Shown: positions 1 to 64,000 of the stretch, in pieces | How positions within the stretch are numbered: the stretch's first letter is position 1 | Layout: the number at the start of each line of letters is the position of its first letter | DNA from: an uncultured bacterium | GTDB taxonomy: Bacteria > Actinomycetota > Actinomycetes > S36-B12 | NCBI GenBank assembly: GCA_963793105.1 | Contig: CAWBZB010000003.1 | Coordinates: 74,770 to 138,769, forward strand | Direction of reading: 5' to 3' | Length of the DNA stretch: 64,000 nt | The notes under the pieces: model-generated | Databases searched by the model: none | Told to the model about the DNA's origin: nothing | The model's input: the letters and a program-made list of their open reading frames with translations, nothing else | Position numbers and translations under genes: made by a program

Positions 1-877
1 GCTCGTACCTCTCCTTTCCCGCCACGCCCACCCGTTGGCGGAGCATCCCGTAGTGCTCGAGGTAGTTGACCGCCTCGAGAAGGGTGATGCCGACGAGCGC
101 CTGGACGACGAGGTAGGGAAGGACGACCGGACCGAGCCACACCACCATCGCGATCCACAGGACGACGGAGAGCAGCCAGGCGTTCACGACGTCGTTGTCG
201 AGCCGGAAGGGACGCCGGCCACGCAGGTGGAGCCGACGCGACTCCAGCCGCCACGCGCTCGCCACCGAGCCGAGCACGGTGCGGGGCCAGAACGCGTAGA
301 AGCTCTCCGCCACCCGGCTGCTGGCGGGGTCTTCGGGGGTGGCGACGCGGACGTGGTGACCGCGGTTGTGCTCGATGTAGAAGTGGCCGTAGAAGCTCTG
401 CGCCAACGCGATCTTGGACAGCCACCGCTCGTGACTCTCGCGCTTGTGCCCGAGTTCGTGAGCGGTGTTGATACCGAGCCCGGCGATGAAGCCGACCGTG
501 ACCGCGAGACCGATCCGGTCCGCGACGGGCACGTCGCCGGTGGCGATGAACCAGAACGCGGCGGCGAAGCCCGCGTACTGGACCGGCAGGAACAGGAAGG
601 TCAGCCAGCGGTAGTAGCGATCGTTCTCGAGATCGGCGATGACCTCATCCGGAGGATTCGACCGGTCCAGGCCGGCGAGCACATCGACGACCGGGACGAC
701 CCCGAGGATGACGAGCGGACCCAGCCAGAACCACACGCTCCATCCGGTCAGGGAGAACAGGCCGAGGGCGGCGAAGGGCAGCGCCGGCATCACAAGGGCC
801 ACGAGCCACAGGTATCGCTTGCGGTCACGCCACCGCGGGCGTTCGGGGGTCTGCAGAGGATGTCCGCGCTCCGTCAC
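1..877 (-). CDS. alkB: alkane 1-monooxygenase (AlkB-type integral-membrane hydroxylase), C-terminal end beyond left edge
   Basis: Not in the ORF track because there is no stop inside the window. Manual minus-strand translation from GTG at 877-875 (GAAGGGG RBS-like motif about 6 nt upstream) gives VTERGHPLQTPERPRWRDRKRYLW... It carries the His boxes HELGHK and EHNRGHH plus NYLEHYG, typical of AlkB. The plus-strand ORF 35..913 is its antisense shadow. Confidence 0.85.
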   Translation of the reverse strand, partial: MTERGHPLQTPERPRWRDRKRYLWLVALVMPALPFAALGLFSLTGWSVWFWLGPLVILGVVPVVDVLAGLDRSNPPDEVIADLENDRYYRWLTFLFLPVQYAGFAAAFWFIATGDVPVADRIGLAVTVGFIAGLGINTAHELGHKRESHERWLSKIALAQSFYGHFYIEHNRGHHVRVATPEDPASSRVAESFYAFWPRTVLGSVASAWRLESRRLHLRGRRPFRLDNDVVNAWLLSVVLWIAMVVWLGPVVLPYLVVQALVGITLLEAVNYLEHYGMLRQRVGVAGKERYE

Positions 878-959
878 TGTCGCCCCTTCGCCGTCGTGGT
901 TTACAGACGATAGGCGAATGTAAAGCCTGCGACAAGGTTCGGCGCCGAGTACGTCCGGC

Positions 960-2171
960 TCAGCCGGGCAGCGGCAGCCAGCTGACCGGCGAACCCGCCG
1001 GAGTGACCCCCTCGGGCGCCACGGCGAACCCCGTCGACTGGGCCAGGCCGCGCAGCATCGCGGAGCCGCCGTACGGCGAGAGCTCGAAGACGCCATCGAC
1101 GACGTTCCCGGCGATCAGTCGCGTATGACCGGCCGGAGCTCGCAGTTCGTCGGCACTCGGCACCTGCCGAAGCAGGCTCGCTGGCCTCCCCAGCATCGAG
1201 TCCACGATCGGCCGGGCGAGGGTCATGAGGCCGACGATCGCGGAGTGCGGGTTCCCGGGCAGCCCGACGATGGGCACCCCTGCGCCCTCGCCGTCGGGAA
1301 GGCAGGCCAGCAGCATCGGATGCCCCGGGCGGACGGCCACCCGGTCGACGATCAGCTCTCCCCCGGCCGCCCGGATCGCCGCGTGCACGTGGTCGCGCGG
1401 ACCAGCAGCCGTACCGCCCGTGGTGATCACGAGGTCGACGGACGCCGCCGCCGAGGTGAACGCCTGCACCACCGACTCGAGCTGGTCCGCCACGTGCTCA
1501 CGCGAAACCACCTCGGCCCCCAGGCCGGCCAGCCACCGAGGCAGCTGGGGGCCCAGGGAGTCACGCACCCGCCCGTCGCTCGGGATGCCGGATCGGAGCA
1601 ACTCGTCTCCCAGCAGCAGCAGCGTGACCCTGGGGCGCCGGACGACCGGCACGACGTCGTGCCCGGTCGCGGCCAGGAAGCCGGCCAGGGCGGGACCGAC
1701 CTCGGTCCCGGCCGGCGCGATGAGATCGCCGACACGACACTCCTCACCCGCCGCTCGGATGTCGGCTCCACGCACCACGGAGCCACGGATCTCGCCGGCC
1801 GCCACGTCGGCGTCCTCCCATCGCAGCACGGCATCTGCCCCGGCCGGGATCACCGCTCCCGTCGCGATCCGCGCGCCGGTGCCCGGCAGGAGCGCCTCGC
1901 GCAGTGGGGCCCCGGCCGCGACATCGCCGACGATCCGCCAAGGACCCGGGCCGGCGACCACCCAGCCATCCATCGCCGAGGTGTCGAAGCTGGGCAGGTC
2001 GCACGCCGCTGTGCAGTCACGCGCCAGGACCCGCCCCGCAGCCTCGTCCACGGGAACGTCCTCCTGACCGAGCACGGTCGCGACCGAGCCGGCCGCGTCA
2101 CGCGCAGCCCACCAGTCCGCCTCCACGCGAGCCGTGGACGCGCGATCGGCCATGCCGTCCTCCCGGCTCAT
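960..2171 (-). CDS. moeA: molybdopterin molybdenumtransferase MoeA
   Basis: 403-aa ORF with MoeA-like motifs (SAMDGWVV, TTGGTAAGPRDH, GLPGNPHSA). It is the last gene of the co-directional block containing the molybdoenzyme. Confidence 0.85.
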   Translation of the reverse strand: MSREDGMADRASTARVEADWWAARDAAGSVATVLGQEDVPVDEAAGRVLARDCTAACDLPSFDTSAMDGWVVAGPGPWRIVGDVAAGAPLREALLPGTGARIATGAVIPAGADAVLRWEDADVAAGEIRGSVVRGADIRAAGEECRVGDLIAPAGTEVGPALAGFLAATGHDVVPVVRRPRVTLLLLGDELLRSGIPSDGRVRDSLGPQLPRWLAGLGAEVVSREHVADQLESVVQAFTSAAASVDLVITTGGTAAGPRDHVHAAIRAAGGELIVDRVAVRPGHPMLLACLPDGEGAGVPIVGLPGNPHSAIVGLMTLARPIVDSMLGRPASLLRQVPSADELRAPAGHTRLIAGNVVDGVFELSPYGGSAMLRGLAQSTGFAVAPEGVTPAGSPVSWLPLPG

Positions 2172-2204
2172 GCGTACCGCTCGGCGCGGCTCGCCACTCG
2201 GAGG

Positions 2205-3164
2205 CTACTGTTTCGACGCGGATGCGTCCTCGGGCTGCCCCGCATCGGCACCGGACGTATCGAAGTCCGCCACCTCCATCTTCGCCGGCCAGCGGATGAG
2301 GACGATGATCCCCACGATCACGAGGACGATCCCGGCGATGGTCTCGACCATCTGGATGGCAGATCCCTGCGCGAAGTCGATGATGCTGCCCCCGACCTCC
2401 TGGAACAGGATGAAGGCGGCCATCACGAGGACGAACCAGCCGAAGCCCTTGCGGAGCCGGTCCGGATGGATGCGGCCCGACAGGACGGCGCCGATCACCG
2501 ACCCGATCACCGCCATGGCTGTCACCACGAGCGTGATCGACCAGTCGAACTGGGTCTCCGGGTTCCACGCCACCTGGCCGCCGCTGAACGTCAGCGCGTA
2601 GCCGAGGAATCCGGCCGTCGACTTCATCATCACGACGAGCAGCGACGTTCCCACCGCGATCTGCATGGGCAGGCCGCCGAGGAGCACCAGCGCAGGAACG
2701 ACCAGGAACCCGCCGCCCGCGCCGACCAGTCCCGTCACCAGGCCGACCACGAAGCCGTCGAGGAGGATCCGGAAGAGCGGCAGTCCCGTGTGGGCCTTGC
2801 CCTGCACCTGCTTGCGGCCTCGGATCATGGCAATCGCGGTGACCGCCATCATCACCGCGAAGGCCGCCAGCAGCACCGCCCCCGGCAGAAGGGCTCCGAT
2901 CTGGCCGCCGGCGAACGCACCTGCCATTCCCGCCGCCCCGAAGATCAGGCCGGTGCGCCAGCGCACGCGCCCTGAGCGGGCGTGGTGGATGAGGCCGAAG
3001 GCCGACGTGACCGCGACGACGAACAGGCTCGCGGCGATGGCCTGCTTCGGGTCGAAGCCGACCACGTACACCAGCAGCGGCGTGGTGAGGATCGAGCCGC
3101 CGCCGCCGAGCAGTCCGACGGCCATGCCGATGAAGATCGCGAGGAACGCGGCCAGAGCCGTCAT
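2205..3164 (-). CDS. TauE/SafE family sulfite/organosulfonate exporter-like membrane protein
   Basis: 319-aa polytopic, Gly-rich membrane protein with two similar halves, as in the TauE/SafE (DUF81) family. Its start lies 41 nt downstream of the molybdoenzyme stop on the same strand. Confidence 0.8.
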   Translation of the reverse strand: MTALAAFLAIFIGMAVGLLGGGGSILTTPLLVYVVGFDPKQAIAASLFVVAVTSAFGLIHHARSGRVRWRTGLIFGAAGMAGAFAGGQIGALLPGAVLLAAFAVMMAVTAIAMIRGRKQVQGKAHTGLPLFRILLDGFVVGLVTGLVGAGGGFLVVPALVLLGGLPMQIAVGTSLLVVMMKSTAGFLGYALTFSGGQVAWNPETQFDWSITLVVTAMAVIGSVIGAVLSGRIHPDRLRKGFGWFVLVMAAFILFQEVGGSIIDFAQGSAIQMVETIAGIVLVIVGIIVLIRWPAKMEVADFDTSGADAGQPEDASASKQ

Positions 3165-3204
3165 GGGACGAGACCCTCCTCCTCAGTGCCGGCGAGCAAA
3201 GCCG

Positions 3205-6105
3205 TCACTCGGCACCCTCCTGATTGACGTAGTAGGCCTTGAGTTGCGGCATGACCGGCCGCATCATGAACATCGGCCTTCTCAGGCCCTCCGCGTTCGG
3301 CCCGGGACGGGTCTTCGCGAGCCACTCGCGGTACACCTCGCGCGACTTGGCCGTGTCCACCACGACGTCGCCGTACTTGTCCTCGTCGTGAGCCTTCTCC
3401 ACGGTCACCTTCTGGTGCCAGCAGTGCATGCCCGACCAGGTGTCCGGGTGCACCGCGAAGGCCAGGTTCTGGTGCACGCCCGGGTCCTCCCAGGTGATGC
3501 GCATCGAGTCGGGGTCGCCGCTCGCGAAGGGCCGCACGCCCTCCTTGTACCGAAGGCGCCAGCGACCGTCCTCGAGGCGCCCGACATCGACCTTCCCCGA
3601 GACCCAGCGGCTCCCAGCATCATCCGTGGTGCGCCAACGGCCCATGTGGTGCGAGAGGGCGATGACGCCTGGCTTGATCCCCTCGGTTGCCCAGATCCGG
3701 GCGACGAAGTAGCCGATCTCGGTGCTGACCCGGATCATGTCCCCGGTAGCGAGCCCGAACCGATCGGCATCGACCTTGTTCATCCACACCGGGTGCTTGT
3801 TGCTGATCTCGTTGAGGTACTTGGCGTTTCCGGACCTCGTATGGATCAGCGTCGGCAGCCGGAACGTCGGCACCAGCGCCATCTCCCCCTTGGACGAGTC
3901 GATGGACCGGGCGGAGACGTGCGACTCGATGTAGCAGGGAGTCGCGTACTCCGGCCAGCCGAAGTCCGCCATCGCCGGCGAGTAGAGCTCGAGCTTCCGC
4001 GAGGCGGTGAGCCAGCCCGCCACCTCGGAGCCGTCCTCGAGGACGACGCCGACCGCTCCCGCCTCGCCGACGAGGGGCTTCTGCGTCTCCGGGGTGACGG
4101 GCTTGCGCAGCACGCCGTTCTCGTCCGGCTCGGCCCCCTCCCGCTCAGCAGGGGTGAGCGGACGCTCGTCCTGCCGGTAGAGGTCATTGACGATCTCCAC
4201 GGCGCCGTACTTGCGCATGTACTCCAGGGGCGACAGGCCCTCCTTGGCCGCCTTCTCCGGCAGCCCGGGCACGTTGTTGTCGAAGATGTACCCGAAGTAC
4301 TCGTCGACAGTCACCTTGCTGCCCGGCTGACCCGGCGTCTCGAAGTACTTGCGGATCCCGAGGGAGCCGTCCGGGTCGATGCGCCAGGACAGCTCGATCC
4401 AGAACTCGACCTCCTCCCACACCTCGCCGGGATTCGCGTCGCGCGTGTCGGCGAACTTCTCGCCCAACTTCTCCAGGGCGACCCGGCGGACCGGCTGCCG
4501 GAAGCCGAGCCACTTGCCCGCGTACTGCTCGTACGACATGGTGTCGTGGCGCTCCGTGCTGTGGCCGAACGGGAGGATGTAGTCGGCGAAGATCGCCGTC
4601 TCGTTCCAGGTCGGCGTCATCGCGACATGGCAGCCCACGAGGTTCTCGTCCGAGAGCGCCTCGATCCAGGAGAACCCGTCCGGGTTGGTCCAGACCGGGT
4701 TGTAGACGCGGCTGAAGTAGGTGTCGATCTTGCCGCGACCCTCGAGGAGGAAGTGCGGCAGCAGGATGGAGAGCTCGTTCGTCGACATGGGGAACTCGCT
4801 CGGCCAGAGCAGTTCGTTCCAGGAGTCGTGACCCCCGGGCATGTTCGGGCCGTGGGGAATGAACTTGTTCCAGCCGTTGGGGCTGGTCCCGCCCTTCTGC
4901 CCGATGCTCCCGGTGAGCACGGTGAGGAAGAACAGTGCGCGTGCCACGGCCCAGCCGCCCAGGTTTCCGGCGCTGGCCGCGCGCCAGGTGTGCGCCGCGA
5001 GCTTGCCGTCGCAGCCGGCGACGATCTTCGCCACCTTCTCGATCTGCCTGGCGGGCACGCGGCACTCCTCGGCCGCGAAGTCGAAGGTGTACTTCTGGTA
5101 GTCCTCGGTCAGCGCCGTCTTGAATGCGTCGAAGTCGTCGGCAGCCTGGTCGGGGTGCAGCGCCTGCATGTACGTCTGCCAGTTCACCCACCGGCGGATG
5201 TAGTCCCAGGCGACGGCGTCGGTTCGCAGGAGGTAGGCGGCGATGGCGAGGAGCATGGCCGCCTCGCTGCCCGGCCACGGCGACACCCACACGTCCGCGT
5301 GCGAGGCGGTGTTCGACAGCCGCGGATCGACCACCACCAGCTTCGCCTTGCCATGCACCTTCGCGTCCATGATGCGCTGGGCATGCGGGTTGAAGTAGTG
5401 GCCCGACTCAAGATGCGCGGACAGCAGCAGGATGACCTTGGCGTTCTCGTGGTCCGGGGAGGGCCGGTCGTAGCCGCCCCAGATGGAGTAACCGAAGCGC
5501 GCGCCCGCCGAGCAGATGTTGGTGTGCGTGTTGTTGCCGTCGACGCCCCAGGTCAGCAGGACCCGCTCGATGAAGCCGTCCTCCCCGTGGCGCCCCACGT
5601 GGTACATGACCTCATTGCGCCGGTCCTCGATGATCGCGGTGCGGATCCGCCCGGCGATGTCGTCCATCGCGTCATCCCACGACACTCGCTCGAACTGCGC
5701 GCTGCCGCGTGGACCGCTGCGCTTGAGGGGGTACAGGATGCGCTCGGGGTCAGAGGTCTGGTTGATCGTGGCTGGGCCCTTGGCGCAGTTGCGTCCGCGC
5801 GAACCCGGATGTGCGGGGTTGCCCTCGACCTTCACGACCTCTTTGGTCTCCCGGTCGACGTACGCGAGCAGCCCGCACGCGGACTCGCAGTTGAAGCAGG
5901 TGGTGGGAACCAGCATGTAGTGCTTCTCGACCTTGCGGGGGTGTGCCTTCGCGTCGTACATGACGACGTCGTCCCAGGTGTCCACCGGCGGGTAGTTGGA
6001 CACCGTCTCGCGGACGCGCAGGCCGACATGCTCGGGTCGGTCGGCGCCCACGGACCCGGCTGACGGTCCGTGCGGCTCGGTAGCGGACCGATCGCGTGGC
6101 TTCAT
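3205..6105 (-). CDS. bis-MGD molybdopterin oxidoreductase catalytic subunit (Psr/Phs/Soe-like), no Tat signal
   Basis: 966-aa ORF. The N-terminal CFNCESACGLL...x27...NCAKG is the C-x2-C-x3-C-xn-C 4Fe-4S motif of MopB enzymes. AAGGGA lies 8 nt upstream of the ATG at 6105. No RRxF(L/K) twin-arginine motif occurs in the 55 residues before the Cys motif. Substrate is not determinable from sequence alone. Confidence 0.85.
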   Translation of the reverse strand: MKPRDRSATEPHGPSAGSVGADRPEHVGLRVRETVSNYPPVDTWDDVVMYDAKAHPRKVEKHYMLVPTTCFNCESACGLLAYVDRETKEVVKVEGNPAHPGSRGRNCAKGPATINQTSDPERILYPLKRSGPRGSAQFERVSWDDAMDDIAGRIRTAIIEDRRNEVMYHVGRHGEDGFIERVLLTWGVDGNNTHTNICSAGARFGYSIWGGYDRPSPDHENAKVILLLSAHLESGHYFNPHAQRIMDAKVHGKAKLVVVDPRLSNTASHADVWVSPWPGSEAAMLLAIAAYLLRTDAVAWDYIRRWVNWQTYMQALHPDQAADDFDAFKTALTEDYQKYTFDFAAEECRVPARQIEKVAKIVAGCDGKLAAHTWRAASAGNLGGWAVARALFFLTVLTGSIGQKGGTSPNGWNKFIPHGPNMPGGHDSWNELLWPSEFPMSTNELSILLPHFLLEGRGKIDTYFSRVYNPVWTNPDGFSWIEALSDENLVGCHVAMTPTWNETAIFADYILPFGHSTERHDTMSYEQYAGKWLGFRQPVRRVALEKLGEKFADTRDANPGEVWEEVEFWIELSWRIDPDGSLGIRKYFETPGQPGSKVTVDEYFGYIFDNNVPGLPEKAAKEGLSPLEYMRKYGAVEIVNDLYRQDERPLTPAEREGAEPDENGVLRKPVTPETQKPLVGEAGAVGVVLEDGSEVAGWLTASRKLELYSPAMADFGWPEYATPCYIESHVSARSIDSSKGEMALVPTFRLPTLIHTRSGNAKYLNEISNKHPVWMNKVDADRFGLATGDMIRVSTEIGYFVARIWATEGIKPGVIALSHHMGRWRTTDDAGSRWVSGKVDVGRLEDGRWRLRYKEGVRPFASGDPDSMRITWEDPGVHQNLAFAVHPDTWSGMHCWHQKVTVEKAHDEDKYGDVVVDTAKSREVYREWLAKTRPGPNAEGLRRPMFMMRPVMPQLKAYYVNQEGAE

Positions 6106-6160
6106 GTGTTTCGTCCCTTCTCGGACGTCGTGGTCGAGGGAGGTTCCGTGCCGTGCCGTG

Positions 6161-7684
6161 TCAGGAGAGCGGCGGATCCTGACCGGCCATCACGAAGGCC
6201 TTCTCATGCAGGTACAGCGCGGGCTGGACGATGAGGCCGGCGAGCGCCGCCACCAGGGCAGGAGCCCCGAACAGCACGGTGGCGGCCACGGCCGCCCCGA
6301 GGACCGACAGGGCCACGGAGCCACCCCAGAACATGCGTGCGTAGCGACCGTGGGTGATCGCGTGCGCGGCCACCTCCGCATTGCGCGTCGAGTGCTTGCC
6401 ACCGAACTCCACCGCCGTGATGAGCAGGTGCGCCACCACGCCGATGATCAGTGCCCACGACAGCCACTCAATGGTGCTGCGCGAAGGCTCGATCACGAGT
6501 GCCACGATCAGGAGGACTCCGGACCCGACCATCGCGGCCTGCGCCTGGAGGTGCCAGAACAGCACCGGCGACTGCCAGAGATCGCGACCCTCGGCCTGCC
6601 CGAAGAGGAAGGCGGTGTATCCGGCTGTCATCACGGCGGCCGGGACGGCGGGCCAGGCCAGCCAGTCGATCGCCGACTCCTGACCGAACACGCCGGCGAG
6701 GAACCACAGGCCCCCTACCGCGGCCATGATCCCCAGGAAGATCCCACCGATCGCGAGCCACGAGGTCCGGTTGATCTTGCGCGGATCGAGGAGGAACAGG
6801 AAGCGATCCGGACGCTTGAGATCCCAGATCAGGAGCACCGCCGTCACCAGCAGGAACAGTTCCGCGATGAATGGAGTGGCGATGGTCAGGAGTCCTGAGC
6901 GGTCGTCGGACGAGATGATGAGGAGTGCCCCGAGGAGGAGGGCGCCGGCCGCGATGGACTTCGTCCACAGGTAGGTCCAGACCTTCCAACCCCACGGTCG
7001 TGGGTGGGAGGTGTTGAGGGTGGTTCGAGCGTTGCTGACCGGGTCGCCGGGAAGCTCGGCTGCGGTCTCGAGGCGCAGGGGGTCCGCGTCCGCCCAGAGG
7101 TAGGTGCCATCCACGGGTGCGGAGAGCGGGTCGAGGACGGTCTGGTCCGCGCCCACGTAGAAGACGTTCGGCCGCGTGCCCTGCTCCGGTGTACGCACGT
7201 TCACCGGCGTGATGCTCAGGAACTTGCTGATCCCGCTCGTCGGATCATCGACGTCGCCCATCCAGATCGACTGAGTGGGGCACACCTGCACGCACGCAGG
7301 CTCGAGCCCGTTGTCGACGCGGTGTGCGCAGAAGTTGCACTTGGCCGCTGTGTGGGTGTTCTCATCGATGTAGATCGCGTCGTAGGGGCAGGCCTGCATG
7401 CACATCTTGCAGCCGATGCACTGCTCGTTGTCGAAGTCGACGATCCCGTCATCGCGCTTGAACAGAGCCGAGGTCGGGCAGGCCTTGACGCAGGGTGCGT
7501 CGGTGCAGTGGTTGCACCGCATGACGCCCATCTCGCGCGTGACGTCGGGGTACTCCCCCTTGTCCACATACTTGACCCAGGTTCGGAACTGACCTAGCGG
7601 GACGTCGTGCTCGGTCTTGCAGGCGACGGTGCAGGCATGGCAGCCGATACACGTCCGCTGGTCAATGGCGAAGCCATATTGCAC
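6161..7684 (-). CDS. fused 4Fe-4S ferredoxin (NrfC/PsrB/DmsB-like) and NrfD/PsrC-like 8-TM quinone-interacting membrane subunit
   Basis: 507-aa ORF. The first ~170 aa carry four Cys clusters (CIGCHACTVAC, CNHCTDAPC, CIGCKMCMQAC, CNFC...CVQVC). The rest has about 8 hydrophobic helices. There is no signal or Tat motif; the protein starts MQYGFAIDQRTC. Confidence 0.85.
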   Translation of the reverse strand: MQYGFAIDQRTCIGCHACTVACKTEHDVPLGQFRTWVKYVDKGEYPDVTREMGVMRCNHCTDAPCVKACPTSALFKRDDGIVDFDNEQCIGCKMCMQACPYDAIYIDENTHTAAKCNFCAHRVDNGLEPACVQVCPTQSIWMGDVDDPTSGISKFLSITPVNVRTPEQGTRPNVFYVGADQTVLDPLSAPVDGTYLWADADPLRLETAAELPGDPVSNARTTLNTSHPRPWGWKVWTYLWTKSIAAGALLLGALLIISSDDRSGLLTIATPFIAELFLLVTAVLLIWDLKRPDRFLFLLDPRKINRTSWLAIGGIFLGIMAAVGGLWFLAGVFGQESAIDWLAWPAVPAAVMTAGYTAFLFGQAEGRDLWQSPVLFWHLQAQAAMVGSGVLLIVALVIEPSRSTIEWLSWALIIGVVAHLLITAVEFGGKHSTRNAEVAAHAITHGRYARMFWGGSVALSVLGAAVAATVLFGAPALVAALAGLIVQPALYLHEKAFVMAGQDPPLS

Positions 7685-7688
7685 GGGA

Positions 7689-7919
7689 TCACTTCTTTCG
7701 GATGACGAAGCTCAGGACTCCCTGATCCTCAGACGACTCGACCAACTCGTTCCCAGTCTGGCTTGCCCACGCGGGGATGTCAGAGCGAGCGCCGTTGTCC
7801 GTCGCGTCGACGCGCATCAGCTGGCCCGACGTCAGCTCCTTGGCCGCCTTCGCCGCCATGAGGACGGGCATGGGGCAGTTCTGCCCGCGGGCGTCTACGA
7901 CCTTGTCGATGGTGTCCAT
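7689..7919 (-). CDS. tusA: TusA-like sulfur carrier protein
   Basis: The internal ATG at 7919 of ORF 7689..8024 gives a 76-aa protein, MDTIDKVVDARGQNCPMPVLMAAKA..., with the TusA CPxP active-site motif. The 35-codon upstream extension is Arg/Ser-rich and overlaps the dsrE-like gene's 3' end. Confidence 0.8.
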   Translation of the reverse strand: MDTIDKVVDARGQNCPMPVLMAAKAAKELTSGQLMRVDATDNGARSDIPAWASQTGNELVESSEDQGVLSFVIRKK

Positions 7920-7947
7920 GAAATCTCCCGAGCGTTGTTGTGAGCGG

Positions 7948-8448
7948 TCAGATGAAGAGGCTGATAGAGGACTTCGACATGCGGGCCAGCGCCGTCGCCG
8001 CGCCGATCGGCGGCCCGAGGCCATCGACCATCTGATCGGCCTCGATGCCGAGCAGGTCCATGGTCATCTGGCACGGCCACATCTGGACGCCCATCTCCTG
8101 GCCCATCGCGAACAGGTCCTCAGGGGTCATGAGGTTGTTCTTCTTCGCAACCTTGCGCATCATCCATCGGCCCATGCCGGCCATCTTCATCTTGGAAAGG
8201 TGCGCCTTCTTCATGCCCGGGGCGTTCATGCCCGCAAGCATCTTCGTCAGGGCGTCGTTGCCGGTGATGCGGACGTCGTCGCGCACCAGGGGGAACAGTC
8301 CCCAGAACGTGTAGAACACGGCGACGTCCATGCCATTCGCCGCCGCCGTGGAGCTCAGGATCATCGTCGGCCAGAGCTTGTCGAGGTCACCGCTGAAGGC
8401 GATGATCGTCATCATCTCGGGGTCTTTGCCCTGCTCGTTCTCAGTCAC
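7948..8448 (-). CDS. DsrE/DsrF-like sulfur-transfer family protein
   Basis: 166-aa ORF with a GTG start. DsrE/F-like fold signature (IIAFSGDLDK..., conserved Cys in MWPCQMT). First gene of the minus-strand operon. Confidence 0.75.
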   Translation of the reverse strand: MTENEQGKDPEMMTIIAFSGDLDKLWPTMILSSTAAANGMDVAVFYTFWGLFPLVRDDVRITGNDALTKMLAGMNAPGMKKAHLSKMKMAGMGRWMMRKVAKKNNLMTPEDLFAMGQEMGVQMWPCQMTMDLLGIEADQMVDGLGPPIGAATALARMSKSSISLFI

Positions 8449-8649
8449 TTCTGGCTCCCGCCTCGCTTGCCTTGCGCCGAAGGTATGGGTCCGACGCCGT
8501 CAGATCAAGCCCTTGGCCTGAATTGCCTCCGAATTCGGAATCAAGTTCAGAAAGTTCAGAAAACCGCTGTTCAAAAGGGGTATTGGCATATTAGCGTCTG
8601 CGCATATGTCGATTCAAGCAGACATTCTCATCCGTGTGAAGGAGGCGAC
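8449..8649. promoter_or_regulatory. divergent promoter/operator region between dsrE-like operon and rhodanese-MBL/arsR operon
   Basis: A 201-bp conspicuously AT-richer gap between divergent starts. It contains a perfect 12-bp palindrome TCCGAATTCGGA (8528-8539), a tandem 9-mer AAGTTCAGA x2 (8543-8560) and the inverted repeat GTCTGC...GCAGAC (about 8596-8623). A GGAGG RBS lies at 8641-8645. Confidence 0.5.
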
Positions 8650-9786
8650 ATGGGTCGCACCGTGACGAGTAGGGAGCTCTACGACGAGATCGAGCAGGGG
8701 ACGATCCCGCTGCTCCTCGACGTGCGGAACCAGGACGAGTTCGCGGCCTGGCAGGTCGAGGGAGTCCGTCCCGTCGAGACTCGCAACGTGCCGATCTGGA
8801 TGGCGGTCGAGGGAATCGAGGACCTCGCTCAGGAGGTGCCGGACAACACGGTGGTGATCTGTGCCCACGGGAACGGCAGCGATCTGCTCCTGGACATGCT
8901 CGCCGATGAGGGCAAGCACGTGCGCAACCTCGAGGGCGGCACCCAGGCCTGGGCGGCGCTCCTCGTGCCTCGCGCCCTGCCGGGCTTGCCGACCGGCATG
9001 GTGGGGTGGCAGGTACAGCGCCCGTCGAAGGCCTGCCTGTCCTACGTGATCGGCGTACCGGGCCACAACGCGATCGTCGTCGACCCCGCGCGATTCCCGC
9101 AGCCCTACATCGACCTCGCGGCCAGCGAGGGCATGACGATCACCCATGTGATCGATACCCATGTCCATGCGGACCACATCACCGGTGGCCCGGAGCTCGC
9201 GGAGCGCACCGGGGCGACCTATCACGTGCCCATCGAGGACACCGGCAGGACGCCAACCCCGTTCGCCAACGAGCCCCTTCCCGACGGCGCCGAGATCGAC
9301 CTCGGCGACGCGAAGGTGCACATCCTGTCCATCAAGATGCCAGGGCACACCCCCGGATCGACGTGCATCAACCTGCCGGGCAGCTTCCTGCTGACCGGCG
9401 ACACCGTGTTCGTGCGCGGCGTCGGCCGACCGGACCTGACCGGCAAGGCGGAGGAGCTCGCCCGGGAGCTCTTCCACACCGTCCACGATCGGCTGCGGCC
9501 GCTGGACCCGGCGACGATGATCCTTCCCGCCCACTGGTCGTTCGACGACGAAATCGGACCCGATGGGCTCGTGCGCACGGATCTCCAGTCTGTGTTCTCG
9601 TCGACCTTGCTCAACGAGGAGGACATGGTCACCTTCGTCAAGGAGATCGTGACATCGCTCCCGAGCGCACCGGATACCTACGACACCATCCGGCTCGTCA
9701 ACTCCGGCCGGCAGACGGCCACTGCCGATGAGCTGGAGTTCCTGGAGATCGGCAAGAACCAGTGCGCCGCCTCCACGACAACGTAG
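8650..9786 (+). CDS. rhodanese domain fused to MBL-fold hydrolase (persulfide dioxygenase-like, Blh/CstB-type)
   Basis: In-frame ATG at 8650 within ORF 7777..9786, preceded by GGAGG. The N-terminal rhodanese domain has an active-site-like loop, ICAHGNGS. It is followed by an MBL domain with THVHADHITGG. The ORF part upstream of 8650 is antisense to dsrE/tusA. Confidence 0.8.
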   Translation: MGRTVTSRELYDEIEQGTIPLLLDVRNQDEFAAWQVEGVRPVETRNVPIWMAVEGIEDLAQEVPDNTVVICAHGNGSDLLLDMLADEGKHVRNLEGGTQAWAALLVPRALPGLPTGMVGWQVQRPSKACLSYVIGVPGHNAIVVDPARFPQPYIDLAASEGMTITHVIDTHVHADHITGGPELAERTGATYHVPIEDTGRTPTPFANEPLPDGAEIDLGDAKVHILSIKMPGHTPGSTCINLPGSFLLTGDTVFVRGVGRPDLTGKAEELARELFHTVHDRLRPLDPATMILPAHWSFDDEIGPDGLVRTDLQSVFSSTLLNEEDMVTFVKEIVTSLPSAPDTYDTIRLVNSGRQTATADELEFLEIGKNQCAASTTT

Positions 9787-9853
9787 AGCGGCGAGGCGGA
9801 CCGTCCGACGTGACCCCGTAGTGTGACCAGACACCCAGCAGTCAGGAGAGCGC

Positions 9854-10213
9854 ATGGACCGGCAGACGTCCGCCGAGCTCTACGAACTGCATGCCCGGAT
9901 CTGCAAGGCCATTGCCGATCCCAAACGCCTCCTCATCATCTCCGAGCTCCGGGGTGGCCCGATGACCGTGGGCGATCTCTCGGAATCCCTCGAGATCAGC
10001 CAGTCCAACACCAGCCAGCACCTGGCGGTCCTGCGTGACCGCGGCATCGTCACGGCCCAGAAGGATGGGCTCAACGTCTACTACCGCCTGTCGAGCAAGA
10101 AGGTCCTCCGTGCGATCGACCTGCTGCGCGAGTTCATGGTCGAGCAGATCGGCGACCAGAGCAGGCTGGGTCGGGCCGCCACGCGCGAGAAGCCCGCGCC
10201 GGCGCGCCGCTAG
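9854..10213 (+). CDS. ArsR/SmtB family transcriptional regulator
   Basis: 119-aa ORF with a winged-HTH (VGDLSESLEISQSNTSQHLAVLRDRGIV) and an AGGAGAG RBS. It has a single Cys (C17, ARICKAI). Confidence 0.85.
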   Translation: MDRQTSAELYELHARICKAIADPKRLLIISELRGGPMTVGDLSESLEISQSNTSQHLAVLRDRGIVTAQKDGLNVYYRLSSKKVLRAIDLLREFMVEQIGDQSRLGRAATREKPAPARR

Positions 10214-10437
10214 CCAGACCCCCCACTAGGCGGAACGCGCGTGGGACCACCGAGAGGGTGCCGGTGGGTGCGTAGCCGTAGGTCGCCCTCGAGGCACTCC
10301 GGCGTGTCTTGCCGACTCCGGTTCACGGCGCCTCCTGACGCAGGAACCGGCCCGAATCCGGGGCCGATCCAAGGCGCTCACGGACGCCAAAAGGGGGATA
10401 ATTGAGTTGGAGGGACCGGAAGAAGGAGGTGTCTCAG

Positions 10438-11241
10438 ATGATGACGATGACTTCCCACAGCAGCTTCGGCCCAACCGGAACGGCACCCGCCCCAGCATCC
10501 TCAGGAATGGCACTCTTTGCGATGCCGGTGCATGCCCCGGCGACCGGACTGACGTCACCACCGACTCCGACCGCACCACAACACCATGTTGAGCATCGCG
10601 GCTGGATCTATGCGGCGATCGCCCTGATCGCTGCCGCACTGGTTCTCGGAGGAATGGCCGCGTACCAGTACGTCACTACCCAAGACACGACCCCGGCGAC
10701 GACCGCGGTTTCGGCCATCCCGGCCGAATACGCCGGCGTCAGCCTGCCGCAAGCCATGCGACTGGCCGACCAGGCCGCCCTCGCGGCCACCATCCCGGCC
10801 GAATACGCCGGCGTCAGCCTGCCGCAAGCCATGCGACTGGCCGACCAGGCCGCCCTCGCGGCCACCATCCCGGCCGAATACGCCGGCGTCAGCCTGCCGC
10901 AAGCCATGCGACTGGCCGACCAGGCCGCCCTCGCGGCCACCATCCCGGCCGAATACGCCGGCGTCAGCCTGCCGCAAGCCATGCGACTGGCCGACCAGGC
11001 CGCCCTCGCGGCCACCATCCCGGCCGAATACGCCGGCGTCAGCCTGCCGCAAGCCATGCGACTGGCCGACCAGGCCGCCCTCGCGGCCACCATCCCGGCC
11101 GAATACGCCGGCGTCAGCCTGCCGCAAGCCATGCGACTGGCCGACCAGGCCGCCCTCGCGGCCACCATCCCGGCCGAATACGCCGGCGTCAGCCTGCCGC
11201 AAGCCATGCGACTGGCCGACCTGGCCGCCGCGAACCAGTGA
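10438..11241 (+). CDS. single-pass membrane protein with 25-aa tandem repeats (unknown function)
   Basis: ATG at 10438 preceded by GAAGGAGG, in frame within ORF 10402..11241. The protein has a Pro/Thr-rich N-terminus, one TM helix (WIYAAIALIAAALVLGGMAAY), then 7 copies of IPAEYAGVSLPQAMRLADQAALAAT. No family recognised. Confidence 0.6.
   Translation: MMTMTSHSSFGPTGTAPAPASSGMALFAMPVHAPATGLTSPPTPTAPQHHVEHRGWIYAAIALIAAALVLGGMAAYQYVTTQDTTPATTAVSAIPAEYAGVSLPQAMRLADQAALAATIPAEYAGVSLPQAMRLADQAALAATIPAEYAGVSLPQAMRLADQAALAATIPAEYAGVSLPQAMRLADQAALAATIPAEYAGVSLPQAMRLADQAALAATIPAEYAGVSLPQAMRLADQAALAATIPAEYAGVSLPQAMRLADLAAANQ
10717..11229. repeat. tandem repeat, 75-bp unit, about 6.8 copies; six complete copies identical
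   Basis: Units start at 10717, 10792, 10867, 10942, 11017, 11092 and 11167. The first six are base-identical by eye, and the last diverges from 11222. The period is 25 codons, so the frame is preserved. Confidence 0.95.
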
Positions 11242-11581
11242 AGCGAAGGGAGTGATGCCGACTTCGGAGTCCGGTTACTCCGCAAGGGAAAGGTGCAATT
11301 CCAAACCTGTGGCCCCCGGCGCGATGCCGAGGGCCACGTATGTGCTCACTGCCGGTGAGCTCGGTTGACGTCGGATTCCTTGGTGAGCGCACACTCACGA
11401 AGGCGACGATCTCGAGTGTCCGCGGCACGCCGGTCAACGCCTCACCAACGGCCATCAAACGTTCACCGGGTCGCCCGCTCGCGGCACCCGGGACTCCATC
11501 TGGCCCGCCTACCGTCGCGATCACTTCGTCGTTCTGCGAAGCAACCGAGCACCGATCTTCCACCTTGAGAGGACCAACCAC

Positions 11582-12862
11582 GTGCGACAGCAACGACTTC
11601 TGACAGCGGGCCTGGCCACCGCCATGATCGCCCTGAGCGCCGGGGCCGCGGTCGCCGCGACCGGCAGCGAGACCGGACCCATGGGCTTCACTCCCATCGC
11701 CGGGTCCGCCGGCTACACCGGCGGCACGAGCGGGACCTGGAACCAGGCCGCGCCCTGGAACATCCCGGACGGCTTCAGCCAGGAACTCGTCTCGGGCGAG
11801 CTCACCGACCGCTGCGGCGGCGAGGGCCTGAACGTGTACGGCGGCGGCCTCGATGACTGGCACGACATGAACACCGTCAACGAGACGGGAGCCAAGGCAG
11901 GGCGCTACCTGTACCGCACCCACGAAGTCCGCCTCGCGAACCCCGGATCCGACAGCACCTACCCGGCCGGCGGCGCCGTTACGGTCGTCGACCTCGAGAC
12001 CTGCGACGCCAGGGTGATCGCGCAGGATGCGACGTGGACCGCTCTTGACGGCATCCGCTGGACCCCGTGGGGCACGGTCCTGTTCGCCGAGGAGACCACT
12101 GACGGCCGCCTGTTCGAACTGGTCCTGGACAAGAAGGACCCCATGTCCGGCACCGCAGTCGAGCGGCCGGCACTCGGGCTGCTCGCCCACGAGGGCATCG
12201 AGGTCGGGGCCGACGGCTCGGTCTACGTCATCGACGAGTACCTCGGTCAGACGAACGGCGTAGGCGGCGGCATCTACCGCTTCGTGCCCGACCGGCGAGG
12301 CGACCTCACGTCCGGAAGCCTCTACGCCCTCAAGGTCGACGGCGCCGACGGCGTCGGGCAGGGTTCATGGGTCGGCCCGATCGACTCCGCGACCGCACGC
12401 ACGTCCGGCACGGCGGCGGGCGGAACCGGCTACGAGCGACCCGAGGACCTCGAGCTCATCGGGAACGTGCTCTACGTCGCCGTCACCGCGGGCCAGGGGT
12501 ACGACGGCCGGGTGCTGGCCATCGACCTGTCCAGCCTCGCCGTGACCGACTATGTGAAGCCCGGCGTCAACATCCCGCTGGAACTCGATGGCACCCAGAC
12601 CGGACTGGACAACCCAGACAACCTCGCCGAAGGTCCCGATGGGCGCCTCTGGATCGTCGAGGACAACGTGCCGTCGGACATCTGGGTGGCGCAGGGCCGC
12701 GGTGGCGTGGCCACGTCCGTCGACCTCTTCGCGACGCTGACCGACCCCGGCGCCGAGGGCACGGGCATCTACTTCGGCAAGGACCCGAAGACGCTGTTCG
12801 TGAACGTCCAGCACTCGTCCGCCTCTGACGGCGACGGGACCTGGGCGATCTCCGCACGCTGA
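11582..12862 (+). CDS. secreted DUF839/PhoX-like beta-propeller protein
   Basis: 426-aa ORF with a GTG start. Signal peptide MRQQRLLTAGLATAMIALSAGAAVAA. Motifs DNPDNLAEGPDGRLWIVEDN and YERPEDLE, as in DUF839/PhoX-like proteins. Confidence 0.7.
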   Translation: MRQQRLLTAGLATAMIALSAGAAVAATGSETGPMGFTPIAGSAGYTGGTSGTWNQAAPWNIPDGFSQELVSGELTDRCGGEGLNVYGGGLDDWHDMNTVNETGAKAGRYLYRTHEVRLANPGSDSTYPAGGAVTVVDLETCDARVIAQDATWTALDGIRWTPWGTVLFAEETTDGRLFELVLDKKDPMSGTAVERPALGLLAHEGIEVGADGSVYVIDEYLGQTNGVGGGIYRFVPDRRGDLTSGSLYALKVDGADGVGQGSWVGPIDSATARTSGTAAGGTGYERPEDLELIGNVLYVAVTAGQGYDGRVLAIDLSSLAVTDYVKPGVNIPLELDGTQTGLDNPDNLAEGPDGRLWIVEDNVPSDIWVAQGRGGVATSVDLFATLTDPGAEGTGIYFGKDPKTLFVNVQHSSASDGDGTWAISAR

Positions 12863-12891
12863 TCAACCCGCACGCAGCACCGCACCGCCCG

Positions 12892-12927
12892 ACGTGGGGG
12901 CCGGACCGAAAGGGCCGGTCCCCACGT
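12892..12927 (+). terminator. stem-loop terminator candidate downstream of DUF839 gene
   Basis: A 16-bp stem with one mismatch and one G-U (ACGTGGGGGCCGGACC / GGGCCGGTCCCCACGT) around a GAAA tetraloop, 30 nt after the stop. The T-tract is weak (TCT). Confidence 0.55.
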
Positions 12928-13059
12928 TCTGTCTGCGGATGCCTTCGGTGCGGTAGGCACATCAGGCGGGGTGCCCACGCATGACAAAGCCCGCCGACAG
13001 CAGCCCTGCAGGCTCCCGTGGCGGGCACATGTCAGCGTCCAAGTGCTGGAACGCTCTTG

Positions 13060-13427
13060 TGGAGGTGCCGGGAATCGAACCCGGGTCCGTGCAGGCCCAT
13101 TCCGTTCTTCTACGTGTGTAGCCACGCTGTCGCTTCTCGGCCCCCGCGCTTCGTGTGGCACTGCGCGGTGACGGCCCAGTCACTGTTTGGTGTTCCGCCC
13201 GCTCCCGTGACCGGAGCGTTTGGTGAGTCCCCTAGCGACGCCAGACCCCGACTCGGGGACGCATCGGGCTGGCGGCTGATCTATGAACTACGCCGCGAGG
13301 GCGAAGTTCTCAGCGGTCTGCTTGTTTTCGGCAGTTGTTGTTTTCCAAGGATTCTTAACGAGATCACCCTGGATTCTCGACACGCTTCTCCGGTCAAGAC
13401 ATCTGAACGTCGAAACCGTTCACCCCC
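13060..13427 (-). ncRNA. ssrA: transfer-messenger RNA (tmRNA, SsrA)
   Basis: Minus-strand 5' GGGGGTGAACGGTTTCGACG pairs with the 3' ...GGTTCGATTCCCGGCACCTCCA (tRNA-like acceptor/T-arm). The internal tag ORF GCC GAA AAC AAG CAG ACC GCT GAG AAC TTC GCC CTC GCG GCG TAG encodes AENKQTAENFALAA. smpB is nearby on the same strand. CCA is not encoded. Confidence 0.9.
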
Positions 13428-13558
13428 TGTTGAATTGTGAATCTGCGCACAGCCGAAGCCGCTACATCAGGATACGCCGACCCGGACCCAGCCCCAAACG
13501 ACGTCGGGGCCGGGAACCAGTCCCGACCCCGACGATCCCGCCTGGAACAGGCGATCGG

Positions 13559-14071
13559 CTAGCGGATGGTGATGTTGGCGAACCTCGCCTTGCCGACCCA
13601 CGTGCGCAACCCGACCATCGTCCCCGAGGGAGTCGGGTACCCACACGCGTTGCCCGCAATCGCCTGGGACAGGCTCGGAAGGTCGAACAACCGCTCGCCA
13701 TCGATGGTGGCGTACAGGGTGTCGCCCTGCGCGGCTACCACGATCTTGTGCGACCCGTAGATCGACAGACCGGCCGGCATCTGCGTCGAGGCGATCGGCG
13801 TCGAGCACTCCTTGCCGCCGTACCACTGGCGGACCAGGAACCGGTTCCCGAAGCCCGGGTCGTACTGGAACGTGAGGCCCGACACGTCGGCAGCATTTCC
13901 CGTGGCCGTGGCTCGGAACCAGACGCCATAGCCCTTTCCGGACTGAAGGTTGGCATCTGCCGCCAGAACCATGTCCTGGGAGTCGAACTGACGGGTGGAG
14001 AACACTCTTGTCTCGCCGCCGTTGTCGAGGGCGACCACCTGGTCGTAGATGCTCGCCGAGCCCCGCATCAC
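13559..14071 (-). CDS. hypothetical protein, beta-sandwich (concanavalin-like/DUF1080-like?) domain only, no signal peptide
   Basis: 170-aa ORF (GTG-ATG start) with beta-rich sequence (GYGVWFRATATGN..., ...GKARFANITIR). Family assignment is tentative. The domain appears to begin right at the ORF start, in the same frame as and 55 nt after the upstream gene's TGA. Confidence 0.4.
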   Translation of the reverse strand: MMRGSASIYDQVVALDNGGETRVFSTRQFDSQDMVLAADANLQSGKGYGVWFRATATGNAADVSGLTFQYDPGFGNRFLVRQWYGGKECSTPIASTQMPAGLSIYGSHKIVVAAQGDTLYATIDGERLFDLPSLSQAIAGNACGYPTPSGTMVGLRTWVGKARFANITIR

Positions 14072-14125
14072 CGTCCAGTCGGGCGCCGGGCGTATGGACC
14101 GCGACAGCTTCCCGCGCCGCCGTCG

Positions 14126-14566
14126 TCAGGTCCCTCGTAGGAGTCTGGCCATGCGCGTGATCGAGGTGTTGAAGCCCTGCCGGGCGGCGGCCCCCACCGG
14201 CTTGGCAAGGAACTGCGGCAGGACCGGTACCCGGATGTCCTCGATCCACTCCAGGCGCGAGCTCGTCTCACTGATGGGGGTGACCGACAGGTGCACCAAG
14301 CCCGTGAGCACGGGGCCCACCTTCGTGATGCGCACGGTCATGGCCTCCGGATCGAGCTCGTCGACCCGCATGCGATCGGGCAGGGCCAGCGGGCCGATGC
14401 CCGACGTGGCCACGAACTCCGTCCCAGGGCCGCCGTCTCCTTCGAGCACCTCCACCCGGGTGAGGGGGACCCAGTCGGCATGCCCCTTCCAGTCGATCAG
14501 CTCGTCGAAGACCACGCGCGCAGGCAGCGGCAGGTCACGAACGACCGTGAAGTAGACGCTCGCCAT
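14126..14566 (-). CDS. SRPBCC (polyketide cyclase/dehydrase-like) family protein
   Basis: The internal ATG at 14566 of ORF 14126..14650 gives a 146-aa protein, MASVYFTVVRDLPLPARVVFDELIDWKGHADWVP..., a typical SRPBCC N-terminus. Confidence 0.7.
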   Translation of the reverse strand: MASVYFTVVRDLPLPARVVFDELIDWKGHADWVPLTRVEVLEGDGGPGTEFVATSGIGPLALPDRMRVDELDPEAMTVRITKVGPVLTGLVHLSVTPISETSSRLEWIEDIRVPVLPQFLAKPVGAAARQGFNTSITRMARLLRGT

Positions 14567-14789
14567 CGAAGTCACCTCTCGCAGATCCGCCCGGCCCGGT
14601 GCCCGATGGGGGCACGACTGAACACTCGCACGTCCGCGACGAGTTGGCACTCCGAGGTCCCCAGACCGATGCCTCGTCAGACGTGGCGGGTTCGGGATCC
14701 CTCAAGACCGCCACAAGTGACGACGCATCGGTCTGGGGCGCGGCGCGACCCGGGCAACGGGTGGGGACGACTGGGAGGAGGCGGTGGGG

Positions 14790-15071
14790 CTAGGCGGAGT
14801 GGGCGTGATGCCGGCGGCGCATCCACAGCGCCAGGCCCGCCAGCGCGACGGAGCCCACGGCCCACGGCACGAGGGTCATCGGTCCGGAGCCGTCAGCCAC
14901 CGGCGGCACCGAGCCGAACAGGGTCACCTGGGTCCCGGACTGGTTGCGGCCCACGGCCATGACGCTGACCCCGGGCTGGGCGCCACCGAGTTTCGCGGGG
15001 TCCAGGGCGACGCTGAGGGCACCCGCGGTGTCGGCCCGGGCGACCACGGGCTGGTCGGAGCCGATGCGCAC
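14790..15071 (-). pseudogene. C-terminal fragment of a membrane-anchored/surface protein (remnant)
   Basis: The minus frame reads ...VRIGSDQPVVARADTAGALSVALDPAKLGGAQPGVSVMAVGRNQSGTQVTLFGSVPPVADGSGPMTLVPWAVGSVALAGLALWMRRRHHAHSA*. That is a beta-rich segment followed by a hydrophobic helix and a basic tail. There is no N-terminal signal, and upstream it runs into antisense of a receiver domain. Confidence 0.3.
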
Positions 15072-15398
15072 CTCGCGCTCGAGGCCATCGGCGGCTACAC
15101 GGTCCTCCTCAGCGACTCCGGCGCCGACGGCCTCAGACGTGCCTCGGCAGAGCAGCCTGACCTCATCCTGCTGGACGTGATGATGCCGGGCATCGACGGG
15201 CCTACCGTCCTCGTCACCCTGCGCGCAGATCCGGATACGGCGAGCATTCCGGTGATCTTCATGACCGCGAAGGTCCAGCCCGCCGAGGTCGAGCACTTCA
15301 CGTCCCTGGGCGCCCTCGGCGTCATCGCCAAGCCGTTCGACCCCATGACGCTCGCGGACGCCGTACGCCGGCTCTGGGACGGCCGACCCGCAGCCTGA
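15051..15398 (+). pseudogene. response-regulator receiver domain lacking its N-terminal strand/acidic pocket (5'-truncated remnant)
   Basis: Clear REC motifs are present: PDLILLDVMMPGIDG (phospho-Asp), IPVIFMTAK and AKPF. The usual ...ILVVDD start is replaced by GLVGAD. There is no in-frame ATG/GTG/TTG between 14784 and the domain, and no alternative frame supplies the missing N-terminus. Confidence 0.55.
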
Positions 15399-15405
15399 CG
15401 TCGGG

Positions 15406-15882
15406 TCAGTCCCGACCCTTGGTTCGGCGCCCGAGGGCGCGATCGGCCTCGCGCTTGGACTCCCGCTCGGCGATGGCCTGGCGCTTGTCATAGCTCTTGC
15501 GACCCCGCGCGACCGCGATCTCGACCTTCGCGTAGCCGTCCTGGAAGTACATCGCCAGCGGTATGAGGGTGACGCCCGACTCCTTCACCTTGTTGGTGAT
15601 CCGACGAACCTCCTCCCGGTTGAGCAGCAGCTTGCGGGCCCGCCGAGGCTCGTGGTTCGTCCACGTTCCCTGCGTGTACTCGGGTATGTGCACACCCCTG
15701 AGCCAGACCTCGCCATCATCCACGGTGGCGAAACCGTCGGTGAGGGTCGCCCGCCCCGCCCGCAGGGACTTGACCTCCGTGCCGGTGAGGACCATCCCTG
15801 CCTCGTACACGTCGTCGATGGAGTAGTCGTGGCGGGCCTTCTTGTTCTGGGAGATGAACGTGCGCCCCTTCTCACGCGCCAT
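15406..15882 (-). CDS. smpB: SsrA-binding protein SmpB
   Basis: 158-aa ORF, ...[32 protein letters not shown]..., a canonical SmpB. Confidence 0.95.
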
Positions 15883-16819
15883 GGACCTGCTCCTTCACCG
15901 GAGTCCGGTGGCGATCGTGCTTCATGGTGTCCACGCGCTGGGCGCTCCAGCCGAGGATCAGCAGCACGGCCCCGAAGCCGGCGGCCACCATGAACCACAG
16001 GAAAGCGTAGATGTCTATCGAGGCGCCGATGGGCGGACCGTTCGGCAGGTAGCTACGCATGGCAGGCAGCGCGAAGAGCAGCGCGGCGGACCAGGAGAGC
16101 AGTGCGGCCTCGGCCGGCCGACGACCGGATTCGACGAGCATGCCCACGGCCAGAGCCAGCAGGGCGAGGACCCCGGCGATGGTGAGGATCACGAGGGCGA
16201 ACACCTGGGTGGAGAAGGCCCGGCTGTAGGAGATGGAGGCGAGTCCCCGGCTGGTCATCCCATCGCTGAGGTTGAAGTCCGTGTCCCAGCCGTTGACCCC
16301 GCCCTCCGCTTGGAGGCCGACCGGAATCGCACCGGACGAGACGATCGCGCCGTCGGAATCCTTCTCATATCCGTCCGCCGAGACGAAGGCGAGGCCGTCG
16401 TGCTCGTCGAAGGGGTAGTTCGCCTGCTCGCCGTCCAGCGCGACCTCGGCCTCAGCCTGCCCGAGCACCGTGCCTGCCGGGTACTTGAACTCCGCGAGGC
16501 CCTGACCCGTCGCGATCGTCACCCGGAGGTTCCGCGTCAAGCGGGTGTCGGAGCCGACGAAACCGTTCCCCTGTGGGGCGAAGGAGAAGTGCATGCGACC
16601 CAGGTTGCGCGTGGCATCGACGGAGACCGGCTGCATCGTCACGAGCAGGCCGCTCTCCGTCGAGAGCGCGACGCCACCGGTCACGGTGCTGCCGCCCTCG
16701 ACGTTGTAGAACCGCACGACGAGGACGAACGCCGCCACGAACACCAACGCCAGGACCGCGAGCACGATCCGGCCTCGACGCGTCCGCGGCAGTGGGTCGA
16801 TCGCCCCCAGAGTGCTCAC
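15872..16819 (-). CDS. membrane protein with extracytoplasmic domain flanked by TM segments (DUF4436-like, tentative)
   Basis: GTG at 16819 overlaps the ftsX TGA (GTGA), giving a 315-aa protein, [31 protein letters not shown]... The 3' end overlaps the smpB start by 11 nt. The 33 codons upstream of this GTG lie inside ftsX. Confidence 0.65.
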
Positions 16820-17724
16820 ACGCGCAGGTACTTGCGCAGCGTGAAGAACGCCGCAAGGCCGGCCAGGCCCACCCCGGTGAGCAGCATGACCGGAGCGATC
16901 GCCGCGACCGCGTCCCATCCGACGAATGCGGTGAACTGGAAGGAGGGGGCCAGCACCTGGTCCACCAGGACCGACTTCATCAAGATGAGCGACCCGATCG
17001 CCAGGATCGCCCCGAGCCCGGCGGCCAGTGCCGCCTCGAGGAGGAAGGGCAGCTGGATGTAGAAGTTGGACGCCCCGACCAGGCGCATGATGCTCGTCTC
17101 CCGGCGCCTGCTGAACGCCGCCACTCGCATCGTGTTCACGATGAGCAGCACGGTGACCACCAGCATGACCAGGGCGATCAGCAAGGCGATCAGCTGAAGG
17201 CCCCCGAGTATTCGGAAGAACTTGTCGAGGATCTGCCGTTGGTCGTTGACCTGCTCGATACCCGGCCGGCCGGAGAACGCCGACGCCACCACGTCGTACT
17301 TCGTCGGATCCGACAGCTTCACGCGGAAGGACTCCGGAAGCGCGTTCTCGTTGACGTTGTCGACGATGGGCGAGTTCTTGAACTGCTCCTGGAACCGCGC
17401 GTAGGCCTCCTTCTTCGACTCGAAGTAGATGTCCTGCACGAGCGGACGCAGCGACTCCAGGTCCGTCTCGATCTGCTCGCGCTGAGCATCCGTGACCTCG
17501 CCGCCGGCGCAGGAGGGCGTGTCACTGCCCTTGCTGCAGAGGAAGATGGACACCTCGACCTTGTCGTACCAGAAGTCCTTCATGGTCGACACCTGCGCCC
17601 GGACCAGGAGGCTGGCTCCGAAGAGCCCGAGCGACACCGCCACGGTGATGATGACAGCCAGCGTCATCGTGAGGTTGCGACGCAGGCCGTTGCCGACCTC
17701 GCTGGCGACGAAAGTGGCCCTCAT
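16816..17724 (-). CDS. ftsX: cell division permease-like protein FtsX
   Basis: 302-aa ORF with a 4-TM FtsX architecture. It overlaps ftsE by 4 nt. Confidence 0.9.
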
Positions 17725-18410
17725 CGGGCGTACCCGTAGACGCCGCGCGACTGGTCACGCACCACATGCCCGGTGTCGAGCTCGACGACTCGGCGCCTCA
17801 TCTGGTCGACGATCTGGGAGTCGTGGGTCGACATCACCACGGTCGTGCCCAGCTTGTTGATCCGGTCGAGCAGCTTCATGATGCCGATGGACGTGCCCGG
17901 ATCGAGGTTGCCGGTGGGCTCGTCGGCGATGAGGAGCATGGGGCGGTTCACGAAGGCCCGGGCGATGGCCACGCGCTGCTGCTCGCCGCCGGAGAGCTCG
18001 TCGGGGCGACGGCCCTCCTTGCCCTCGAGCCCGACCACCTCGAGCACCTCGGGCACGACCTTCTTGATGTGACTCGACGGCTTGCCGATCACCTCGAGGG
18101 CGAAGGCCACGTTCTCGAACACGGTCTTGTTCGGCAGGAGGCGGAAGTCCTGGAACACCGTGCCGACCTGCCGGCGCAGTGCCGGGATCTTCCAGTTGGA
18201 GAGGCGGTTGAGCTCCTTGCCGAGCACCCAGACCTGGCCCTTGGTCGTGCGCTCCTCACGGAGGACCAGGCGCAGGAACGTGGACTTGCCCGATCCGGAG
18301 GGCCCGACGAGGAAGATGAACTCGCCCTTCTCGATCTCCAGCGATACGTCGTCGAGGGCAGGGCGCTGCTGCGTGCCGTAGACCTTGGTCACGTGGTCGA
18401 AGAGGATCAC
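17721..18410 (-). CDS. ftsE: cell division ATP-binding protein FtsE
   Basis: 229-aa ORF with Walker [10 protein letters not shown], the ABC signature LSGGEQQRV and Walker [13 protein letters not shown]. Confidence 0.95.
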
Positions 18411-18473
18411 GCCCGACAGTGTATGTCGTCGGCCCCGATGGTCCCGGCAGGCGGGATTCCGGCGGCGTCGTGC

Positions 18474-19577
18474 CTACGCAGTCTGCTTGCGCCAGCGGAT
18501 CCCGGCCTCGACGAAGGCATCGATCTCCCCGTCGAGGACCGCGGACGTGTTTCCGGTCTCCTCCTCGGTGCGCAGGTCCTTCACCATCTGGTACGGGTGG
18601 AGCACGTAGGAACGCATCTGATTGCCCCACGAACCGGCGCTGTCCCCCTTCAGCGCGTCCATCTTCGCCTGCTCCTCCTGCCGACGCCGCTCGAGCAGCT
18701 TGGACTGCAGGACGGCCATCGCGGAGGCCCGGTTCTGGAGCTGGGACCGCTCGTTCTGGCAGGAGACGACGATGCCGGTGGGCAGATGGGTGATCCGCAC
18801 GGCGGAGTCGGTGGTGTTGACCCCCTGACCGCCCGGACCGGACGACCGGTAGACGTCGACCCGCATCTCGTCCTCGGGAACGTCGATGTGGTCGGTCTGC
18901 TCGACCACCGGGATGACCTCGACCTCGGCGAACGACGTCTGCCGGCGGCCCTGGTTGTCGAAGGGCGAGATGCGCACGAGCCGATGCGTGCCCTGCTCGA
19001 CGGAGAGCGTCCCGTAGGCGTACGGCACCTTGACATGGAAGGTGGCCGACTTGATCCCGGCCTCCTCCGCGTAGGACGTCTCGTTGACCTCGAACGGCCA
19101 GTTGTGCCGTTCGCAGTAGCGCGTGTACATCCGCAGCAGCATCTCGGCCCAGTCGGCGGCGTCGACGCCGCCGGCGCCCGCACGGATGGACACGAATGCC
19201 TCGCGGGCGTCGTACTCACCGGACAGCAGGGTGCGGACCTCGAGCTCGGCCACCGCGGCCTCGACCGCCGCCAGCTCCTTCTCCGCCTCGGCGAGAGCGG
19301 CCTCGTCATTCTCGCCCTCGGCCAGCTCGAACAGGATCGGCAGGTCGTCGAGCCGGCTGCGCAGGGCCTCGAACTTGCGGATCTCACCCTGCACGAAGGA
19401 CAGCCGCGAGGTCACCTGCTGGGCGCGCTCCTGGTCGTCCCACAGGTTCGGGACACTCGCCTGGGCCTCGAGGTCGGTGACCTGCTCCTTCATCGATGGG
19501 ATGTCGAGGACGGTCTCGATGCTCCCCAGAGTCGTCTCGAGGGCGGACAGTCGTTCGGAGAGCTCAATGGCGGCCAT
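18474..19577 (-). CDS. prfB: peptide chain release factor 2
   Basis: 367-aa uninterrupted ORF with SPF (RISPFDNQ) and GGQ (SGPGGQGVN) motifs. No internal programmed +1 frameshift site is needed. Confidence 0.95.
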
Positions 19578-19604
19578 GGTGGGTCAAGGGTACGGGCCGC
19601 GAAC

Positions 19605-20054
19605 TCAGGGGCCGTCCCGGTAGGCGAGTTGGGCTCGCGACTCGACCACGACGCGTCCGCCCAGGAGCTCTGACCAGAAGGGCACCCGCAGCGGGGCGCT
19701 CAGCACGACGACGACCTCGAGGCCGTCGGAGTCCACGCGATCCAGCGTCATCCCCTCCATCGACGATGCTCGCGAGCGGGTCAGGTGGGCACGGACGAGC
19801 CGCGGCACGTCCGCCGGGTCGAGCCGGGTCGCCCCCGACGCTCCTTCGCGGTAGTAGGCGGGCAGATCGATGCCCTGGGCACCGGCCAGGGCAGAGGCGT
19901 CAGCGAGGGCGTGCAGGTGCATGCGCTCGAGGAAGGCGGCCGAGGCATCGACGAGGACGACGACGGCCAGCAGGCACACGGCGACGAGGCCGACGCCGAG
20001 GATGAGCACGCTGCCCGCGTCCGTCCGGCCGCGCCGATGGCGACCGCGGATCAT
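19605..20054 (-). CDS. TadE/TadG-like pseudopilin-type protein (Rv3654c/55c-neighbourhood type)
   Basis: 149-aa ORF with an N-terminal basic stretch plus a hydrophobic helix (GSVLILGVGLVAVCLLAVVVLV) and an ADASALAGAQ motif. Last gene of the Tad block, overlapping the previous gene by 4 nt. Confidence 0.6.
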   Translation of the reverse strand: MIRGRHRRGRTDAGSVLILGVGLVAVCLLAVVVLVDASAAFLERMHLHALADASALAGAQGIDLPAYYREGASGATRLDPADVPRLVRAHLTRSRASSMEGMTLDRVDSDGLEVVVVLSAPLRVPFWSELLGGRVVVESRAQLAYRDGP

Positions 20055-20536
20055 CGGGCGACCTCACCCGGCTCGGCCACGGGGCTGCCGCGGTAGTCAT
20101 CCACCGGGGCACGATGCGTCGCCGTGATCGGGACGCTGACGGGCGCGTCGCCGGACAGCGACGACGGCAGCCAGGGCAGGGGGACCGACCACGCGAGGGT
20201 GACGTCGACGACCGAACCCGGCGTGAGGCACGGGCCGTCGGGACACGCGAGCCGCAGGGATCGGGGCGGCACCTGCAGACCGTGGTCGGCAAAGGCGAGT
20301 GCGGCCGCCGCGGCCGCGTGGGCCCGGCCGATCTGCGCGGTCGGAGCCGAACCGAATGCCCGACCTGCCTCGCGGACGGCCTGGGCGCTGGCGAACGCCG
20401 CCGACTGGACCGTCGCGACGCACAAGGCCAGGTACAGCAACGGGACCAGCACGCCGACGCCGATGACGATGAACTCCAGGATCGCGGCGCCCGCCTCGCC
20501 CGACGGTCGACCGCATGCCGCGCGCCTGCGCCTCAC
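20051..20536 (-). CDS. TadE-like protein
   Basis: 161-aa ORF with a TadE N-terminal motif (GAAILEFIVIGVGVLVPLLYL). 4-nt overlaps on both sides. Confidence 0.65.
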   Translation of the reverse strand: MRRRRAACGRPSGEAGAAILEFIVIGVGVLVPLLYLALCVATVQSAAFASAQAVREAGRAFGSAPTAQIGRAHAAAAAALAFADHGLQVPPRSLRLACPDGPCLTPGSVVDVTLAWSVPLPWLPSSLSGDAPVSVPITATHRAPVDDYRGSPVAEPGEVAR

Positions 20537-20970
20537 GAAGGACCCTCCTGCAGCGCATGCCCGGTGACCGACAACACGGAAGGACCGAGGAGTCCGATCA
20601 GGGGCAGGTCCGCCTCGATGCTCACCTCCATGACCGCGCGGCCGCCGATGACCATTCGTCGGGAGGTCACGTCGCGCACCACCGAGCCGGCGACGTTCTG
20701 CGTGAGCACGTGGCGAGCCCTGCGGACTCCGGCCCCCGGGTCCGCCCCCGCCAGCGCCGCCGCCCGGGCGCCCTCCCCCGCAGCCGACGTCAAGGTCGAT
20801 CGGACGTGGAGCGCCAGGGAGAACTGCACCACGGCCAGGGCCACGGCCATGACCAGCGGCACAACCAGAGCGAACTCGACGACCGCGCTCCCGCAGTCCG
20901 CACCCCGCATCGCGCGACGCATCCGGCCACGCATCCGGCGACGATTCCCAGCGCAGCGGCGGGTGGTCAC
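20533..20970 (-). CDS. TadE-like protein
   Basis: 145-aa ORF with a TadE N-terminal motif (GSAVVEFALVVPLVMAVALAVVQF). Confidence 0.65.
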   Translation of the reverse strand: MTTRRCAGNRRRMRGRMRRAMRGADCGSAVVEFALVVPLVMAVALAVVQFSLALHVRSTLTSAAGEGARAAALAGADPGAGVRRARHVLTQNVAGSVVRDVTSRRMVIGGRAVMEVSIEADLPLIGLLGPSVLSVTGHALQEGPS

Positions 20971-21209
20971 TAGGGCTGCGAGACCGAGCTGATGGCCCGG
21001 CCCAGCACGGCGGTCAGCTGGTCGTCGGCCACGAGCCAGATCGCGGTGACCAGCCCGGCGGTCATCACGGCCACGAGGACCCAGCCGGGCACGTCGCCTC
21101 GATCATCGGCGAAGTGTCGGTGGTGGGCGACGGCGTGCCACGCGCGCGTGGCCGTCCGGCGGAACCACGCTCGCCGGACTCGATCCAGATGACGCTGCGG
21201 TGCGTGCAT
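20970..21209 (-). CDS. small Flp/DUF4244-like pilin candidate
   Basis: ATG at 21209 with an AGGAAGG RBS, inside the spurious 339-aa ORF 20970..21989. The 79-aa product ends ...DDRGDVPGWVLVAVMTAGLVTAIWLVADDQLTAVLGRAISSVSQP. Its position between tadC and the tadE genes matches flp. Confidence 0.5.
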   Translation of the reverse strand: MHAPQRHLDRVRRAWFRRTATRAWHAVAHHRHFADDRGDVPGWVLVAVMTAGLVTAIWLVADDQLTAVLGRAISSVSQP

Positions 21210-21262
21210 GGACGACCTTCCTTTCGGTGGGCCGACGGTGGACCCGGCGGCCGGTGGGGGCG

Positions 21263-22165
21263 CTAGGGGACGACTACTCGCAGTGCTTGGATGCCCGGGT
21301 AGATCGCGATGAGGACCACGCTGGGAAGGACCAGGAAGACGATCGGGACGAGCATGAGGACGTCCTTGCGCCCGGCCAGTTCCAGCAGCCGCCGACGATC
21401 GGACGCCCGCGCGTCGGCGGCCTGGGCGCGCAACACCTCGGCCAGTGGCGTGCCCCGCTCGAGTGCCACCCGGACGCTCTCGGACAGGCGCTGGACGGAT
21501 GGGACCGCGGTACGCACCGCCAGGGCCAGCAGTGCCTCGTCGACGCTGCGACCGCTGCGCACCTCGTTGACCGCGAGGGTCACCTCCTCGCCGAGCGGAC
21601 CGCCCATCGTGGCGGCCGCGGTCTCCAGTGCCGGGACCGGAGACGCGCCCGCGGCCACGGCCAACGCCAGGAGCTCGGCCAGGGCGGGGAGCTGTGACTC
21701 CAGCACGCGCTGGCGCGTGCGCACGGCCCGCCGCAATGCCGCATCGCATCCGGACCACCCCGCCACGGCGCCACAGCCGACCAGGAGCGCGAGGCCGACC
21801 GGGGAGGGGCCGCCCACCCGCAGTGTCAGTCCGAGGACCAATCCGCCCACCGCGCCCAGCGCCGACCAGACCAGCCGCTCGAGCCGATAGTCGGCCGCAG
21901 CCATCGCGCGACCCGCCCTGTGCAGGCGACGGGCCAGATCGCGGTCGGTCGCGCCATCGACGGCGGAACGGGAGCGCAGGAGCTCCCACGCCAGCAGTGG
22001 CGCCTCGGACAGCCCCCCGCGCGCGCGGCCGGTGGTCGGGACTCCCACGAACGGACCGATGCGATCCGCCACTCGTGGGGCACGGCGCGCCCCCGCCCAG
22101 CCCAGCACGAGCAGGACACCGGCCCCGCCGAGCAGCCCCGCCATCGCGCCGGCGGGCGAGGCCAT
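21263..22165 (-). CDS. tadC: type II secretion system F-family protein TadC
   Basis: The ATG at 22165 forms an ATGA overlap with the tadB stop. The 300-aa product has the GspF/TadC repeat (SQLPALAELLALAVAAGASP...). The longer ORF to 22330 overlaps tadB. Confidence 0.75.
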   Translation of the reverse strand: MASPAGAMAGLLGGAGVLLVLGWAGARRAPRVADRIGPFVGVPTTGRARGGLSEAPLLAWELLRSRSAVDGATDRDLARRLHRAGRAMAAADYRLERLVWSALGAVGGLVLGLTLRVGGPSPVGLALLVGCGAVAGWSGCDAALRRAVRTRQRVLESQLPALAELLALAVAAGASPVPALETAAATMGGPLGEEVTLAVNEVRSGRSVDEALLALAVRTAVPSVQRLSESVRVALERGTPLAEVLRAQAADARASDRRRLLELAGRKDVLMLVPIVFLVLPSVVLIAIYPGIQALRVVVP

Positions 22166-23049
22166 CACGCCGGCGTCCGCTCGTCCAGCGGCAGCCTGCC
22201 GATCCGCATCATCAGCGCGTAGGCCAGGACGGACATCGCAGCTGCGGCCACGAGGACCCCCGCACCGGCGACTGAAGCAAACGCCCGCACCGCCTCCGGA
22301 CGTGTGCACAGCAGTGCCAGGGTGAGCCACGGCGCGGCGACCGCCATCCGCGCAGCCGCGATCGTCCAGCTCTGCCTGGCCTCGATCTCCCCTCGGATAC
22401 GGGCCTCGTCCCTGAGCATGGCCGCGAGCGTGCGCAGGACGGTGCCCACTTCCGTGCCTCCGAACTGGGTCGTCATGCGCACGGCAGCGACAACGCGATC
22501 GGCCACCGGGTCGGCCAGCCGGTCCTCGAGGAACCCGAGAGCACCTGCCAGGGATCCTGTCGCCCGGTACTCGACGCTGAAGTCGGTGAAGGCGCCCCGC
22601 AAGGGAAGGGGTCCGGACCGGCCGAGGTCTGCGAGCGCGTCGGGCAGGGACATGCCCGCCCTGACGGCCGACACGAGCGAGTCCACGGCGTCCGGCCAGG
22701 CCGCACGCAGGGCACGTCGCCTAGCGGCGACTCGACGGCGAAGCAGGATCAGGGGCGCGAACCCGGCTGCGAGTGCCGCGAGGGCGCCGGCCACCGGCAC
22801 TCCCGTCACCACGAGGGCGGCCAGCGCGGCGGCCAGGCTCGCCACGAGGCAGGTAGCCACCAGTCCGAACGCCGAGGCGCGCGGCAGATCGGCCGACCTG
22901 AGCAGGTGCGTCACCGAGGCGGTCGCACGAACTCGGCGCGGTCGGGGCCGCAGCACAGACATCACGATGAGGAGGAGGCCGCACGCCACGAGCAGGCCCA
23001 GCACTCCCCCGAGGACGAGTCGGGTGCTCATGGTCGGCCCGCTTCGCAC
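22165..23049 (-). CDS. tadB: type II secretion system F-family protein TadB
   Basis: 294-aa ORF with N- and C-terminal TM segments and a GspF-like core (AWPDAVDSLVSAVRAGMSLPDAL). Confidence 0.75.
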   Translation of the reverse strand: MRSGPTMSTRLVLGGVLGLLVACGLLLIVMSVLRPRPRRVRATASVTHLLRSADLPRASAFGLVATCLVASLAAALAALVVTGVPVAGALAALAAGFAPLILLRRRVAARRRALRAAWPDAVDSLVSAVRAGMSLPDALADLGRSGPLPLRGAFTDFSVEYRATGSLAGALGFLEDRLADPVADRVVAAVRMTTQFGGTEVGTVLRTLAAMLRDEARIRGEIEARQSWTIAAARMAVAAPWLTLALLCTRPEAVRAFASVAGAGVLVAAAAMSVLAYALMMRIGRLPLDERTPA

Positions 23050-24273
23050 CAGCGGTCGCCCAGCAGTCGGTCGAGATCGAACCCATGACTCCGGAAGCGC
23101 GCCTCATGCGGGGGGAACCCGCCCAGCCGGGCCAGCGCATCGCCGCGGTCACCGAAGATGTCAGCCATCTCCACCGTGCCGGACTCCACGCGTCCGGACA
23201 CCGCGGCGATCTCGCGCACCGAGCGTCCGCCCGAGGGATCCGAGGCGAGATGCACGACGAGATCGACGCAGCCCGCCACGGTCGGCACGACGAAGTCCGC
23301 CGAGATGTTCTGCCCGGCGAGCAGCGGCAGCGTGCACAGCTTCGTGACCGCCTCCCGTGCGCTGTTGGCATGGATGGTGGCCAGCGACGGCATCCCGCTG
23401 TTCATCGCGACGAGCAGGTCAAGCGCCTCGGCCTGCCGCACCTCGCCGACCACGAGCCGCGTGGGGCGCATCCGAAGCGCCTCGCGGATCAGTCGGCGCA
23501 GCGGGACCTCGCCCGTGCCCTCCAGGCTCGGGCTGCGCGTCTGGAGCCCGACGACGTCGGGATGCGCCAGCCGGATCTCAAACACCTCCTCGCACGTGAT
23601 CACGCGCTCGGTCGACGGGACGCACCCCAGCAGGGCGTTCAGGAAGGTGGTCTTGCCCGACTGGGTGCCGCCCGCGACCACGATGTTGAGGCCTGAGACC
23701 ACCGCAGCCTCGAGGAAGCCGGCCGCCTGCCGTGACAGCATGCCGAGACCCACGAGGTCCTCGACCGACCGCGCCCGGACCACGAAGCGCCGGATGTTGA
23801 CGGCCCAGTGCTCGCGGGTGATGTCGGGGATCGCGACGTGCAGGCGACTGCCGTCCGGCAAGGCTGCGTCGACGAAGGGACTGCTCAGATCGAGCCGACG
23901 TCCCGAGAGCCGGAGCATCCGCTCCACCACATCGCGAACGCCCGCCTCGTCGAGAACCACCGTCGTGAGCTCGCTGCGGCCGTTCCTGGCGACGAACACC
24001 CGTCCGGGGGCGTTGATCCAGATCTCCTCGACGTCCGGATCCTCGAAGAACGGCTGGAGCACGCCGTACCCGGCCACCGAATGGAAGGTGGAGCGGGCAA
24101 GCTCGCCGAGGATCACCCGCCATCCCGCCTTCGGACGACAGCCATCCGTCGACCACGTCCGCGACGGCCTCGTCCACGAGGGCCCGCACGGCCTCCGGAT
24201 CCCGCATCGGATCGATGCCGCGCGCCCGGACGGCATCGCGCACCCGCTCCTCGACGACCGCGACCGCATCCAC
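23028..24273 (-). pseudogene. tadA: TadA/CpaF-family secretion ATPase with an apparent +1 frame disruption near 24100-24120 (intact 362-aa ORF from GTG 24116)
   Basis: The body of ORF 23028..24380 has Walker A GGTQSGKTTFLNAL and the AGYGVLQPFFEDPDVEEIWINAPG motif. The expected N-terminal about 55 aa (VDAVAVVEERVRDAVRARGIDPMRDPEAVRALVDEAVADVVDGWLSSEGGMAG, high GC3) is read in the other frame (ORF 23578..24441, GTG 24273). Confidence 0.7.
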
Positions 24274-24395
24274 GGCTGGGACGCTACGTTCACGACCCCC
24301 GTCACCGCCATGGTCGATGTGCGGCCTGTGGACAACCCGCGACGAGCGTCCGCCGATCCCCTGCTGGAGCATCTCGGCATGGCTATGGTTCAGCA

Positions 24396-27300
24396 ATGGC
24401 CGCGGCGGACGAGATGACATGCCAGTCGTGCGGTCAGGCACTGGCGGCCGGTGCCCGGTTCTGCGAGTCCTGCGGCGTCCCCGACCGCACCCCGTGCCTG
24501 CACCTCGTGCGGCGAGGCGCTGAGTCCGCAGGCGCGGTTCTGCCCGTCATGCGGCGCGCCCGTCGGCCCATCCGACGCCCCGGCGCGGGAGAATCCCGGC
24601 ACCCCGACTGCTGAACGCCGCATCACCTCCGTCCTGTTCGGTGACCTGGTCGGGTTCACCCCGCTGTCGGAGAGCCGAGACGCGGAGGACGTACGAGAGC
24701 TCCTCTCCCGCTACTTCGCGGAGTGCCGCACGATCATTGCCCGCTACGGGGGCACCGTCGAGAAGTTCATCGGCGACGCGGTCATGGCGGTGTGGGGCGT
24801 CCCGATCGCCCACGAGGACGACGCCGAACGAGCCGTGCGCGCGGGCCTCGAGCTCGTGCAGGCCATCGCCGCCATGGGCGAGGACATCGACGTGCCCGGC
24901 CTGGCCATGCGGGTCGGCGTCGTGACCGGGGAGGTGGCCGTCACCGTGGGCGCCACCGCCGAGGGCATGGTCGCCGGGGACGCCGTCAACACGGCCGCGC
25001 GGGTCCAATCGACTGCTGCACCCGGACAGGTGTGGGTCGACGACAGCACCCGCTCCCTGACCATGGTCGCGATCTCGTACGGGGACGAGGGCAGCCACGA
25101 GCTCAAGGGCAAGGCCGAGCCCATGCACCTGTGGCGCGCGCGGGTCGTGATCGCCGAGGTCGGCGGTGGCCAGCGCGTCGACGGTCTCGAGGCGCCGCTC
25201 ACCGGCAGGGATCGCGACCTGCGGCTGCTCAAGGAGCTGTTCCACGCCACTGAGGACAGCGGCCAACCGCGCCTCCTGGTCCTCGACGGGGAGCCGGGCA
25301 TCGGCAAGTCCCGCCTCGCCTGGGAGTTCGAGAAGTACATCGACGGGCTCACGGCGAATGTCTGGTGGCACCGCGGAAGGTGCCTGTCGTACGGCGACGG
25401 CGCGGCGTTCTGGGCGCTCTCGGAGGCGGTGCGCGGGCGGCTGGGTCTCGTGGAATCGGACACCGGCGCTGTTGTCGGCGAGCGGCTCGAGGCGTGGCTG
25501 GCGGACTGTGTCGGCGACGAGGGCGAGCGGGACTGGCTGCGGCCGCGCGTGTCCGCGCTCCTGGGCGAGACGTCCGCAGCGACCTTCACTCGCGAGGACC
25601 TGTTCTCCGCCTGGACGACCTTCTTCGACCGGGTCGGCTGCGGGGACCCCGTCGTCCTGGTCATCGACGACGCCCAGTACGCGGACGACGCGCTGCTCGA
25701 CTTCGTCGACCACCTGCTCGGCACCGCGCGCTTCGGCATCTTCGTCCTGGCCATCGCCCGCCCCGAGCTGCTGGACCGGCGGCCCGGTCTCGGCGGTCGG
25801 CGCACATCGGTGATCCGCCTGAACTCCCTCGACGACGCGTCGATGTCCATCCTCGTCGACGGACTCGTGAAGGGCCTGACACCGGAGGCTCGGGACATGC
25901 TCGTCGCGCGAGCCGAGGGCATCCCGCTCTTCGCAGTGGAGACTGTGCGGGCGCTTATCGATCGCGATGCGGTCCTGCCGCGCGACGGGCGGTACGTCGC
26001 CGCGGACGGCGTCGACGCGAGCCTCGACTCGCTCGGCGCGCCGGCCTCGCTCCAGGCGCTGGTGGCGGCGCGGCTCGATGCGCTCACCCCGATGGAGCGA
26101 CGCGTGGTCGCCGACGCGAGCGTGCTGGGCCACTCGTTCACTCGCGACGGCCTCGTCGCCATCGATGCCGACCTCGAGAGCATCGACGATGCCCTGGGCT
26201 CGTTGCAGCGGCGTGAGATCTTCGGGGTCGTTCAGGATCGGCGGTCCGCCGAGCGCGGGCAGTTCACCTTCGTGCAGGGCGTCGTCCGCCAGGTCGCGTA
26301 CGCCACTCAGTCCAAGCGCGATCGCAAGGCACGCCATCTCGCGGCCGCCGCGTACCTCGAGGGACTTGTCGCCGAGAACGAGGACCTGTCGATCGTGGTG
26401 GCCCAGCACCTGCTCGACGCCGTGGATGCCACGTCGCCGGGCGACGACGACGCCGAGGAACTGACCACCCGGGCGTGTGCGCACCTGGAGCGAGCGGCAC
26501 AGCGAGCGGCCGCGCTGGCCGCGCCTCTGGAGGCGGTGCGCCTCTACCGCGCTGCGCTGGAGCGGGCCGATTCCCAGACGGATACGCGGCCGGCTCAACC
26601 TGGCTGCGGCACGGGCCGCGCTGCACGGGGGCGACTACTCCGGAGCCGTGGACCATGCCGCGCGGGCGGCAGAGGCCTTCGACCTGATGGACGACCCGGT
26701 CGAGGCGGGCAGTCGCCGTCGGGCTCCAGGCTGCGAACCTGATCTTCCTGGGCAAGTCAGCCGAGGCCCTCGCCCTCGTACGACCGCGCTGGGATGCCCT
26801 ACTGCTACGGCCAGGCAGCGACAGAGCCCTGCTGGAACTTGCCTACCCGATGGCGAACGGGCTGTTCGACATAGGAGAGACGGACGAGGCCTATCGCTTC
26901 GCCGAGCGGCGCCTGCTGCTGGCCGAGGCGGTCGGTGACCTGGAAGCAGTCGCCATGGCCTTGATGATGTTGGGGATTCGATATGGGAACGCCGGCGCGC
27001 CGATCACGTCCCGGGGCCTCACCACGCTGGCCGCGCAGATCGCGAGGGAGAACGACCTCAGCGTCCCGCTCGCCGAGGCCTTGAACAACCTGGCATCGAT
27101 GCTCACCAGCCGCGACCTGCCCGCCGCGATCGAGGTCGCCCAGGAGGGGCTCGAGGTGGCCCGGCGGGCGTCAACCGCCGGCCACGTCGACTACACGACG
27201 TTGAACTACCTGCTGGCGCTGTGGAGTGCCGGTCGACTGGCAGAGTTGCAGACCGGCCTCGATGACGCGAAGGACTCGATGACGCTGCCGTCGCTCGCCG

Positions 27301-27932
27301 CTGCGACCGTCTGCCTGGAGAACCGGATGGCCGACGCACTCGGCGAGCCATTGCCGCCCATCGCCGACATGACGGACCTGCAGGGGGAGGGCAACACGGC
27401 GATACGCCTCGACATGGAGATCGCCCACGCCCTGGCCGAAGGCGATGCGCCGCGTGCCGCAGCGCTCGCCGACGAGTGTCTCCCGCACCTCATGGCCCAG
27501 ATGGGCATCGACGACGACTTCGTGACCCAGTGGCCGCCGCTGGTGGAGGCCGCCCTTGCAGCAGGAGACGTCGAGATCGCGGAACGCCTGCTGGCCCCGG
27601 TGGAGACGGCGCCGGCCAGCATCGTCTCGCCTGGAGTGCGCGCGCACTGGCTACGGCTGCGCGGCCTGCTCGGCGCGCTGCGCGGGGACGATCCGGAGAT
27701 CGTCGAGTCGGACCTGCGCGCAGGAATCGCGGAACTCGATGCGTACGGGGCGCTGGGCTACCGAGCTCGCGCGCAGGAGGACCTCGGACGCTGGCTCATC
27801 GCCGAAGGGCGCGGCGCGGAGGCCGACCCGCAGCTCGACGCCGCCCGAGAGACCTACGTGGAGATCGGCGCGACCGGCTGGCTCGCCCGCCTCGACGCCG
27901 CGCTCCCGGCTGCGACCGAGGTCCATCGCTGA
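24396..27932 (+). pseudogene. double zinc-ribbon / class III adenylate-guanylate cyclase / STAND AAA ATPase / TPR-like protein, split by three +1 frame disruptions
   Basis: Four collinear protein-like pieces lie in frames 0,1,2,0. The first is MAAADEMTCQSCGQALAAGARFCESCGVP (24396-). The second is ACTSCGEALSPQARFCPSCG plus the cyclase (FGDLVGFT, GDAVMAVWG) and P-loop GEPGIGKSRL (ORF 24451..26742). The third is RLNLAAARAALHGGDYSGAVDHAARAAEAFDLMDDPVEAG (within ORF 26477..26938). The fourth is AVAVGLQAANLIFLGKS... continuing into ORF 26850..27932. Confidence 0.75.
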
Positions 27933-28009
27933 ACCGGAGTTCGAGCAGACCGCCGTAGCGCTGGCACGGCCTTCTTCGTGGTTCTGCCTATCGCTTCGCG
28001 CGGTCGCCG

Positions 28010-28606
28010 TCAGCCCGAGTAGTCGAAGCGGCTCTCGTATGAGCAGCGCGACGTCAGATCCCACTGGAACTGATCCAGATCGACGGTGATCACGTCCGAC
28101 ACCATCTCGGTCCCGGGTTGCTCGTGTCCGGGAATACCGCACGACACCGGTCCATCGGAGTCGGCGGGCGTCACGGATCGAACCTCGATCCGCTTCTCGA
28201 CGCCGATCCGCCAGCGGCCCTTCTCGTGCACGAGATCGATGTCCGCCTGATGGGTACCGAGCACCTGAGCGATCGAGTTCGCGTACTGACGACTGGTGTC
28301 GCCACCCAGACGACCAAGGAAGATGTCGGCCACGTCGGCGACCTCGGCCCTGGTCGCCCCGGAGTCGACGACGAGCGAGACGGTCCAGGGCGATCCCGGC
28401 TCGTCATCCGAGTAGTGCCCCACCAGCACGGCCTTGCGGCCAGACAGGTCACGGCCGTCGACATCGCCCTCGGTGATCCACCAGGACAGCACGAAGTCGC
28501 ACTCGCCGTATGTCGACCGGCCACCTGGACGATCCCCCTCGCGTCGACACGGGCACACCACCTGACAGTTGCAGGCCTCGTAGTACGAACCGCTGACGTG
28601 CCACAT
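28010..28606 (-). CDS. DUF1326 domain-containing protein
   Basis: 198-aa ORF. The N-terminus MWHVSGSYYEACNCQVVCPC is the Cys-rich signature I associate with DUF1326. It lies 12 nt downstream of the DUF2182 gene. Confidence 0.75.
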   Translation of the reverse strand: MWHVSGSYYEACNCQVVCPCRREGDRPGGRSTYGECDFVLSWWITEGDVDGRDLSGRKAVLVGHYSDDEPGSPWTVSLVVDSGATRAEVADVADIFLGRLGGDTSRQYANSIAQVLGTHQADIDLVHEKGRWRIGVEKRIEVRSVTPADSDGPVSCGIPGHEQPGTEMVSDVITVDLDQFQWDLTSRCSYESRFDYSG

Positions 28607-28618
28607 GTCGCTGCCTCC

Positions 28619-29407
28619 TCAGGCCGTTGACGAGAACAGGAGCACGGCGACGCCCGCTCCGATGAACGCAACCCCAGCGATGCGAGGCACCGCGGCCGAC
28701 CGAGTCAACTTCTCCCACGCCACGACACCGGCGATCGCCAGCACCCACCACAGGTTCATCACCCCGAGGACGAAGAGCAGGAGCATGATCGCCCAGCAGC
28801 ACGCCAGGCAGCTCCGACCATGGGAAATCCCCATGCGCACAGCGCCCGCCCGCCCGTCTCGCCACTCCGTGGCAAGGAAGCCCAGTGGTGCTCTGCAGCG
28901 ACCCAGCATGGTCCGCTTGATGGGCGTCAGTTCGTAGACGCCCGCGGCCATCAGTGCGAGAGCAGCGGTGACCGGCTGCGTGAGGACCCCCATCGAATCC
29001 ACGGCGGAGTTGGCGACCAGCCACCACTGCAGGCCCGTGGCGGCGGCGGCGAACAGGCCCCAGCACAACAGGTAGCCCACGGCGAACGCCGTGACCGACG
29101 ATCGCCCACTGCCCGCGTCGGCTCGTACCGCCCGGTCGTAGGCCGCCAGCATGGGGTAGGCCGAGGGCAGCATCATCGCGACCATCATCACGATCCACAT
29201 GGTCAGCATCAGCACTGCCTGGGCAGGCGACCAGGCGGCGCTCATCGGCATCGCCCAGGGCGACCCCATGTCCTGCTGCGCATACGTGATGGCGAGCAGG
29301 CCGCCCCAGGCGAGGACGGATGCCACCAGCACACCGATGGCGAGCCCCGTCGACGGGCGAGGAATCACTGACGGGTCAGGCGACGACACGCTCTTCCCCA
29401 CGGACAC
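28619..29407 (-). CDS. DUF2182 family predicted metal-binding integral membrane protein
   Basis: 262-aa polytopic membrane ORF with the Cys-rich helix HGRSCLACCWAIMLL. It has the usual DUF2182/DUF1326 pairing. Confidence 0.75.
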   Translation of the reverse strand: MSVGKSVSSPDPSVIPRPSTGLAIGVLVASVLAWGGLLAITYAQQDMGSPWAMPMSAAWSPAQAVLMLTMWIVMMVAMMLPSAYPMLAAYDRAVRADAGSGRSSVTAFAVGYLLCWGLFAAAATGLQWWLVANSAVDSMGVLTQPVTAALALMAAGVYELTPIKRTMLGRCRAPLGFLATEWRDGRAGAVRMGISHGRSCLACCWAIMLLLFVLGVMNLWWVLAIAGVVAWEKLTRSAAVPRIAGVAFIGAGVAVLLFSSTA

Positions 29408-29507
29408 CTCGCCAGTATGTCTGCCCAGTGGCAGCCTGACCCGCTATTCCCGCCACCTGCTCTGCGAGCACCTCGACGCCCCGGTCACGCCCGGGCGTCG
29501 TGCACGA

Positions 29508-30518
29508 TCACTTCAGGCCGAGAAGGGTCAGAGTGCCGCCCCACAGGCTGGTGACGTAGGCATAGGTGGCACGCGGCCCCACGACGATCCCCTGAGGCAC
29601 CGGCCCCACCGTCACCTCGTCGACGATCGAGCCGTTCTTCGTGCTGATCACAGTGACGGTTCCGGGGCCGCCCTTGACGAGGTTCGTGACGAGCAGTTGC
29701 GAACCGTTGGGGGTCAACGCGAGCGCGTACGGCCGGGGACCGCCCACGATGGACTTGATGACGGAACTCGATCCGGTGTCGATGACGGAGATCGTCCGTC
29801 CGCCGCGAAGTGACGAGTTCGCTACGAAGGCGCGGGTGCCCGCAGGGTTGAAGACGACGCCCACCGGACCGCTCTGCACGGGGATCGACGCGATGACCGC
29901 CCTCGACGTCGTGCTGATCACCGAAACCGTGTTCGATCCGGAGTTCGTCACGTACACGCGGTCGTTGGCAGGACTGACGGCCACTCCGGTGGGGTACGCG
30001 CCCACCGCGACCTCCGCCACCTCGGAGCGACTGGCGGTGTCCACGATCGAGACCGTGTTCGAGCCCCGGTTGGCGACGTACAGGGTGGAGCCGTCCGGAC
30101 TGATCGCGATGCCATAGCTCGCCGTCCCGGTGTCCGCCGTGTCCAGGCCGATGTTCACCGTGCCCAGGACGGCCTGCGTGCCTACGGCGCTGACTACCGA
30201 TACGAAGCCGTCGTAGTTCGCGACGTACACCAGGGAGCCGTCGGGGCTGAACACCACGCCCGTCGGGGTGCCGCCCACCTGGATCTGCCCGGTCACCACC
30301 CGCGTCCTCGGGTTCACCACGGTCACGATGCCGCTGCTTCCGTCGGCCACGAACGCGGAGATCCCGGCGTTCGGGCTGATGGCAACACCCCACGGATTGA
30401 GGCCGACGCTGATCGTCGAGACGACCGAGATGTCGTCGTTGGCGGCATGTGCGGTCGCCAACGGGACCACGGCAAGCGAGCCTGCCAACGCGAGCGTGGC
30501 GACGATCCGTGACTTCAT
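29508..30518 (-). CDS. secreted YVTN-family beta-propeller repeat protein
   Basis: The internal ATG at 30518 gives MKSRIVATLALAGSLAVVPLATAHA (signal peptide). This is followed by repeated ...P.GVA.SPDGS.(L/V)YV(A/T)N... units. Confidence 0.8.
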   Translation of the reverse strand: MKSRIVATLALAGSLAVVPLATAHAANDDISVVSTISVGLNPWGVAISPNAGISAFVADGSSGIVTVVNPRTRVVTGQIQVGGTPTGVVFSPDGSLVYVANYDGFVSVVSAVGTQAVLGTVNIGLDTADTGTASYGIAISPDGSTLYVANRGSNTVSIVDTASRSEVAEVAVGAYPTGVAVSPANDRVYVTNSGSNTVSVISTTSRAVIASIPVQSGPVGVVFNPAGTRAFVANSSLRGGRTISVIDTGSSSVIKSIVGGPRPYALALTPNGSQLLVTNLVKGGPGTVTVISTKNGSIVDEVTVGPVPQGIVVGPRATYAYVTSLWGGTLTLLGLK

Positions 30519-30639
30519 GGAGCCCCCTGGTGACCGATGAGGCCGCAAGACTGGCCTCGCTCGACCCGACCAGCGGGAGATTCGCGGGATGTCCCGAACG
30601 ACGGTGAGGCCCCTTCGTCGTGGCTATCGGTCGAGGATC

Positions 30640-30867
30640 ATGGCCGCGCCCGGGGAGACCTGCCACGCCTGCGCCGAGCCGCTCACCGCAGGCGCTCGGT
30701 TCTGCTCGTCATGCGGGACGCCGACGGCGCACTCGCGGGCGGGAAGCGGACGAGATCGGCGATGGCCTCGGCCACGGTCAGGAGGACCCCGGTGTCGACC
30801 ACGGACGACACGTCGGCCGGCGAGTGCACGAGGTCGGCCAGCAGCTCCGGCAGCCGGGCACTCGTGA
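30640..30867 (+). pseudogene. orphan zinc-ribbon gene stub (paralog of the cyclase-STAND N-terminus)
   Basis: MAAPGETCHACAEPLTAGARFCSSCGTP... closely resembles MAAADEMTCQSCGQALAAGARFCESCGVP at 24396. After about 30 codons it degenerates into Arg/Pro-rich sequence that is antisense to the 3' end of the M28 peptidase gene. Confidence 0.3.
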
Positions 30868-31951
30868 ACGCCACGGCCGGCCGACCGCGCATCGCGAAGA
30901 TCGCGTGGTCGCTCTGGAACCACTGAGGTCCGCGCCGCAGCCCCCGTCGCGTCAGCACTCGATCGACGTGCTCGAGGTCGCTGCCGTCGATGTTGTACGC
31001 CGACCAGCACGCATCGTCGCCGACATGGCCCGCGGCGTCGATGTTCACGGCCAGCCGGATGTCGTCCAGTGACCGGCCGCTGGCCTCCAGCCCGGCGAGG
31101 TAGTCGACCTCCCCGGCCGCACTGAAGTAGTCCTCGCCGTTCACGGCGACGAGCTCGATCGGGAGTTCGTCGCCTAGCAGTCGGGCGAGCTGCAGGAGGA
31201 CGACCACTCCGCTGGCGTTGTCGAGGGCGCCCGGCGTCCCCGGCTTGCTGTCGATGTGCGCCATCACCACCGCCCGCGGGCCATCCGGCCCTCGCCGAGC
31301 GATGACGTTCCGCGCCCGGCCCGGTCGACGGTCCGCCTCGAAGTCGACGGCCACCTCCTCCCCGAGCCAGTCCAGCAGCCGGGCTCCCTCCGCCACCGAC
31401 ACGTCCGCGACGGGGATCGGGAAGTCGCCGTCCTCGATGAACGGGAACGGGTCCACCGCCCCGCACAGTTCCGGCATGACACCGGTGATCGACACGATGG
31501 CGCGGGGCGATGCCTCCTCGAGCGCTTCCCTGAGCCGGTCGTGCCCCTCGACCGAGTAGAAGGGGAATGCCCTCGGGGTGAGCGGTTCCCCGGTGAGCGC
31601 CCCGTGCAGAAGGAGCACCTGACCGGACGTCGCGCCCGCCCGCGCCAGACGCTCCACCTCGCCCAGCGAGTCCGCGCCCACCAGCGTCCCCCGGCCGGTG
31701 ACGGGCAACCCGTACGGGCTCGGGACCACGGCGACCCGGCCGGCAGCGGCCGACACGTGGCCTGCTCCCCCGCGCCAGGCCACGATGTCGAAGGCGGGGG
31801 TCTCCACGCCCCAGTCGAGGGCCCGGAACACGCTGGCCACGTAGTCGACGGCCGCGTCGTTGGCCGCAGAACCCGGCCTGCGGTCGTCTGCCGCCGTCAG
31901 CCGGGCGAGCTGCGTCTGAGCGTCGAACTCGATCGACCTGGTGATCGACAT
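30683..31951 (-). CDS. M28 family metallopeptidase (aminopeptidase-like)
   Basis: The internal ATG at 31951 (MSITRSIEFDAQ...) gives a 422-aa protein with MAHIDSKPGTPGALDNASG and NGEDYFSAAG motifs. The last about 20 aa (FPPASAPSASRMTSRTERLR) are low-complexity and overlap the zinc-ribbon stub. Confidence 0.7.
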   Translation of the reverse strand: MSITRSIEFDAQTQLARLTAADDRRPGSAANDAAVDYVASVFRALDWGVETPAFDIVAWRGGAGHVSAAAGRVAVVPSPYGLPVTGRGTLVGADSLGEVERLARAGATSGQVLLLHGALTGEPLTPRAFPFYSVEGHDRLREALEEASPRAIVSITGVMPELCGAVDPFPFIEDGDFPIPVADVSVAEGARLLDWLGEEVAVDFEADRRPGRARNVIARRGPDGPRAVVMAHIDSKPGTPGALDNASGVVVLLQLARLLGDELPIELVAVNGEDYFSAAGEVDYLAGLEASGRSLDDIRLAVNIDAAGHVGDDACWSAYNIDGSDLEHVDRVLTRRGLRRGPQWFQSDHAIFAMRGRPAVAFTSARLPELLADLVHSPADVSSVVDTGVLLTVAEAIADLVRFPPASAPSASRMTSRTERLR

Positions 31952-32069
31952 ACCCGAACCGTACGACGCCAGTACGGCGTCACGCGCGGGCCAAAGGCCA
32001 CGAAGGCTCGCCCAATAGGACAGAATCGGGACGTCCGGCCGTCCCGGCCGCCTATCCGAGGGAGTACAC

Positions 32070-32483
32070 GTGGCACTGCGCGAGTCGTTGGCCCAGGTCG
32101 ACCTGTTCAGCGACCTCAATTCCGTCGAGATGAATCAGCTGGTGCACTGCGGCACCAAGTTCAAGAAGGCCCCCGGGCGGACCCTCGTGGAGCAGGGCAG
32201 CCCCGATGCCGGCCTGCACCTCATCATCAGCGGCAGCGCCGCCGTGTCCGTCAACGGCGCCGAGGTGGGCACGATGACGGAGGGCGAGTACTTCGGTGAG
32301 ATGTCCCTTCTCGACGGCGCACCGAGATCCGCGACCGTCGTGGCCGGACCCGACGGCGTGGAGACCTTCGCCATCTCGGCCCTGGCGTTCTCCGACCTGC
32401 TCGACGAGCATCCCGACATCACGCGCGCCGTCCTCAAGGCGCTCACCGCGCGCATCCGGCGCGTCGAGTCGCGGCAGGGCTGA
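32070..32483 (+). CDS. stand-alone cyclic nucleotide-binding domain protein
   Basis: 137-aa ORF with a GTG start after GAGGGAG. cNMP-binding signature FGEMSLLDGAPRSATV. No HTH or other output domain. Confidence 0.85.
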   Translation: MALRESLAQVDLFSDLNSVEMNQLVHCGTKFKKAPGRTLVEQGSPDAGLHLIISGSAAVSVNGAEVGTMTEGEYFGEMSLLDGAPRSATVVAGPDGVETFAISALAFSDLLDEHPDITRAVLKALTARIRRVESRQG

Positions 32484-32498
32484 CCGACCCGCCGTCCG

Positions 32499-33389
32499 TC
32501 AGTCCTTGAGGAACCTCTCCCAGGCGGCGGCGACGAAGTCCGGATGCTCCATCTGCGCGACGTGCCCGCTGTCGGGCAGCACCACCACGTGCGCGTCGGG
32601 GAAGTGCTTCGTGACCCGATGCGCGCTGCGCGGATCCACGAGCGGATCCTTCCGCCCGTAGACGACGAGCGTCGGGCAGGTCACCCGCCGAGCCAGCTTC
32701 CAGGGTCGGTTCGGGCCGACGTCGACGAAGGTCTTGAGCAGGCCCCTCAGGCTGCTGAGGAACGCATCGGACGCGTAGGGCAGGTGGTCGCGCTCGGCCA
32801 CCTCGGCAACCGCCTCGGCGATCCGCTCCGGCGCCACCCTCGCCGGATCCGCGAACGTCACGTCGATGGTGCCGCGCACCCGGCCGCCGGCGTCGCTCTC
32901 CAGGTACTTCGGCACGAGCCGCTCCCCGACCCCGGGCACGGCGATCACGGGCAGGTGGAAGTTGGACCGGGTGGCGAACAGCGACGGCAGTGCCGGGGAG
33001 ACGAGGGTGAGGCTGCGCACGAGGTCCGGCCGACGGGCCGCCAGCTGGAGCGCCACGGCGCCGCCGAGTGAGTTCCCGAACAGGTGAATGGGCGCCGTCC
33101 CGAGACTCTCGATCAGTTCTGCGACACCGCGAGCATGGCCGGCCGGGCTCATGTCGCCGTCGCGCGGCGGCGGCGAGTAGCCCATCCCGCCCAGGTCGAG
33201 TGCCCAGCCGTCCACGTAGGGCCGCAGGCGCGACATGAGGTCGGTCCAGTTCAGGGACGACCCGCCGAGCCCGTGCACATAGACGGCGGTGGGCAGCCCG
33301 GACTCACGTGCCTCGGCATGCCGCACGCTCAGCGTGCGACCGGGGAGGCGCACGTCCTGCCGGGGGAAGGCGGAGAGCGACTCGGTCAC
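32499..33389 (-). CDS. alpha/beta hydrolase fold protein
   Basis: 296-aa ORF with HGLGGS (oxyanion) and the nucleophile elbow GNSLGG. Confidence 0.8.
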   Translation of the reverse strand: MTESLSAFPRQDVRLPGRTLSVRHAEARESGLPTAVYVHGLGGSSLNWTDLMSRLRPYVDGWALDLGGMGYSPPPRDGDMSPAGHARGVAELIESLGTAPIHLFGNSLGGAVALQLAARRPDLVRSLTLVSPALPSLFATRSNFHLPVIAVPGVGERLVPKYLESDAGGRVRGTIDVTFADPARVAPERIAEAVAEVAERDHLPYASDAFLSSLRGLLKTFVDVGPNRPWKLARRVTCPTLVVYGRKDPLVDPRSAHRVTKHFPDAHVVVLPDSGHVAQMEHPDFVAAAWERFLKD

Positions 33390-33463
33390 GCCCGCAGCGT
33401 ACGGCCACGATCGGCACCGCGCGTTCGCGCCCTTCCCTAGTTACCGGCCAGTAGGATGGGCCG

Positions 33464-34096
33464 ATGACCACCAGCGACAGTGCTCGGGCGGCGCGGCTCC
33501 CCCGGGAGCAGCGCCGGCAGCAGGTGCTCGCCGCCGCGCTCGACGTCTTCTCCACCGCCGGCTACCACTCGGCGTCGATGGATGACATCGCCGACCACGC
33601 TGGGGTCTCCAAGCCGGTCCTGTACCAGCACTTCCCCGGAAAGCTCGATCTCTACCTCGCCATCCTCGACGCAGGGATCGAGGACCTGCTGGCTGCGTCG
33701 GTGGCAGCTCTGACGAGCACCAGCGACAACCGCGAGCGCGTGAGCGCGATGACCACGGCCTACTTCACCTTCGTCGACAACCCCACCGGGGCGTTCCGCC
33801 TCGTCTTCGAGAGCGACCTCGCCAACGAGCCGGCCGTCCGGCAGCGGGTGGACGCCCTGGACACCGCCGTCGCCCGCCTGATCGCCGACGTGATCGCCCA
33901 GGACACCGGCCTGAGCGACGAGCAGGCGCTGATCCTCGCCTCCGGGATGCAGGGCATGACCCAGGTGGCCGCCCGTCGATGGCTCCGGGATGGGGAGCCC
34001 GGAACCAGTCGCACCGAGGCGGCGGAACTGATCTCCGACCTCGGCTGGCGCGGCATCAGCGGTTTCCCGCTGAGCCACCCTCCGCAGGCGGAATAA
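33464..34096 (+). CDS. TetR family transcriptional regulator
   Basis: 210-aa ORF with an N-terminal HTH, FSTAGYHSASMDDIADHAGVSKPVLYQHF. Confidence 0.9.
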   Translation: MTTSDSARAARLPREQRRQQVLAAALDVFSTAGYHSASMDDIADHAGVSKPVLYQHFPGKLDLYLAILDAGIEDLLAASVAALTSTSDNRERVSAMTTAYFTFVDNPTGAFRLVFESDLANEPAVRQRVDALDTAVARLIADVIAQDTGLSDEQALILASGMQGMTQVAARRWLRDGEPGTSRTEAAELISDLGWRGISGFPLSHPPQAE

Positions 34097-34157
34097 TCAG
34101 GCTGCTGACACGCTTGCACGGGGCACGACCCGGAACAGGACTCGGAAGGACATCGCT

Positions 34158-34379
34158 GTGGAGATCAAGATCGGCGTGCAGGACACCGCGCGCGAGGTTT
34201 CGCTGGACAGCAATGACACGTCCGAGGAGGTCATCGCGGCAATCACCGAGGCACTCACCTCCGGTGGCGTCCTCACCCTCGTCGACGACCGGGGCCGGAC
34301 CGTCATGGTGCCCGCCGCCAAACTCGCCTACGTGGAGATCGGCGCCACCACCAAGGGCCGCGTCGGCTTCGGATCCTGA
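34158..34379 (+). CDS. DUF3107 domain protein (TB9.4-like)
   Basis: 73-aa ORF, MEIKIGVQDTAREVSLDSN...LAYVEIG. Conserved actinobacterial small protein next to a DEAD-box helicase. Confidence 0.85.
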   Translation: MEIKIGVQDTAREVSLDSNDTSEEVIAAITEALTSGGVLTLVDDRGRTVMVPAAKLAYVEIGATTKGRVGFGS

Positions 34380-34410
34380 CCCGACGCCTGCGGCCGCATC
34401 GGCGCGGACG

Positions 34411-35118
34411 CTAGGCGGCCAGGCCCAGCGCGGCCATCCGGCGGGCGTGGTTGTCCGTCAGCCGGGCCAGCATCCGGCCGATCTCCGCAAGGTCTGTCCC
34501 GGGCCGGTCCACGCCGCCGACCAGCAGGGTGGACAGTGCGTCCCGCTCCGCTGCCACCCGCTGGGCCTGGCTCAGCGCCTCGCCCACGAGCCGCCGGCCC
34601 CACAGCGCGAGACGCCCGCCCACGCGAGGATCGGCGTTGATGGCAGCGCGCACGCGCTCGACGATGAAATCCGACTGGCCCATGTCGTCGCAGACGCTGA
34701 TCACCAGGTCGCGGGTCTCATCGTCGACGTAGTTCGCGATCTCCCGGTAGAAGTCCGTCCCGATGCCGTCCCCGACGTACGCCTTGACCAGCCCCTCCAG
34801 CCAGTCGCGCGGCATCGTCTGTTCGTGGAAGTCCTCGTAGGCCCGCCGGAAGGGGGCCATGGCCTCCTGCGGGTCGACGCCGAGCTCCAGCAACCGGTCC
34901 CGGAGGACCTGGAAGTGCCGGTACTCGGCCGTCGCCATCCCCGCCAGGGCCGCCTTGTCGTCGATCGTCGGCGCCATCGCGGCGTCGGCCGCCAATCGCT
35001 CGAAGGCGGTCAGCTCCCCGTACCCGAGCACGGCGATGAGGTCGATGACGGCGGCTCGGTACTCCGCGTCGCTGTCCAGTGCCGAGGCCGGCGGTCCCTG
35101 TTCGGTCATGGTGAGCAC
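34411..35118 (-). CDS. ferritin-like fold protein (conserved actinobacterial)
   Basis: 235-aa helical ORF (…GYGELTAFERLAADA…EYRHFQVL…) in the conserved TetR/DUF3107/helicase neighbourhood. Confidence 0.65.
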   Translation of the reverse strand: MLTMTEQGPPASALDSDAEYRAAVIDLIAVLGYGELTAFERLAADAAMAPTIDDKAALAGMATAEYRHFQVLRDRLLELGVDPQEAMAPFRRAYEDFHEQTMPRDWLEGLVKAYVGDGIGTDFYREIANYVDDETRDLVISVCDDMGQSDFIVERVRAAINADPRVGGRLALWGRRLVGEALSQAQRVAAERDALSTLLVGGVDRPGTDLAEIGRMLARLTDNHARRMAALGLAA

Positions 35119-35247
35119 AGGCTACTTCGGGCCAGCGGGTAGAGTTTGCACAACATCACAAGCGTGATGATCGATTAGTTGGAGTAACCCCTGAGCATCG
35201 CACCACTGGACGACACGGCCGACGACTCGGCAACCCAGACATCCTCC

Positions 35248-36774
35248 GTGGATCCCACCTCCGCTCCCACATTCGTGGAGCTCGGTGCAGACCCCCAGAT
35301 CGCCGAGGCCCTCGTGGCCGACGGCATCACCCACGCCTTCCCGATCCAGGAGCAGTGCATCCCGCTGGCCCTGCAGGGCAACGACCTCATCGGGCAGGCC
35401 AAGACCGGAACCGGCAAGACCCTCGGCTTCGGCATCCCGCTCCTGCAGCGCATGGTCGCCCCGGCCAATCCGGAGTACGCCTCCCTCCCGCCCGAGGCGC
35501 AGGGCAAGCCCCAGGCCCTCGTGGTCTGCCCCACCCGCGAGCTCGGACTCCAGGTCGCCACGGACATCCAGCGCGCCGGCCGCATCAAGGGGGTCCGCGT
35601 CCTCGCCATCTACGGCGGCCGGGCGTACGAGCCCCAGATCGAGGCCCTCCAGAACGGCATCGACGTCATCGTCGGCACGCCGGGCCGCATCATCGACCTC
35701 GCCAACCGCCGTGACCTCGACCTCTCGCACGTTCGCGTGCTCGTGCTCGACGAGGCCGACGAGATGCTGGACATGGGCTTCCTGCCTGACGTCGAGCGCA
35801 TCGTGGCGATGATCCCCGAGAAGCGGCAGACGATGCTCTTCTCGGCGACGATGCCGGGGCAGATCGTGAACCTGGCCCGTCGATACATGTCCCAGCCGAT
35901 GCACCTGCGCGCCTCGGACATGGGCGACGAGAACGCGACCGTCGACGCCATCGAGCAGCACGTCTGGCGCACCCACCCGATGGACAAGGTCGAGCTCCTC
36001 GGACGCATCCTGCAGGCCGAGGGCCGCGACCTCGCGATGATCTTCACCCGGACCAAGCGCAAGGCGCAGCGGGTCTGCGACGACCTCACTGAGCGCGGCT
36101 TCGCCGTCGGCACCGTTCACGGCGACCTCGGACAGGGGGCCCGCGAGCAGGCGCTGCGCGCCTTCCGCACCGGCAAGGTCGACGTCCTGGTGGCCACCGA
36201 CGTCGCCGCGCGCGGCATCGACGTGGACAACGTCACGCACGTCATCAACTACGAGTGCCCCGACGACGAGAAGACCTACCTGCACCGCATCGGCCGCACC
36301 GGGCGGGCCGGGCACTCCGGCACTGCGGTGACGTTCGTCGACTGGGAGGACGTCGCCCGCTGGCAGATGATCGACCGGGCACTCAAGCTCCCGTTCAAGG
36401 ATCCGATCGAGACGTACTCCACGAGCGACCACGTCTACACGGGCCTGAAGATCCCCGCCGGAACCGGCGGCACCCTGCCCAGGGCCGCGCGCACGCGCGA
36501 GGGACTCGGCGCCGAGAAGGTCGAGGACATCGGCGAGACCGGCAAGAAGAAGCGTGCCGACCACGGCTCCCATGGCGGCCGGCACGAGGACAAGCGGCAC
36601 GGCGAGAAGCGCCGCGACGACAAGAAGCACTCCGGCAAGCACCACGAGGACAAGAAGGGCTCGGACAAGGCACCGGCTGTTGCCCGCACCGAGGCCAACC
36701 CGGAGAGCAAGCCGCGGCGCAACCGTCAGCGTCGGCGCACCCGCGGCGGCCAGCCGACCACGCCCACCGAGTAG
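35248..36774 (+). CDS. DEAD-box ATP-dependent RNA helicase
   Basis: 508-aa ORF with AKTGTGKT, DEAD (VLDEADEMLD), SAT and HRIGRTGRAG motifs. The C-terminal tail is Lys/Arg/His-rich. Confidence 0.9.
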   Translation: MDPTSAPTFVELGADPQIAEALVADGITHAFPIQEQCIPLALQGNDLIGQAKTGTGKTLGFGIPLLQRMVAPANPEYASLPPEAQGKPQALVVCPTRELGLQVATDIQRAGRIKGVRVLAIYGGRAYEPQIEALQNGIDVIVGTPGRIIDLANRRDLDLSHVRVLVLDEADEMLDMGFLPDVERIVAMIPEKRQTMLFSATMPGQIVNLARRYMSQPMHLRASDMGDENATVDAIEQHVWRTHPMDKVELLGRILQAEGRDLAMIFTRTKRKAQRVCDDLTERGFAVGTVHGDLGQGAREQALRAFRTGKVDVLVATDVAARGIDVDNVTHVINYECPDDEKTYLHRIGRTGRAGHSGTAVTFVDWEDVARWQMIDRALKLPFKDPIETYSTSDHVYTGLKIPAGTGGTLPRAARTREGLGAEKVEDIGETGKKKRADHGSHGGRHEDKRHGEKRRDDKKHSGKHHEDKKGSDKAPAVARTEANPESKPRRNRQRRRTRGGQPTTPTE

Positions 36775-36775
36775 G

Positions 36776-36917
36776 CCCCGCCCCCTTCGTTGAGTGGGCG
36801 TCCGCGTACCGACCCCCTTCGTTGAGTGGGCGTCTCGTGCACGCTCAGTCCGGCCTGGGCACGTTCACGAGCGACCACTCGACGAGAAGGGCGGGGCCAC
36901 TCAGCGAGGACGGGCGG
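36776..36917. repeat. GC-rich composite palindromic element (2 direct + 2 inverted copies of a ~22-nt motif) at a convergent gene junction
   Basis: Perfect 22-nt direct repeat CCCCCTTCGTTGAGTGGGCGTC at 36781-36802 and 36813-36834. Imperfect inverted copies CCACTCGACGAGAAGGGCGGGG (36875-36896) and CCACTCAGCGAGGACGGGCGG (36897-36917). The central spacer is itself partly self-complementary. Confidence 0.65.
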
Positions 36918-37688
36918 CTACTGGGGCATGGCCTCGTGCAGTTCGCCGGCCAGCAGGCGGTAGTCGTGGGCACCCTTCGACGAGCCGGCGGTCGCCAGGA
37001 TGCTCCGCCCCGCTGCCGGCGCCTCCGCGAACCGGATGGACCGGCTGATCGGGGTGAACACCCGGACCCCGTACCTCGGTCCGAGGTCCGCCAGCACCGC
37101 CTTGGCGTGCGTCGTCCGACCGTCGAACAGGGTCGGCACCACGCCCACGATCCGCAGCCGAGGGTTCGTCAGCCTCTGCACGTCCGCGATGGTCTCCATG
37201 AGCTGCCCCACCCCGCGATGCGAGAGCGTCTCGCACTGAAGTGGGATGAGGACCGCGTCCGCGGCCGTGAGGGCGTTGACCGTGATGATCCCCAGGGACG
37301 GCGAGCAGTCCAGCAGCACCCAGTCGTACCGGTCGCGGACACCGGCCAGGACGTCCCGCACCACGTACTCCCGCCCGACGACGCTCGCCAGAGCCCGGTC
37401 GGCTCCCGCCAGGTCGATGGCCGCCGGCACGAGGTCCGCGCCGTCCGGGGTCTCCGTGATGAGGTGGGCCAGCGTGCGGGCTGGATCCTGGCCCATGAAC
37501 ACTGTCGCCCCGGTCTCGTCGAGATCCTCCGGATCCAGGCCCAGGGAGAATGTCGCGCACGCCTGCGCATCGAGATCGACGACGAGCACCCGGTCGCCGC
37601 GCTCCACCAGGGCGGCAGCGAGATTCACGACCGTCGTGGTCTTGCCCACGCCGCCCTTCTGGTTCGCTACCGCCAGGACTCGCACCAC
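36918..37688 (-). CDS. ParA/Soj-like (MinD superfamily) ATPase
   Basis: GTG at 37688 gives VVRVLAVANQKGGVGKTTT... (256 aa, deviant Walker A). The longer 316-aa ORF adds an unlikely Ser/Cys-rich extension. Confidence 0.85.
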   Translation of the reverse strand: MVRVLAVANQKGGVGKTTTVVNLAAALVERGDRVLVVDLDAQACATFSLGLDPEDLDETGATVFMGQDPARTLAHLITETPDGADLVPAAIDLAGADRALASVVGREYVVRDVLAGVRDRYDWVLLDCSPSLGIITVNALTAADAVLIPLQCETLSHRGVGQLMETIADVQRLTNPRLRIVGVVPTLFDGRTTHAKAVLADLGPRYGVRVFTPISRSIRFAEAPAAGRSILATAGSSKGAHDYRLLAGELHEAMPQ

Positions 37689-37746
37689 GCGTTCGACCCT
37701 AGGCCTATCGTGGTTTGAGACCTGCGAAGGGGGGTAGGACGGGACC

Positions 37747-38133
37747 GTGACGCACCACTGGCAACTGCCCGAGGACCTGACGGCCTCCGCCTTCGCGCGC
37801 GAAAGCGTCCGGACGACGCTGTCCGGCAGCGGCGTCACGGGCGAGATGCTGGACGATGCCGCCCTCATCGCGTCGGAGCTCGCGGCGAATGCCGTGAGGT
37901 ACGGAGAGCCGCCCTACACCCTCCGCCTCGACTCGACCGAGGATCACGTGCGCATCACGGTCAGCAACCACGGACCGGCCGCAGACCCGCAGCCCCTCGA
38001 GGCCGCCGACGACTCCCATCACGGCCGCGGCCTGACCATCATCGCGTCCCTCTCGGCGGACATGGGGTGGCACCGCGACGGTGACCGTCTCGACGTGTGG
38101 GCCGACCTGCCCGCGGCCCCGCCGCCGGGCTGA
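37747..38133 (+). CDS. HATPase_c-type ATP-binding protein (anti-sigma factor/RsbW-like kinase)
   Basis: 128-aa ORF with a GTG start. Contains SELAANAVRYG and GRGLTIIASLSADMGW motifs. Confidence 0.6.
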   Translation: MTHHWQLPEDLTASAFARESVRTTLSGSGVTGEMLDDAALIASELAANAVRYGEPPYTLRLDSTEDHVRITVSNHGPAADPQPLEAADDSHHGRGLTIIASLSADMGWHRDGDRLDVWADLPAAPPPG

Positions 38134-38151
38134 CGCAACTCCCCCGGGCGC

Positions 38152-38547
38152 CTAGGCCAGCAGGCCCCAGTCGGTGAGTGCCTCGACCAGGCCCGCACTG
38201 GTGTCCATGGTCGCCAGGTCCGCGGGTGCGCACCACTTCACGTCGAGGGCATCGTCCCCGGCCACGGGGTCATCGGCCCCGACCTCCAGCAGGAAGTCCC
38301 GGATCACGTACGTGCCACCCGAGGGTGCCTCCCGCCGGACGGAGCCGACCTCCCGCACCACCCGGCCCACGAGCCCGGTCTCCTCGGCCAGCTCACGCGC
38401 CACCGCGAGTTCCGCCGGCTCCCCGGCCTCGACGCGTCCCCCCGGGATCGACCACTGCCCCTTGGCGGGCTCCTGCCCGCGGCGCACCAGGAGAAGGCGC
38501 CCGGCGGGATCGAAGACCACCGCACCCACGCAGGGGATCTCACCCAT
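38152..38547 (-). CDS. NUDIX hydrolase
   Basis: 131-aa ORF with the Nudix box GGRVEAGEPAELAVARELAEETGL. Confidence 0.85.
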   Translation of the reverse strand: MGEIPCVGAVVFDPAGRLLLVRRGQEPAKGQWSIPGGRVEAGEPAELAVARELAEETGLVGRVVREVGSVRREAPSGGTYVIRDFLLEVGADDPVAGDDALDVKWCAPADLATMDTSAGLVEALTDWGLLA

Positions 38548-38580
38548 CCGAGCTCCCTCCGGCGTCCTCGCCCGTGCCGA

Positions 38581-39786
38581 TCAGCCTCGCGTCTTGTAGT
38601 CCTCGAGGAGGCGGCGGCCGATGATCATGCGCTGGATGTCCGCGGTGCCCTCGCCGATGAGCAGCATGGGGGCCTCGCGGTACAGGCGTTCGATCTCGTA
38701 CTCCTTGGAGTAGCCGTAGCCGCCGTGGATGCGGAACGAGTCCTCGACGACCTCCTTGCAGTACTCGCTGGCGAGGTACTTGGCCATGCCGGCCTCCATG
38801 TCGTTGCGCTCGCCGGCGTCCTTCTTGCGGGCGGCCATCACCATCATCTGGTGGGCGGCCTCGACCTTGACCGCCATGTCCGCGAGGCGGAAGGACACCG
38901 CCTGGTGCTCGATGATGGGCTTGCCGAAGGTGACGCGCTGCTGCGCGTACTCGATGCCGAGCTCGAAAGCGCGGATGCTCAGGCCGCAGGCCCGGGCGGC
39001 GACGTTGACGCGGCCGACCTCGACGCCGTCCATCATCTGGTAGAAGCCCTTGCCCGGCTCGCCTCCGAGGATGTCGTCGGTCGACAGCCGCAGGCCGTCC
39101 ATGACGAGCTCGGTGGTGTCGACGCCCTTGTAGCCCATCTTCTCGATCTTGCCGGGGATGGTCAGGCCCGGGCGTACCTCGCCGAAGCCGGTGGGCTTCT
39201 CGACCAGGAAGGTGGTCATCTTCTTGTAGACGCTGGCTCCTTCGGCGGCCTCGCCCGGGGTGAGCACGAGCACCGCCACGAGCGTCGACGAGCCGCCGTT
39301 CGTCAGCCACATCTTCTGGCCGTTCAGCACGTAGTCATCGCCGTCGCGCACGGCCTTGCTCGTGATCGCCGCCACGTCGGACCCGCAGCCCGGCTCGGAC
39401 ATGGAGAACGCGCCGCGCACCTCGCCCGTCGCCATCCGCGGCAGGTAGTGCTGCTTCTGCTCCTCGGTGCCGTGCTGCATCAGCATGTAGGCGACGATGA
39501 AGTGCGTGTTGATGACGCCGCTGACCGGCATCCAGCCGCGCGCGATCTCCTCCACCACGAGCGCGTACGTCAGCAGCGACTCGCCCAGGCCGCCGTACTC
39601 CTCGGGGATCATCAGCCCGAAGACACCCATCTCCTTGAGCTGGTCCACGATCGCCTGCGGGTACTCGTCCGCGTGCTCGAGCTCGTTGGCCACCGGGATG
39701 ATCTCGTTGTCGACGAAGTCGTGCACGGCCGCCAGGATGTCGCGCTGGTCGTCGGTCAGGCCCTCGGTCTGGGCAAGGCGTGGCAT
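38581..39786 (-). CDS. acyl-CoA dehydrogenase
   Basis: 401-aa ORF with a typical ACAD layout (…FSMSEPGCGSD…, …IGEGTADIQRMII…). Confidence 0.9.
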   Translation of the reverse strand: MPRLAQTEGLTDDQRDILAAVHDFVDNEIIPVANELEHADEYPQAIVDQLKEMGVFGLMIPEEYGGLGESLLTYALVVEEIARGWMPVSGVINTHFIVAYMLMQHGTEEQKQHYLPRMATGEVRGAFSMSEPGCGSDVAAITSKAVRDGDDYVLNGQKMWLTNGGSSTLVAVLVLTPGEAAEGASVYKKMTTFLVEKPTGFGEVRPGLTIPGKIEKMGYKGVDTTELVMDGLRLSTDDILGGEPGKGFYQMMDGVEVGRVNVAARACGLSIRAFELGIEYAQQRVTFGKPIIEHQAVSFRLADMAVKVEAAHQMMVMAARKKDAGERNDMEAGMAKYLASEYCKEVVEDSFRIHGGYGYSKEYEIERLYREAPMLLIGEGTADIQRMIIGRRLLEDYKTRG

Positions 39787-39787
39787 G

Positions 39788-40759
39788 TCAGGCCTCCGGC
39801 TTCTCGAACGTCTTCGTGCGGGTCATGCCGGCGGCGCGGCCCTTGGCGGAGACGACCAGGGCCATCTTGCGGGAGGCCTCGTCGATCATCTCGTCGCCGA
39901 GCATGACCGCGCCCCTGGCGCCGCCCTCGGCGGACGTGTAGTAGTCGTAGGCGTCGAGGATGAGCTCGGCGTGGTCGTAGTCGTCCTGTCGCGGGCTGAA
40001 CACCTCGTTCGCCGCGGCGATCTGGTCGGGATGAAGCACCCACTTGCCGTCGAAGCCCAGTGCGGCCGCTCGGCCGGCCACCCTTCGGTAGCCCTCGATG
40101 TCCTTGATCGCCAGGTACGGGCCGTCGATCGCCTGCTTGTCGAACGCGCGCGCGGCCATCAGGATCCGCATGAGGATGTAGTGGTAGGCATCGCCCACGT
40201 CGTACCCCGGGGGCTGCTCCCCGACCACGAGGGACTTCATGTTGATGCTCGCCATGAAGTCGGCAGGCCCGAAGATGATCGTCTCCACCCGCGGGCTCGC
40301 CTGCGCGATGGCGTCGACGTTGATCAGGCCCAGGGCGTTCTCGATCTGCGCCTCGATGCCGATCCGTCCCACCGGCAGGCCGTTGCTCTTCTCGATCTGC
40401 GTCATCAGCAGGTCGAGCGCCACCACCTGCTCGGCGGTCTGCACCTTCGGCAGCATGATGCAGTCCAGGTTCGCCCCGGCCCCTTCGATGACCTCGACGA
40501 CGTCCGCGTACGTCCACTGCGTTGTCCAGTCGTTCACCCGCACGGCCCGCGTCTTGCCCTCGTATCCGCCCTCGTTCAGCGCCGCCACGATGTTCCTGCG
40601 GGCGTCCGCCTTGGCGATCGGCGCCACGGAGTCCTCGATGTCCATGAACACCTGGTCCGCGGCCAGCCCCTTCGCCTTCTCCAGCATCTTGGGACTGGAC
40701 CCGGGAACCGCCAGGTTCGACCGACGGGCGCGCTGCTGGGACATGTGACTCCTGTTCAT
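39788..40759 (-). CDS. HpcH/HpaI-CitE family (malyl-CoA/beta-methylmalyl-CoA lyase-like)
   Basis: 323-aa ORF, RSNLAVPGSSPKMLEKA...DQVFMDIEDS...LPKV..., characteristic of CitE-like/Mcl lyases. Sits adjacent to ecm. Confidence 0.75.
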   Translation of the reverse strand: MNRSHMSQQRARRSNLAVPGSSPKMLEKAKGLAADQVFMDIEDSVAPIAKADARRNIVAALNEGGYEGKTRAVRVNDWTTQWTYADVVEVIEGAGANLDCIMLPKVQTAEQVVALDLLMTQIEKSNGLPVGRIGIEAQIENALGLINVDAIAQASPRVETIIFGPADFMASINMKSLVVGEQPPGYDVGDAYHYILMRILMAARAFDKQAIDGPYLAIKDIEGYRRVAGRAAALGFDGKWVLHPDQIAAANEVFSPRQDDYDHAELILDAYDYYTSAEGGARGAVMLGDEMIDEASRKMALVVSAKGRAAGMTRTKTFEKPEA

Positions 40760-40769
40760 GGCCGGTGGT

Positions 40770-42749
40770 TCAGGTGTGCTGCAGTCTCGTGCTCTGACGG
40801 ATGATGTCGAGGACCCGGTCCATGACCTTCGTCAGGTCGTAGTCCTTGGGGGTGAAGACGGCGGCGATGCCGGCGTCCTCGAGGGCGCGGGCGTCCTGTT
40901 CGGGGATGATCCCGCCGAGGATGACCGGGACGTCGTCGAGACCGGCGGCGCTCAGCCCGCGCAGCACCTCGGGCACCACCAGCAGGTGCGATCCGGAGAG
41001 GATCGACAGTCCGACGCAGTCGACGTCCTCCTGGACGGCGGCGGCCACGATCTCCTCCGGAGTCAGGCGGATGCCCTGGTAGATCACCTCGAATCCGGCG
41101 TCCCGCGCGGCGACCGCGACCTGCTCGGCACCGTTGGAGTGCCCGTCGAGGCCGGGCTTGGCCACCAGGATCCGCAGCCGATGGCCGAGCTCATCGCCGG
41201 TGGCGGCGACGGCCGCACGGAGTTCCGCGAGGCCGGGGCGTTCACCCGATCCGACCGATCCGCTCACTCCCGTCGGCGCCCGGAACTCTCCGAAGACCGT
41301 GCGAAGGGCGCCGGCCCACTCACCGGTGGTCACACCCGCACGGGCGCAGTCCAGCGATGCCTCCATGAGGTTCGCGCCTGACCTGGCGTCCGCGACCAGT
41401 CGGGCCAGGGACGAGTCGACGGCGAGCGGGTCCCGCTGCGCCCGCCATTCGTCGAGCGCGATGATCGCTCGTTCCTCCACCGCGGGATCCACCCGCTGGA
41501 TCGCCGCGTCGAGGTTCTCGGTGAGCGGGCTCGGCTCGCTGGAAGCGAACGCGTTCACCCCGACGATGAGCTCCTCGCCGGACTCCACCCGCCGCCGCCG
41601 GTCCGCGTGCGAGGCCACGAGTGCGCTCTTCAGGTACCCGGACTCCACGGCCGCGACGGCGCCCCCGAGCTCCTCGATGCGCGCCATCTCCTCCCGGGCG
41701 GCCACGACGATCTCGTCCACCTTGGCCTCGACCACGTGCGAGCCGTCGAAGATGTCCTCGTACTCCAGCAGGTCGGTCTCCAGCGCCAGGACCTGCTGCA
41801 TGCGCAGGCTCCATTGCTGGTCCCACGGGCGCGGCAGGCCCAGCGCCTCGTTCCACGCCGGCAGCTGCACCGCTCGCGCCCGCGCATGCTTCGACAGCGT
41901 CACGCCCAGCATCTCCAGCACGATCCGCTGGACGTTGTTCTCCGGCTGGGCCTCGGTCAGCCCGAGCGAGTTCACCTGGACGCCGTAGCGGAATCTGCGT
42001 GCCTTCTCCTCCGTGACCCCGTAGCGGTCACGAGTGATCTCGTCCCACAGCTGGACGAACGCCCGCATCTTGCACATCTCCTCCACGAACCGCACGCCCG
42101 CGTTCACGAAGAAGGAGATCCGGGACACCACCTCGGAGAGGCGCTCGGCCGGCACCTGGCCGGAATCGCGGACGGCGTCGAGGACCGCGATCGCCGAGGA
42201 CAGCGCGAACGCCACCTCCTGCACGGGCGTCGCCCCCGCCTCCTGCAGGTGGTACGAGCAGATGTTGATCGGATTCCACTTCGGGGTGTTCTGCACGCTC
42301 CACGCGATCATGTCCGTGATCAGCCGCATCGAGGGCTCCGGCGGGAACACATAGGTGCCCCGGGACAGGTACTCCTTGATGATGTCGTTCTGCGTCGTGC
42401 CCGACAGCTCACGGCGATCGGCACCCTGCTCGTCGGCTACCGCCACGTACAGCGCCATGAGCCACATCGCGGTGGCGTTGATCGTCATCGACGTGTTCAT
42501 GCGATCCAGGGGGATGCCGTCCAGCAATGCGCGCATGTCGCCCAGGTCCACGACGGGTACCCCGACCTTGCCGACCTCCCCGCGGGCCAACGGCGAGTCC
42601 GGGTCGTATCCGGTCTGCGTGGGCAGATCGAAGGCGATCGACAGCCCGGTCTGCCCCTTCTCCAGGTTGAGCCGGTACAGCTCGTTCGACTCGCGCGCGG
42701 ACGAGTGGCCGGCATAGGTGCGCATCACCCACGGCTTGCTGCGGCTCAT
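40770..42749 (-). CDS. ethylmalonyl-CoA mutase-like B12-dependent acyl-CoA mutase (MeaA/Ecm)
   Basis: The internal ATG at 42749 gives MSRSKPWVMRTYAGHSSARESNELYR... (659 aa). The mutase barrel is followed by a C-terminal B12-binding domain with DGHSNG (DxHxxG). Confidence 0.85.
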   Translation of the reverse strand: MSRSKPWVMRTYAGHSSARESNELYRLNLEKGQTGLSIAFDLPTQTGYDPDSPLARGEVGKVGVPVVDLGDMRALLDGIPLDRMNTSMTINATAMWLMALYVAVADEQGADRRELSGTTQNDIIKEYLSRGTYVFPPEPSMRLITDMIAWSVQNTPKWNPINICSYHLQEAGATPVQEVAFALSSAIAVLDAVRDSGQVPAERLSEVVSRISFFVNAGVRFVEEMCKMRAFVQLWDEITRDRYGVTEEKARRFRYGVQVNSLGLTEAQPENNVQRIVLEMLGVTLSKHARARAVQLPAWNEALGLPRPWDQQWSLRMQQVLALETDLLEYEDIFDGSHVVEAKVDEIVVAAREEMARIEELGGAVAAVESGYLKSALVASHADRRRRVESGEELIVGVNAFASSEPSPLTENLDAAIQRVDPAVEERAIIALDEWRAQRDPLAVDSSLARLVADARSGANLMEASLDCARAGVTTGEWAGALRTVFGEFRAPTGVSGSVGSGERPGLAELRAAVAATGDELGHRLRILVAKPGLDGHSNGAEQVAVAARDAGFEVIYQGIRLTPEEIVAAAVQEDVDCVGLSILSGSHLLVVPEVLRGLSAAGLDDVPVILGGIIPEQDARALEDAGIAAVFTPKDYDLTKVMDRVLDIIRQSTRLQHT

Positions 42750-42922
42750 CGCCCGCTGCCTCCTCGATCCGGGGTCCAGTCTGCCCGCTTCGCCAGCCTC
42801 GATCGCCGCTCGGGGACGACGATGCACCATCGGCAACATCCTTGCGTACCCAACTATATGGTGTCCAAGTAAGTGACGGAGAGGAGCCCGCGGGGGCGGG
42901 TTCCGCGGGACCTTCCGGCGTT

Positions 42923-43900
42923 CTACCCCTGGTGGCCGGCCTCAGCCGACGCGATGGCATCGAGGATCTCGGCCACCCGCACCGAGTCCGCGATGGGCAC
43001 CACCCAGCCCTCACCTCCGCGAACGGTGGCGCTCACCTCCTCGACCATGACCTGGTAGGCGTCGACGGCCGGGAAGACCTCCTCGTGCCCGCCGACGAGG
43101 AGGGAGCTTGGCTCGCGCCACGAGGTGAAGGCGCTGGGCCCCAGCGCACGCACGTCGGCAGCCGAGCCGCCGACGTGCAGGCTCTGCGACTCCGGCTGCT
43201 CGAACGAGCAGAGCGCCTGGACGCGCGTCGACCGTCCGACGCGGCCGACGACCCGCGTGGTGAGGTCGATCCCGCTGCCTGCCACCGCGCGTTCCACGTC
43301 GAGGGCGGCGAACGGGGCAGCCGACGACATCAGCGAGACCCACGTGTGCACGGCGTACCCACCGACGTCCAGCAGCGCACCCCCGCCCATGTCCGGGTCA
43401 CCCCGATAGTTCGCTGAGACGTCGGCGGGGAAGGTGAATGAGGACTCGATGGACCGGATCTCCCCCAGGTCCCCTTGCGCCGCCAGCGCCGCCAGCCGGC
43501 GGAATCGGGGATGCCACCGCGTCCACACCGCCTCGACCAGCAGCCGACCGGCACCCCTGGCCGCGATGGTCATCAGGCGCGCCTGGCCGGCATGGATGCC
43601 CAGCGGCTTCTCGCAGACCACGTGCTTGCCCGCCTCGAGGGCACGGATCGCCCATCGTGCGTGCTGATGATTGGCGAGACAGACGTAGACGACCTCGACG
43701 CCGGGATCCTCGAGGAGATCGGCGTAGGCGAGATGCACGACGGCGGGTTCGAGCGACGTCGACCGACGAAGATCACGGCTGGCAACGGCGTGCAGGCGCG
43801 CGTTGCCTGCTGCATGCACGGCGCCCGCCATCGCCTGCTGGGCTATCCAGCCCGCCCCGAGGAAGCCCCAGCCGACCGTGTCCGCCGGCGTGACCGTCAT
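42923..43900 (-). CDS. Gfo/Idh/MocA family oxidoreductase
   Basis: 325-aa ORF with an N-terminal Rossmann motif (WGFLGAGWIA) and the EKP motif (VVCEKPLG). Confidence 0.8.
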   Translation of the reverse strand: MTVTPADTVGWGFLGAGWIAQQAMAGAVHAAGNARLHAVASRDLRRSTSLEPAVVHLAYADLLEDPGVEVVYVCLANHQHARWAIRALEAGKHVVCEKPLGIHAGQARLMTIAARGAGRLLVEAVWTRWHPRFRRLAALAAQGDLGEIRSIESSFTFPADVSANYRGDPDMGGGALLDVGGYAVHTWVSLMSSAAPFAALDVERAVAGSGIDLTTRVVGRVGRSTRVQALCSFEQPESQSLHVGGSAADVRALGPSAFTSWREPSSLLVGGHEEVFPAVDAYQVMVEEVSATVRGGEGWVVPIADSVRVAEILDAIASAEAGHQG

Positions 43901-44925
43901 CCCCGCAGCAGGCTCGGGATAATCGGCATCCCGTTGCCCTTGGCCGATTCCTCGGCCGCCTCCATCACGGCCACCACGTCGCGTGACTGGGCGGCATCCA
44001 CCGTCATCGGCGTTCCGTCGGTGAGGTACGACACGACGTCGCGGTGGAAGGCGTAGGGGGCCACCTCCCGCAGCGGCACGCTCTCCTTGGACCCGTCGGC
44101 GCGGTGCAGGGTGACGAGGGCAGGGAGGTCGGCCACCGCAGGCTCCGCGGTCGGGTCCCAGTCCGCGACGATCGCACCCGTCGTCCCGAGCACGAAGAAC
44201 TTCGGCTTCCGAGCGGCGGCGAGGTCGGAGTTGACGAACGTGGCCTGCGTGCCGTCGGTGAACGTCAGGGTCACCTGGGCGTGATCGGCGTTGGTGACGT
44301 GCGTCCAGACGCGCTTGTGGTTGATCCCGCTCACATGGGCGACCCGACCGGGCATGACGCTCAGCACCTGGTCGAGGAAGTGACTGCCCCAGTCGAAGAT
44401 CGCCCCCCCGGATACCGACGCGTCCGAGTGCCAGTAGGTGCAGGGCTCGGAGTAGCCCCCGACGAAGCTGTCGTACTGGAACACGTCACCGATCTCGCCG
44501 GCATCGATGAGCGAGGCCATCGTCACGAAATCCGGGTCGAATCGGCGATTCTGGTAGACGACCAGCAGCACGTCCCGGGCCGCGGCCAGGTCCATCAACT
44601 CGTCGCACTCGGCGGCGGTCAGCGCCATGGGCTTCTCCAGGACGACGTGGACGCCCTTGCCGATCGCGGCCTTCGCCCAGAAGTAGTGGCTGTCCGGTGG
44701 CGTGGACACGACGACCAGGTCGATGAGTCCGGAGTCGAGCATGGCGTGGGCGTCCGAGAACGGGGTGGCGTCCGGCGCCAGTTCACGCGCTGCGGCGATC
44801 CGATCGGGGTTCATGTCGCACACGGCGGCCAGCACGAGGCCGGGAGTGGCCTGGACGGCGAGGTTGTGCTCATGGCCGATGGCTCCGTACGCGAGCAGGC
44901 CCACACGGATATCTGACGACGTCAC
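43897..44925 (-). CDS. Gfo/Idh/MocA family oxidoreductase
   Basis: 342-aa ORF with VGLLAYGAIG and VVLEKPMA motifs. 4-nt overlap with the downstream paralog. Confidence 0.85.
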   Translation of the reverse strand: MTSSDIRVGLLAYGAIGHEHNLAVQATPGLVLAAVCDMNPDRIAAARELAPDATPFSDAHAMLDSGLIDLVVVSTPPDSHYFWAKAAIGKGVHVVLEKPMALTAAECDELMDLAAARDVLLVVYQNRRFDPDFVTMASLIDAGEIGDVFQYDSFVGGYSEPCTYWHSDASVSGGAIFDWGSHFLDQVLSVMPGRVAHVSGINHKRVWTHVTNADHAQVTLTFTDGTQATFVNSDLAAARKPKFFVLGTTGAIVADWDPTAEPAVADLPALVTLHRADGSKESVPLREVAPYAFHRDVVSYLTDGTPMTVDAAQSRDVVAVMEAAEESAKGNGMPIIPSLLRG

Positions 44926-45011
44926 TGATCGGTCTCCCTACGGTGGCCGGTGATAACCCGACCCTAGGCGACACGCGCCTTCGGGGCACAGGGGACCGTG
45001 ACGGCGAGTCC

Positions 45012-45527
45012 TCAGACGAGCAGTTGCCCCGCCAGGGCAATGCCCCACTCGCGGGCCCGCTCCACCTCACCCGGCTCGAGCGGTCCCTTCATGTCGACGA
45101 CCCGGAAGTTCTCGGCGCGGGCCAGTCGGCGGCCGCCCAGCCGCTTCAGGCCCTTCTCGATGCTCGAGGAGGCGTGGTCCATCGCCACCACCGCTTTCGG
45201 ATGCGATCCGCGGGTGTCGTACGCCGCCGTGCGCAGACCGTCCGGGAGGCTGGCCGCCTCCAGCCACTCGCGGACGCCGATCCCCTCGCTGACGACCGGT
45301 CCGTCCGCCTTCGACGCAGCGTCCGCGCGGGTGCTCGGTCGCGGCAGGCTCCACGCGTGGTTGGGTGCGCCGACCACGAGCAGGTCGACCCCCTCCACGG
45401 CGGTCGGCGCGTGCCCGACCTCCACCGCCTCGGCAGCGACCCCCGAGGCCCGCAGGCCCTCGGCCACGGCCGTCGCCACCTGCGCGTTGTCACCGAACAT
45501 CGACTCGTAGACCACCAGAGCCCTCAT
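45012..45527 (-). CDS. flavodoxin-like fold protein
   Basis: The internal ATG at 45527 gives MRALVVYESMFGDNAQVATAVAEGL... (171 aa). The upstream part of ORF 45012..45836 crosses the AT-rich promoter gap and is unlikely to be coding. Confidence 0.7.
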   Translation of the reverse strand: MRALVVYESMFGDNAQVATAVAEGLRASGVAAEAVEVGHAPTAVEGVDLLVVGAPNHAWSLPRPSTRADAASKADGPVVSEGIGVREWLEAASLPDGLRTAAYDTRGSHPKAVVAMDHASSSIEKGLKRLGGRRLARAENFRVVDMKGPLEPGEVERAREWGIALAGQLLV

Positions 45528-45622
45528 GCATCCACGGTAGCCACGCCCGGGGGGCGGAGTCGACCGGTGACGCCCGCGGCCCGGGGCGGTGCCGTCCGAG
45601 GAGTACCGCACGCCAGACAATG

Positions 45623-45663
45623 TTGATATCCTAATATTTGTTGTCCATAGAAAATCGTGGACA
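45623..45663. promoter_or_regulatory. candidate promoter/operator upstream of icmF operon
   Basis: AT-rich island. TTGATA at 45623-45628. Inverted repeat TGTCCA (45642-45647) N10 TGGACA (45658-45663). GAGGAG lies 5 nt before the GTG at 45699. Confidence 0.35.
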
Positions 45664-45698
45664 CACACCGGTATCCGCACGCCGAACGAGGAGTGCCC

Positions 45699-48600
45699 GT
45701 GACGCAGGACCCCGCTCCCCGGCACCCCGTCCGCTTCGTCACGGCGGCCAGCCTGTTCGACGGCCACGATGCCGCGATCAACATCATGCGCCGGATCCTG
45801 CAGTCGCAGGGCTGCGAAGTCATCCACCTCGGTCACGATCGCAGCGTCGAGCAGGTCGTCCGGGCCGCGATCCAGGAGGACGTGCAGGGCGTGGCCGTCT
45901 CGTCATACCAGGGCGGCCACGTGGAGTACTTCACCTACCTGCGCGAGCTTCTCGAGGCCGGCGGCGCAGCGCACGTCCGCGTCTACGGCGGCGGGGGCGG
46001 CGTGATCGTGCCCGAGGAGATCGTGCTGCTCGCCGATCGCGGCGTCCGGATCTTCTCCCCCGAGGACGGCCAGCGACTGGGGCTGGTCGGCATGATCGCC
46101 TCGATGGTCGAGGAGTGCGACGTGCCGCCGGCCGGCCGCCTTCCCGCCGTGGAGTCGGTCCTCAGCGGCCATGACCGCGAACTCGCGCGCGCCATCACCG
46201 TCCTGGAGAACGGCGAGGCACCCGCAGCCTGGCTGGCCCAGGTGCGCGAGGCGGCCGGGCGCCGGGGGTCGCCCGTGCTCGGCATCACGGGAACGGGCGG
46301 CTCGGGGAAGTCGACGCTCACCGACGAGCTGCTGCGCCGGTTCCGGGCCGACCACGAGGGCAAGCTCGCCATCGCCGTGATCGCGGTCGATCCCACTCGA
46401 CGCAAGGGCGGGGGCGCACTGCTCGGCGACCGCATCCGGATGAACGCCGTCGACCTGGGGTCGGTCTACTTCCGATCGCTGGCCACCCGAAGGCCCGGGG
46501 CCGAGATCCCCGAGCACCTGTCCGACGTGATCGCCGCCTGTCGGGCGACCCACGACCTCGTCATCGTCGAGACCCCGGGCATCGGTCAGGGCGACGCCGG
46601 CATCGTGCCCTTCGTCGACGCCACGCTGTACGTGATGACGCCCGAGTTCGGGGCGGCCTCCCAGCTCGAGAAGATCGACATGCTCGACTTCGCGGACGCG
46701 GTCGCCATCAACAAGTTCGAGCGGCGCGGCGCGGCCGATGCCAGGCGTGATGTCGCCCGGCAGCTCGTCCGCAACCGTGGGGCCTTCGGCGCATCGTGGG
46801 AGGACATGCCGGTCTTCGGCACGTCGGCCGCCCGGTTCGCGGACGACGGCGTCACCCACCTCTACCACCACCTGTCCGACCTCCTCGTGGACCGAGGCCT
46901 GGCCACCGGACCGGGTCGCCTCCCGAGGCTGGCCGGCAAGGAGCCGACCGCTCTGAGCACCATCGTCCCGCCGGCCCGCGCGCGGTATCTGGCCGAGATC
47001 GCCGAGACGGTTCGCGGGTACCACGCCACCACGGAGCGGCAGTCGGCCGTCGCGCGGCGGGCCCAGCACCTCCGGACGGCCGCCGACCTGCTGGCCCAGA
47101 ACGACTCGGACGCGTCCACCGTCGAGATGCTCCTCGCCGAACAGCAGGCCCAGCTGGATCCGCAGGTCGAGGCCCTGCTCGACGCGTGGCCGGCGGTCCG
47201 GGACCAGTACGCGGCCGACGAGGCGGTGGTCCGGGTTCGCGACCGCGAGCTGCGCACCGCCCAATGGCGGCAGACCCTCTCCGGATCACGCATCCCCCGG
47301 GTCGCGCTCCCCCGCACCCAGGACGACGGCGAGCTCGTCCGGTACCTGCGGGAGGAGAACGTTCCCGGCGCCTTCCCCTACACCGCCGGGGTCTTCGCGT
47401 TCAAGCGTGAGGGCGAGGCCCCCGCCCGGATGTTCGCGGGCGAGGGCGACCCCTTCCGCACCAATCGCCGATTCCACCTCCTCGCGGCCGGACAGCCCGC
47501 GACGCGCCTGTCCACCGCCTTCGACTCCGTGACGCTCTACGGCCGAGACCCGAACGAGGAGCCCGACGTCTACGGCAAGGTCGGCACGTCCGGGGTCTCC
47601 GTCGCCACCCTCGACGACATGAAGGCGCTGTACTCGGGGTTCGACCTCTGCGATCCGACGACGTCGGTCTCGATGACCATCAACGGCCCGGCGCCGACCA
47701 TCCTGGCCATGTTCATGAACACCGCTATCGACCAGCGCATGGAAGCGTTCAGGGAGCGGGAGGGACGCGAGCCGACCCCCGACGAGGCGGAGGGGATCCG
47801 CGCCTGGGTGCTGACGAATGTCCGGGGAACCGTCCAGGCGGACATCCTCAAGGAGGACCAGGGGCAGAACACCTGCATCTTCTCGACCGAGTTCTCGCTG
47901 CGCTGCATGGCCGACGTGCAGGAGTGGTTCATCGACCACGACGTGCGCAACTTCTACTCGGTGTCCATCTCGGGCTATCACATCGCCGAGGCCGGCGCGA
48001 ACCCCATCTCGCAGCTCGCCTTCACCCTCGCCAACGGCTTCACCTACGTCGAGTCCTACCTGGCCCGCGGGATGCACGTCGACGACTTCGCCTCGAACTT
48101 CTCCTTCTTCTTCTCCAACGGCATCGACGCGGAGTACACCGTGCTCGGCCGGGTGGCTCGACGCATCTGGGCCATCGCGATGCGGGACAGGTACGGGGCC
48201 GACGACCGAAGCCAGCGGCTGAAGTACCACGTCCAGACGTCCGGGCGCTCGTTGCACGCACAGGAGATGGACTTCAACGACATCCGCACCACGCTCCAGG
48301 CCCTGTGCGCGGTGTACGACAACTGCAACTCCCTGCACACCAACGCCTACGACGAGGCGGTCACGACCCCGAGCGCCCAGTCGGTGCGCCGCGCACTTGC
48401 CATCCAGATGATCATCGACCAGGAGTGGGGGCTCGCGAAGAACGAGAATCCCCTGCAGGGGTCCTACCTCGTCGACCAGCTGACCAGCCTCGTCGAGGAG
48501 GCGGTCCTGACCGAGTTCGACCGGATCTCCGACCGTGGCGGGGTGCTCGGCGCCATGGAGACCGGCTATCAGCGGGGGCGGATCCAGGACGAGTCGATGC

Positions 48601-48924
48601 GGTACGAGCAGATGAAGCACGACGGCTCGCTTCCCATCGTCGGGGTCAACACCTTCGTCAACCCCGAGGGCCACGCGGCGACCTCGTCCCTCGAGCTCGC
48701 CCGAGCCACCGAGGAGGAGAAGCGCTCGCAGGTCGCGCGACTGCGCGCGTTCCACGACGTCCACGCCGAACGAGGCGGAGACCGCCCTGACAGAACTCAA
48801 GGACGTCACATCATCGGGCGGCAATACATTTGCCTCCCTAATGCAGGCCGTCCGAGTATGCTCGCTCGGTCAGATCACCGCGGCGTTCTTCGAGGTCGGC
48901 GGCCAGTACCGGCGCAATGTCTGA
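45699..48924 (+). pseudogene. icmF: fused isobutyryl-CoA mutase (IcmF: B12-binding + MeaB-like GTPase + mutase), one +1 frame disruption about 150 nt before its stop
   Basis: N-terminal FVTAASLFDGHDAAINIMRR, P-loop GITGTGGSGKST, NKFE, and a large mutase domain. After ...RLRAFHDVHAE (about 48770) the conserved C-terminus EAETALTELKDVTSSGGNTFASLMQAVRVCSLGQITAAFFEVGGQYRRNV* is read in the +1 frame, with TGA at 48922-48924. Confidence 0.85.
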
Positions 48925-48957
48925 GCGGGCAGAGCGCCCCGGCAAGGGGAGGTTCTG

Positions 48958-49464
48958 GTGACCCAGGGACGCTCGCTGGAGACCGATCCCATCGAGGAGG
49001 CGCGCCGCCAGTGGGTCGCTCACGGCTGGGACGCTGCCGCCGACGGCATGGCCGCAGTCACCTCCATCGTCCGGGCCCAGCAGATCCTCCTGCAGCGCAT
49101 CGACGCCGTGCTCCGCCCGCTCGACCTCACCTTCGCCCGCTACGAGATCCTCACCCTGCTCTCCTTCACCAAGACCGGCGCACTGCCCATGACGCGCATG
49201 GGAGCCCTGCTCCAGGTCCACCCGACGAGCGTGACCAGCGCCGTCGACCGGCTCGAGGCCCAGGGATTCGTCGAGAGACTTCCGCACCCGACCGACCGGA
49301 GGGCCGTGCTCGCGTCCATCACCGCGTCGGGGCGGGAGCGGGCCGAGGCCGCGACGCTCGCCCTCAACGCGCACGTCTTCGAACGGCTCGGCATCACCGA
49401 GAACCAGACCGCCCAGCTCCGCACGGTGCTGCGGGCCCTGCGCGCCAACGCAGGGGACTTCTGA
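48958..49464 (+). CDS. MarR family transcriptional regulator
   Basis: 168-aa ORF with a GTG start after GGGGAGG. Winged-helix core ...FARYEILTLLSF...MTRMGALLQVHPTSVTSAVDRLEAQGFVERLPHPTDRR. Confidence 0.9.
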   Translation: MTQGRSLETDPIEEARRQWVAHGWDAAADGMAAVTSIVRAQQILLQRIDAVLRPLDLTFARYEILTLLSFTKTGALPMTRMGALLQVHPTSVTSAVDRLEAQGFVERLPHPTDRRAVLASITASGRERAEAATLALNAHVFERLGITENQTAQLRTVLRALRANAGDF

Positions 49465-49508
49465 CCTCGCGCCCGACCGGGCGCGCACGACACGAGAGAG
49501 TGACACGC

Positions 49509-50357
49509 ATGGATCGTCTTGGGGTCGTCGGCTGCGGGCTCATGGGAGCCGGGATCGCGGAGGTCGGCGCCCGCGGGGGTTGCTCCGTCATCGTCGTCGA
49601 CGCCTTCCCCGCGGCGCTGGAGCGCGCGCAAGGACGCATGGCCGCGTCGCTCGCCACGGCGGCCGCGCGCGGGAAGCTGCCGGAGCCGGCCGAGGCCGTC
49701 ATGGCGCGCATCACGTTCAGCACCGACCTGGGCGCCCTCGCGGAGCGGGAGATCGTCATCGAGGCGATCCGGGAGGCCGTGGACGACAAGGTCCAGCTCG
49801 TGGCAGACCTCGACGAGGTGCTGGATCGCTCATGCGTGATCGCCACGAACACGTCGTCGATTCCGGTCGCCCGGATCGCCGCCGCCAGCCGGCACCCCGA
49901 ACGCGTCGTCGGCACGCACTTCTTCAACCCGGTGCCGGTCATGCCCCTGGTCGAGGTCGTCGCCGCCCTCCAGACCTCGCCGGACGTCGTGGACCGCACC
50001 CATGAGTTCTGCGCCGAGGTGCTCGGCAAGAAGGTCATCCGCGCGGCGGACCGGTCCGGGTTCGTCGTCAACGCGATCCTCGTGCCCTACCTGCTCTCGG
50101 CCATCCGGTCACTGCAGAACGGGGTCGCCACCCGGGAGGACATCGACGAGGGCATGGTCGCCGGGTGCGGAATGCCGATGGGCCCGCTTCGCCTGTGCGA
50201 CATGGTCGGCCTGGACACCATGCTGCTCGTCTCCCAGAGCCTGTACGCCGAGCATCTGGACGCGGCATTCGCTCCCCCGGCGCTGCTGCGCCGCCACGTC
50301 GAGGCGGGCCTGCTGGGCCGCAAGTCCGGACGCGGCTTCTACGAGTACCTCGACTAG
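49509..50357 (+). CDS. 3-hydroxyacyl/3-hydroxybutyryl-CoA dehydrogenase
   Basis: ATG at 49509, in frame within the artefactual 1566-aa ORF. The 282-aa product has [12 protein letters not shown] (NAD-binding) and [13 protein letters not shown] motifs. Confidence 0.9.
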
Positions 50358-50370
50358 CCAAGGAGACCCG

Positions 50371-51576
50371 ATGGACTTCGCCCCCACCCCTCGAAGTGCC
50401 GCCCTGGCGGACGCGCTCCGGGAGTTCCGGGACTCCCGCGTCCTGCCGGCCGAGAAGGAGTACCGCGCCTACCGCGCCCTGGTCGGCCCGGACGACCACA
50501 CCGTCCCGCCCATCGTCGAGGAGCTCAAGGCGGAGGCGCGCGCCCTCGGACTGTGGAACCTGTTCCTGCCCGACATCAGCGGCCTGTCGAACGTGGAGTA
50601 CGCCCCGCTGGCCGAGATCTCCGGGTGGAGCGTCGAACTGCTTCCCGAGGCGATGAACTGCCAGGCACCCGACACGGGGAACATGGAGATCCTGCACATG
50701 TTCGGCACCCCCGAGCAGAAGCAGCGGTGGCTGGAGCCGCTGCTGGACGGCAGCATCCGCTCCGGCTTCGCGATGACCGAGCCGCAGGTGGCCAGCAGCG
50801 ACGCCACCAACATCGAGTGCTCCATCCGGCGTGACGGCGACGAGTGGGTGGTCAACGGCACCAAGTGGTGGACGAGCGGGGGCAACGACCCGCGCTGCCG
50901 GGTGCTGGTCGTCATGGGCAAGACCGACCCCGACGCGCCGTCGCACCGCCAGCAGTCCATGGTCCTGGTCCCGACGGACACCCCGGGGGTCCAGGTCGAG
51001 CGGTCCACGACCGTGTTCGGCCAGCACGACCAGCCCGGCCACGCCGTGATCACGTTCACCGATGTCCGCGTGCCCGTCGACAACCTCCTGGGGCAGGCGG
51101 GGGATGGCTTCGCCATCGCCCAGGCCCGCCTCGGCCCCGGCCGCATCCATCACTGCATGCGGTCCATCGGCGCCGCCGAGCGCGCACTGGAGATGATGGT
51201 CGAGCGCGCGCAGAGCCGAGTGGCCTTCGGCGGCCCACTGTCGGAGCAGGGCACGATCCGGCAGGCGATCGCCGAGTCGCGCATCGAGATCGAGCAGGCG
51301 CGCCTGCTGACCCTGAAGGCGGCCTGGATGATCGACCAGAAGGGCGCCAAGGCGGCCCGCACCGAGATCGCGGCCATCAAGGTGGTGGCCCCGAGGGTCG
51401 CCTGCGCAGTCATCGACCGGGCGATCCAGGTCCACGGCGGCCTCGGCGTGAGCGACGACGTCCCGCTGGCCCGGATGTACGGGTGGCAGCGCGCCATGCG
51501 CATCTTCGACGGACCGGACGAGGTGCATCTGCGCTCGATCGCGCGCTGGGAGCTCGCTCGCCGGCCCCCGGCATGA
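50371..51576 (+). CDS. acyl-CoA dehydrogenase, ACAD10/ACAD11/FadE2-like clade
   Basis: ATG at 50371 after AGGAG. The 401-aa product has [18 protein letters not shown] and [21 protein letters not shown], motifs I associate with the ACAD10/11-type subgroup. Confidence 0.85.
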
Positions 51577-52647
51577 CCGGCGACCACCCCGGGCTGCGAC
51601 TGGCGCCCGTCGTCGACTGGCTGGCCGAGGTCGGCATCGTGCTCGCCCCTCCGGTGTCGGCGCACCTGCTCACCGCCGGACGATCGAACGTGTCGTACCG
51701 GCTCACGGATGCGCACGGGCGACAGCGTCGTCCTGCGGCGCCCGCCGCTCGGGAACGTCATGCCCACCGCGCATGACATGGGACGCGAGCACCGCGTCCT
51801 CACCGGACTCGCCCGCGTCGGCTTCCCGGCGCCCCGGCCACTCGCCCTGTGCGAGGACGCCGACGTCAACGACAGCCCGTTCCTCATGATGGAGTTCGTC
51901 GACGGACGGATCGTGGCGACGTCCGAGGATGCCCAGGCCCTACCGGCGGCGGAGCGCGCGGAGGTCTCCCGCTCCCTGGTCCAGACCTGGTGCGCCTGCA
52001 CGCCGTCGACGTGACCGCGGCCGGTCTCACCGAATTCGGCCGCCCCGAGGGGTACCTGCCCCGTCAGCTCGCGCGATGGACCCAGCAGTGGGAGCTGACC
52101 CAGACCCGGCCGCTGCCCGTCATGGACGCACTCCGGCAGCGGCTCGGCGCCGACCTGTCGACGCTGCCCGACGACCAGCCGTGGGGGCTCGTTCACGGCG
52201 ACTACCGACTCGACAACGTCATGCTGGCCCAGGAGGGCGCCGACGTCCGCGCGGTCCTGGACTGGGAGATGTCCACCCTGGGCCATCCGCTCGCCGATCT
52301 CGGACTCACCCTCGTCTACTGGACGGAGCCGACCGACACGCTGCGCCGGCGCATTCCCGTCGCGGAGCGGCTCACCGACGCCACCGGCTTCTGGGACCGC
52401 CGCAGGATCATCGACGCCTACGCGGACGCAAGCGGACTGCCGATGGACCGCCTGGACACCTGCACAGCCCTGGCGTGCTTCAAGCTCGCCGTCATCACCG
52501 AGTCGATCCTCGCGCGGACCCTGATGGGCAAGCAGCTCGGCGTCGGCGCCGGAGCACGCCGAGGCCATGGGGGTGGCCACCGAGTCGCTCGCCGCACTCG
52601 GGCTGCGGGTGCTCGAGTCCGGCGCCGTCGACGGCTTGTCCTCCTAG
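51573..52647 (+). pseudogene. APH-family phosphotransferase (ACAD10 N-domain/LvaA-like kinase), three frame disruptions
   Basis: ATGA overlap with the ACAD stop. The pieces are [17 protein letters not shown]...GRSNVSYRLTDAHG (frame 0), SVVLRRPPLGNVMPTAHDMGREHRVL...SRSLVQT (frame 1) and LVRLHAVDV...LVHGDYRLDNVML...LDWE... (frame 0). The last piece, EHAEAMGVATESLAALGLRVLESGAVDGLSS* (frame 1), ends at TAG 52645-52647. Confidence 0.75.
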
Positions 52648-52685
52648 CCGCCCCACCCCCCCCGCCCCATCCCATCCCATCCCTC

Positions 52686-52753
52686 CTCCGCGAGTGGCCA
52701 GCTGTCGCTGCTCCTTCGCCCCGAAGAACAGCGACAGCTGGCCACTCGCGGAG
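52686..52753. terminator. 25-bp perfect inverted repeat (bidirectional terminator candidate / palindromic element core)
   Basis: CTCCGCGAGTGGCCAGCTGTCGCTG (52686-52710) and its exact reverse complement (52729-52753). The 18-nt spacer contains a further CTTC/GAAG stem. It is flanked by a complementary C-rich (52648-52685) and G-rich (52754-52772) run, between convergent genes. Confidence 0.7.
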
Positions 52754-52782
52754 AAGGGAGCGGGGCGGGGTGCCACGCTGGC

Positions 52783-53718
52783 TCAGATCGGGGGCGACTC
52801 GCTGGGCACGGTTCGCGACCCGGCCCGGATCACCAGCACGATGCCCGCGAACATGAGCGCCACCGCCGGGATGATGCCGACCGGGGGCAGCTGCCCGAGC
52901 GCGATGGCCGCGATGATGGTCGCGCCCGGCATCTCGAGGAGGATCGCCAGCGACACGACGGTGGCCGACGTCGTCGACAGCACCTTGTTGATCAGCGTGT
53001 GACCCAGCAGTTGGGCGCCGAGGGTCAGCGCCAGGATGAGGCCCCACGCCTGCGCCGAGAAGCCGAACAGCGGCTGCTGCCCGACCAGGCACAGGGCCAG
53101 CAGCAGCACGGCAGCCGTCCCGTACAGACCGGTCGTGAGCGTGGATGTCGAAACCGTGCGACGGGCGCTCTCGCTGACGGTCACATAGGCCGCGGCGAGC
53201 ATGGCTCCGATCAGCGCGAGCACGTCGCCGATCAGGTGACGCGGATCGACCGACACGTCGATCCCCGTCAGGATCAGCACTCCGACCAGCGCGATCGCGA
53301 TGCCCACCCAGGCGGTGCGAGGGATGTGCGCACCGCGTTGGCGGGCGATCAGCGCGGCCCACACCGGCTGCGTCGCGACCAGCGCCGTCGACGACGCGAC
53401 GGTCGTGAACCGCAGCGACGGGATCCACGTCGCGAAGTGCGCCCCGAGCAGGAGCCCCGCGCTGACCACGAGCCACCACTCGCGCCGCGACAGACGCAGG
53501 AGCTCGGCCCGCCTGCGAAGCAGCACCCAGGGCGCGGTCGCCGCCGAGCCGAGGAAGCAGCGCCAGAAGGCGATGGCCAGGGCCGGCGCGACGGTGGCCG
53601 CGATGATCGGGCCTGAGGACGAGATGAACAGGACCGCGACACCCAGCCAGGCGAGATCCGCGGCCGGTGGCCGACTCAGCGCGCCCCGAGGCAGGGCGGG
53701 GTCCATCGGTACTGTCAT
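52783..53718 (-). CDS. EamA/DMT superfamily transporter
   Basis: The internal ATG at 53718 gives a 311-aa, about 10-TM protein with two EamA-like halves. The remainder of ORF 52783..54561 is antisense to the next gene. Confidence 0.85.
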   Translation of the reverse strand: MTVPMDPALPRGALSRPPAADLAWLGVAVLFISSSGPIIAATVAPALAIAFWRCFLGSAATAPWVLLRRRAELLRLSRREWWLVVSAGLLLGAHFATWIPSLRFTTVASSTALVATQPVWAALIARQRGAHIPRTAWVGIAIALVGVLILTGIDVSVDPRHLIGDVLALIGAMLAAAYVTVSESARRTVSTSTLTTGLYGTAAVLLLALCLVGQQPLFGFSAQAWGLILALTLGAQLLGHTLINKVLSTTSATVVSLAILLEMPGATIIAAIALGQLPPVGIIPAVALMFAGIVLVIRAGSRTVPSESPPI

Positions 53719-53755
53719 GACCGGACTCCTCCCCTGTCGGCGGTAGCCTTTCGAC

Positions 53756-55015
53756 GTGACGACCGGCGCAGCGACCCGAGTATTCCTCGCTCGCCTGGCC
53801 GGCATTGGCGTCTTCGACCCCAATGGCGACCAGGTGGGCAAGGTACGCGATGCCATCGTCGTCCTCCGCATGGGCGCCCACCCGCCGCGACTCACCGGAC
53901 TCGTCGTGGAAGTCCAGCCCAGGCGCCGCATCTTCATCCCCATGACCAAGGTGACCGCCATCGACGCCGGCCAGGTCATCGTGACCGGCGCCGTCAACCT
54001 GCGCCGGTTCGAGCAGCGCAGCAACGAGACGCTGGTCGCGGCCGAGCTGCTCGACCGGACGGTCGACCTCCTCGAGACCGGCGAACGGGTGACGTTGCTC
54101 GACGTGGCGGTCGAGAAGGCCCTGTCCCGCGACTGGTACGTGACGCAGCTCTTCGTCCGCAAGCCGGGTGCCGGACTCCGGCGCCGCGGTGCCACCCTCG
54201 TCGTGGACTGGGCGGACGTCGCCGGCCTCTCGCTGCCGGTCACGGACCAGCCAGCCGAGCAGCTGCTCTCCCAGATGGACACCATGCGGGCCGCGGACGT
54301 CGCCGACGCGCTGCAGGACCTGTCGCCGAAGCGTCGGCTCGAGGTCGCCCGCAACCTGGACGACGAGCGGCTCGCCGACGTCCTGGAGGAGCTGCCGGAC
54401 GACGACAGCGTCGAGATCATGCAGGCCCTGGAGGCCGAGCGCGCGGCCGACGTGCTCGAGGAGATGGACCCGGACGATGCCGCGGACCTGCTCTCCGAGC
54501 TGCCCCCGGACCAGGCCGAGGATCTGCTGGAGCGGATGGAACCCGACGACGCCGAGGACATCCGGCGCCTGCTGTCCTACGACGACTTCTCTGCCGGCGG
54601 GATGATGACGACGGAGCCGGTCGTCCTGCCTCCCGACGCGACCGTCGCGGACGCCCTGGCCCGCATCCGGACCCCCGAGCTCCCCCCGGCGCTGGCCGCG
54701 CAGGTCTACGTCACGCGCCCGCCCACGGAGACCCCCACCGGCCGCTACCTCGGGGCATGCCACTTCCAGCAGCTACTCCGCGAGCCGCCTGGGACCCTCG
54801 TGTCCTCGCTCGTCGACGGCACCCTCACGCCCATCGGCCCGGATGCTCCGCTGGACGTGATCACTCGCTACTTCGCCGCCTACAACCTCGTCGCCCTGCC
54901 GGTCGTCGACGAGAGCGGCCACCTGCTCGGCGCCGTGACCATCGACGACGTCATCGATCACATGCTCCCCGAGGACTGGCGCGACAACGATGACGACACT
55001 GCGGGAGGTGCCTGA
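53756..55015 (+). CDS. MgtE N-terminal domain + CBS pair protein (no membrane domain)
   Basis: 419-aa ORF with a GTG start. An acidic MgtE_N-like helical region (DLLSELPPDQAEDLLERMEPDDAEDIRRLL) is followed by CBS-like repeats. No TM segments. Confidence 0.8.
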   Translation: MTTGAATRVFLARLAGIGVFDPNGDQVGKVRDAIVVLRMGAHPPRLTGLVVEVQPRRRIFIPMTKVTAIDAGQVIVTGAVNLRRFEQRSNETLVAAELLDRTVDLLETGERVTLLDVAVEKALSRDWYVTQLFVRKPGAGLRRRGATLVVDWADVAGLSLPVTDQPAEQLLSQMDTMRAADVADALQDLSPKRRLEVARNLDDERLADVLEELPDDDSVEIMQALEAERAADVLEEMDPDDAADLLSELPPDQAEDLLERMEPDDAEDIRRLLSYDDFSAGGMMTTEPVVLPPDATVADALARIRTPELPPALAAQVYVTRPPTETPTGRYLGACHFQQLLREPPGTLVSSLVDGTLTPIGPDAPLDVITRYFAAYNLVALPVVDESGHLLGAVTIDDVIDHMLPEDWRDNDDDTAGGA

Positions 55016-55017
55016 TC

Positions 55018-55572
55018 ATGGCCGCCAACCGCCCGCGCCGCTCCGACCGCATCGACGTCCCACGCGGGCGCAGCCGCACCCTACGCCCGAGCGTCGACAC
55101 CGAGCGCTTCGGACGGATGTCCGAGAAGGTGGCGCGTGGCATCGGCTCGTGGGCGTTCATCCTGTGGATGACGATCGCGATCGTCATCTGGCTCGGCTTC
55201 AACATCGCGATGACCGACTCGGCCGCGCCCGATCCGTTCCCCTTCATCTTCCTCACGCTGCTGCTCTCGCTCCAGGCGTCCTACGCGGCACCGCTGATCC
55301 TGCTCGCCCAGAACCGGCAGACCGACCGCGACCGCGTCCAGTTCCAGGAGGACCGTCAGCGCACCGAACGACTGCTCGCCGACTCCGACTACCTCGCCCG
55401 CGAGATCGCCGCACTGCGCATGGCGATGGGCGAGGCGGCCACCCGCGACTACGTGCGCGGCGAGCTACGGTCCCTCCTCGACGATGTCCGGGAGGCGCTC
55501 GACGAGCAGGAGCAGGGTCGCCCCGGGCACGACCGGAAGGCAGGCGACGTCGAGTCCTCCGGCGGCGAATAG
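55018..55572 (+). CDS. DUF1003 domain membrane protein
   Basis: 184-aa ORF with two TM helices followed by LQASYAAPLILLAQNRQ..., as in DUF1003. It lies directly after the MgtE_N/CBS gene. Confidence 0.8.
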   Translation: MAANRPRRSDRIDVPRGRSRTLRPSVDTERFGRMSEKVARGIGSWAFILWMTIAIVIWLGFNIAMTDSAAPDPFPFIFLTLLLSLQASYAAPLILLAQNRQTDRDRVQFQEDRQRTERLLADSDYLAREIAALRMAMGEAATRDYVRGELRSLLDDVREALDEQEQGRPGHDRKAGDVESSGGE

Positions 55573-55581
55573 CATCAATGC

Positions 55582-56724
55582 ATGCCCACACCCTCGCTCG
55601 ACCAGATCAATGCTGCCCTCGCCACCGTCGATGACCCGGAGATCAATCGACCGGTGACCGAGCTCGGCATGGTGAAGTCCGTGAGCATCGACGATGCCGG
55701 CGGCGTCGACGTGGGCATCTACCTCACCGTGTCCGGGTGCCCGATGCGCGGACCCATCACCGACCGGGTGACCGAGGCCGTGGCAGCCGTCCCGGGCGTC
55801 ACCGCGGTCCGGGTCGAGCTCGACGTGATGAGCGACGAGCAGCGGGCCGCTCTGCGCAGCACCCTTCGCGGGCACGACCAGCGCGAGATCCCGTTCGCCC
55901 AGCCGGGCTCGCTGACCAAGGTGTACGCCATCGCCTCGGGGAAGGGCGGCGTCGGCAAGTCGTCGGTGACCGCCAACCTCGCCGTCGCCATGGCCCGGAT
56001 GGGCCTGTCCGTCGGTCTCGTCGACGCCGACGTCTACGGGCACTCGATCCCGCGCATGCTGCGGGCGACGGAGCCGCCGACCATGGTCGAGGGCATGATC
56101 ATGCCGCCCCAGGCCTATGGCGTGAGAGTGATCTCGATGCTCCCGTTCAAGCCCGGTGGGGTGTCCCAGCCGGTGGCCTTTCGCGGGCCCATGCTGCACC
56201 GCGCTCTCGAGCAGTTCCTCGCCGACGTGTGGTGGGGCGACCTGGACGTCCTCCTCCTGGACCTCCCGCCGGGCACGGGGGACGTGGCCATCTCGACTGC
56301 GCAGCTCCTGCCAGGTGCCGAGATCGTGGTGGTGACCACCCCCCAGCCGGCGGCGGCAGACGTGGCCGTGCGCGCCGGGACGCTCGCCGAGCAGACGCAC
56401 CAGAAGGTGGCCGGCGTCGTGGAGAACATGAGCTCGTTCCCGTGCCCGCACTGCGGCGAGCCGATGGACCTGTTCGGGATGGGTGGCGGCGCACTCGTCG
56501 CGGAGATCCTTACCCGGCAGCTGGGCACGGATGTCCCGCTGCTGGGACAGATCCCGTTCGACGTCGCGCTGCGCGAGGGTGGCGACTCCGGGGATCCGCT
56601 GGTCTTGAGCGCTCCGGACGCCCCGGCCGCGCAGGCCCTGACCGCCATCGCCGAGCGGCTCGGCCGCCGACCCCGGGGGCTGGCCGGGATGTCGCTGGGC
56701 ATCACGCCGGCTGCCCGGGCCTGA
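55582..56724 (+). CDS. mrp: Mrp/ApbC/NBP35 family Fe-S cluster carrier ATPase
   Basis: 380-aa ORF with an N-terminal DUF59-like domain, SGKGGVGKSS and the CPHCGEP motif. Confidence 0.9.
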   Translation: MPTPSLDQINAALATVDDPEINRPVTELGMVKSVSIDDAGGVDVGIYLTVSGCPMRGPITDRVTEAVAAVPGVTAVRVELDVMSDEQRAALRSTLRGHDQREIPFAQPGSLTKVYAIASGKGGVGKSSVTANLAVAMARMGLSVGLVDADVYGHSIPRMLRATEPPTMVEGMIMPPQAYGVRVISMLPFKPGGVSQPVAFRGPMLHRALEQFLADVWWGDLDVLLLDLPPGTGDVAISTAQLLPGAEIVVVTTPQPAAADVAVRAGTLAEQTHQKVAGVVENMSSFPCPHCGEPMDLFGMGGGALVAEILTRQLGTDVPLLGQIPFDVALREGGDSGDPLVLSAPDAPAAQALTAIAERLGRRPRGLAGMSLGITPAARA

Positions 56725-56740
56725 CCCGTGGCGCGGGTCG

Positions 56741-57061
56741 TCAGGTCGCGTCGGGGTCGAACGGCGGCGGCGCCGGTGCCGGCGGCTTCGCGGGCTTGGT
56801 CGGCTCGCTTTCGTCGTTCAGCAGGTTGGCCGCCAGCCGCCGAGGGTGGAACTCCCTGAGCGACTTGACCGTGTCGACGGTCTCGTCGAGGTCGATGCCG
56901 GCCGAGTCGGCCAGGTCCTGACGGGCCCCCGACGCCATGGACCTGATCTGGCGCATCCACTTGGCCGCATCCGCGGCCGCCCGTGGCAGCCGTTCGGGAC
57001 CGAAGACGAGCAGGCCGATGACGGCGACGATCAGGATCTCCCCGATGCCGATGTCGAACAT
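56741..57061 (-). CDS. tatB: Sec-independent protein translocase TatB
   Basis: 106-aa ORF, MFDIGIGEILIVAVIGLLVFGPERLP..., a canonical TatA/B N-terminus with a long amphipathic/acidic tail. Confidence 0.85.
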   Translation of the reverse strand: MFDIGIGEILIVAVIGLLVFGPERLPRAAADAAKWMRQIRSMASGARQDLADSAGIDLDETVDTVKSLREFHPRRLAANLLNDESEPTKPAKPPAPAPPPFDPDAT

Positions 57062-57087
57062 GCCTGCCTCCCCTCGAGGTGGGTCTC

Positions 57088-58350
57088 TCAGCCGTCGCTT
57101 CCGTCGTCACCGAGGACGAGTTGCGCCGATCGCTCCTGGTTGCCGCGCTCGTAGTCGACCTTGATCCTCTCACCCGGGGCGTAGCTGCGGACGGTGACGA
57201 CCAGCTCGGTCGCATCGTCGATGACCCGGCCGTTCACCGCGATGATGACGTCGCCGGGCTCCACTCCCGCGGCCTCCGCGCCACTGCCATCGGTCACGCT
57301 CTCCACGCGGGCACCCGGACCGGTGTAGGCCATGTCGAGCTGGACCCCCATCAGCGGCGTGCGCGACCGCCCGGTGGCGATCAGCTCGTCGGCGATGCGC
57401 TTCGCCGAGTTGCTGGGGATCGCGAAGCCGAGACCGATGCTGCCGACCTCGCCGTCGACCGCGAGGCTGGCGATGGCCGAGTTGATCCCGATCACCGACC
57501 CGCGGCCGTCCAGCAGCGGCCCCCCGGAGTTGCCGGGGTTGATGGCCGCGTCCGTCTGGATCGCGTTGATGTAGGACAGGTCGGCCTGGTCCTGGCCCGC
57601 CGTGACCGGTCGGTCCAGGGCGCTGATGATGCCCGAGGTGACGGTTCCGTCGAGCCCGAGGGGGGCGCCGATCGCGATGACGACGTCGCCCACGCGGACC
57701 GCCTCGGAGTCCCCCAGCGTCACCGCCGGGAGCCCACGGCGGTCGACCTTCACGACCGCCAGGTCGTACGAGGCGTTCGTGCCGACCACCTCGCCCTCGC
57801 TCCGCTCGCCGTCGCTGAACACGACGGTCAGGGTGCCGCCGTCGGCGACGAGATCGACCACGTGGTTGTTCGTGAGCAGGTACCCGTTCGGCCGGATGAC
57901 GAACCCCGAGCCGCTCCCGGAGTCACGTTGGCCCTCCGCGAGGATCGAGACCACGGCCGGCAGCGTCGAGGCCGCGATGTCGGCGATCGATCCGTCGACC
58001 AGGGGGAGGGTTGACGGGACCTCGTTGGCGACGACGGCCGACGGGGCGTCCGCTGCGGCCTCGGAGGGGGAGTCGATGCTGCGGCCCACGACATAGCCGG
58101 CAAGGCCCGCGAACGACCCCACGACCCCGGCGACCAGGGCAGCGATCAGGACCGTCCCGAGGACGCCGGGACCGGACCGTCGACGGTCGGCCCGCGACAC
58201 CGGCGGCGGGGCCGGCGGTCGGGCTCCGGGAACCATGGTCGGAGGCACCGAAGGCGGAGCGGAAGGCGACCCGAACAGCCCCGGATAGGGGGACGGCTCC
58301 GGCGGAGGTGGCGACTCGGACATGCACTCCTCCATCGGCTTCGGCGGCAT
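57088..58350 (-). CDS. htrA: HtrA/DegP-family trypsin-like serine protease with PDZ domain
   Basis: 420-aa ORF with a Pro-rich N-terminus plus a TM anchor. TNNHVV (His), GNSGGPLLD (Ser) and a C-terminal PDZ domain. The start could instead be the ATG at 58323. Confidence 0.9.
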   Translation of the reverse strand: MPPKPMEECMSESPPPPEPSPYPGLFGSPSAPPSVPPTMVPGARPPAPPPVSRADRRRSGPGVLGTVLIAALVAGVVGSFAGLAGYVVGRSIDSPSEAAADAPSAVVANEVPSTLPLVDGSIADIAASTLPAVVSILAEGQRDSGSGSGFVIRPNGYLLTNNHVVDLVADGGTLTVVFSDGERSEGEVVGTNASYDLAVVKVDRRGLPAVTLGDSEAVRVGDVVIAIGAPLGLDGTVTSGIISALDRPVTAGQDQADLSYINAIQTDAAINPGNSGGPLLDGRGSVIGINSAIASLAVDGEVGSIGLGFAIPSNSAKRIADELIATGRSRTPLMGVQLDMAYTGPGARVESVTDGSGAEAAGVEPGDVIIAVNGRVIDDATELVVTVRSYAPGERIKVDYERGNQERSAQLVLGDDGSDG

Positions 58351-58367
58351 GGTCGGGTGACCCGCTC

Positions 58368-59108
58368 ATGCATACGGTAGTTCAGGCTAGGCTTTCGCCG
58401 AACGCCGCCGGTCCCGGCCGGCCGCCGCGCACACGGAGGTGCATCATCGCCAGCCCCGCACTCGACCCCGACATTCCTTCCCGGCTGTCCTGGGCCTATG
58501 TCGACGGCTGGGAGGAGGACTCCGAGATCATCCGGCAGGCCCGCGACCGAGCCGCGGAGCTCGGCTGCCCCGCCGTGAGCCGACCGGCGGCCGCCGTGCT
58601 GCGCCTGCTCGCTGCCTGCGTCAACGCCCAGAGCGTGGTCGAGGTCGGCACGGGCGCCGGCGTCTCGGGCGCCGCCCTGCTGTCCGGGATGTCCGAGGAC
58701 GGCGTCCTCACGAGCATCGACGTCGAGGCCGAGCACCAGCGGGTCGCCCGGGAGACGTTCACGGCACTCGGATTCGACCACACCCGGACGCGGCTCATCG
58801 CGGGACGGGCGCTCGACGTGCTTCCGCGCATGTCGGACGCGGCGTACGACATCATCTTCGTCGACGGCGACAAGACCGAGTACCCCACGATCCTGGCCCA
58901 GGCGAAGCGACTGCTCCGCGTCGGTGGCCTGGTGATCTTCGACAACGTCCTGTGGAGCGGCCGGGTCGCCGACCCCGCCGAGCGCGACGCTGAGACGGTG
59001 GCCCTGCGCGACACCGCGTCCGAGGTCAAGGACGACGACGACTGGATGCCCGCGCTGCTGACCATCGGCGACGGCCTCCTGGTCGCCTCCCTGCGCGGCC
59101 GGAGCTAG
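58368..59108 (+). CDS. class I SAM-dependent O-methyltransferase
   Basis: In-frame ATG at 58368 within ORF 58011..59108. SAM motif VVEVGTGAGVSG and IFVDGDK. The start is uncertain: GGAGG at 58434-58438 is followed only by an out-of-frame GTG. Confidence 0.7.
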   Translation: MHTVVQARLSPNAAGPGRPPRTRRCIIASPALDPDIPSRLSWAYVDGWEEDSEIIRQARDRAAELGCPAVSRPAAAVLRLLAACVNAQSVVEVGTGAGVSGAALLSGMSEDGVLTSIDVEAEHQRVARETFTALGFDHTRTRLIAGRALDVLPRMSDAAYDIIFVDGDKTEYPTILAQAKRLLRVGGLVIFDNVLWSGRVADPAERDAETVALRDTASEVKDDDDWMPALLTIGDGLLVASLRGRS

Positions 59109-59144
59109 CACGACCGTCCTTCTTCGCGGGTCACCCCCGCACGC

Positions 59145-59179
59145 GATGAGGCCCCCGACCGATGGTCGGGGGCCTCATC
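59145..59179. terminator. bidirectional stem-loop terminator candidate
   Basis: Perfect 16-bp stem GATGAGGCCCCCGACC / GGTCGGGGGCCTCATC with a 3-nt loop, between the convergent OMT and DUF3117 genes. Confidence 0.6.
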
Positions 59180-59194
59180 GATGGAGCAGGGCTG

Positions 59195-59362
59195 TCAGGC
59201 GAACAGCGCCAGCAGCTTCTCTCCCAGGTCCTTGGCCTCCTCGCCGTTGAGCTCGACGACGAGCCGGCCGCCACCCTCCAGGGGGACACGCATGACGTAG
59301 CCGCGTCCCTCTTTGGTCACCTCGAGCGGGCCATCGCCCGTCCGCGGCTTCATCGCGGCCAT
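59195..59362 (-). CDS. DUF3117 domain small protein
   Basis: The internal ATG at 59362 gives a 55-aa protein, MAAMKPRTGDGPLEVTKEGRGYVMRVPLEGGGRLVVELNGEEAKDLGEKLLALFA. Conserved actinobacterial small protein. Confidence 0.8.
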   Translation of the reverse strand: MAAMKPRTGDGPLEVTKEGRGYVMRVPLEGGGRLVVELNGEEAKDLGEKLLALFA

Positions 59363-59501
59363 GTGGATCCCCTTCCGTTCACGCATCGTTTCCTGCGGCG
59401 TCGCACGTTCGTCACGTTCGGCGACGGGTATCGCACCATTATCCCCAATTGGCTCCGGGGGAGGTCCAGCGGGTCCGGGTCACGGTCATTCGTGCCCGGA
59501 C

Positions 59502-59972
59502 TCACCGTGGCAGGACCCGCTGCTCGACCAGTCGACGGAACTCCGAGAGCGAGGCGCGCGCGCCCAGCAGCAACGCGGGCCGGGCGATCGGCCAGCCCAG
59601 CCGGCCGAGCCGTCCCAGCGGCAGGTCCAGGTTCTCGCTCCACACGAATCTGCTTCGTCCGCCGGGCAGCGCCAGCACCTCCATGGTCCCGGTCCCGCGG
59701 ACCACCCTGCCGATGTGGCGGACGTCGATCCGGTACGGCGGCTCCCAGCGGGTGATCACCATCGTGTCCCGGAAGGCCGCACGGCCGGCCCCCGTGCGGG
59801 CCGTGATCTGCGAACCGACGCTGCGACCGTCTCCGACCTGCACCTCGACCTGAGTCCCCGCGATCCAGCGACCCTGTTCGCCCCATTGACTGAACCCGTC
59901 GAACACGCGTTCCACGGGAGCATCGATCGTCACGTCCAGGGCGACACGAGCGGGGGCACTAGGCCGCGCCAT
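59502..59972 (-). CDS. SRPBCC family protein
   Basis: The internal ATG at 59972 gives a 156-aa protein, MARPSAPARVALDVTIDAPVERVFDGFSQW..., an SRPBCC-type N-terminus. Confidence 0.7.
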   Translation of the reverse strand: MARPSAPARVALDVTIDAPVERVFDGFSQWGEQGRWIAGTQVEVQVGDGRSVGSQITARTGAGRAAFRDTMVITRWEPPYRIDVRHIGRVVRGTGTMEVLALPGGRSRFVWSENLDLPLGRLGRLGWPIARPALLLGARASLSEFRRLVEQRVLPR

Positions 59973-60213
59973 CACGACCCGTCTGCTCGACCTCGCTGCG
60001 CAGTACGTCGAGTTCGCCCTGCATCTCCTGCAGCCGGGCGTCGACCTCGTCCATGCGGTAGCCGCGGACCACGACGTCGAACGACGGCTCACCGTCGATC
60101 ACGTCGGGGCGCAGGTCCTGCTCGCTGTCGGGCAGGCCGCCGAGCAGGCCCAGGGCAGCGGCGAAGCCCGCCCCGAGCACGAGGATGACGACGATCACGA
60201 ACAGCCAGGTCAC
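59959..60213 (-). CDS. small membrane-anchored DivIVA-domain protein
   Basis: 84-aa ORF with an N-terminal TM helix, then FDVVVRGYRMDEVDARL (DivIVA-type motif) and a coiled-coil. Confidence 0.65.
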   Translation of the reverse strand: MTWLFVIVVILVLGAGFAAALGLLGGLPDSEQDLRPDVIDGEPSFDVVVRGYRMDEVDARLQEMQGELDVLRSEVEQTGRDGAA

Positions 60214-60391
60214 GGGGTCATTCCATCACGAACCACGTCGATTGGCCCCGGCACGGGGCCGCGGCGGGGATCCGTGGTTCCGTTCCGATCCTTACGTGCC
60301 CCGAATCCGGACGCCACGGCGCTCCAATGTTCGTCGTGCAGTCTCGTGTCGTTCCCACAACCCGCACACGCGACTGATGAAGGAGAACCAC

Positions 60392-61067
60392 ATGTCACGC
60401 ACACGAACGATCACCCTGACCGTCGGCTCGCTGGCCGTCGGGGCACTGCTCGCCACCGGCGCGACCGGCCTGGCGATGGCCGACGACACCGGCGCCTCGA
60501 CGACGAGCAGCGCTGCTTCGGCGGCCCTCGGCGCCACCAGCGATGGCCCGGGCGCCCATGCCGGGATGCGCGGCGGGCCGGACGGCAGCATGCGGGGTCC
60601 CGGCGCAGGCCACAAGGGCATGCGCGGCGGCCCGATCGGCCAGCCCCTGCACGGCGAGGCCGTCGTCAAGGCAGAGGACGGCACGATCCTGACGGTCCGC
60701 CAGGTCCACGGCACCGTCACCGCGGTGAGCGCGGATTCGATCACGGTCGAGGCGGAGGACGGCTACTCACGGGACCTTCGCCGTGTCCGCGGACACCGCG
60801 GTCCGGACCGGCATCCCCCAGCGGGACGGCAGCGAGCCGGGCACCAACACCGACTCCGTCGCCGACGTGTCGGTCGGTGACGTGGCCCACGTCGGCGGCA
60901 CCGTCGTCGACGGCGTGGCGACCGCTGACCGCATCCACGCCATGACGCCGGAAGAGGCGGCCATCCATGGAGCAGCAGCGCCAGCAGCACCGGGAGGACC
61001 GGGCCGCGCAGGAGTCGGACGCGGCGACGCAGTCGAGCTAGTCGGCAGTCCGACGCCGTCGGACTAG
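60392..61067 (+). pseudogene. secreted protein of unknown function, one +1 frame disruption near 60767-60776
   Basis: ATG at 60392 after AAGGAG. Signal peptide MSRTRTITLTVGSLAVGALLATGATGLAMA. The sequence ...VTAVSADSITVEAEDGYS (frame 2) continues naturally as (H/R)GTFAVSADTAVRTG... in the frame of ORF 60783..61067. The C-terminus is uncertain. Confidence 0.5.
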
Positions 61068-61627
61068 TCAGCAGGGGCGGCCGTGGACCACGCCCGGGCG
61101 ATCGCGTCGAGGGCATCCTCGACATCGGTGGCCCAGTGCACATGGTCCACGGCCCCCCTGCGCACGAAACCCCGTCCCACCCAGTGGTCGAGCAGGGCGT
61201 GCAGGTGATCGAAGTCCCCCCACGGGTCCAGAACCACCACGGGCTTGTGATGCATGTTCAGCGACCGCGACGTCCAGACCTCGATGAGCTCCTCGAGGGT
61301 GCCGATCCCCCCTGGCAGCGCCAGGAACGCGTCGGACCTCTCGTCCATGATCCCCTTGCGCTGCCGCATGTCCCGGGTCACGATGAACTCGTCGGACTCG
61401 TGGTCTGCCACCTCCATCGCGACCAGCGCATCGGGGATGACCCCCACGGTGTGACCGCCGCTCCCTCGGGCGGCCCGGCCCAGCGCGCCCATCATCGAGA
61501 TCGAGCCCGCACCCGACACCAGCCCCCATCCGCGCGCCGCGATCGCCCCGCCCACCGCCGTGGCGAGGTCGAGGTAGCGATCGTCGATCGTGAGGCTCGA
61601 CGAGCAGAAGACACAGACGGCGGGCAT
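61064..61627 (-). CDS. LOG family protein (TIGR00730, nucleotide 5'-monophosphate nucleosidase-like)
   Basis: 187-aa ORF with GAGSISMMGA and the PGGIGTLEE motif. Confidence 0.85.
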   Translation of the reverse strand: MPAVCVFCSSSLTIDDRYLDLATAVGGAIAARGWGLVSGAGSISMMGALGRAARGSGGHTVGVIPDALVAMEVADHESDEFIVTRDMRQRKGIMDERSDAFLALPGGIGTLEELIEVWTSRSLNMHHKPVVVLDPWGDFDHLHALLDHWVGRGFVRRGAVDHVHWATDVEDALDAIARAWSTAAPAD

Positions 61628-61733
61628 GCCCGAACCCTAGGGCCCCGCCGTGATTTGCATCATCATGATTTTAGTTGTACCTTCAATCATATAAATGAAC
61701 CTCAACTACTTGTCCGCCAACCAAGGAGCAGCC

Positions 61734-62300
61734 ATGACCGCCACCACCACCGAGTCCACCGGCCTCGCAACCGCCACCGGCACCTGGGTCATCGACCCCG
61801 CCCACACCAACCTCGGCTTCAGCGCCCGGCACGCGATGGTCGCCAAGGTCCGCGGGAACTTCGACGAGTTCTCCGGTTCGTTCACCATCGACGGAGCCCA
61901 CCCGGAGAACTCCTCCGCCGAGCTGACCATCCAGGCCGCCAGCATCGACACCAAGACCAGCGACCGCGACGCCCACCTCAAGTCCCCCGACTTCCTGGAC
62001 GTCGAGGTGTACCCGACCATCACGTTCGCGTCGACCGCCGTCACGGTGCACGGGAACGACATCGTGGTCACCGGTGACCTCACCATCCACGGGGTGACGA
62101 AGTCGGTCGACGTCGCCTACGAGCTCGTCGGCATCAGCCAGGACCCGTGGGGCAACACGAAGATCGGCTTCGAGGGCAGCGCGAAGATCAGCCGCAAGGA
62201 CTTCGGCCTGGTCTGGAACGCCGCGCTCGAGACCGGCGGGGTCCTCGTCGGCGACGAGATCAAGCTGAACCTGGACGTCGAGGCCGCCAAGCAGGCCTGA
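61734..62300 (+). CDS. YceI family protein
   Basis: ATG at 61734 after AAGGAG. The 188-aa product reads ...WVIDPAHTNLGFSARHAMVAKVRGNF...DRDAHLKSPDFLD... Confidence 0.9.
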   Translation: MTATTTESTGLATATGTWVIDPAHTNLGFSARHAMVAKVRGNFDEFSGSFTIDGAHPENSSAELTIQAASIDTKTSDRDAHLKSPDFLDVEVYPTITFASTAVTVHGNDIVVTGDLTIHGVTKSVDVAYELVGISQDPWGNTKIGFEGSAKISRKDFGLVWNAALETGGVLVGDEIKLNLDVEAAKQA

Positions 62301-62309
62301 CGCCGAACC

Positions 62310-62345
62310 GATGATGGCCGTCCCCTCGCGGGGGCGGCCATCATC
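62310..62345. terminator. bidirectional stem-loop terminator candidate
   Basis: A 16-bp stem with one G-U (GATGATGGCCGTCCCC / GGGGGCGGCCATCATC) and a TCGC loop, between convergent yceI-like and dapE. Confidence 0.6.
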
Positions 62346-62349
62346 GCGC

Positions 62350-63420
62350 TCAGGGGGACAGCCAGGCCCGCATCCGGGCCTCGCAGGACTCGATCTGCCC
62401 GATCGGGACGTGCTCGTAGCGCGTATGCGCGAGAGCCGGGTCGCCCGGACCGAAGTTGAGGGCGGGCACGCCGAGGGCGGAGAAGCGCGCGACGTCCGTC
62501 CACCCGTACTTGGGCCGGGGAACCTCGCCGACGGCCCGCACGAACTCGGTCGCGGCGGGTCGGTCCAGGCCCGGCCGGGCGCCGGGGGCCTGGTCGACGG
62601 CGACCACGGGGAAACCGTCGAACACCTCGCGAACGTGGGCGAGGGCCTCATCCAGGTCCCGGTCCGGTGCGAACCGGTAGTTCACGGTGACGACGCATGC
62701 GTCCGGGATGACGTTTCCCGCCACTCCCCCGCCGATCCCGACCGCGTTCAACCCCTCGCGGTACTCCAGGCCGTCCACGACGGGCCTGCGGGGCTCATAG
62801 TCGCGAAGCCGGTCGAGGATCTCACCCGCCGCGTGGATCGCGTTCGTGCCGAGCCAGGACCGGGCGCTGTGCGCGCGCTGGCCCGTCGCCGTCACCTCGA
62901 CGCGCAGCGTGCCCTGGCAGCCGGCCTCGATCCCGGCGTCCGACGGCTCCATGAGGATGGCCAGGTCGGCCTGCAGGAGATCGGGGTGCAGGTCGGCCAG
63001 CCGCTGCAGCCCGTTGAGGCGGGCATCCACCTCCTCGCACTCGTAGAACACGTAGGTCACGTCCCGGACCGGCGCCACCACTCCCGCGGCGAGCGACAGC
63101 GCCACCGCCACGCCACCCTTCATGTCGCAGGCGCCCAGGCCGTACAGCAGTCCGTCGTCGATCCGGTGCGGCAGGTTGCCGTGCTCGGGGACGGTATCGA
63201 GGTGGCCGCCGATCAGCACCCGCTCGGACCGGCCCAGCGCGGTCCGGGCGACGATGGTGTTCCCGTACCGCGTGACCGTGAGGTGCGGCCGGCCGCGCAG
63301 AGCTGTCTCGACCGCGTCAGCGAGCGGCCCCTCATGCCGGGACTCACTGGGGATGTCCACCAGCTGCACGGCCAGACGCGCCGCGCCCGCCGCGAGGTCC
63401 AGGTTCGCCGTGTCGCCCAC
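62350..63420 (-). CDS. dapE: succinyl-diaminopimelate desuccinylase (M20 family)
   Basis: 356-aa ORF with GGHLDTVP and the M20 metal-binding pattern. Divergent from dapD, as in other actinobacteria. Confidence 0.85.
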   Translation of the reverse strand: MGDTANLDLAAGAARLAVQLVDIPSESRHEGPLADAVETALRGRPHLTVTRYGNTIVARTALGRSERVLIGGHLDTVPEHGNLPHRIDDGLLYGLGACDMKGGVAVALSLAAGVVAPVRDVTYVFYECEEVDARLNGLQRLADLHPDLLQADLAILMEPSDAGIEAGCQGTLRVEVTATGQRAHSARSWLGTNAIHAAGEILDRLRDYEPRRPVVDGLEYREGLNAVGIGGGVAGNVIPDACVVTVNYRFAPDRDLDEALAHVREVFDGFPVVAVDQAPGARPGLDRPAATEFVRAVGEVPRPKYGWTDVARFSALGVPALNFGPGDPALAHTRYEHVPIGQIESCEARMRAWLSP

Positions 63421-63437
63421 GCCGCTACGGTAGCCGC

Positions 63438-64000
63438 ATGACGACTGATACCGCTGCCGGACCGATCGTCACGGGCGGCGCCTCCGGGCTCGGCCTGGCC
63501 ACCGCCGCCGGCGACACCGTCCTGGATGTCTGGTACCCCGAGCCGGCGCTGGGCACGATGCCCCCGGATGTCCCCAACCTCGAGGCCGGCATCGACTCCG
63601 ACACCGTCCGCGGCGTCACCGTGCGCTCGATCGCCACCATCGTCGACGACCTGCAGGCGCCGCCGGCCGACACCGAGGACGCCTACCTGCGCCTCCACCT
63701 GCTGTCCCACCGACTGGTGCCGCCGCGGTCCGTCAACCTGGACGGCATCTTCGGACTCCTCCCGATCGTGGCGTGGACCAATACCGGCGCCGTGCCCGTG
63801 GACCGGGTCAGTGAGACCCGCCTCCACCTACGACGCAAGGGGAAGCACCTCACCGTCCACGGCGTCGACCGCTTCCCCCGCATGGTCGACTACGTCGTGC
63901 CGTCCGGGGTACGGATCGCCGACGCGGACCGGGTCCGGCTGGGGGCGCATCTGGCCCCCGGCACCGTGGTGATGCATGAGGGATTCGTGAACTTCAATGC
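63438..64000 (+). CDS. dapD: 2,3,4,5-tetrahydropyridine-2,6-dicarboxylate N-succinyltransferase, 3' end beyond right edge
   Basis: Not in the ORF track because there is no stop in the window. Manual translation from the ATG at 63438 gives MTTDTAAGPIVTGGASGLGLATAAGDTVLDVWYPEPAL...EDAYLRLHLLSHRLV...VDRFPRMVDYVVPSGVRIADADRVRLGAHLAPGTVVMHEGFVNFN, an actinobacterial DapD-like sequence. Confidence 0.8.
   Translation, partial: MTTDTAAGPIVTGGASGLGLATAAGDTVLDVWYPEPALGTMPPDVPNLEAGIDSDTVRGVTVRSIATIVDDLQAPPADTEDAYLRLHLLSHRLVPPRSVNLDGIFGLLPIVAWTNTGAVPVDRVSETRLHLRRKGKHLTVHGVDRFPRMVDYVVPSGVRIADADRVRLGAHLAPGTVVMHEGFVNFN

Follow-up and report, generated by a model that had tools for sequence, protein, structure and literature searches.

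Reactive-sulfur detoxification genes adjoin a widespread, uncharacterised membrane molybdoenzyme in an actinobacterial divergent locus

A persulfide dioxygenase (PDO) followed by SoeABC is an accepted route in other systems (PMC11507549). An NrfD-containing complex, uncharacterised and modelled on C. tepidum CT0494, occurs in Actinobacteria, Chloroflexi, Deltaproteobacteria and Chlorobi (PMC8076601), and PSRLC3 of the green sulfur bacteria, which consists of two genes in Prosthecochloris (PMC5473276), is an inferred sulfite-oxidising system (PMC9324843; PMC6338057). The locus described here contains two modules. The persulfide part (module 1) is of a known kind and corresponds to the cst system of Staphylococcus or the yrk system of Bacillus in split form, and module 2 contains a molybdoenzyme. 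No paper on this gene cluster architecture was found, in agreement with the initial annotation, which knew of no experimental characterisation of the combination.

The window, i.e., the whole stretch of 64,000 nucleotides analysed, shows an eight-gene locus whose domains all exceed their Pfam gathering scores, bounded on the left by an unrelated AlkB-like gene and on the right by unrelated genes encoding a repeat protein, PhoX, FtsEX and RF2. The minus-strand operon contains six genes, from that encoding the DsrE2-like protein (first) to moeA (last), with intergenic gaps of 33, 40, 55, 4 and 28 nt counted from the MoeA side. The plus strand contains the rhodanese-MBL and ArsR genes, which are separated by 67 nt and are probably co-transcribed. 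These ORF positions and gaps match exactly the layout, orientation and operon-like spacing first described. The divergent promoter/operator region (8449-8649, no strand) has 201 nt and 52.7% GC, in contrast to 67.5% in the locus and 69.7% in the window, which bears out its description as a shared, AT-richer gap. The host was also correctly taken as a high-GC Gram-positive: the top MopB matches belong to Actinomycetota or 'Candidatus Nanopelagicales' MAGs, with 87-96% identity.

The rhodanese-MBL gene (8650-9786, plus strand) is preceded by the Shine-Dalgarno sequence GAAGGAGG and encodes a rhodanese domain (aa 8-103, nt 8671-8958; Pfam Rhodanese), a PDO-type MBL domain (aa 128-295, nt 9031-9534; Pfam Lactamase_B) and a C-terminal helical extension. 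The rhodanese loop C71-x-x-G-N-G-S and the MBL residues H171, H173, D175, H176, H233, D251 and H295 are conserved; the ETHE1-type ligands anticipated in the initial annotation are H171, H233 and D251, and some 50 homologues all keep them together with the HxHxDH motif. The best solved relatives are the PDO-rhodanese proteins 3TP9 and CstB (3R2U) and the PDOs 4YSB, ETHE1 (4CHL) and BpPRF. The Fe(II) persulfide-dioxygenase domain would use O2 to convert carried sulfane sulfur into sulfite. CstB-type PDO-rhodanese enzymes reportedly release thiosulfate rather than sulfite, according to work of the Giedroc laboratory, and this counts against a supply of sulfite by module 1.

Two putative sulfur carriers are encoded on the minus strand. 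TusA (7689-7919; 76 aa; Pfam score 81 bits) shows a CPxP active-site Cys15, and the DsrE2-like protein (7948-8448), which scores 144 bits with Pfam PF13686 (DrsE_2) and 80 with NCBIfam DsrE2 (cut-off 210), shows a Cys126; both cysteines are invariant in 50 loci. No transmembrane segment was predicted in the DsrE2-like protein by the hydropathy scan, i.e., it is soluble. An alternative ATG start of its gene lies 33 nt downstream. Sulfane sulfur would travel as a cysteine persulfide on the rhodanese domain, TusA and DsrE2.

The gene encoding the catalytic Mo-bisPGD subunit, MopB (3205-6105, minus strand; 966 aa), contains the Pfam domains Molybdop_Fe4S4, Molybdopterin and Molydop_binding. The FS0 cysteines C70, C73, C77 and C107, as well as C198, are invariant or nearly so in 80 loci, and in the alignment C198 takes the place of the Mo-ligand Cys in ArrA and of Cys173 in PsrA. 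The residue after C198 is Ser, whereas formate dehydrogenases show His after the Mo ligand. MopB reaches none of the curated-family cut-offs in the NCBIfam scan, and these two features place it outside the formate, nitrate and arsenate families, as the initial annotation required for a sulfur role. Its nearest characterised relatives, Arr/Arx and Psr/Phs, share 25-31% identity. Members from Actinomycetota are at least 70% identical to it, and those from Chloroflexota, Acidobacteriota and KSB1 58-61%. The partner gene (6161-7684, minus strand; 507 aa), whose start is 4 nt from the end of tusA, encodes a fusion of a four-cluster ferredoxin (about aa 1-200, nt 7085-7684) and an NrfD/PsrC-type haem-less quinone-binding anchor (about aa 224-507, nt 6161-7015), with Pfam matches to Fer4_11 (aa 55-144) and NrfD (aa 224-462). 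Four CxxCxxCxxxC-type groups comprise 16 Cys. One tblastn match covers the fusion in almost every one of the 80 loci (three, on short or truncated contigs, give no match), and the annotations of T. roseum, Natrinema and Myxococcota likewise show a single fused gene. Judged from these sequences, MopB and its fused partner are a distinct, strongly conserved and widespread orphan family, with 58-60% identity between phyla. This separate family, its B-C fusion and its B/C-then-A gene order do not fit the earlier label of simply SoeABC/Psr/Phs-type.

The Mo-bisPGD subunit would dock on the fused membrane protein, and its active site is likely cytoplasmic. A Tat motif is absent from MopB of the window, a loose motif appearing in two of 117 homologues, and the fusion has no signal peptide, its FeS domain starting at residue 1; the whole redox chain is therefore predicted to face the cytoplasm, which upholds the orientation part of the cytoplasmic route first suggested. 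The hydropathy of the fusion shows six strong hydrophobic segments, scored, and two weaker ones, recognised by eye (approximately eight TM helices), and the K/R-rich loop 287-314 is compatible with an N-in topology. A cytoplasmic orientation has likewise been proposed for SoeABC.

The core, ArsR and rhodanese-PDO divergent from DsrE2, TusA, the FeS-NrfD fusion and MopB, was compared in 48 actinobacterial loci of species representatives whose upstream flank extends over 4.5 kb or more. Gene order and orientation are unchanged in 43 of them, including R. opacus and plasmid pRHL3 of Rhodococcus jostii RHA1; since it recurs in related genomes, the arrangement is not due to chance. Other phyla show different combinations: Myxococcota have a sigma54 activator beside MBL-rhodanese, two YeeE, FeS-NrfD and MopB genes; in Anaerolineales and KSB1 a CstB-like gene adjoins the MopB/FeS-NrfD pair; and a Chloroflexota locus (L059) contains TusA, DsrE2, rhodanese-MBL, FeS-NrfD and MopB genes, then a SulP-rhodanese gene. 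Rhodanese is the commonest neighbour family of the pair (10 of 127 neighbours), and an SQR-type family is absent among the 25 neighbour families listed. The actinobacterial synteny and the co-occurrence with PDO in other phyla support the sulfur role initially proposed; the many family members of Chloroflexus, Blastocatellia and haloarchaea without a nearby PDO count against it.

The genes encoding TauE (2205-3164, minus strand), a TauE/SafE-family anion exporter with multiple hydrophobic segments in the hydropathy scan (Pfam PF01925, 170.8 bits; cut-off 32.6), and MoeA (960-2171, minus strand) had been regarded as integral to the locus. Each is present in only eight of the 48 actinobacterial loci (MoeA at ≥40% identity), and they are add-ons of close relatives, not part of the conserved unit. 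MoeA exceeds the cut-offs of MoeA_N, MoCF_biosynth and MoeA_C and reaches no NCBIfam equivalog (best 208 bits vs 534); it is a divergent paralogue of molybdopterin molybdotransferase and a lineage-specific accessory gene, which would help to load the Mo cofactor. Other lineages show SulP, DUF202, Mrp, MobA or TorD-like genes in these slots, with a SulP permease or DUF202 proteins in that of TauE. In four loci (L039, L040, L045 and L047) SulP follows Mrp behind the enzyme genes, and locus L008 has a MobA-like and a MoeA gene upstream of ArsR instead. The anion formed by the pathway would then leave the cell through TauE here and through SulP elsewhere. These permeases after the enzyme genes count for sulfur oxidation, but exporters also occur in cst/yrk operons without a Mo enzyme and do not discriminate between the hypotheses.

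The ArsR gene (9854-10213, plus strand) encodes an ArsR/SmtB-family repressor (Pfam HTH_5; NCBIfam HTH_metalloreg 88.9, cut-off 55), with HlyU, NolR, YgaV, BigR and SqrR as best PDB relatives and the motif ELHARxCKAIADPKRL invariant among homologues. The regulator is of neither the BigR nor the SqrR type: Ser30 and Val96 replace both sensing cysteines, a different, single Cys17 is kept in 44 of 44 homologues, and the NCBIfam BigR score is 60 (cut-off 155). The ArsR, CsoR and sigma54 families each contain persulfide or sulfide sensors (BigR/SqrR, CstR and FisR), and these three regulator types adjoin the MopB/FeS-NrfD pair, the CsoR-family one in T. roseum. The divergent region has no match to the sigma-70 consensus, as expected for a high-GC actinobacterium. 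It contains the operator-like element ATTAGCGTCTGCGCATAT (8590-8607, no strand), a candidate ArsR binding site inside the inverted repeat CATAT-N12-ATATG (8587-8608) and unique in the window, with 0 matches expected at ≤3 mismatches. The core GCGCATA[TC] is present in 35 of 46 homologous divergent gaps, versus 0.44 in shuffled sequence; in these gaps the element lies 29-148 nt upstream of the rhodanese-MBL start, and in Rhodococcus and Intrasporangium it is the palindrome TATGCGCATA. The single-Cys ArsR would probably bind the conserved ATTAG...GCGCATAT element and be freed by a sulfur signal.

We consider the chances about even that the locus serves to detoxify and oxidise reactive sulfur (persulfide), as a unit with two modules at one divergent ArsR-controlled promoter region. 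Module 2 would convert the sulfite from module 1 into sulfate, and the two electrons would pass via five FeS clusters to menaquinone. Sulfate/sulfite (about -516 mV) is readily able to reduce menaquinone (about -74 mV). The Mo enzyme is most likely a cytoplasm-facing sulfite:menaquinone oxidoreductase working like SoeABC. Its substrate may instead be sulfide or sulfane sulfur bound to a carrier. The genes for TusA and DsrE2 share a transcript with those of the Mo enzyme and not with that of the PDO, an arrangement that free sulfite as substrate would not need and that weighs against it. The Soe-like reading is also weakened by IMG, where the MopB family is labelled COG0243 alone, apparently with no KO such as soeA, and a Psr/Phs-like relative gets its own KO name. 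In favour of a sulfite:menaquinone oxidoreductase, the enzyme probably corresponds to the orphan family "PSRLC3/Fqo", a match limited to reported taxonomic distribution and gene number, and CT0494 presumably belongs to PSRLC3 (CT0494-0496). The MopB/FeS-NrfD pair shows the same phylum distribution as the CT0494-type complex (PMC8076601). The locus joins familiar reactive-sulfur detoxification genes to a widespread, never-characterised membrane Mo enzyme, and this orphan molybdoenzyme family gains a testable role, which would be the oxidation of sulfite to sulfate as the last step of persulfide detoxification.

The locus contains eight genes, exactly as the initial annotation described, and the open reading frames, the domains and the conserved synteny indicate that this arrangement is real and non-random. 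Six genes are on the minus strand, in the transcription order DsrE2-like (7948-8448), TusA (7689-7919), a protein of 507 aa in which a four-cluster ferredoxin is fused to an NrfD-type membrane domain (FeS-NrfD, 6161-7684), the 966-aa molybdoenzyme subunit MopB (3205-6105), TauE (2205-3164) and MoeA (960-2171), with intergenic gaps of 28, 4, 55, 40 and 33 nt. On the plus strand are a gene encoding a rhodanese-MBL fusion (Rhd-MBL, 8650-9786) and a gene encoding an ArsR-family regulator (9854-10213). The divergent gap between the DsrE2-like and Rhd-MBL genes measures 201 bp and shows 52.7% GC, against 67.5% for the locus. The flanks, with an AlkB-like gene on the left and genes encoding a repeat protein, a PhoX-like protein, FtsEX and RF2 on the right, are unrelated to the locus. 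The left gene (1-930, minus strand) is truncated by the window edge, and its AlkB or membrane fatty-acid-desaturase-like product, with the motifs HELGHK and EHNRGHH, has no relation to the sulfur genes. The open reading frame at 10402-11241 (plus strand) encodes an N-terminal hydrophobic segment followed by a 25-aa repeat, IPAEYAGVSLPQAMRLADQAALAAT, and has no Pfam match. Its array (10715-11229) consists of 6.9 tandem copies of a 75-bp unit, 99% perfect, and because it is almost perfect it suggests a very recent expansion or an assembly-sensitive region. Downstream of prfB-ftsEX, Tad/Flp-type pilus assembly genes (TadE/G-like, T2SSF and T2SSE) are located at 19605-24380 on the minus strand.

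A scan of one genome per species gave at least 597 MopB relatives, and the synteny count was restricted to the 48 actinobacterial loci whose upstream sequence spans 4.5 kb or more. In 43 of these 48, the ArsR and Rhd-MBL genes are divergent from the series DsrE2, TusA, FeS-NrfD and MopB, in identical order and orientation. The nearest MopB sequences among the listed matches belong to metagenome-assembled genomes of freshwater Actinomycetota and 'Ca. Nanopelagicales' (87-96% identity), and the core cluster is also present in the cultured hosts Nocardioides, Intrasporangium, Rhodococcus opacus and R. jostii RHA1, where it is on plasmid pRHL3 and its genes carry generic annotation only. The RHA1 locus tags are RHA1_RS43835/43840 for the enzyme, RS43845/43850 for TusA and DsrE2, RS43855 for the rhodanese-MBL fusion and RS43870 for ArsR. 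The TauE and MoeA genes, initially annotated as part of the unit, are instead lineage-specific, each being found in eight of the 48 loci, all of them closest relatives of the window. Other accessory genes show their own distribution: a gene encoding an Mrp/NBP35 FeS carrier follows MopB immediately in 28 loci, a DUF202 membrane-protein gene is found in 21 (Rhodococcus has two copies between Rhd-MBL and ArsR), and in other lineages a SulP permease gene is located after Mrp or beside ArsR, and MobA and MoeA genes are upstream of ArsR. The Mrp gene is directly behind MopB in Rhodococcus, Nocardioides and haloarchaea; the window has an Mrp/NBP35 gene (FeS_assembly_P and ParA domains) at 55582-56724 on the plus strand, about 45 kb away from the locus. 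In Rhodococcus, the cluster lies inside a larger sulfur-stress island (positions 1970-3765 and 14480-17910 of the RHA1 pRHL3 locus L084, and likewise locus L081), which contains two more CstB-like MBL-rhodanese genes and genes encoding a thioredoxin, a CMD-family protein, an ArsR-rhodanese fusion regulator and an MFS transporter.

Conservation of the key residues was assessed in homologues from the 80 related loci. In MopB, the FS0 cysteines C70, C73, C77 and C107 are invariant or nearly so, and Cys198, whose counterparts in the alignment are the ArrA cysteine that binds Mo and Thermus PsrA Cys173, is invariant, as is the Ser199 directly after it, at the position where formate dehydrogenases have a histidine. 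No Tat motif was found in the window MopB, and only a loose one in two of 117 homologues. The ferredoxin domain shows sixteen cysteines in four groups, with no signal peptide ahead of it, and continues in the same polypeptide into an NrfD part with a Pfam NrfD match and about eight hydrophobic helices. Since MopB has no Tat motif and the ferredoxin domain no signal peptide, the redox chain of the pair should face the cytoplasm. MopB also has a C-terminal extension of about 135 aa, conserved in the family and missing from ArrA. Its AlphaFold2 model was poor (mean pLDDT 62, pTM 0.57) and was left unused.

Judged by its sequence, the Mo enzyme belongs to an orphan family of its own, which is both very large and strongly conserved. 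At least 8,000 candidates in the protein collection match MopB at E <= 1e-10. Members from Actinomycetota show at least 70% identity to the window protein, and those from Chloroflexus, Roseiflexus, Thermomicrobium roseum, Anaerolineales, Blastocatellia, Calditrichia and KSB1 show 58-61%; the values fall to about 50% for proteins encoded on haloarchaeal plasmids and to 41% for one from a Myxococcota metagenome-assembled genome. In all family loci that keep both genes, ferredoxin and NrfD are fused and the BC gene precedes A; in more distant relatives (33-48% identity) B, C and A are separate genes in that order, usually accompanied by one encoding a TorD-like chaperone. MopB reaches no curated NCBIfam cut-off, DmsA/YnfE (163 bits) and TtrA (113 bits) being among its best scores. 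The best PDB matches are ArrA (E 1e-31) and Thermus thermophilus PsrA (E 3e-27), with a good alignment in the N-terminal half only. In IMG the family is named by COG0243 alone and a Psr/Phs-like relative receives a KO name, which suggests that the family has been given no KO, not even soeA.

Membership in several known families was rejected. PsrABC/PhsABC and ArrAB/Arx resemble the window enzyme in the Cys Mo ligand, the FS0 cluster and the four-cluster B subunit with an NrfD anchor; unlike it, they are Tat-exported, periplasmic enzymes. Against Psr/Phs are the PhsA score (161 bits, cut-off 694), the missing Tat motif and an identity to plasmid PhsA of about 25% over 54% of the protein. Against Arr/Arx are the ArrA score (109, cut-off 1600), the lack of ars genes and the different context of an Arx-like relative, on plasmid pAZKH of Azoarcus sp. 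KH32C, which is 30.5% identical over 89% of the protein. That plasmid locus (L085, 1242-13136) shows the unusual order FeS, NrfD, MopB, TorD, and is adjoined by genes encoding a PhnD-like protein, a histidine kinase, a sigma54 regulator and an ACR3 arsenite pump. A role in arsenic metabolism was also discarded, as no ars genes were found at the window locus or in the scanned flanks; the window ArsR presumably lacks the CVC arsenite site as well. The relevant NCBIfam models for nitrate, DMSO and TMAO reductases score far under their cut-offs.

Formate dehydrogenase membership was likewise rejected, on the Cys198-Ser199 pair in place of Cys/Sec-His and on an Fdh-alpha score of 132 bits for a cut-off of 666. 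The same two observations, the first of which removes the catalytic histidine of formate dehydrogenases, bear on a reading of the enzyme as a formate:quinone oxidoreductase ('FqoABC') in an incidental neighbourhood of sulfur genes. This was tentatively proposed for what may be the same family (Calisto and Pereira, 2021; PMC8076601), some members are named 'formate dehydrogenase' in UniRef, and one Actinomycetota metagenome-assembled genome (L015) has an FNT-family channel gene beside the cluster. Also against it is that, in four phyla or more, the family is repeatedly linked to genes of persulfide dioxygenase (PDO), rhodanese, TusA and DsrE2; the formate reading is scarcely credible. FNT channels include hydrosulfide channels besides formate and nitrite channels. 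In L015 (3454-6355) the FNT gene (Form_Nir_trans) adjoins ArsR, and a SulP-STAS permease gene is located between ArsR and Rhd-MBL.

A quinol-oxidising reductase of tetrathionate, thiosulfate, polysulfide or persulfide, which would clear oxidised or sulfane sulfur in the cytoplasm, was also considered. TtrB is the best NCBIfam match of the FeS subunit (198 bits), MopB matches the PhsA and TtrA models weakly, and the SoeABC enzyme of Aquifex was reportedly first obtained as a reductase of sulfur, tetrathionate and polysulfide. All these scores, however, are far under the cut-offs, and reduction of thiosulfate or polysulfide by menaquinol is endergonic. Moreover, most of the hosts (Rhodococcus, Nocardioides, T. 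roseum, haloarchaea) are aerobic, tetrathionate is not known as a cytoplasmic metabolite and the partner dioxygenase is O2-dependent, which favours an oxidative route, so that a reductase is improbable.

The remaining core genes encode a persulfide-handling set. The rhodanese domain shows the six-residue loop C71-A-H-G-N-G-S, which resembles that of GlpE, and its cysteine is present in 47 of 47 aligned homologues. The MBL domain retains H171, H173, D175, H176, H233, D251 and H295; of these, H171, H233 and D251 match the ligand positions in 4YSB, 3TP9 and 3R2U and are kept in 49-50 of 50 homologues. Its closest solved relatives are the PDO-rhodaneses 3TP9 and Staphylococcus aureus CstB (3R2U), Myxococcus PDO (4YSB), BpPRF and human ETHE1. 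The ETHE1-type 2-His-1-Asp Fe(II) site proposed for this domain is thus present as H171, H233 and D251, and dioxygenase activity is predicted. TusA has its CPxP cysteine. The DsrE2-like protein matches PF13686 with 144 bits and has a single conserved cysteine, the invariant Cys126. Since it scores 80 bits for an equivalog cut-off of 210 (NCBIfam DsrE2) and has no predicted membrane helices, it is by sequence a soluble DsrE2B-like relative.

Such a set of carriers, PDO, exporter and repressor is already known from the persulfide clusters yrkD-yrkE-yrkF-yrkH-yrkI-yrkJ of Bacillus and cst of S. aureus (cstR with cstA, cstB and sqr, and tauE) (PMC9918477). Common parts are the DsrE-type YrkE, TusA (YrkI), rhodanese (YrkF), PDO-type MBL (YrkH/CstB), TauE (YrkJ) and an adjacent repressor, and S. 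aureus CstA is a fusion of rhodanese, TusA and DsrE (PMC9918477). The window MBL domain is most like the solved CstB-type proteins 3TP9 and 3R2U. The repressor is of the CsoR/CstR type in cst/yrk and of the ArsR type in the window, and the rhodanese is fused C-terminally to the PDO in the former and N-terminally in the latter. In the window the carriers share a transcription unit with a Mo-FeS-NrfD enzyme, which is not known from any cst/yrk cluster. No sulfide:quinone oxidoreductase (SQR)-type protein was found at the locus or in ten size-compatible window open reading frames that were scanned, two of them without Pfam match. The new part is the molybdoenzyme, replacing SQR or added to it.

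The enzyme might accordingly substitute for SQR, as a Psr in reverse: it would oxidise cytoplasmic HS- and deposit the sulfane sulfur on TusA/DsrE2, the carriers would feed the rhodanese-PDO fusion, and TauE or SulP would export sulfite or thiosulfate. The known cst/yrk and FisR operons couple PDO with SQR (PMC9918477), and here the Mo enzyme takes that position; no SQR-type gene was seen at the window, Myxococcota, Anaerolineales and KSB1 loci. TusA and DsrE2 share the transcription unit of the enzyme in the 43 syntenic loci, and Psr/Phs are among its nearest characterised relatives. The S0/HS- couple (about -270 mV) is able to reduce menaquinone, and Wolinella Psr oxidises sulfide with naphthoquinone in vitro and has the carrier protein Sud. 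Such a substitution is nevertheless fairly unlikely: the resemblance to Psr/Phs is remote by identity and by the PhsA score, the absence of SQR is an absence at these loci and SQR may be encoded elsewhere in the genomes, members without nearby carriers or PDO would release toxic sulfane sulfur with no sink, and the comparative argument from PSRLC3, an orphan complex of green sulfur bacteria, favours sulfite (PMC6338057, PMC9324843).

Outside Actinomycetota the gene contexts vary and point to sulfur. In Myxococcota a sigma54 activator gene stands beside genes encoding an MBL-rhodanese, two YeeE-type proteins, FeS-NrfD and MopB. In Anaerolineales and KSB1 a CstB-like MBL-rhodanese gene directly adjoins the pair. 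One Chloroflexota locus (L059) has TusA, DsrE2 and Rhd-MBL genes ahead of the pair and a SulP-STAS-rhodanese gene behind it, an Acidimicrobiia locus (L064) and locus L063 again link TusA and DsrE2 to the pair, and T. roseum has a CsoR-family regulator gene ahead of it. A census of 127 neighbours from 25 non-actinobacterial loci gave rhodanese as the commonest family (10), with TorD-like (7), SulP (4), MBL (4) and DrsE_2 (2); among the 25 families listed, none was of SQR type. Three regulator families (ArsR, CsoR and sigma54) are thus found beside the pair, and persulfide or sulfide sensors occur in all three: BigR/SqrR in ArsR, CstR in CsoR and FisR in sigma54. The neighbourhood survey called for by the initial annotation bears out conservation, the core being kept in most actinobacterial loci and four or more phyla showing the pair again with PDO, rhodanese, TusA and DsrE2. 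Most members outside Actinomycetota have no TusA or DsrE2 gene nearby.

That last distribution weighs on two further readings of the carriers. According to the first, the Mo enzyme would act on carrier-bound sulfur, a TusA- or DsrE2-persulfide (or thiosulfonate), by stepwise oxo-transfer at Mo with electrons passing to menaquinone, without need of O2 and in parallel with PDO; together with rDsr and sHdr, this would make three cytoplasmic systems for oxidising sulfane sulfur. The series DsrE2-TusA-FeS-NrfD-MopB is tightly kept, with gaps of 4-55 nt, Acidimicrobiia and Chloroflexota likewise show the carriers linked to the pair, the C-terminal extension of MopB could be a docking surface, and rDsr and sHdr receive sulfur via the same carrier trio (PMC11094781). 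On the other hand, oxidation of a protein persulfide by a MopB enzyme is without precedent, the carriers are missing near most non-actinobacterial members, and they are equally explicable as the cstA-like relay of cst/yrk (PMC9918477); action on carrier-bound sulfur is decidedly unlikely. This reading and the SQR substitution stay alive because TusA and DsrE2 are co-transcribed with the enzyme in operons without SQR. That the pair is a new cytoplasm-facing, menaquinone-reducing molybdoenzyme with sulfane sulfur on TusA/DsrE2 as its substrate, made from HS- or oxidised onward without O2, is unlikely. If true, rDsr and sHdr would be joined by a third machine for oxidising sulfur in the cytoplasm, one distributed among aerobic heterotrophs (Actinomycetota, Chloroflexota, haloarchaea) and, in Actinomycetota, governed by a single-cysteine ArsR sensor.

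In the second reading, TusA and DsrE2, with MoeA, would be maturation factors that provide the Mo cofactor with sulfur, such as a sulfido ligand, and not substrate carriers. FdhD sulfurates the formate dehydrogenase cofactor, and dedicated maturation genes (MoeA, MobA, Mrp and TorD-like) do cluster with the enzyme; TusA also influences Moco biosynthesis in Escherichia coli (PMC11094781). But DsrE2, TusA and rhodanese together are a signature of sulfur trafficking in oxidation or detoxification (PMC11094781, PMC9918477), and the members that have no TusA or DsrE2 still require the cofactor, which leaves a maturation role very improbable. Purely maturational carriers, a reductase and a formate dehydrogenase are all less likely than an SQR substitute or an enzyme of carrier-bound sulfur.

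The best-supported reading is that the relay leads through PDO to sulfite and through the Mo enzyme to sulfate, and we give about an even chance to a cytoplasm-facing sulfite:menaquinone oxidoreductase working like SoeABC. The relay would hand persulfide sulfur to the dioxygenase, which would produce sulfite in the cytoplasm; the cytoplasm-facing Mo enzyme would oxidise it to sulfate and reduce menaquinone, and TauE or a SulP permease would export the anion. This reading is supported by the orientation of the enzyme, by its recurrence next to PDO genes and anion permeases, by thermodynamics and by the independent comparative argument by which PSRLC3 was inferred to be a sulfite oxidase (PMC6338057, PMC9324843). 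The initial annotation was largely right in this outline. It was over-inclusive: TauE and MoeA belong to particular lineages, the regulator is unlike BigR, and the persulfide half is of an already known kind.

SoeABC and the window enzyme share a Mo-bisPGD subunit with FS0 and no export signal, a four-cluster ferredoxin and a haem-less 8-TM NrfD-type anchor (PMC8076601). Both have a predicted cytoplasm-facing active site and are placed downstream of a cytoplasmic sulfite producer. They differ in layout: the window enzyme has B and C fused in the order BC then A, and canonical soe is said to have been described by Dahl et al. in 2013 as three separate genes in the order soeA-soeB-soeC. A plasmid tblastn search that found family members, Arx-like and PhsA genes gave no soeA-like gene of about 950 aa, and its matches in Ralstonia and Caballeronia were open reading frames of 732-758 aa. 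Among the relatives P0124, P0126, P0137 and P0151, taken from the 150 best cluster representatives, none was a protein of about 950 aa with A-B-C context; P0137 and P0159 were disregarded, as the neighbouring gene calls on their contigs look fragmented, and a homology search with the unfused relative P0151 matched P0151 alone. NCBIfam has no Soe model, no SoeA match was obtained in PDB, and almost none of the clusters of representative matches carried a name. Orthology to SoeA is made less likely, indirectly, by the lack of a KO-derived IMG name and of an A-B-C relative of that length, and by the reported distribution of canonical SoeC, which covers Proteobacteria, three Clostridia and Aquificae and no Actinobacteria (PMC8076601). 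The claim, made by description, is that the enzyme works like SoeABC and not that it is SoeABC.

The window family is probably identical with PSRLC3 and with the group that Calisto and Pereira (2021) named 'FqoABC'. The FqoC group, for which Chlorobaculum tepidum CT0494 served as the model, covers Actinobacteria, Chloroflexi, Deltaproteobacteria and Chlorobi (PMC8076601), and PSRLC3 is encoded by two genes in Prosthecochloris (PMC5473276). Set side by side by description, the PSRLC3/'Fqo' group and the window family are alike in phylum distribution, two-gene layout and predicted cytoplasmic orientation. PSRLC3 corresponds to CT0494-0496, a predicted cytoplasmic complex whose PsrA-like subunit has no export signal. 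At a rigid offset, the NrfD domain matches six of the 27 residues published for CT0494, the maximum among shuffles also being six, and the residues published for aq_1231, TtrC and MccD do no better than shuffles at rigid offsets. The presumed sulfite source of PSRLC3 in Chlorobi would be rDsr and that of the window enzyme would be PDO, and a TusA/DsrE2/PDO/ArsR context is not reported for PSRLC3 in Chlorobi.

Among solved structures, the window ArsR is closest to HlyU, NolR, YgaV, BigR and SqrR. The BigR/Blh (Xylella, Agrobacterium) and SqrR/HlyU/YgaV systems likewise show an ArsR-fold repressor gene adjoining a PDO-rhodanese gene, and their BigR/SqrR-type sensors have a pair of cysteines, one in helix 2 and one in helix 5, that forms a di- or tetrasulfide. 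The window regulator is without that pair, Ser30 and Val96 occupying the positions of the two cysteines of HlyU; its one invariant cysteine is Cys17, in helix 1, within the motif ELHARxCKAIADPKRL. With only Cys17 conserved and Ser30/Val96 at the cysteine positions, it is not a BigR/SqrR-type dithiol sensor, and its score in the NCBIfam BigR equivalog model, 60 bits for a cut-off of 155, also speaks against a BigR-like regulator. In the divergent gap, the element ATTAGCGTCTGCGCATAT (8590-8607) is the sole notable one common to the gaps of relatives, and it fits the NolR operator consensus, (A/T)TTAG-N9-A(T/A). Its core GCGCATA[TC] is found in 35 of 46 gaps, with 0.44 expected from shuffles, a control that ignores relatedness. 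The element is retained across genera though the gaps are otherwise unalignable, and in Rhodococcus and Intrasporangium the core takes the form of the palindrome TATGCGCATA. A scan for sigma-70 and terminator consensus gave nothing above chance. The gap also contains a perfect 12-bp palindrome, TCCGAATTCGGA (8528-8539), and a tandem direct repeat of two AGTTCAGAA units (8544-8561), neither of which was seen in the homologous gaps of relatives inspected. The single-cysteine ArsR, together with its conserved candidate operator, may exemplify another type of sulfur-responsive repressor, as yet undescribed.

What is noteworthy is an orphan molybdoenzyme family with a consistent link to persulfide metabolism, a link of which no description was found in the searchable literature. 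The published guesses for the PSRLC3/'Fqo' group conflict, a sulfite oxidase being proposed in one case and a formate:quinone oxidoreductase in the other, and, if the window family is that group, the Cys-Ser at the Mo ligand and the gene contexts speak against formate, and the contexts also for a sulfur substrate. The question is directly testable, because plasmid pRHL3 carries the cluster in a tractable organism, R. jostii RHA1. The contexts also connect the Mo enzyme with the way in which common aerobic heterotrophs respond to persulfide stress; in these organisms the detoxification of sulfide and cysteine is usually thought to end at exported sulfite or thiosulfate. If the sulfite:menaquinone step is true, this detoxification pathway would be energy-conserving and complete to sulfate.

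Follow-up and report, generated by a model that had tools for sequence, protein, structure and literature searches.

The window, by which we mean the whole 64,000 nt stretch of DNA analysed here, carries on its minus strand a run of genes in which a molybdoenzyme is embedded among sulfur-related functions. The first gene of the operon encodes a DsrE2-like sulfur carrier of 166 aa (7948..8448; Pfam DrsE_2, 3.9e-42), which scores 80 bits and thus below cutoff against the NCBIfam DsrE2 model and contains a single cysteine, located in the motif WPCQMT. It is followed by tusA (7689..7919, 76 aa from the ATG at 7919), recognised by its CPMP active-site motif and, in the longer form of the ORF, by Pfam TusA at 1.6e-22. 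Next come a gene in which an iron-sulfur and a membrane anchor domain are fused (BC, 7684..6161) and the gene of the catalytic subunit (A, 3205..6105). Only 40 nt 3′ of A lies a gene for a TauE/SafE-family anion (sulfite) exporter (2205..3164; Pfam TauE, 5.1e-50), and moeA, encoding molybdopterin molybdenumtransferase (960..2171; Pfam MoeA_N, MoCF_biosynth and MoeA_C), closes the same-strand run. Divergently, on the plus strand, we find a persulfide-dioxygenase-like fusion of rhodanese and metallo-beta-lactamase (MBL) domains (8650..9786; Pfam Rhodanese and Lactamase_B), whose start codon was checked and in whose sequence the motifs CAHGNGS and HVHADH can be read, as well as a BigR-like regulator of the ArsR/SmtB family (9854..10213; Pfam HTH_5), which exceeds the cutoff of the NCBIfam model HTH_metalloreg with 88.9 bits. 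None of the NCBIfam equivalog models reaches its cutoff.

Both ORFs of the enzyme were found at the coordinates given by the initial annotation. BC comprises 507 aa, starts with GTG and has the N-terminus MQYGFAIDQRTCIGC. An in-frame stop lies nine codons 5′ of this GTG with no start codon in between, and 4 nt separate it from the end of the tusA stop codon, so that an N-terminal extension of the protein is impossible. Both domains, Fer4_11 at residues 55–144 and NrfD at residues 224–462, reside in one uninterrupted reading frame, as the initial annotation had claimed. The Fe-S domain (residues 1–200, 7085..7684, minus strand; Fer4_11, 2.4e-27) is a four-cluster ferredoxin module with 16 cysteines in four groups (C12/15/18/22, C57/60/65/69, C89/92/95/99 and C116/119/131/135), all of which are invariant among 58 sequences. 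It shares 46 % identity with PsrB (2vpw_B) and 45–47 % with TtrB, and its pLDDT of about 30–60 marks it as the poorly modelled part of the AlphaFold prediction. The linker to the first transmembrane helix, TM1 (residues 201–232, 6989..7084, minus strand), is likewise of low pLDDT and ends in the conserved, R/K-rich stretch ARTTLNTSHPRPWGW; homologs retain a PWGW motif with R/K residues on its flanks. The anchor domain (residues 233–507 plus stop codon, 6161..6988, minus strand; Pfam NrfD, 2.2e-17) was modelled with pLDDT values above 90 as eight transmembrane helices (233–258, 264–289, 309–332, 336–355, 375–398, 402–428, 449–470 and 476–502), which places it among the haem-less NrfD/PsrC-type anchors with their eight to ten helices. 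Foldseek matched it to PsrC (2vpw_C; TM-score 0.76, rmsd 3.7 Å) and also to ActC.

The catalytic subunit, a Mo/W-bisPGD protein of 966 aa encoded on the minus strand, matches Pfam Molybdop_Fe4S4, Molybdopterin and Molydop_binding, all above cutoffs. Its ATG at 6105 is the first start codon following an in-frame stop and leaves 69 residues ahead of the first Cys motif (C70-x2-C73-x3-C77...C107), instead of the 55 counted initially, a correction that does not affect the argument. With the GTG at codon 19 as an alternative start, 51 residues would remain. The four cysteines of this FS0 motif (5785..5898, minus strand) are invariant, as is, in 45 sequences, the putative Mo ligand Cys198 within NICSAG (5512..5514, minus strand). 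Cys198 aligns with the cysteines in SSVCAE of ArrA and SLCTAP of PsrA, which we take to be the Mo ligands of these enzymes. ArrA and PsrA are also the best fold matches of the model of A (pLDDT 81.8). With its molybdopterin domains, FS0 motif and predicted position of the Mo-ligand Cys, A is recognisable as the catalytic subunit of a complex iron-sulfur molybdoenzyme.

No RRxFLK-type motif was found in the stretch preceding the Cys motif of A, and the most hydrophobic 12-residue window of this stretch does not exceed 1.1 on the Kyte-Doolittle scale across 76 homologous loci. A Tat-like signal is absent from all 76 A subunits at these loci, just as none of the approximately 40 complete fusions carries an N-terminal RR motif. 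The initial claim that neither subunit has a Tat motif or signal peptide thus stands, as there is no motif in either ORF and no room for one; in-frame stops precede both starts, ruling out a Tat motif hidden further upstream.

An assembly artefact can be ruled out as the origin of the fusion. Clustering at 90 % identity gives more than 120 clusters of full-length fusions (505–517 aa, 64–97 % identical), and about 40 of the 150 top-ranking representatives at the 50 % level are complete fusions, with identities down to 35 %. Of 81 related loci examined in genomes, 79 have B and C fused; of the other two, one lies at a contig edge and one probably contains a frameshift. Conservation of this kind, across phyla and in cultured strains, excludes a missed stop or indel and answers the question whether other B-C fusions exist. 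Cultured carriers include Rhodococcus jostii RHA1, Thermomicrobium roseum and haloarchaea (Natrinema), and the enzyme is distributed over Actinomycetota, Thermomicrobia and Halobacteria. The architecture is widespread, with relatives of the anchor domain in at least 484 species-level genomes, of which the best 80 were checked. R. jostii RHA1, a genetically tractable host, carries its copy on plasmid pRHL3. We therefore conclude that the locus encodes a real, widely conserved and unstudied membrane-bound molybdenum enzyme. Existing annotations of the family go no further than ‘4Fe-4S dicluster domain-containing protein’ and ‘molybdopterin-dependent oxidoreductase’.

Among unfused systems, the closest relatives of A that we found belong to Campylobacterota (Sulfurimonas, Sulfurovum; 40–43 % identity) and to Azoarcus sp. 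KH32C (31 %). Their gene order B, C, A is common to the BC-A arrangement of the window, and the N-terminus of the window protein aligns with the start of their mature part. A YPPxxxW(D/N) segment ahead of FS0 is shared with the Campylobacterota proteins, whereas in the N-terminal alignment the Azoarcus protein lacks it. The relatives further differ in having a Tat signal (SRRTFLKG/TRRTFLK), separate B and C genes and a TorD-family chaperone, and their anchors show the opposite Lys+Arg bias. These Tat-type B-C-A-TorD molybdoenzymes are themselves uncharacterised.

Among solved structures, PsrABC from Thermus thermophilus (PDB 2VPW) provides the best match for C by TM-score and for B by Foldseek E-value and is among the best for A, sharing the overall architecture and the arrangement of the eight helices as two four-helix bundles. 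Psr is, however, Tat-exported, periplasm-facing and built of three separate chains, and A is about 200 residues longer than PsrA and only 20 % identical to it. TtrBCA has the same gene order as the window, and TtrB is the top NCBIfam match of the Fe-S domain at 198 bits, yet TtrA and TtrB both carry Tat signals, and A is only about 23 % identical to TtrA over part of its length. Identity with PsrABC or PhsABC was rejected, as the Tat signal on the catalytic subunit and, by prediction, the periplasmic orientation are lacking and the PhsA equivalog model yields 161 bits at a cutoff of 694; E. coli plasmid PhsA is 25 % identical to A over half its length. TtrABC was dismissed on the same grounds, with 113 bits against a cutoff of 1750 for TtrA, TtrB falling short of its cutoff of 416 bits, and the signals lacking. 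Joined modules have precedents in ActB of alternative complex III, which combines a Mo-like and an Fe-S domain, and in FdnH and HybA, Fe-S proteins with their own C-terminal helix (PMC6303296, PMC10924467). In all three, in contrast to what we predict here, the Fe-S domain is periplasmic and Tat is used, and none of them ties the Fe-S subunit to a polytopic NrfD protein.

Orientation was assessed from the charge distribution of the anchor. On average, the N-terminal face holds 12.9 Lys+Arg residues and the opposite face 1.1, with the same direction in all 40 diverse fusions (40/40). In homologous anchor loops the ratio is 14:2 for the window but 5:8, 3:4, 5:7 and 7:6 for four Tat-type anchors. 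This distribution is the inverse of that in the Tat-dependent relatives, so that the Fe-S domain is strongly predicted to be cytoplasmic, together with the conserved loops of the docking and quinone sites. The charge indicators, predictive as they are, agree with the topology proposed initially, in which the Fe-S domain sits inside, on the N-terminal side of the anchor, and do not place it outside.

A periplasm-facing complex would have to be exported by an unrecognised route, either by hitch-hiking on a Tat substrate or by N-out insertion of the fusion. The close relatives of A outside the fused clade are all Tat substrates and the topology evidence is wholly predictive, both of which speak for such a route; we nevertheless consider it extremely improbable. 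Besides the complete lack of signals in the A subunits and of RR motifs in the fusions, the anchor has a pronounced positive-inside bias, opposite to that of Tat-type anchors, a TorD-type chaperone is absent, and the presumed partners TusA, DsrE2, sHdr and Mrp/NBP35 are cytoplasmic. A four-cluster domain of 200 residues in front of eight helices is moreover incompatible with Sec export and cluster loading outside, since unfolded passage through Sec followed by cluster acquisition on the outer side is impossible for such a domain.

SoeABC is described as a sulfite:quinone oxidoreductase that has no signal and faces the N side, with SoeC presumably inserted in inverted orientation (PMC8076601), and its peripheral subunits are predicted on the cytoplasmic (N) side without a Tat signal (PMC8076601, PMC6620896). 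As a precedent for the window enzyme, as which the initial annotation had invoked it, SoeABC holds (PMC8076601, PMC6620896, PMC4378227), although not as the one known exception, because further signal-less Soe-like clades are named in this literature. In architecture, as described for them, the complexes of Allochromatium vinosum, Aquifex aeolicus and Ruegeria pomeroyi share with the window enzyme an FS0-bearing Mo-bisPGD subunit, an Fe-S protein with four clusters and an NrfD-type anchor of eight helices. A and BC also resemble SoeABC in lacking any Tat or Sec signal and, by prediction only, in turning the Fe-S-docking face of the anchor toward the cytoplasm; and SoeABC is linked to pathways that form sulfite in the cytoplasm. 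Unlike the three separate polypeptides of SoeABC, B and C are one ORF here and in 79 of the 81 related loci, and the gene order BC-A and the predicted co-transcription with TusA and DsrE2 differ as well. The soe genes are arranged A-B-C (following the numbering Alvin_2491-2489). By sequence comparison, the nearest unfused relatives of A are enzymes of Campylobacterota with predicted Tat export, not a recognisable Soe enzyme.

The sulfur context recurs well beyond the window. Among the 65 loci with enough flanking sequence, TusA is encoded in 56, DsrE2 in 53, the rhodanese-MBL protein in 54 and an ArsR regulator in 53. In most related loci tusA precedes the fusion gene by 8–11 bp, and tauE also occurs downstream in the Nanopelagicales-type loci. 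Genes for sHdr-LbpA adjoin the enzyme in Streptomyces caeni and two Gordonia species. Fused operons of many genomes carry an Mrp/NBP35 gene where Tat-type operons carry TorD. T. roseum has a CsoR/CstR-type regulator adjacent to the enzyme genes and, like the haloarchaea, lacks adjacent TusA or DsrE genes. Taken together, the conserved neighbours (TusA, DsrE2, rhodanese-MBL, the ArsR/BigR-like regulator, TauE or Mrp/NBP35 and in some cases sHdr) point to cytoplasmic sulfur oxidation.

The explanation we favour, with about even confidence, is an inward-facing, SoeABC-like, quinone-reducing dehydrogenase of sulfite (or carrier-bound sulfane) with a covalent B-C fusion. Such an enzyme would be a complex iron-sulfur molybdoenzyme assembled on, and facing, the cytoplasmic side of the membrane, with a catalytic subunit that has Mo-bisPGD, a Cys ligand and a single FS0 cluster but no export signal, and with a four-cluster ferredoxin joined covalently, at the N-terminal end, to an NrfD/PsrC-type, quinone-interacting anchor of eight helices. 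The fusion may be possible because no part needs export, given that a polytopic domain inserted by Sec/YidC presumably cannot follow a folded, cluster-loaded domain through Tat. TM1 would then act as a signal-anchor, whereby the fusion would fix both a 1:1 stoichiometry and membrane targeting, and the Fe-S loading ATPase Mrp/NBP35 may have replaced the TorD-type chaperone in many genomes. Judging from gene context, the enzyme would serve cytoplasmic sulfur oxidation or detoxification: sulfite would be made from TusA/DsrE2-handled sulfane sulfur by the persulfide-dioxygenase-like rhodanese-MBL protein or, in some genomes, by sHdr, which is known to form sulfite in the cytoplasm (PMC11094781). 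The molybdoenzyme would oxidise this sulfite to sulfate while reducing menaquinone, as in SoeABC, with TauE as export route and the ArsR/BigR-like repressor probably controlling the divergent operons. We counted against this explanation that the nearest identified relatives are Tat-exported, that no NCBIfam equivalog model reaches its cutoff, that the gene order departs from that of soe, that the orientation is supported by predictions and the Fe-S domain, and with it the docking geometry, is poorly modelled, and that the translational coupling of tusA and the fusion gene fits protein-bound sulfur at least as well as free sulfite.

This coupling is also the starting point for a fairly unlikely competitor, in which the enzyme keeps the same architecture and orientation and acts as a carrier-persulfide:quinone oxidoreductase on sulfane sulfur or thiosulfonate bound to TusA or DsrE2 instead of on free sulfite. 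The 4 nt between the tusA stop and the fusion start, the short upstream distance of tusA in most loci and the presence of TusA and DsrE2 in 53–56 of 65 loci agree with it, as do the placement of A with the Psr/Phs-like enzymes of the family, which use sulfane sulfur, and the lack of another redox enzyme for O2-independent sulfane oxidation in most loci. It is at odds with T. roseum and the haloarchaea, which have the enzyme but no adjacent TusA or DsrE, and with the three genomes in which the adjoining sHdr already performs this step; nor do we know of any Mo-bisPGD enzyme that uses a protein persulfide as oxidation substrate. If correct, it would add a third cytoplasmic sulfane-oxidising system to rDsr and sHdr. 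In its broadest form, which we hold to be unlikely, the enzyme would be the catalytic core of an unrecognised cytoplasmic sulfur-oxidation route that delivers sulfane sulfur (or thiosulfonate) from TusA/DsrE2 to the Mo-bisPGD site and electrons via an inverted NrfD module to menaquinone. Hundreds of actinobacterial, Thermomicrobia and haloarchaeal species would then possess such a route, and the clade would be a natural case of a respiratory module flipped in the membrane during evolution from a Tat-exported ancestor.

The top NCBIfam and PDB similarities, namely the reductases PhsA, PsrA and ArrA together with TtrB, could instead indicate a reductase that faces the cytoplasm, uses quinol to reduce polysulfide, thiosulfate, tetrathionate or organic polysulfane, and removes excess sulfane sulfur, presented by TusA and DsrE2, as sulfide. 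In keeping with this, the Aquifex enzyme now named SoeABC is said, with reference to the 2020 work of Boughanemi et al., to have first been described as a sulfur and tetrathionate reductase. We nonetheless judge this function quite unlikely, as the neighbouring genes, for a PDO-like enzyme, sHdr and the TauE sulfite exporter, speak of oxidation or detoxification, and producing sulfide in the cytoplasm beside a persulfide-dioxygenase-like enzyme would be futile. By its redox potentials, the reduction of thiosulfate or polysulfide with menaquinol is also energetically unfavourable. Very unlikely, in our view, is a non-sulfur oxyanion (arsenite, selenite or thioarsenate) as the substrate. The adjoining ArsR/SmtB regulator might reflect one, ArrA is the best PDB match of A, and a signal-less Soe-like cluster of Thioalkalivibrio is arsenite-induced (PMC6620896). 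Among the specific regulator models, however, the sulfite-sensing BigR comes out marginally on top (60.2 bits versus 60.0 for the Cd/Pb sensor CmtR, both far below their cutoffs), and the conserved neighbours include no ars, arr or aio gene in a screen that took in no arsenic-gene queries.

Essentially SoeABC alone represents the cytoplasm-facing members of this superfamily so far, and the inversion of SoeC has itself only been inferred. With its Fe-S subunit as a covalent N-terminal part of the anchor protein, the clade represents a built-in topology reporter, through which orientation, the location of the quinone site on one side or the other and the direction of any proton pathway in NrfD-type subunits become directly testable. 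Together with the Tat-type relatives it forms a comparative pair for studying re-orientation, with Tat signal, TorD, separate B and C genes and positive charges on one face on the one hand, and no signal, Mrp/NBP35, fused BC and positive charges on the opposite face on the other hand. In the KEGG-template survey by Calisto and Pereira no Actinobacteria are given for SoeC, and Actinomycetota, Thermomicrobia and Halobacteria are absent from its SoeC list (PMC8076601). As the family is moreover annotated only generically, sulfur-cycle inventories may overlook a capacity for sulfite or sulfane oxidation in Actinomycetota (including lineages labelled Nanopelagicales), Rhodococcus, Gordonia, Nocardioides, Thermomicrobium and haloarchaea.

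The catalytic subunit and its membrane partner are encoded in a run of six tightly packed genes on the minus strand (8448 to 960). These are a dsrE2-like gene (8448..7948), tusA (7919..7689), a 507-aa ORF joining a four-cluster Fe-S (ferredoxin) domain, B, to an NrfD/PsrC-type anchor, C (BC, 7684..6161), the 966-aa Mo-bisPGD catalytic subunit A (6105..3205), tauE/safE (3164..2205) and moeA (2171..960). Divergently, on the plus strand, lie a rhodanese-metallo-beta-lactamase (rhodanese-MBL) gene (8650..9786), whose start codon was checked, and a gene for an ArsR/SmtB-family regulator (9854..10213). BC starts with a GTG codon 4 nt behind the tusA stop, its product beginning with MQYGFAIDQRTCIGC. 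A missed upstream start was ruled out by an in-frame stop nine codons 5' of the GTG with no start codon in between. The start of A is likewise the first start codon past an in-frame stop, and its first Cys motif begins at residue 70; counted from the ATG, 69 residues precede this motif rather than the 55 given in the initial annotation, which leaves the argument built on them unaffected. That B and C share one ORF was read correctly there, as 7684..6161 yields a single product carrying both Pfam domains, Fer4_11 (four-cluster ferredoxin, residues 55-144) and NrfD (residues 224-462).

A scan for promoters and terminators gave nothing exceeding chance. Midway through the 201 bp (8449-8649) that separate the divergent dsrE2-like and rhodanese-MBL genes lies a 22-nt imperfect palindrome (8523-8544), TTGCCTCCGAA followed by TTCGGAATCAA, a candidate operator of the ArsR/BigR-like regulator; its exact 12-nt core was not found in the 90 other loci fetched.

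Both proteins retain their cofactor sites. All 16 ferredoxin-type Cys residues of BC, arranged in four groups, are invariant among 58 sequences. In A, Pfam detects the three standard Mo/W-bisPGD enzyme domains, and the residues C70, C73, C77 and C107 of the N-terminal [4Fe-4S] cluster motif (FS0) as well as Cys198 are invariant in 45 sequences including distant relatives; Cys198 aligns with segments of ArrA and PsrA that presumably hold the Mo-ligand Cys. The AlphaFold model of BC shows eight transmembrane helices with pLDDT >90 in its membrane part, while the Fe-S part is poor and unreliable. In Foldseek, the membrane part resembled PsrC (TM-score 0.76, rmsd 3.7 Å, 19% identity) and also ActC, and the Fe-S part resembled PsrB with 46% identity. 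For the anchor, only fold comparison gave a match; a sequence profile of this domain hit none of the solved NrfD-type chains significantly. The A model (pLDDT 81.8) has ArrA and PsrA as nearest folds at an identity of only 19-20%. No NCBIfam equivalog cutoff was reached by the window protein or by its Thermomicrobium roseum, Natrinema, Azoarcus and Sulfurimonas relatives, and membership in the Psr, Phs or Ttr families was rejected on the missing Tat signal, scores far under the curated cutoffs and an identity of only 20-25%.

The fusion is widely conserved. Among 5.8 billion proteins searched, more than 120 clusters match BC with 96-100% query coverage, lengths of 494-525 aa and 64-97% identity. 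When 1.84 billion cluster representatives were searched without filters, complete fusions were recovered down to 35% identity; these begin right at the first Cys group and carry no twin-arginine motif. The anchor domain alone matches at least 484 genomes in a scan with one genome per species; the best 80 of these are all Actinomycetota, namely MAGs labelled Nanopelagicales, along with Intrasporangium, Gordonia, Saccharopolyspora, Kribbella and Nocardioidaceae. Together with one Streptomyces caeni locus, these 80 provided 81 loci, in 79 of which the anchor is fused to the ferredoxin domain; of the other two, one lies at a contig edge and one probably carries a frameshift. Apparently unfused Fe-S-only representatives were found by cluster look-up to be mostly fragments or to fall in clusters that also hold fused members. 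BC-A pairs are also carried by plasmid pRHL3 of Rhodococcus jostii RHA1 (RHA1_RS43840/43835), by the T. roseum DSM 5159 megaplasmid (TRD_RS12035/12030) and by replicons of the haloarchaea Natrinema, Halomarina and Halomicrococcus, with A-subunit identities to the window of 72% (RHA1), 58% (T. roseum) and 52% (Natrinema halophilum). In the records, these relatives bear no more specific names than '4Fe-4S dicluster domain-containing protein', 'NrfD/PsrC family ... anchor' or 'molybdopterin-dependent oxidoreductase'. As the fusion recurs across clusters, genomes and cultured strains, an assembly artefact was ruled out, and the missed stop or indel considered in the initial annotation is not borne out by the data.

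Four independent lines, namely the absence of signals, the exported relatives, the charge bias and the partner proteins, predict an inward orientation of the enzyme. Neither a Tat-like motif nor a hydrophobic stretch ahead of FS0 was detected in any of 76 catalytic subunits from related loci, and none was seen among the complete fusions, in line with the initial annotation, which had described A and the Fe-S part as signal-less. No signal is present in any fusion examined, and each is partnered by a signal-less A.

With the eight helices as boundaries, Lys+Arg residues average 12.9 on the N-terminus face of the anchor and 1.1 on the other face, and the N-terminal face is the richer one in 40/40 diverse fusions. 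Counted over homologous loops in a single alignment (N-terminal face : opposite face), the window fusion reaches 14:2, as against 5:8 for the Sulfurovum anchor, 3:4 for the Azoarcus anchor, 5:7 for E. coli TtrC and 7:6 for Azospirillum TtrC. The loop DLHQPxR(F/M), found family-wide in Tat-type anchors, reads DLKRPDRF...RK.NR in the window fusion, whereas on the opposite face the Tat-type loops YRHKKD and KRGCKVAPVK are replaced by SSDDRSG and GQESAI. By the positive-inside rule, these differences predict an inverted anchor, which agrees with the topology proposed initially, an Fe-S domain held inside on the side of the anchor's N-terminus. Nearly all invariant anchor residues lie on this same face, comprising PWGW ahead of TM1, K243, DLKRPxRF past TM2, SWL ahead of TM3, Y357 and QAEGRDLWQSP past TM4, and the C-terminal AGQxxPLS, so that the conserved loops DLKRPxRF and GQAEGRDLWQSP are predicted to be cytoplasmic. 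In this topology the N-terminus, loops 2-3, 4-5 and 6-7 and the C-terminus would all lie inside, and an FS0-FS1-FS4 cluster chain would end above these two loops, with a predicted quinone pocket in helices 1-4 on the same side. In PsrC and ActC the corresponding face serves Fe-S subunit docking and quinone binding (PMC8076601), which suggests that the docking surface and a probable quinone site have moved inside together with the Fe-S domain. Overall, we consider the BC-A architecture and orientation described here very probable.

The closest unfused relatives of A are Sulfurimonas and Sulfurovum proteins of 1090-1120 aa with 40-43% identity, followed by an Azoarcus protein at 31%. Unlike the window A, they carry a canonical (S/T)RRTFLK signal and a hydrophobic region, and their operons encode B and C as separate genes along with a TorD-family chaperone. 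In an N-terminal alignment, the A subunits of the window, RHA1, T. roseum and Natrinema start just 5' of a conserved YPPxxxW(D/N) block that follows the signal peptide in the Campylobacterota proteins, and the window A thus resembles their mature form. A neighbour-joining tree, built without bootstrap support and leaving out SoeA, SreA and PsrA, places the fused-type A subunits as a monophyletic group, sister to the Campylobacterota Tat clade. A homology search seeded with the Sulfurovum protein returned only Campylobacterota proteins, which are Tat substrates, and no Soe enzyme.

Some of the Tat-type loci deserve mention of their own. The Azoarcus sp. KH32C pAZKH locus (L084, 4245-12136) and the Sulfurovum mangrovi plasmid locus NZ_CP087125.1 (L086, 5084-12140) have a common extended operon in which B, C and A are followed by genes for a TorD-family chaperone and for another 4Fe-4S protein of ~370 aa; hypothetical genes separate these two in Azoarcus and come after both in Sulfurovum. 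The Azoarcus operon is preceded by genes for a PhnD-type binding protein, a sensor kinase and a sigma-54 regulator, and the whole looks like an uncharacterised periplasmic respiratory system. The S. mangrovi A (L086, 6977-10175) is split into two overlapping frames at ~7950-8020 and lacks the N-terminal signal region of intact homologues, being either a pseudogene or a sequencing frameshift. In Azospirillum oryzae (NZ_CP054616.1, L088), a 1035-aa A with a Tat signal belongs to a ttrBCA-like operon that also encodes B, C, a response regulator and a PhnD-type binding protein; the operon's Fe-S subunit (5881-6615) is labelled 'DsrO', as in several Azospirillum records, and was probably misnamed in these source entries.

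Protein export offers a rationale for the fusion. A four-cluster ferredoxin domain is loaded in the cytoplasm and reaches the periplasm only through Tat, and to our knowledge Tat substrates carry no eight-helix bundle needing Sec/YidC. A single C-terminal helix can be borne by such substrates (PMC10924467). Given these limits on cluster-loaded and polytopic proteins, a covalent B-C unit should be confined to systems that retain B inside. The data agree with this: the fusions and their A partners both appear signal-less at the sequence level, and B and C are always apart in those Tat-type relatives with an NrfD-type anchor that were examined. Fusion would also fix the stoichiometry and may provide membrane targeting, with TM1 acting as signal-anchor. 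The replacement of TorD by an Mrp/NBP35 ATPase, encoded also at the RHA1 and Natrinema loci, is correlated with the fusion and fits cytoplasmic maturation.

Among 65 loci with sufficient flank, A lies directly downstream of BC in 64, and TusA (56), rhodanese-MBL (54), DsrE2 (53), ArsR (53), Mrp/NBP35 (33), TauE (10) and sHdr (3) were found as neighbours. TusA, DsrE2, sHdr and Mrp/NBP35 are cytoplasmic proteins, and TauE represents a sulfite exporter family. The cytoplasmic location of the former is also referred to in PMC11094781, where the rhodanese-TusA-DsrE2 triad is a sulfur-relay set of sulfur oxidisers and the cytoplasmic sHdr-LbpA system oxidises sulfane sulfur, forming sulfite. The BC-A genes of Streptomyces caeni and two Gordonia species adjoin an sHdr-LbpA cluster with lipoate-maturation genes. 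The rhodanese-MBL protein shows the CxxGxxS and HxHxDH motifs of the rhodanese-persulfide-dioxygenase fusion. T. roseum has a CsoR/CstR-type regulator 5' of the pair, and the RHA1 locus encodes in addition two more MBL proteins, a thioredoxin and two ArsR regulators.

The most economical scheme from this gene context is that the relay would handle sulfane sulfur, from which the dioxygenase-like enzyme or sHdr would make sulfite; the molybdoenzyme would then oxidise sulfite to sulfate while reducing menaquinone, and surplus sulfite would be exported. Such sulfite oxidation is carried out by SoeABC (PMC8076601, PMC6620896, PMC4378227). Judged by its context, the chance that sulfite is the actual substrate is roughly even. 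Given the tight coupling of tusA to BC, a carrier-bound sulfane or thiosulfonate may be used instead, and the Psr/Phs-like affinities of the enzyme would also be compatible with a reductase role.

By analogy, the fused enzyme would work like SoeABC, the cytoplasm-facing precedent named initially, although the three separate subunits of SoeABC are not matched here and Soe sequences lay outside the comparison: the NCBIfam search hit no Soe model, no PDB entry was found for Soe, and tblastn of A and of the Fe-S domain against plasmids returned no Soe enzyme. A Ralstonia plasmid match was rejected as Soe, being a soluble 758-aa enzyme, as were the Azospirillum 'DsrO' plasmid matches, which are Ttr operons. 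In their review of NrfD proteins, Calisto and Pereira report SoeC only from Proteobacteria, a few Clostridia and Aquificae and mention no fusion (PMC8076601). Duarte et al. 2018 treat the B-C module as two proteins throughout, with ActB as the sole fusion mentioned. We came across no account of a ferredoxin-NrfD fusion in full-text literature searches; a prior mention is possible.

Elsewhere in the window, a 279-aa ORF (10402-11241, plus strand) contains 6.9 tandem copies of a 75-nt unit with 99% identity (10715-11229), encoding 'IPAEYAGVSLPQAMRLADQAALAAT' behind a hydrophobic segment; the near-identity of the copies suggests a very recent expansion or an assembly collapse/expansion. A predicted secreted PhoX-like protein (11582-12862, plus strand; Pfam PhoX 3e-16, partial match) and a 170-aa ORF without Pfam match (13559-14071, minus strand) separate the sulfur cluster from a housekeeping block (prfB, ftsE, ftsX and Tad-pilus genes among others). 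Further on, an uninterrupted 1566-aa ORF (45657-50357, plus strand) combines B12-binding, MeaB GTPase and methylmalonyl-CoA-mutase domains in an IcmF-like fusion, to which C-terminal 3-hydroxyacyl-CoA dehydrogenase domains are added; it adjoins a second mutase (40770-42839), an HpcH/citrate-lyase-like aldolase and an acyl-CoA dehydrogenase.

Taken together, the BC fusion, the inverted charge bias and the missing Tat signal document a predicted re-orientation in the membrane relative to the nearest exported relatives; the initial observation is thereby confirmed and its interpretation supported. The clade is a widespread, uncharacterised group of inward-facing complex iron-sulfur molybdoenzymes. 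Inward-facing enzymes of such type are already known, and a specialist is unlikely to be astonished. Even so, the clade is well suited to addressing open questions on NrfD-type subunits and probably points to an overlooked capacity for sulfur oxidation in common Actinomycetota, Thermomicrobia and haloarchaea.
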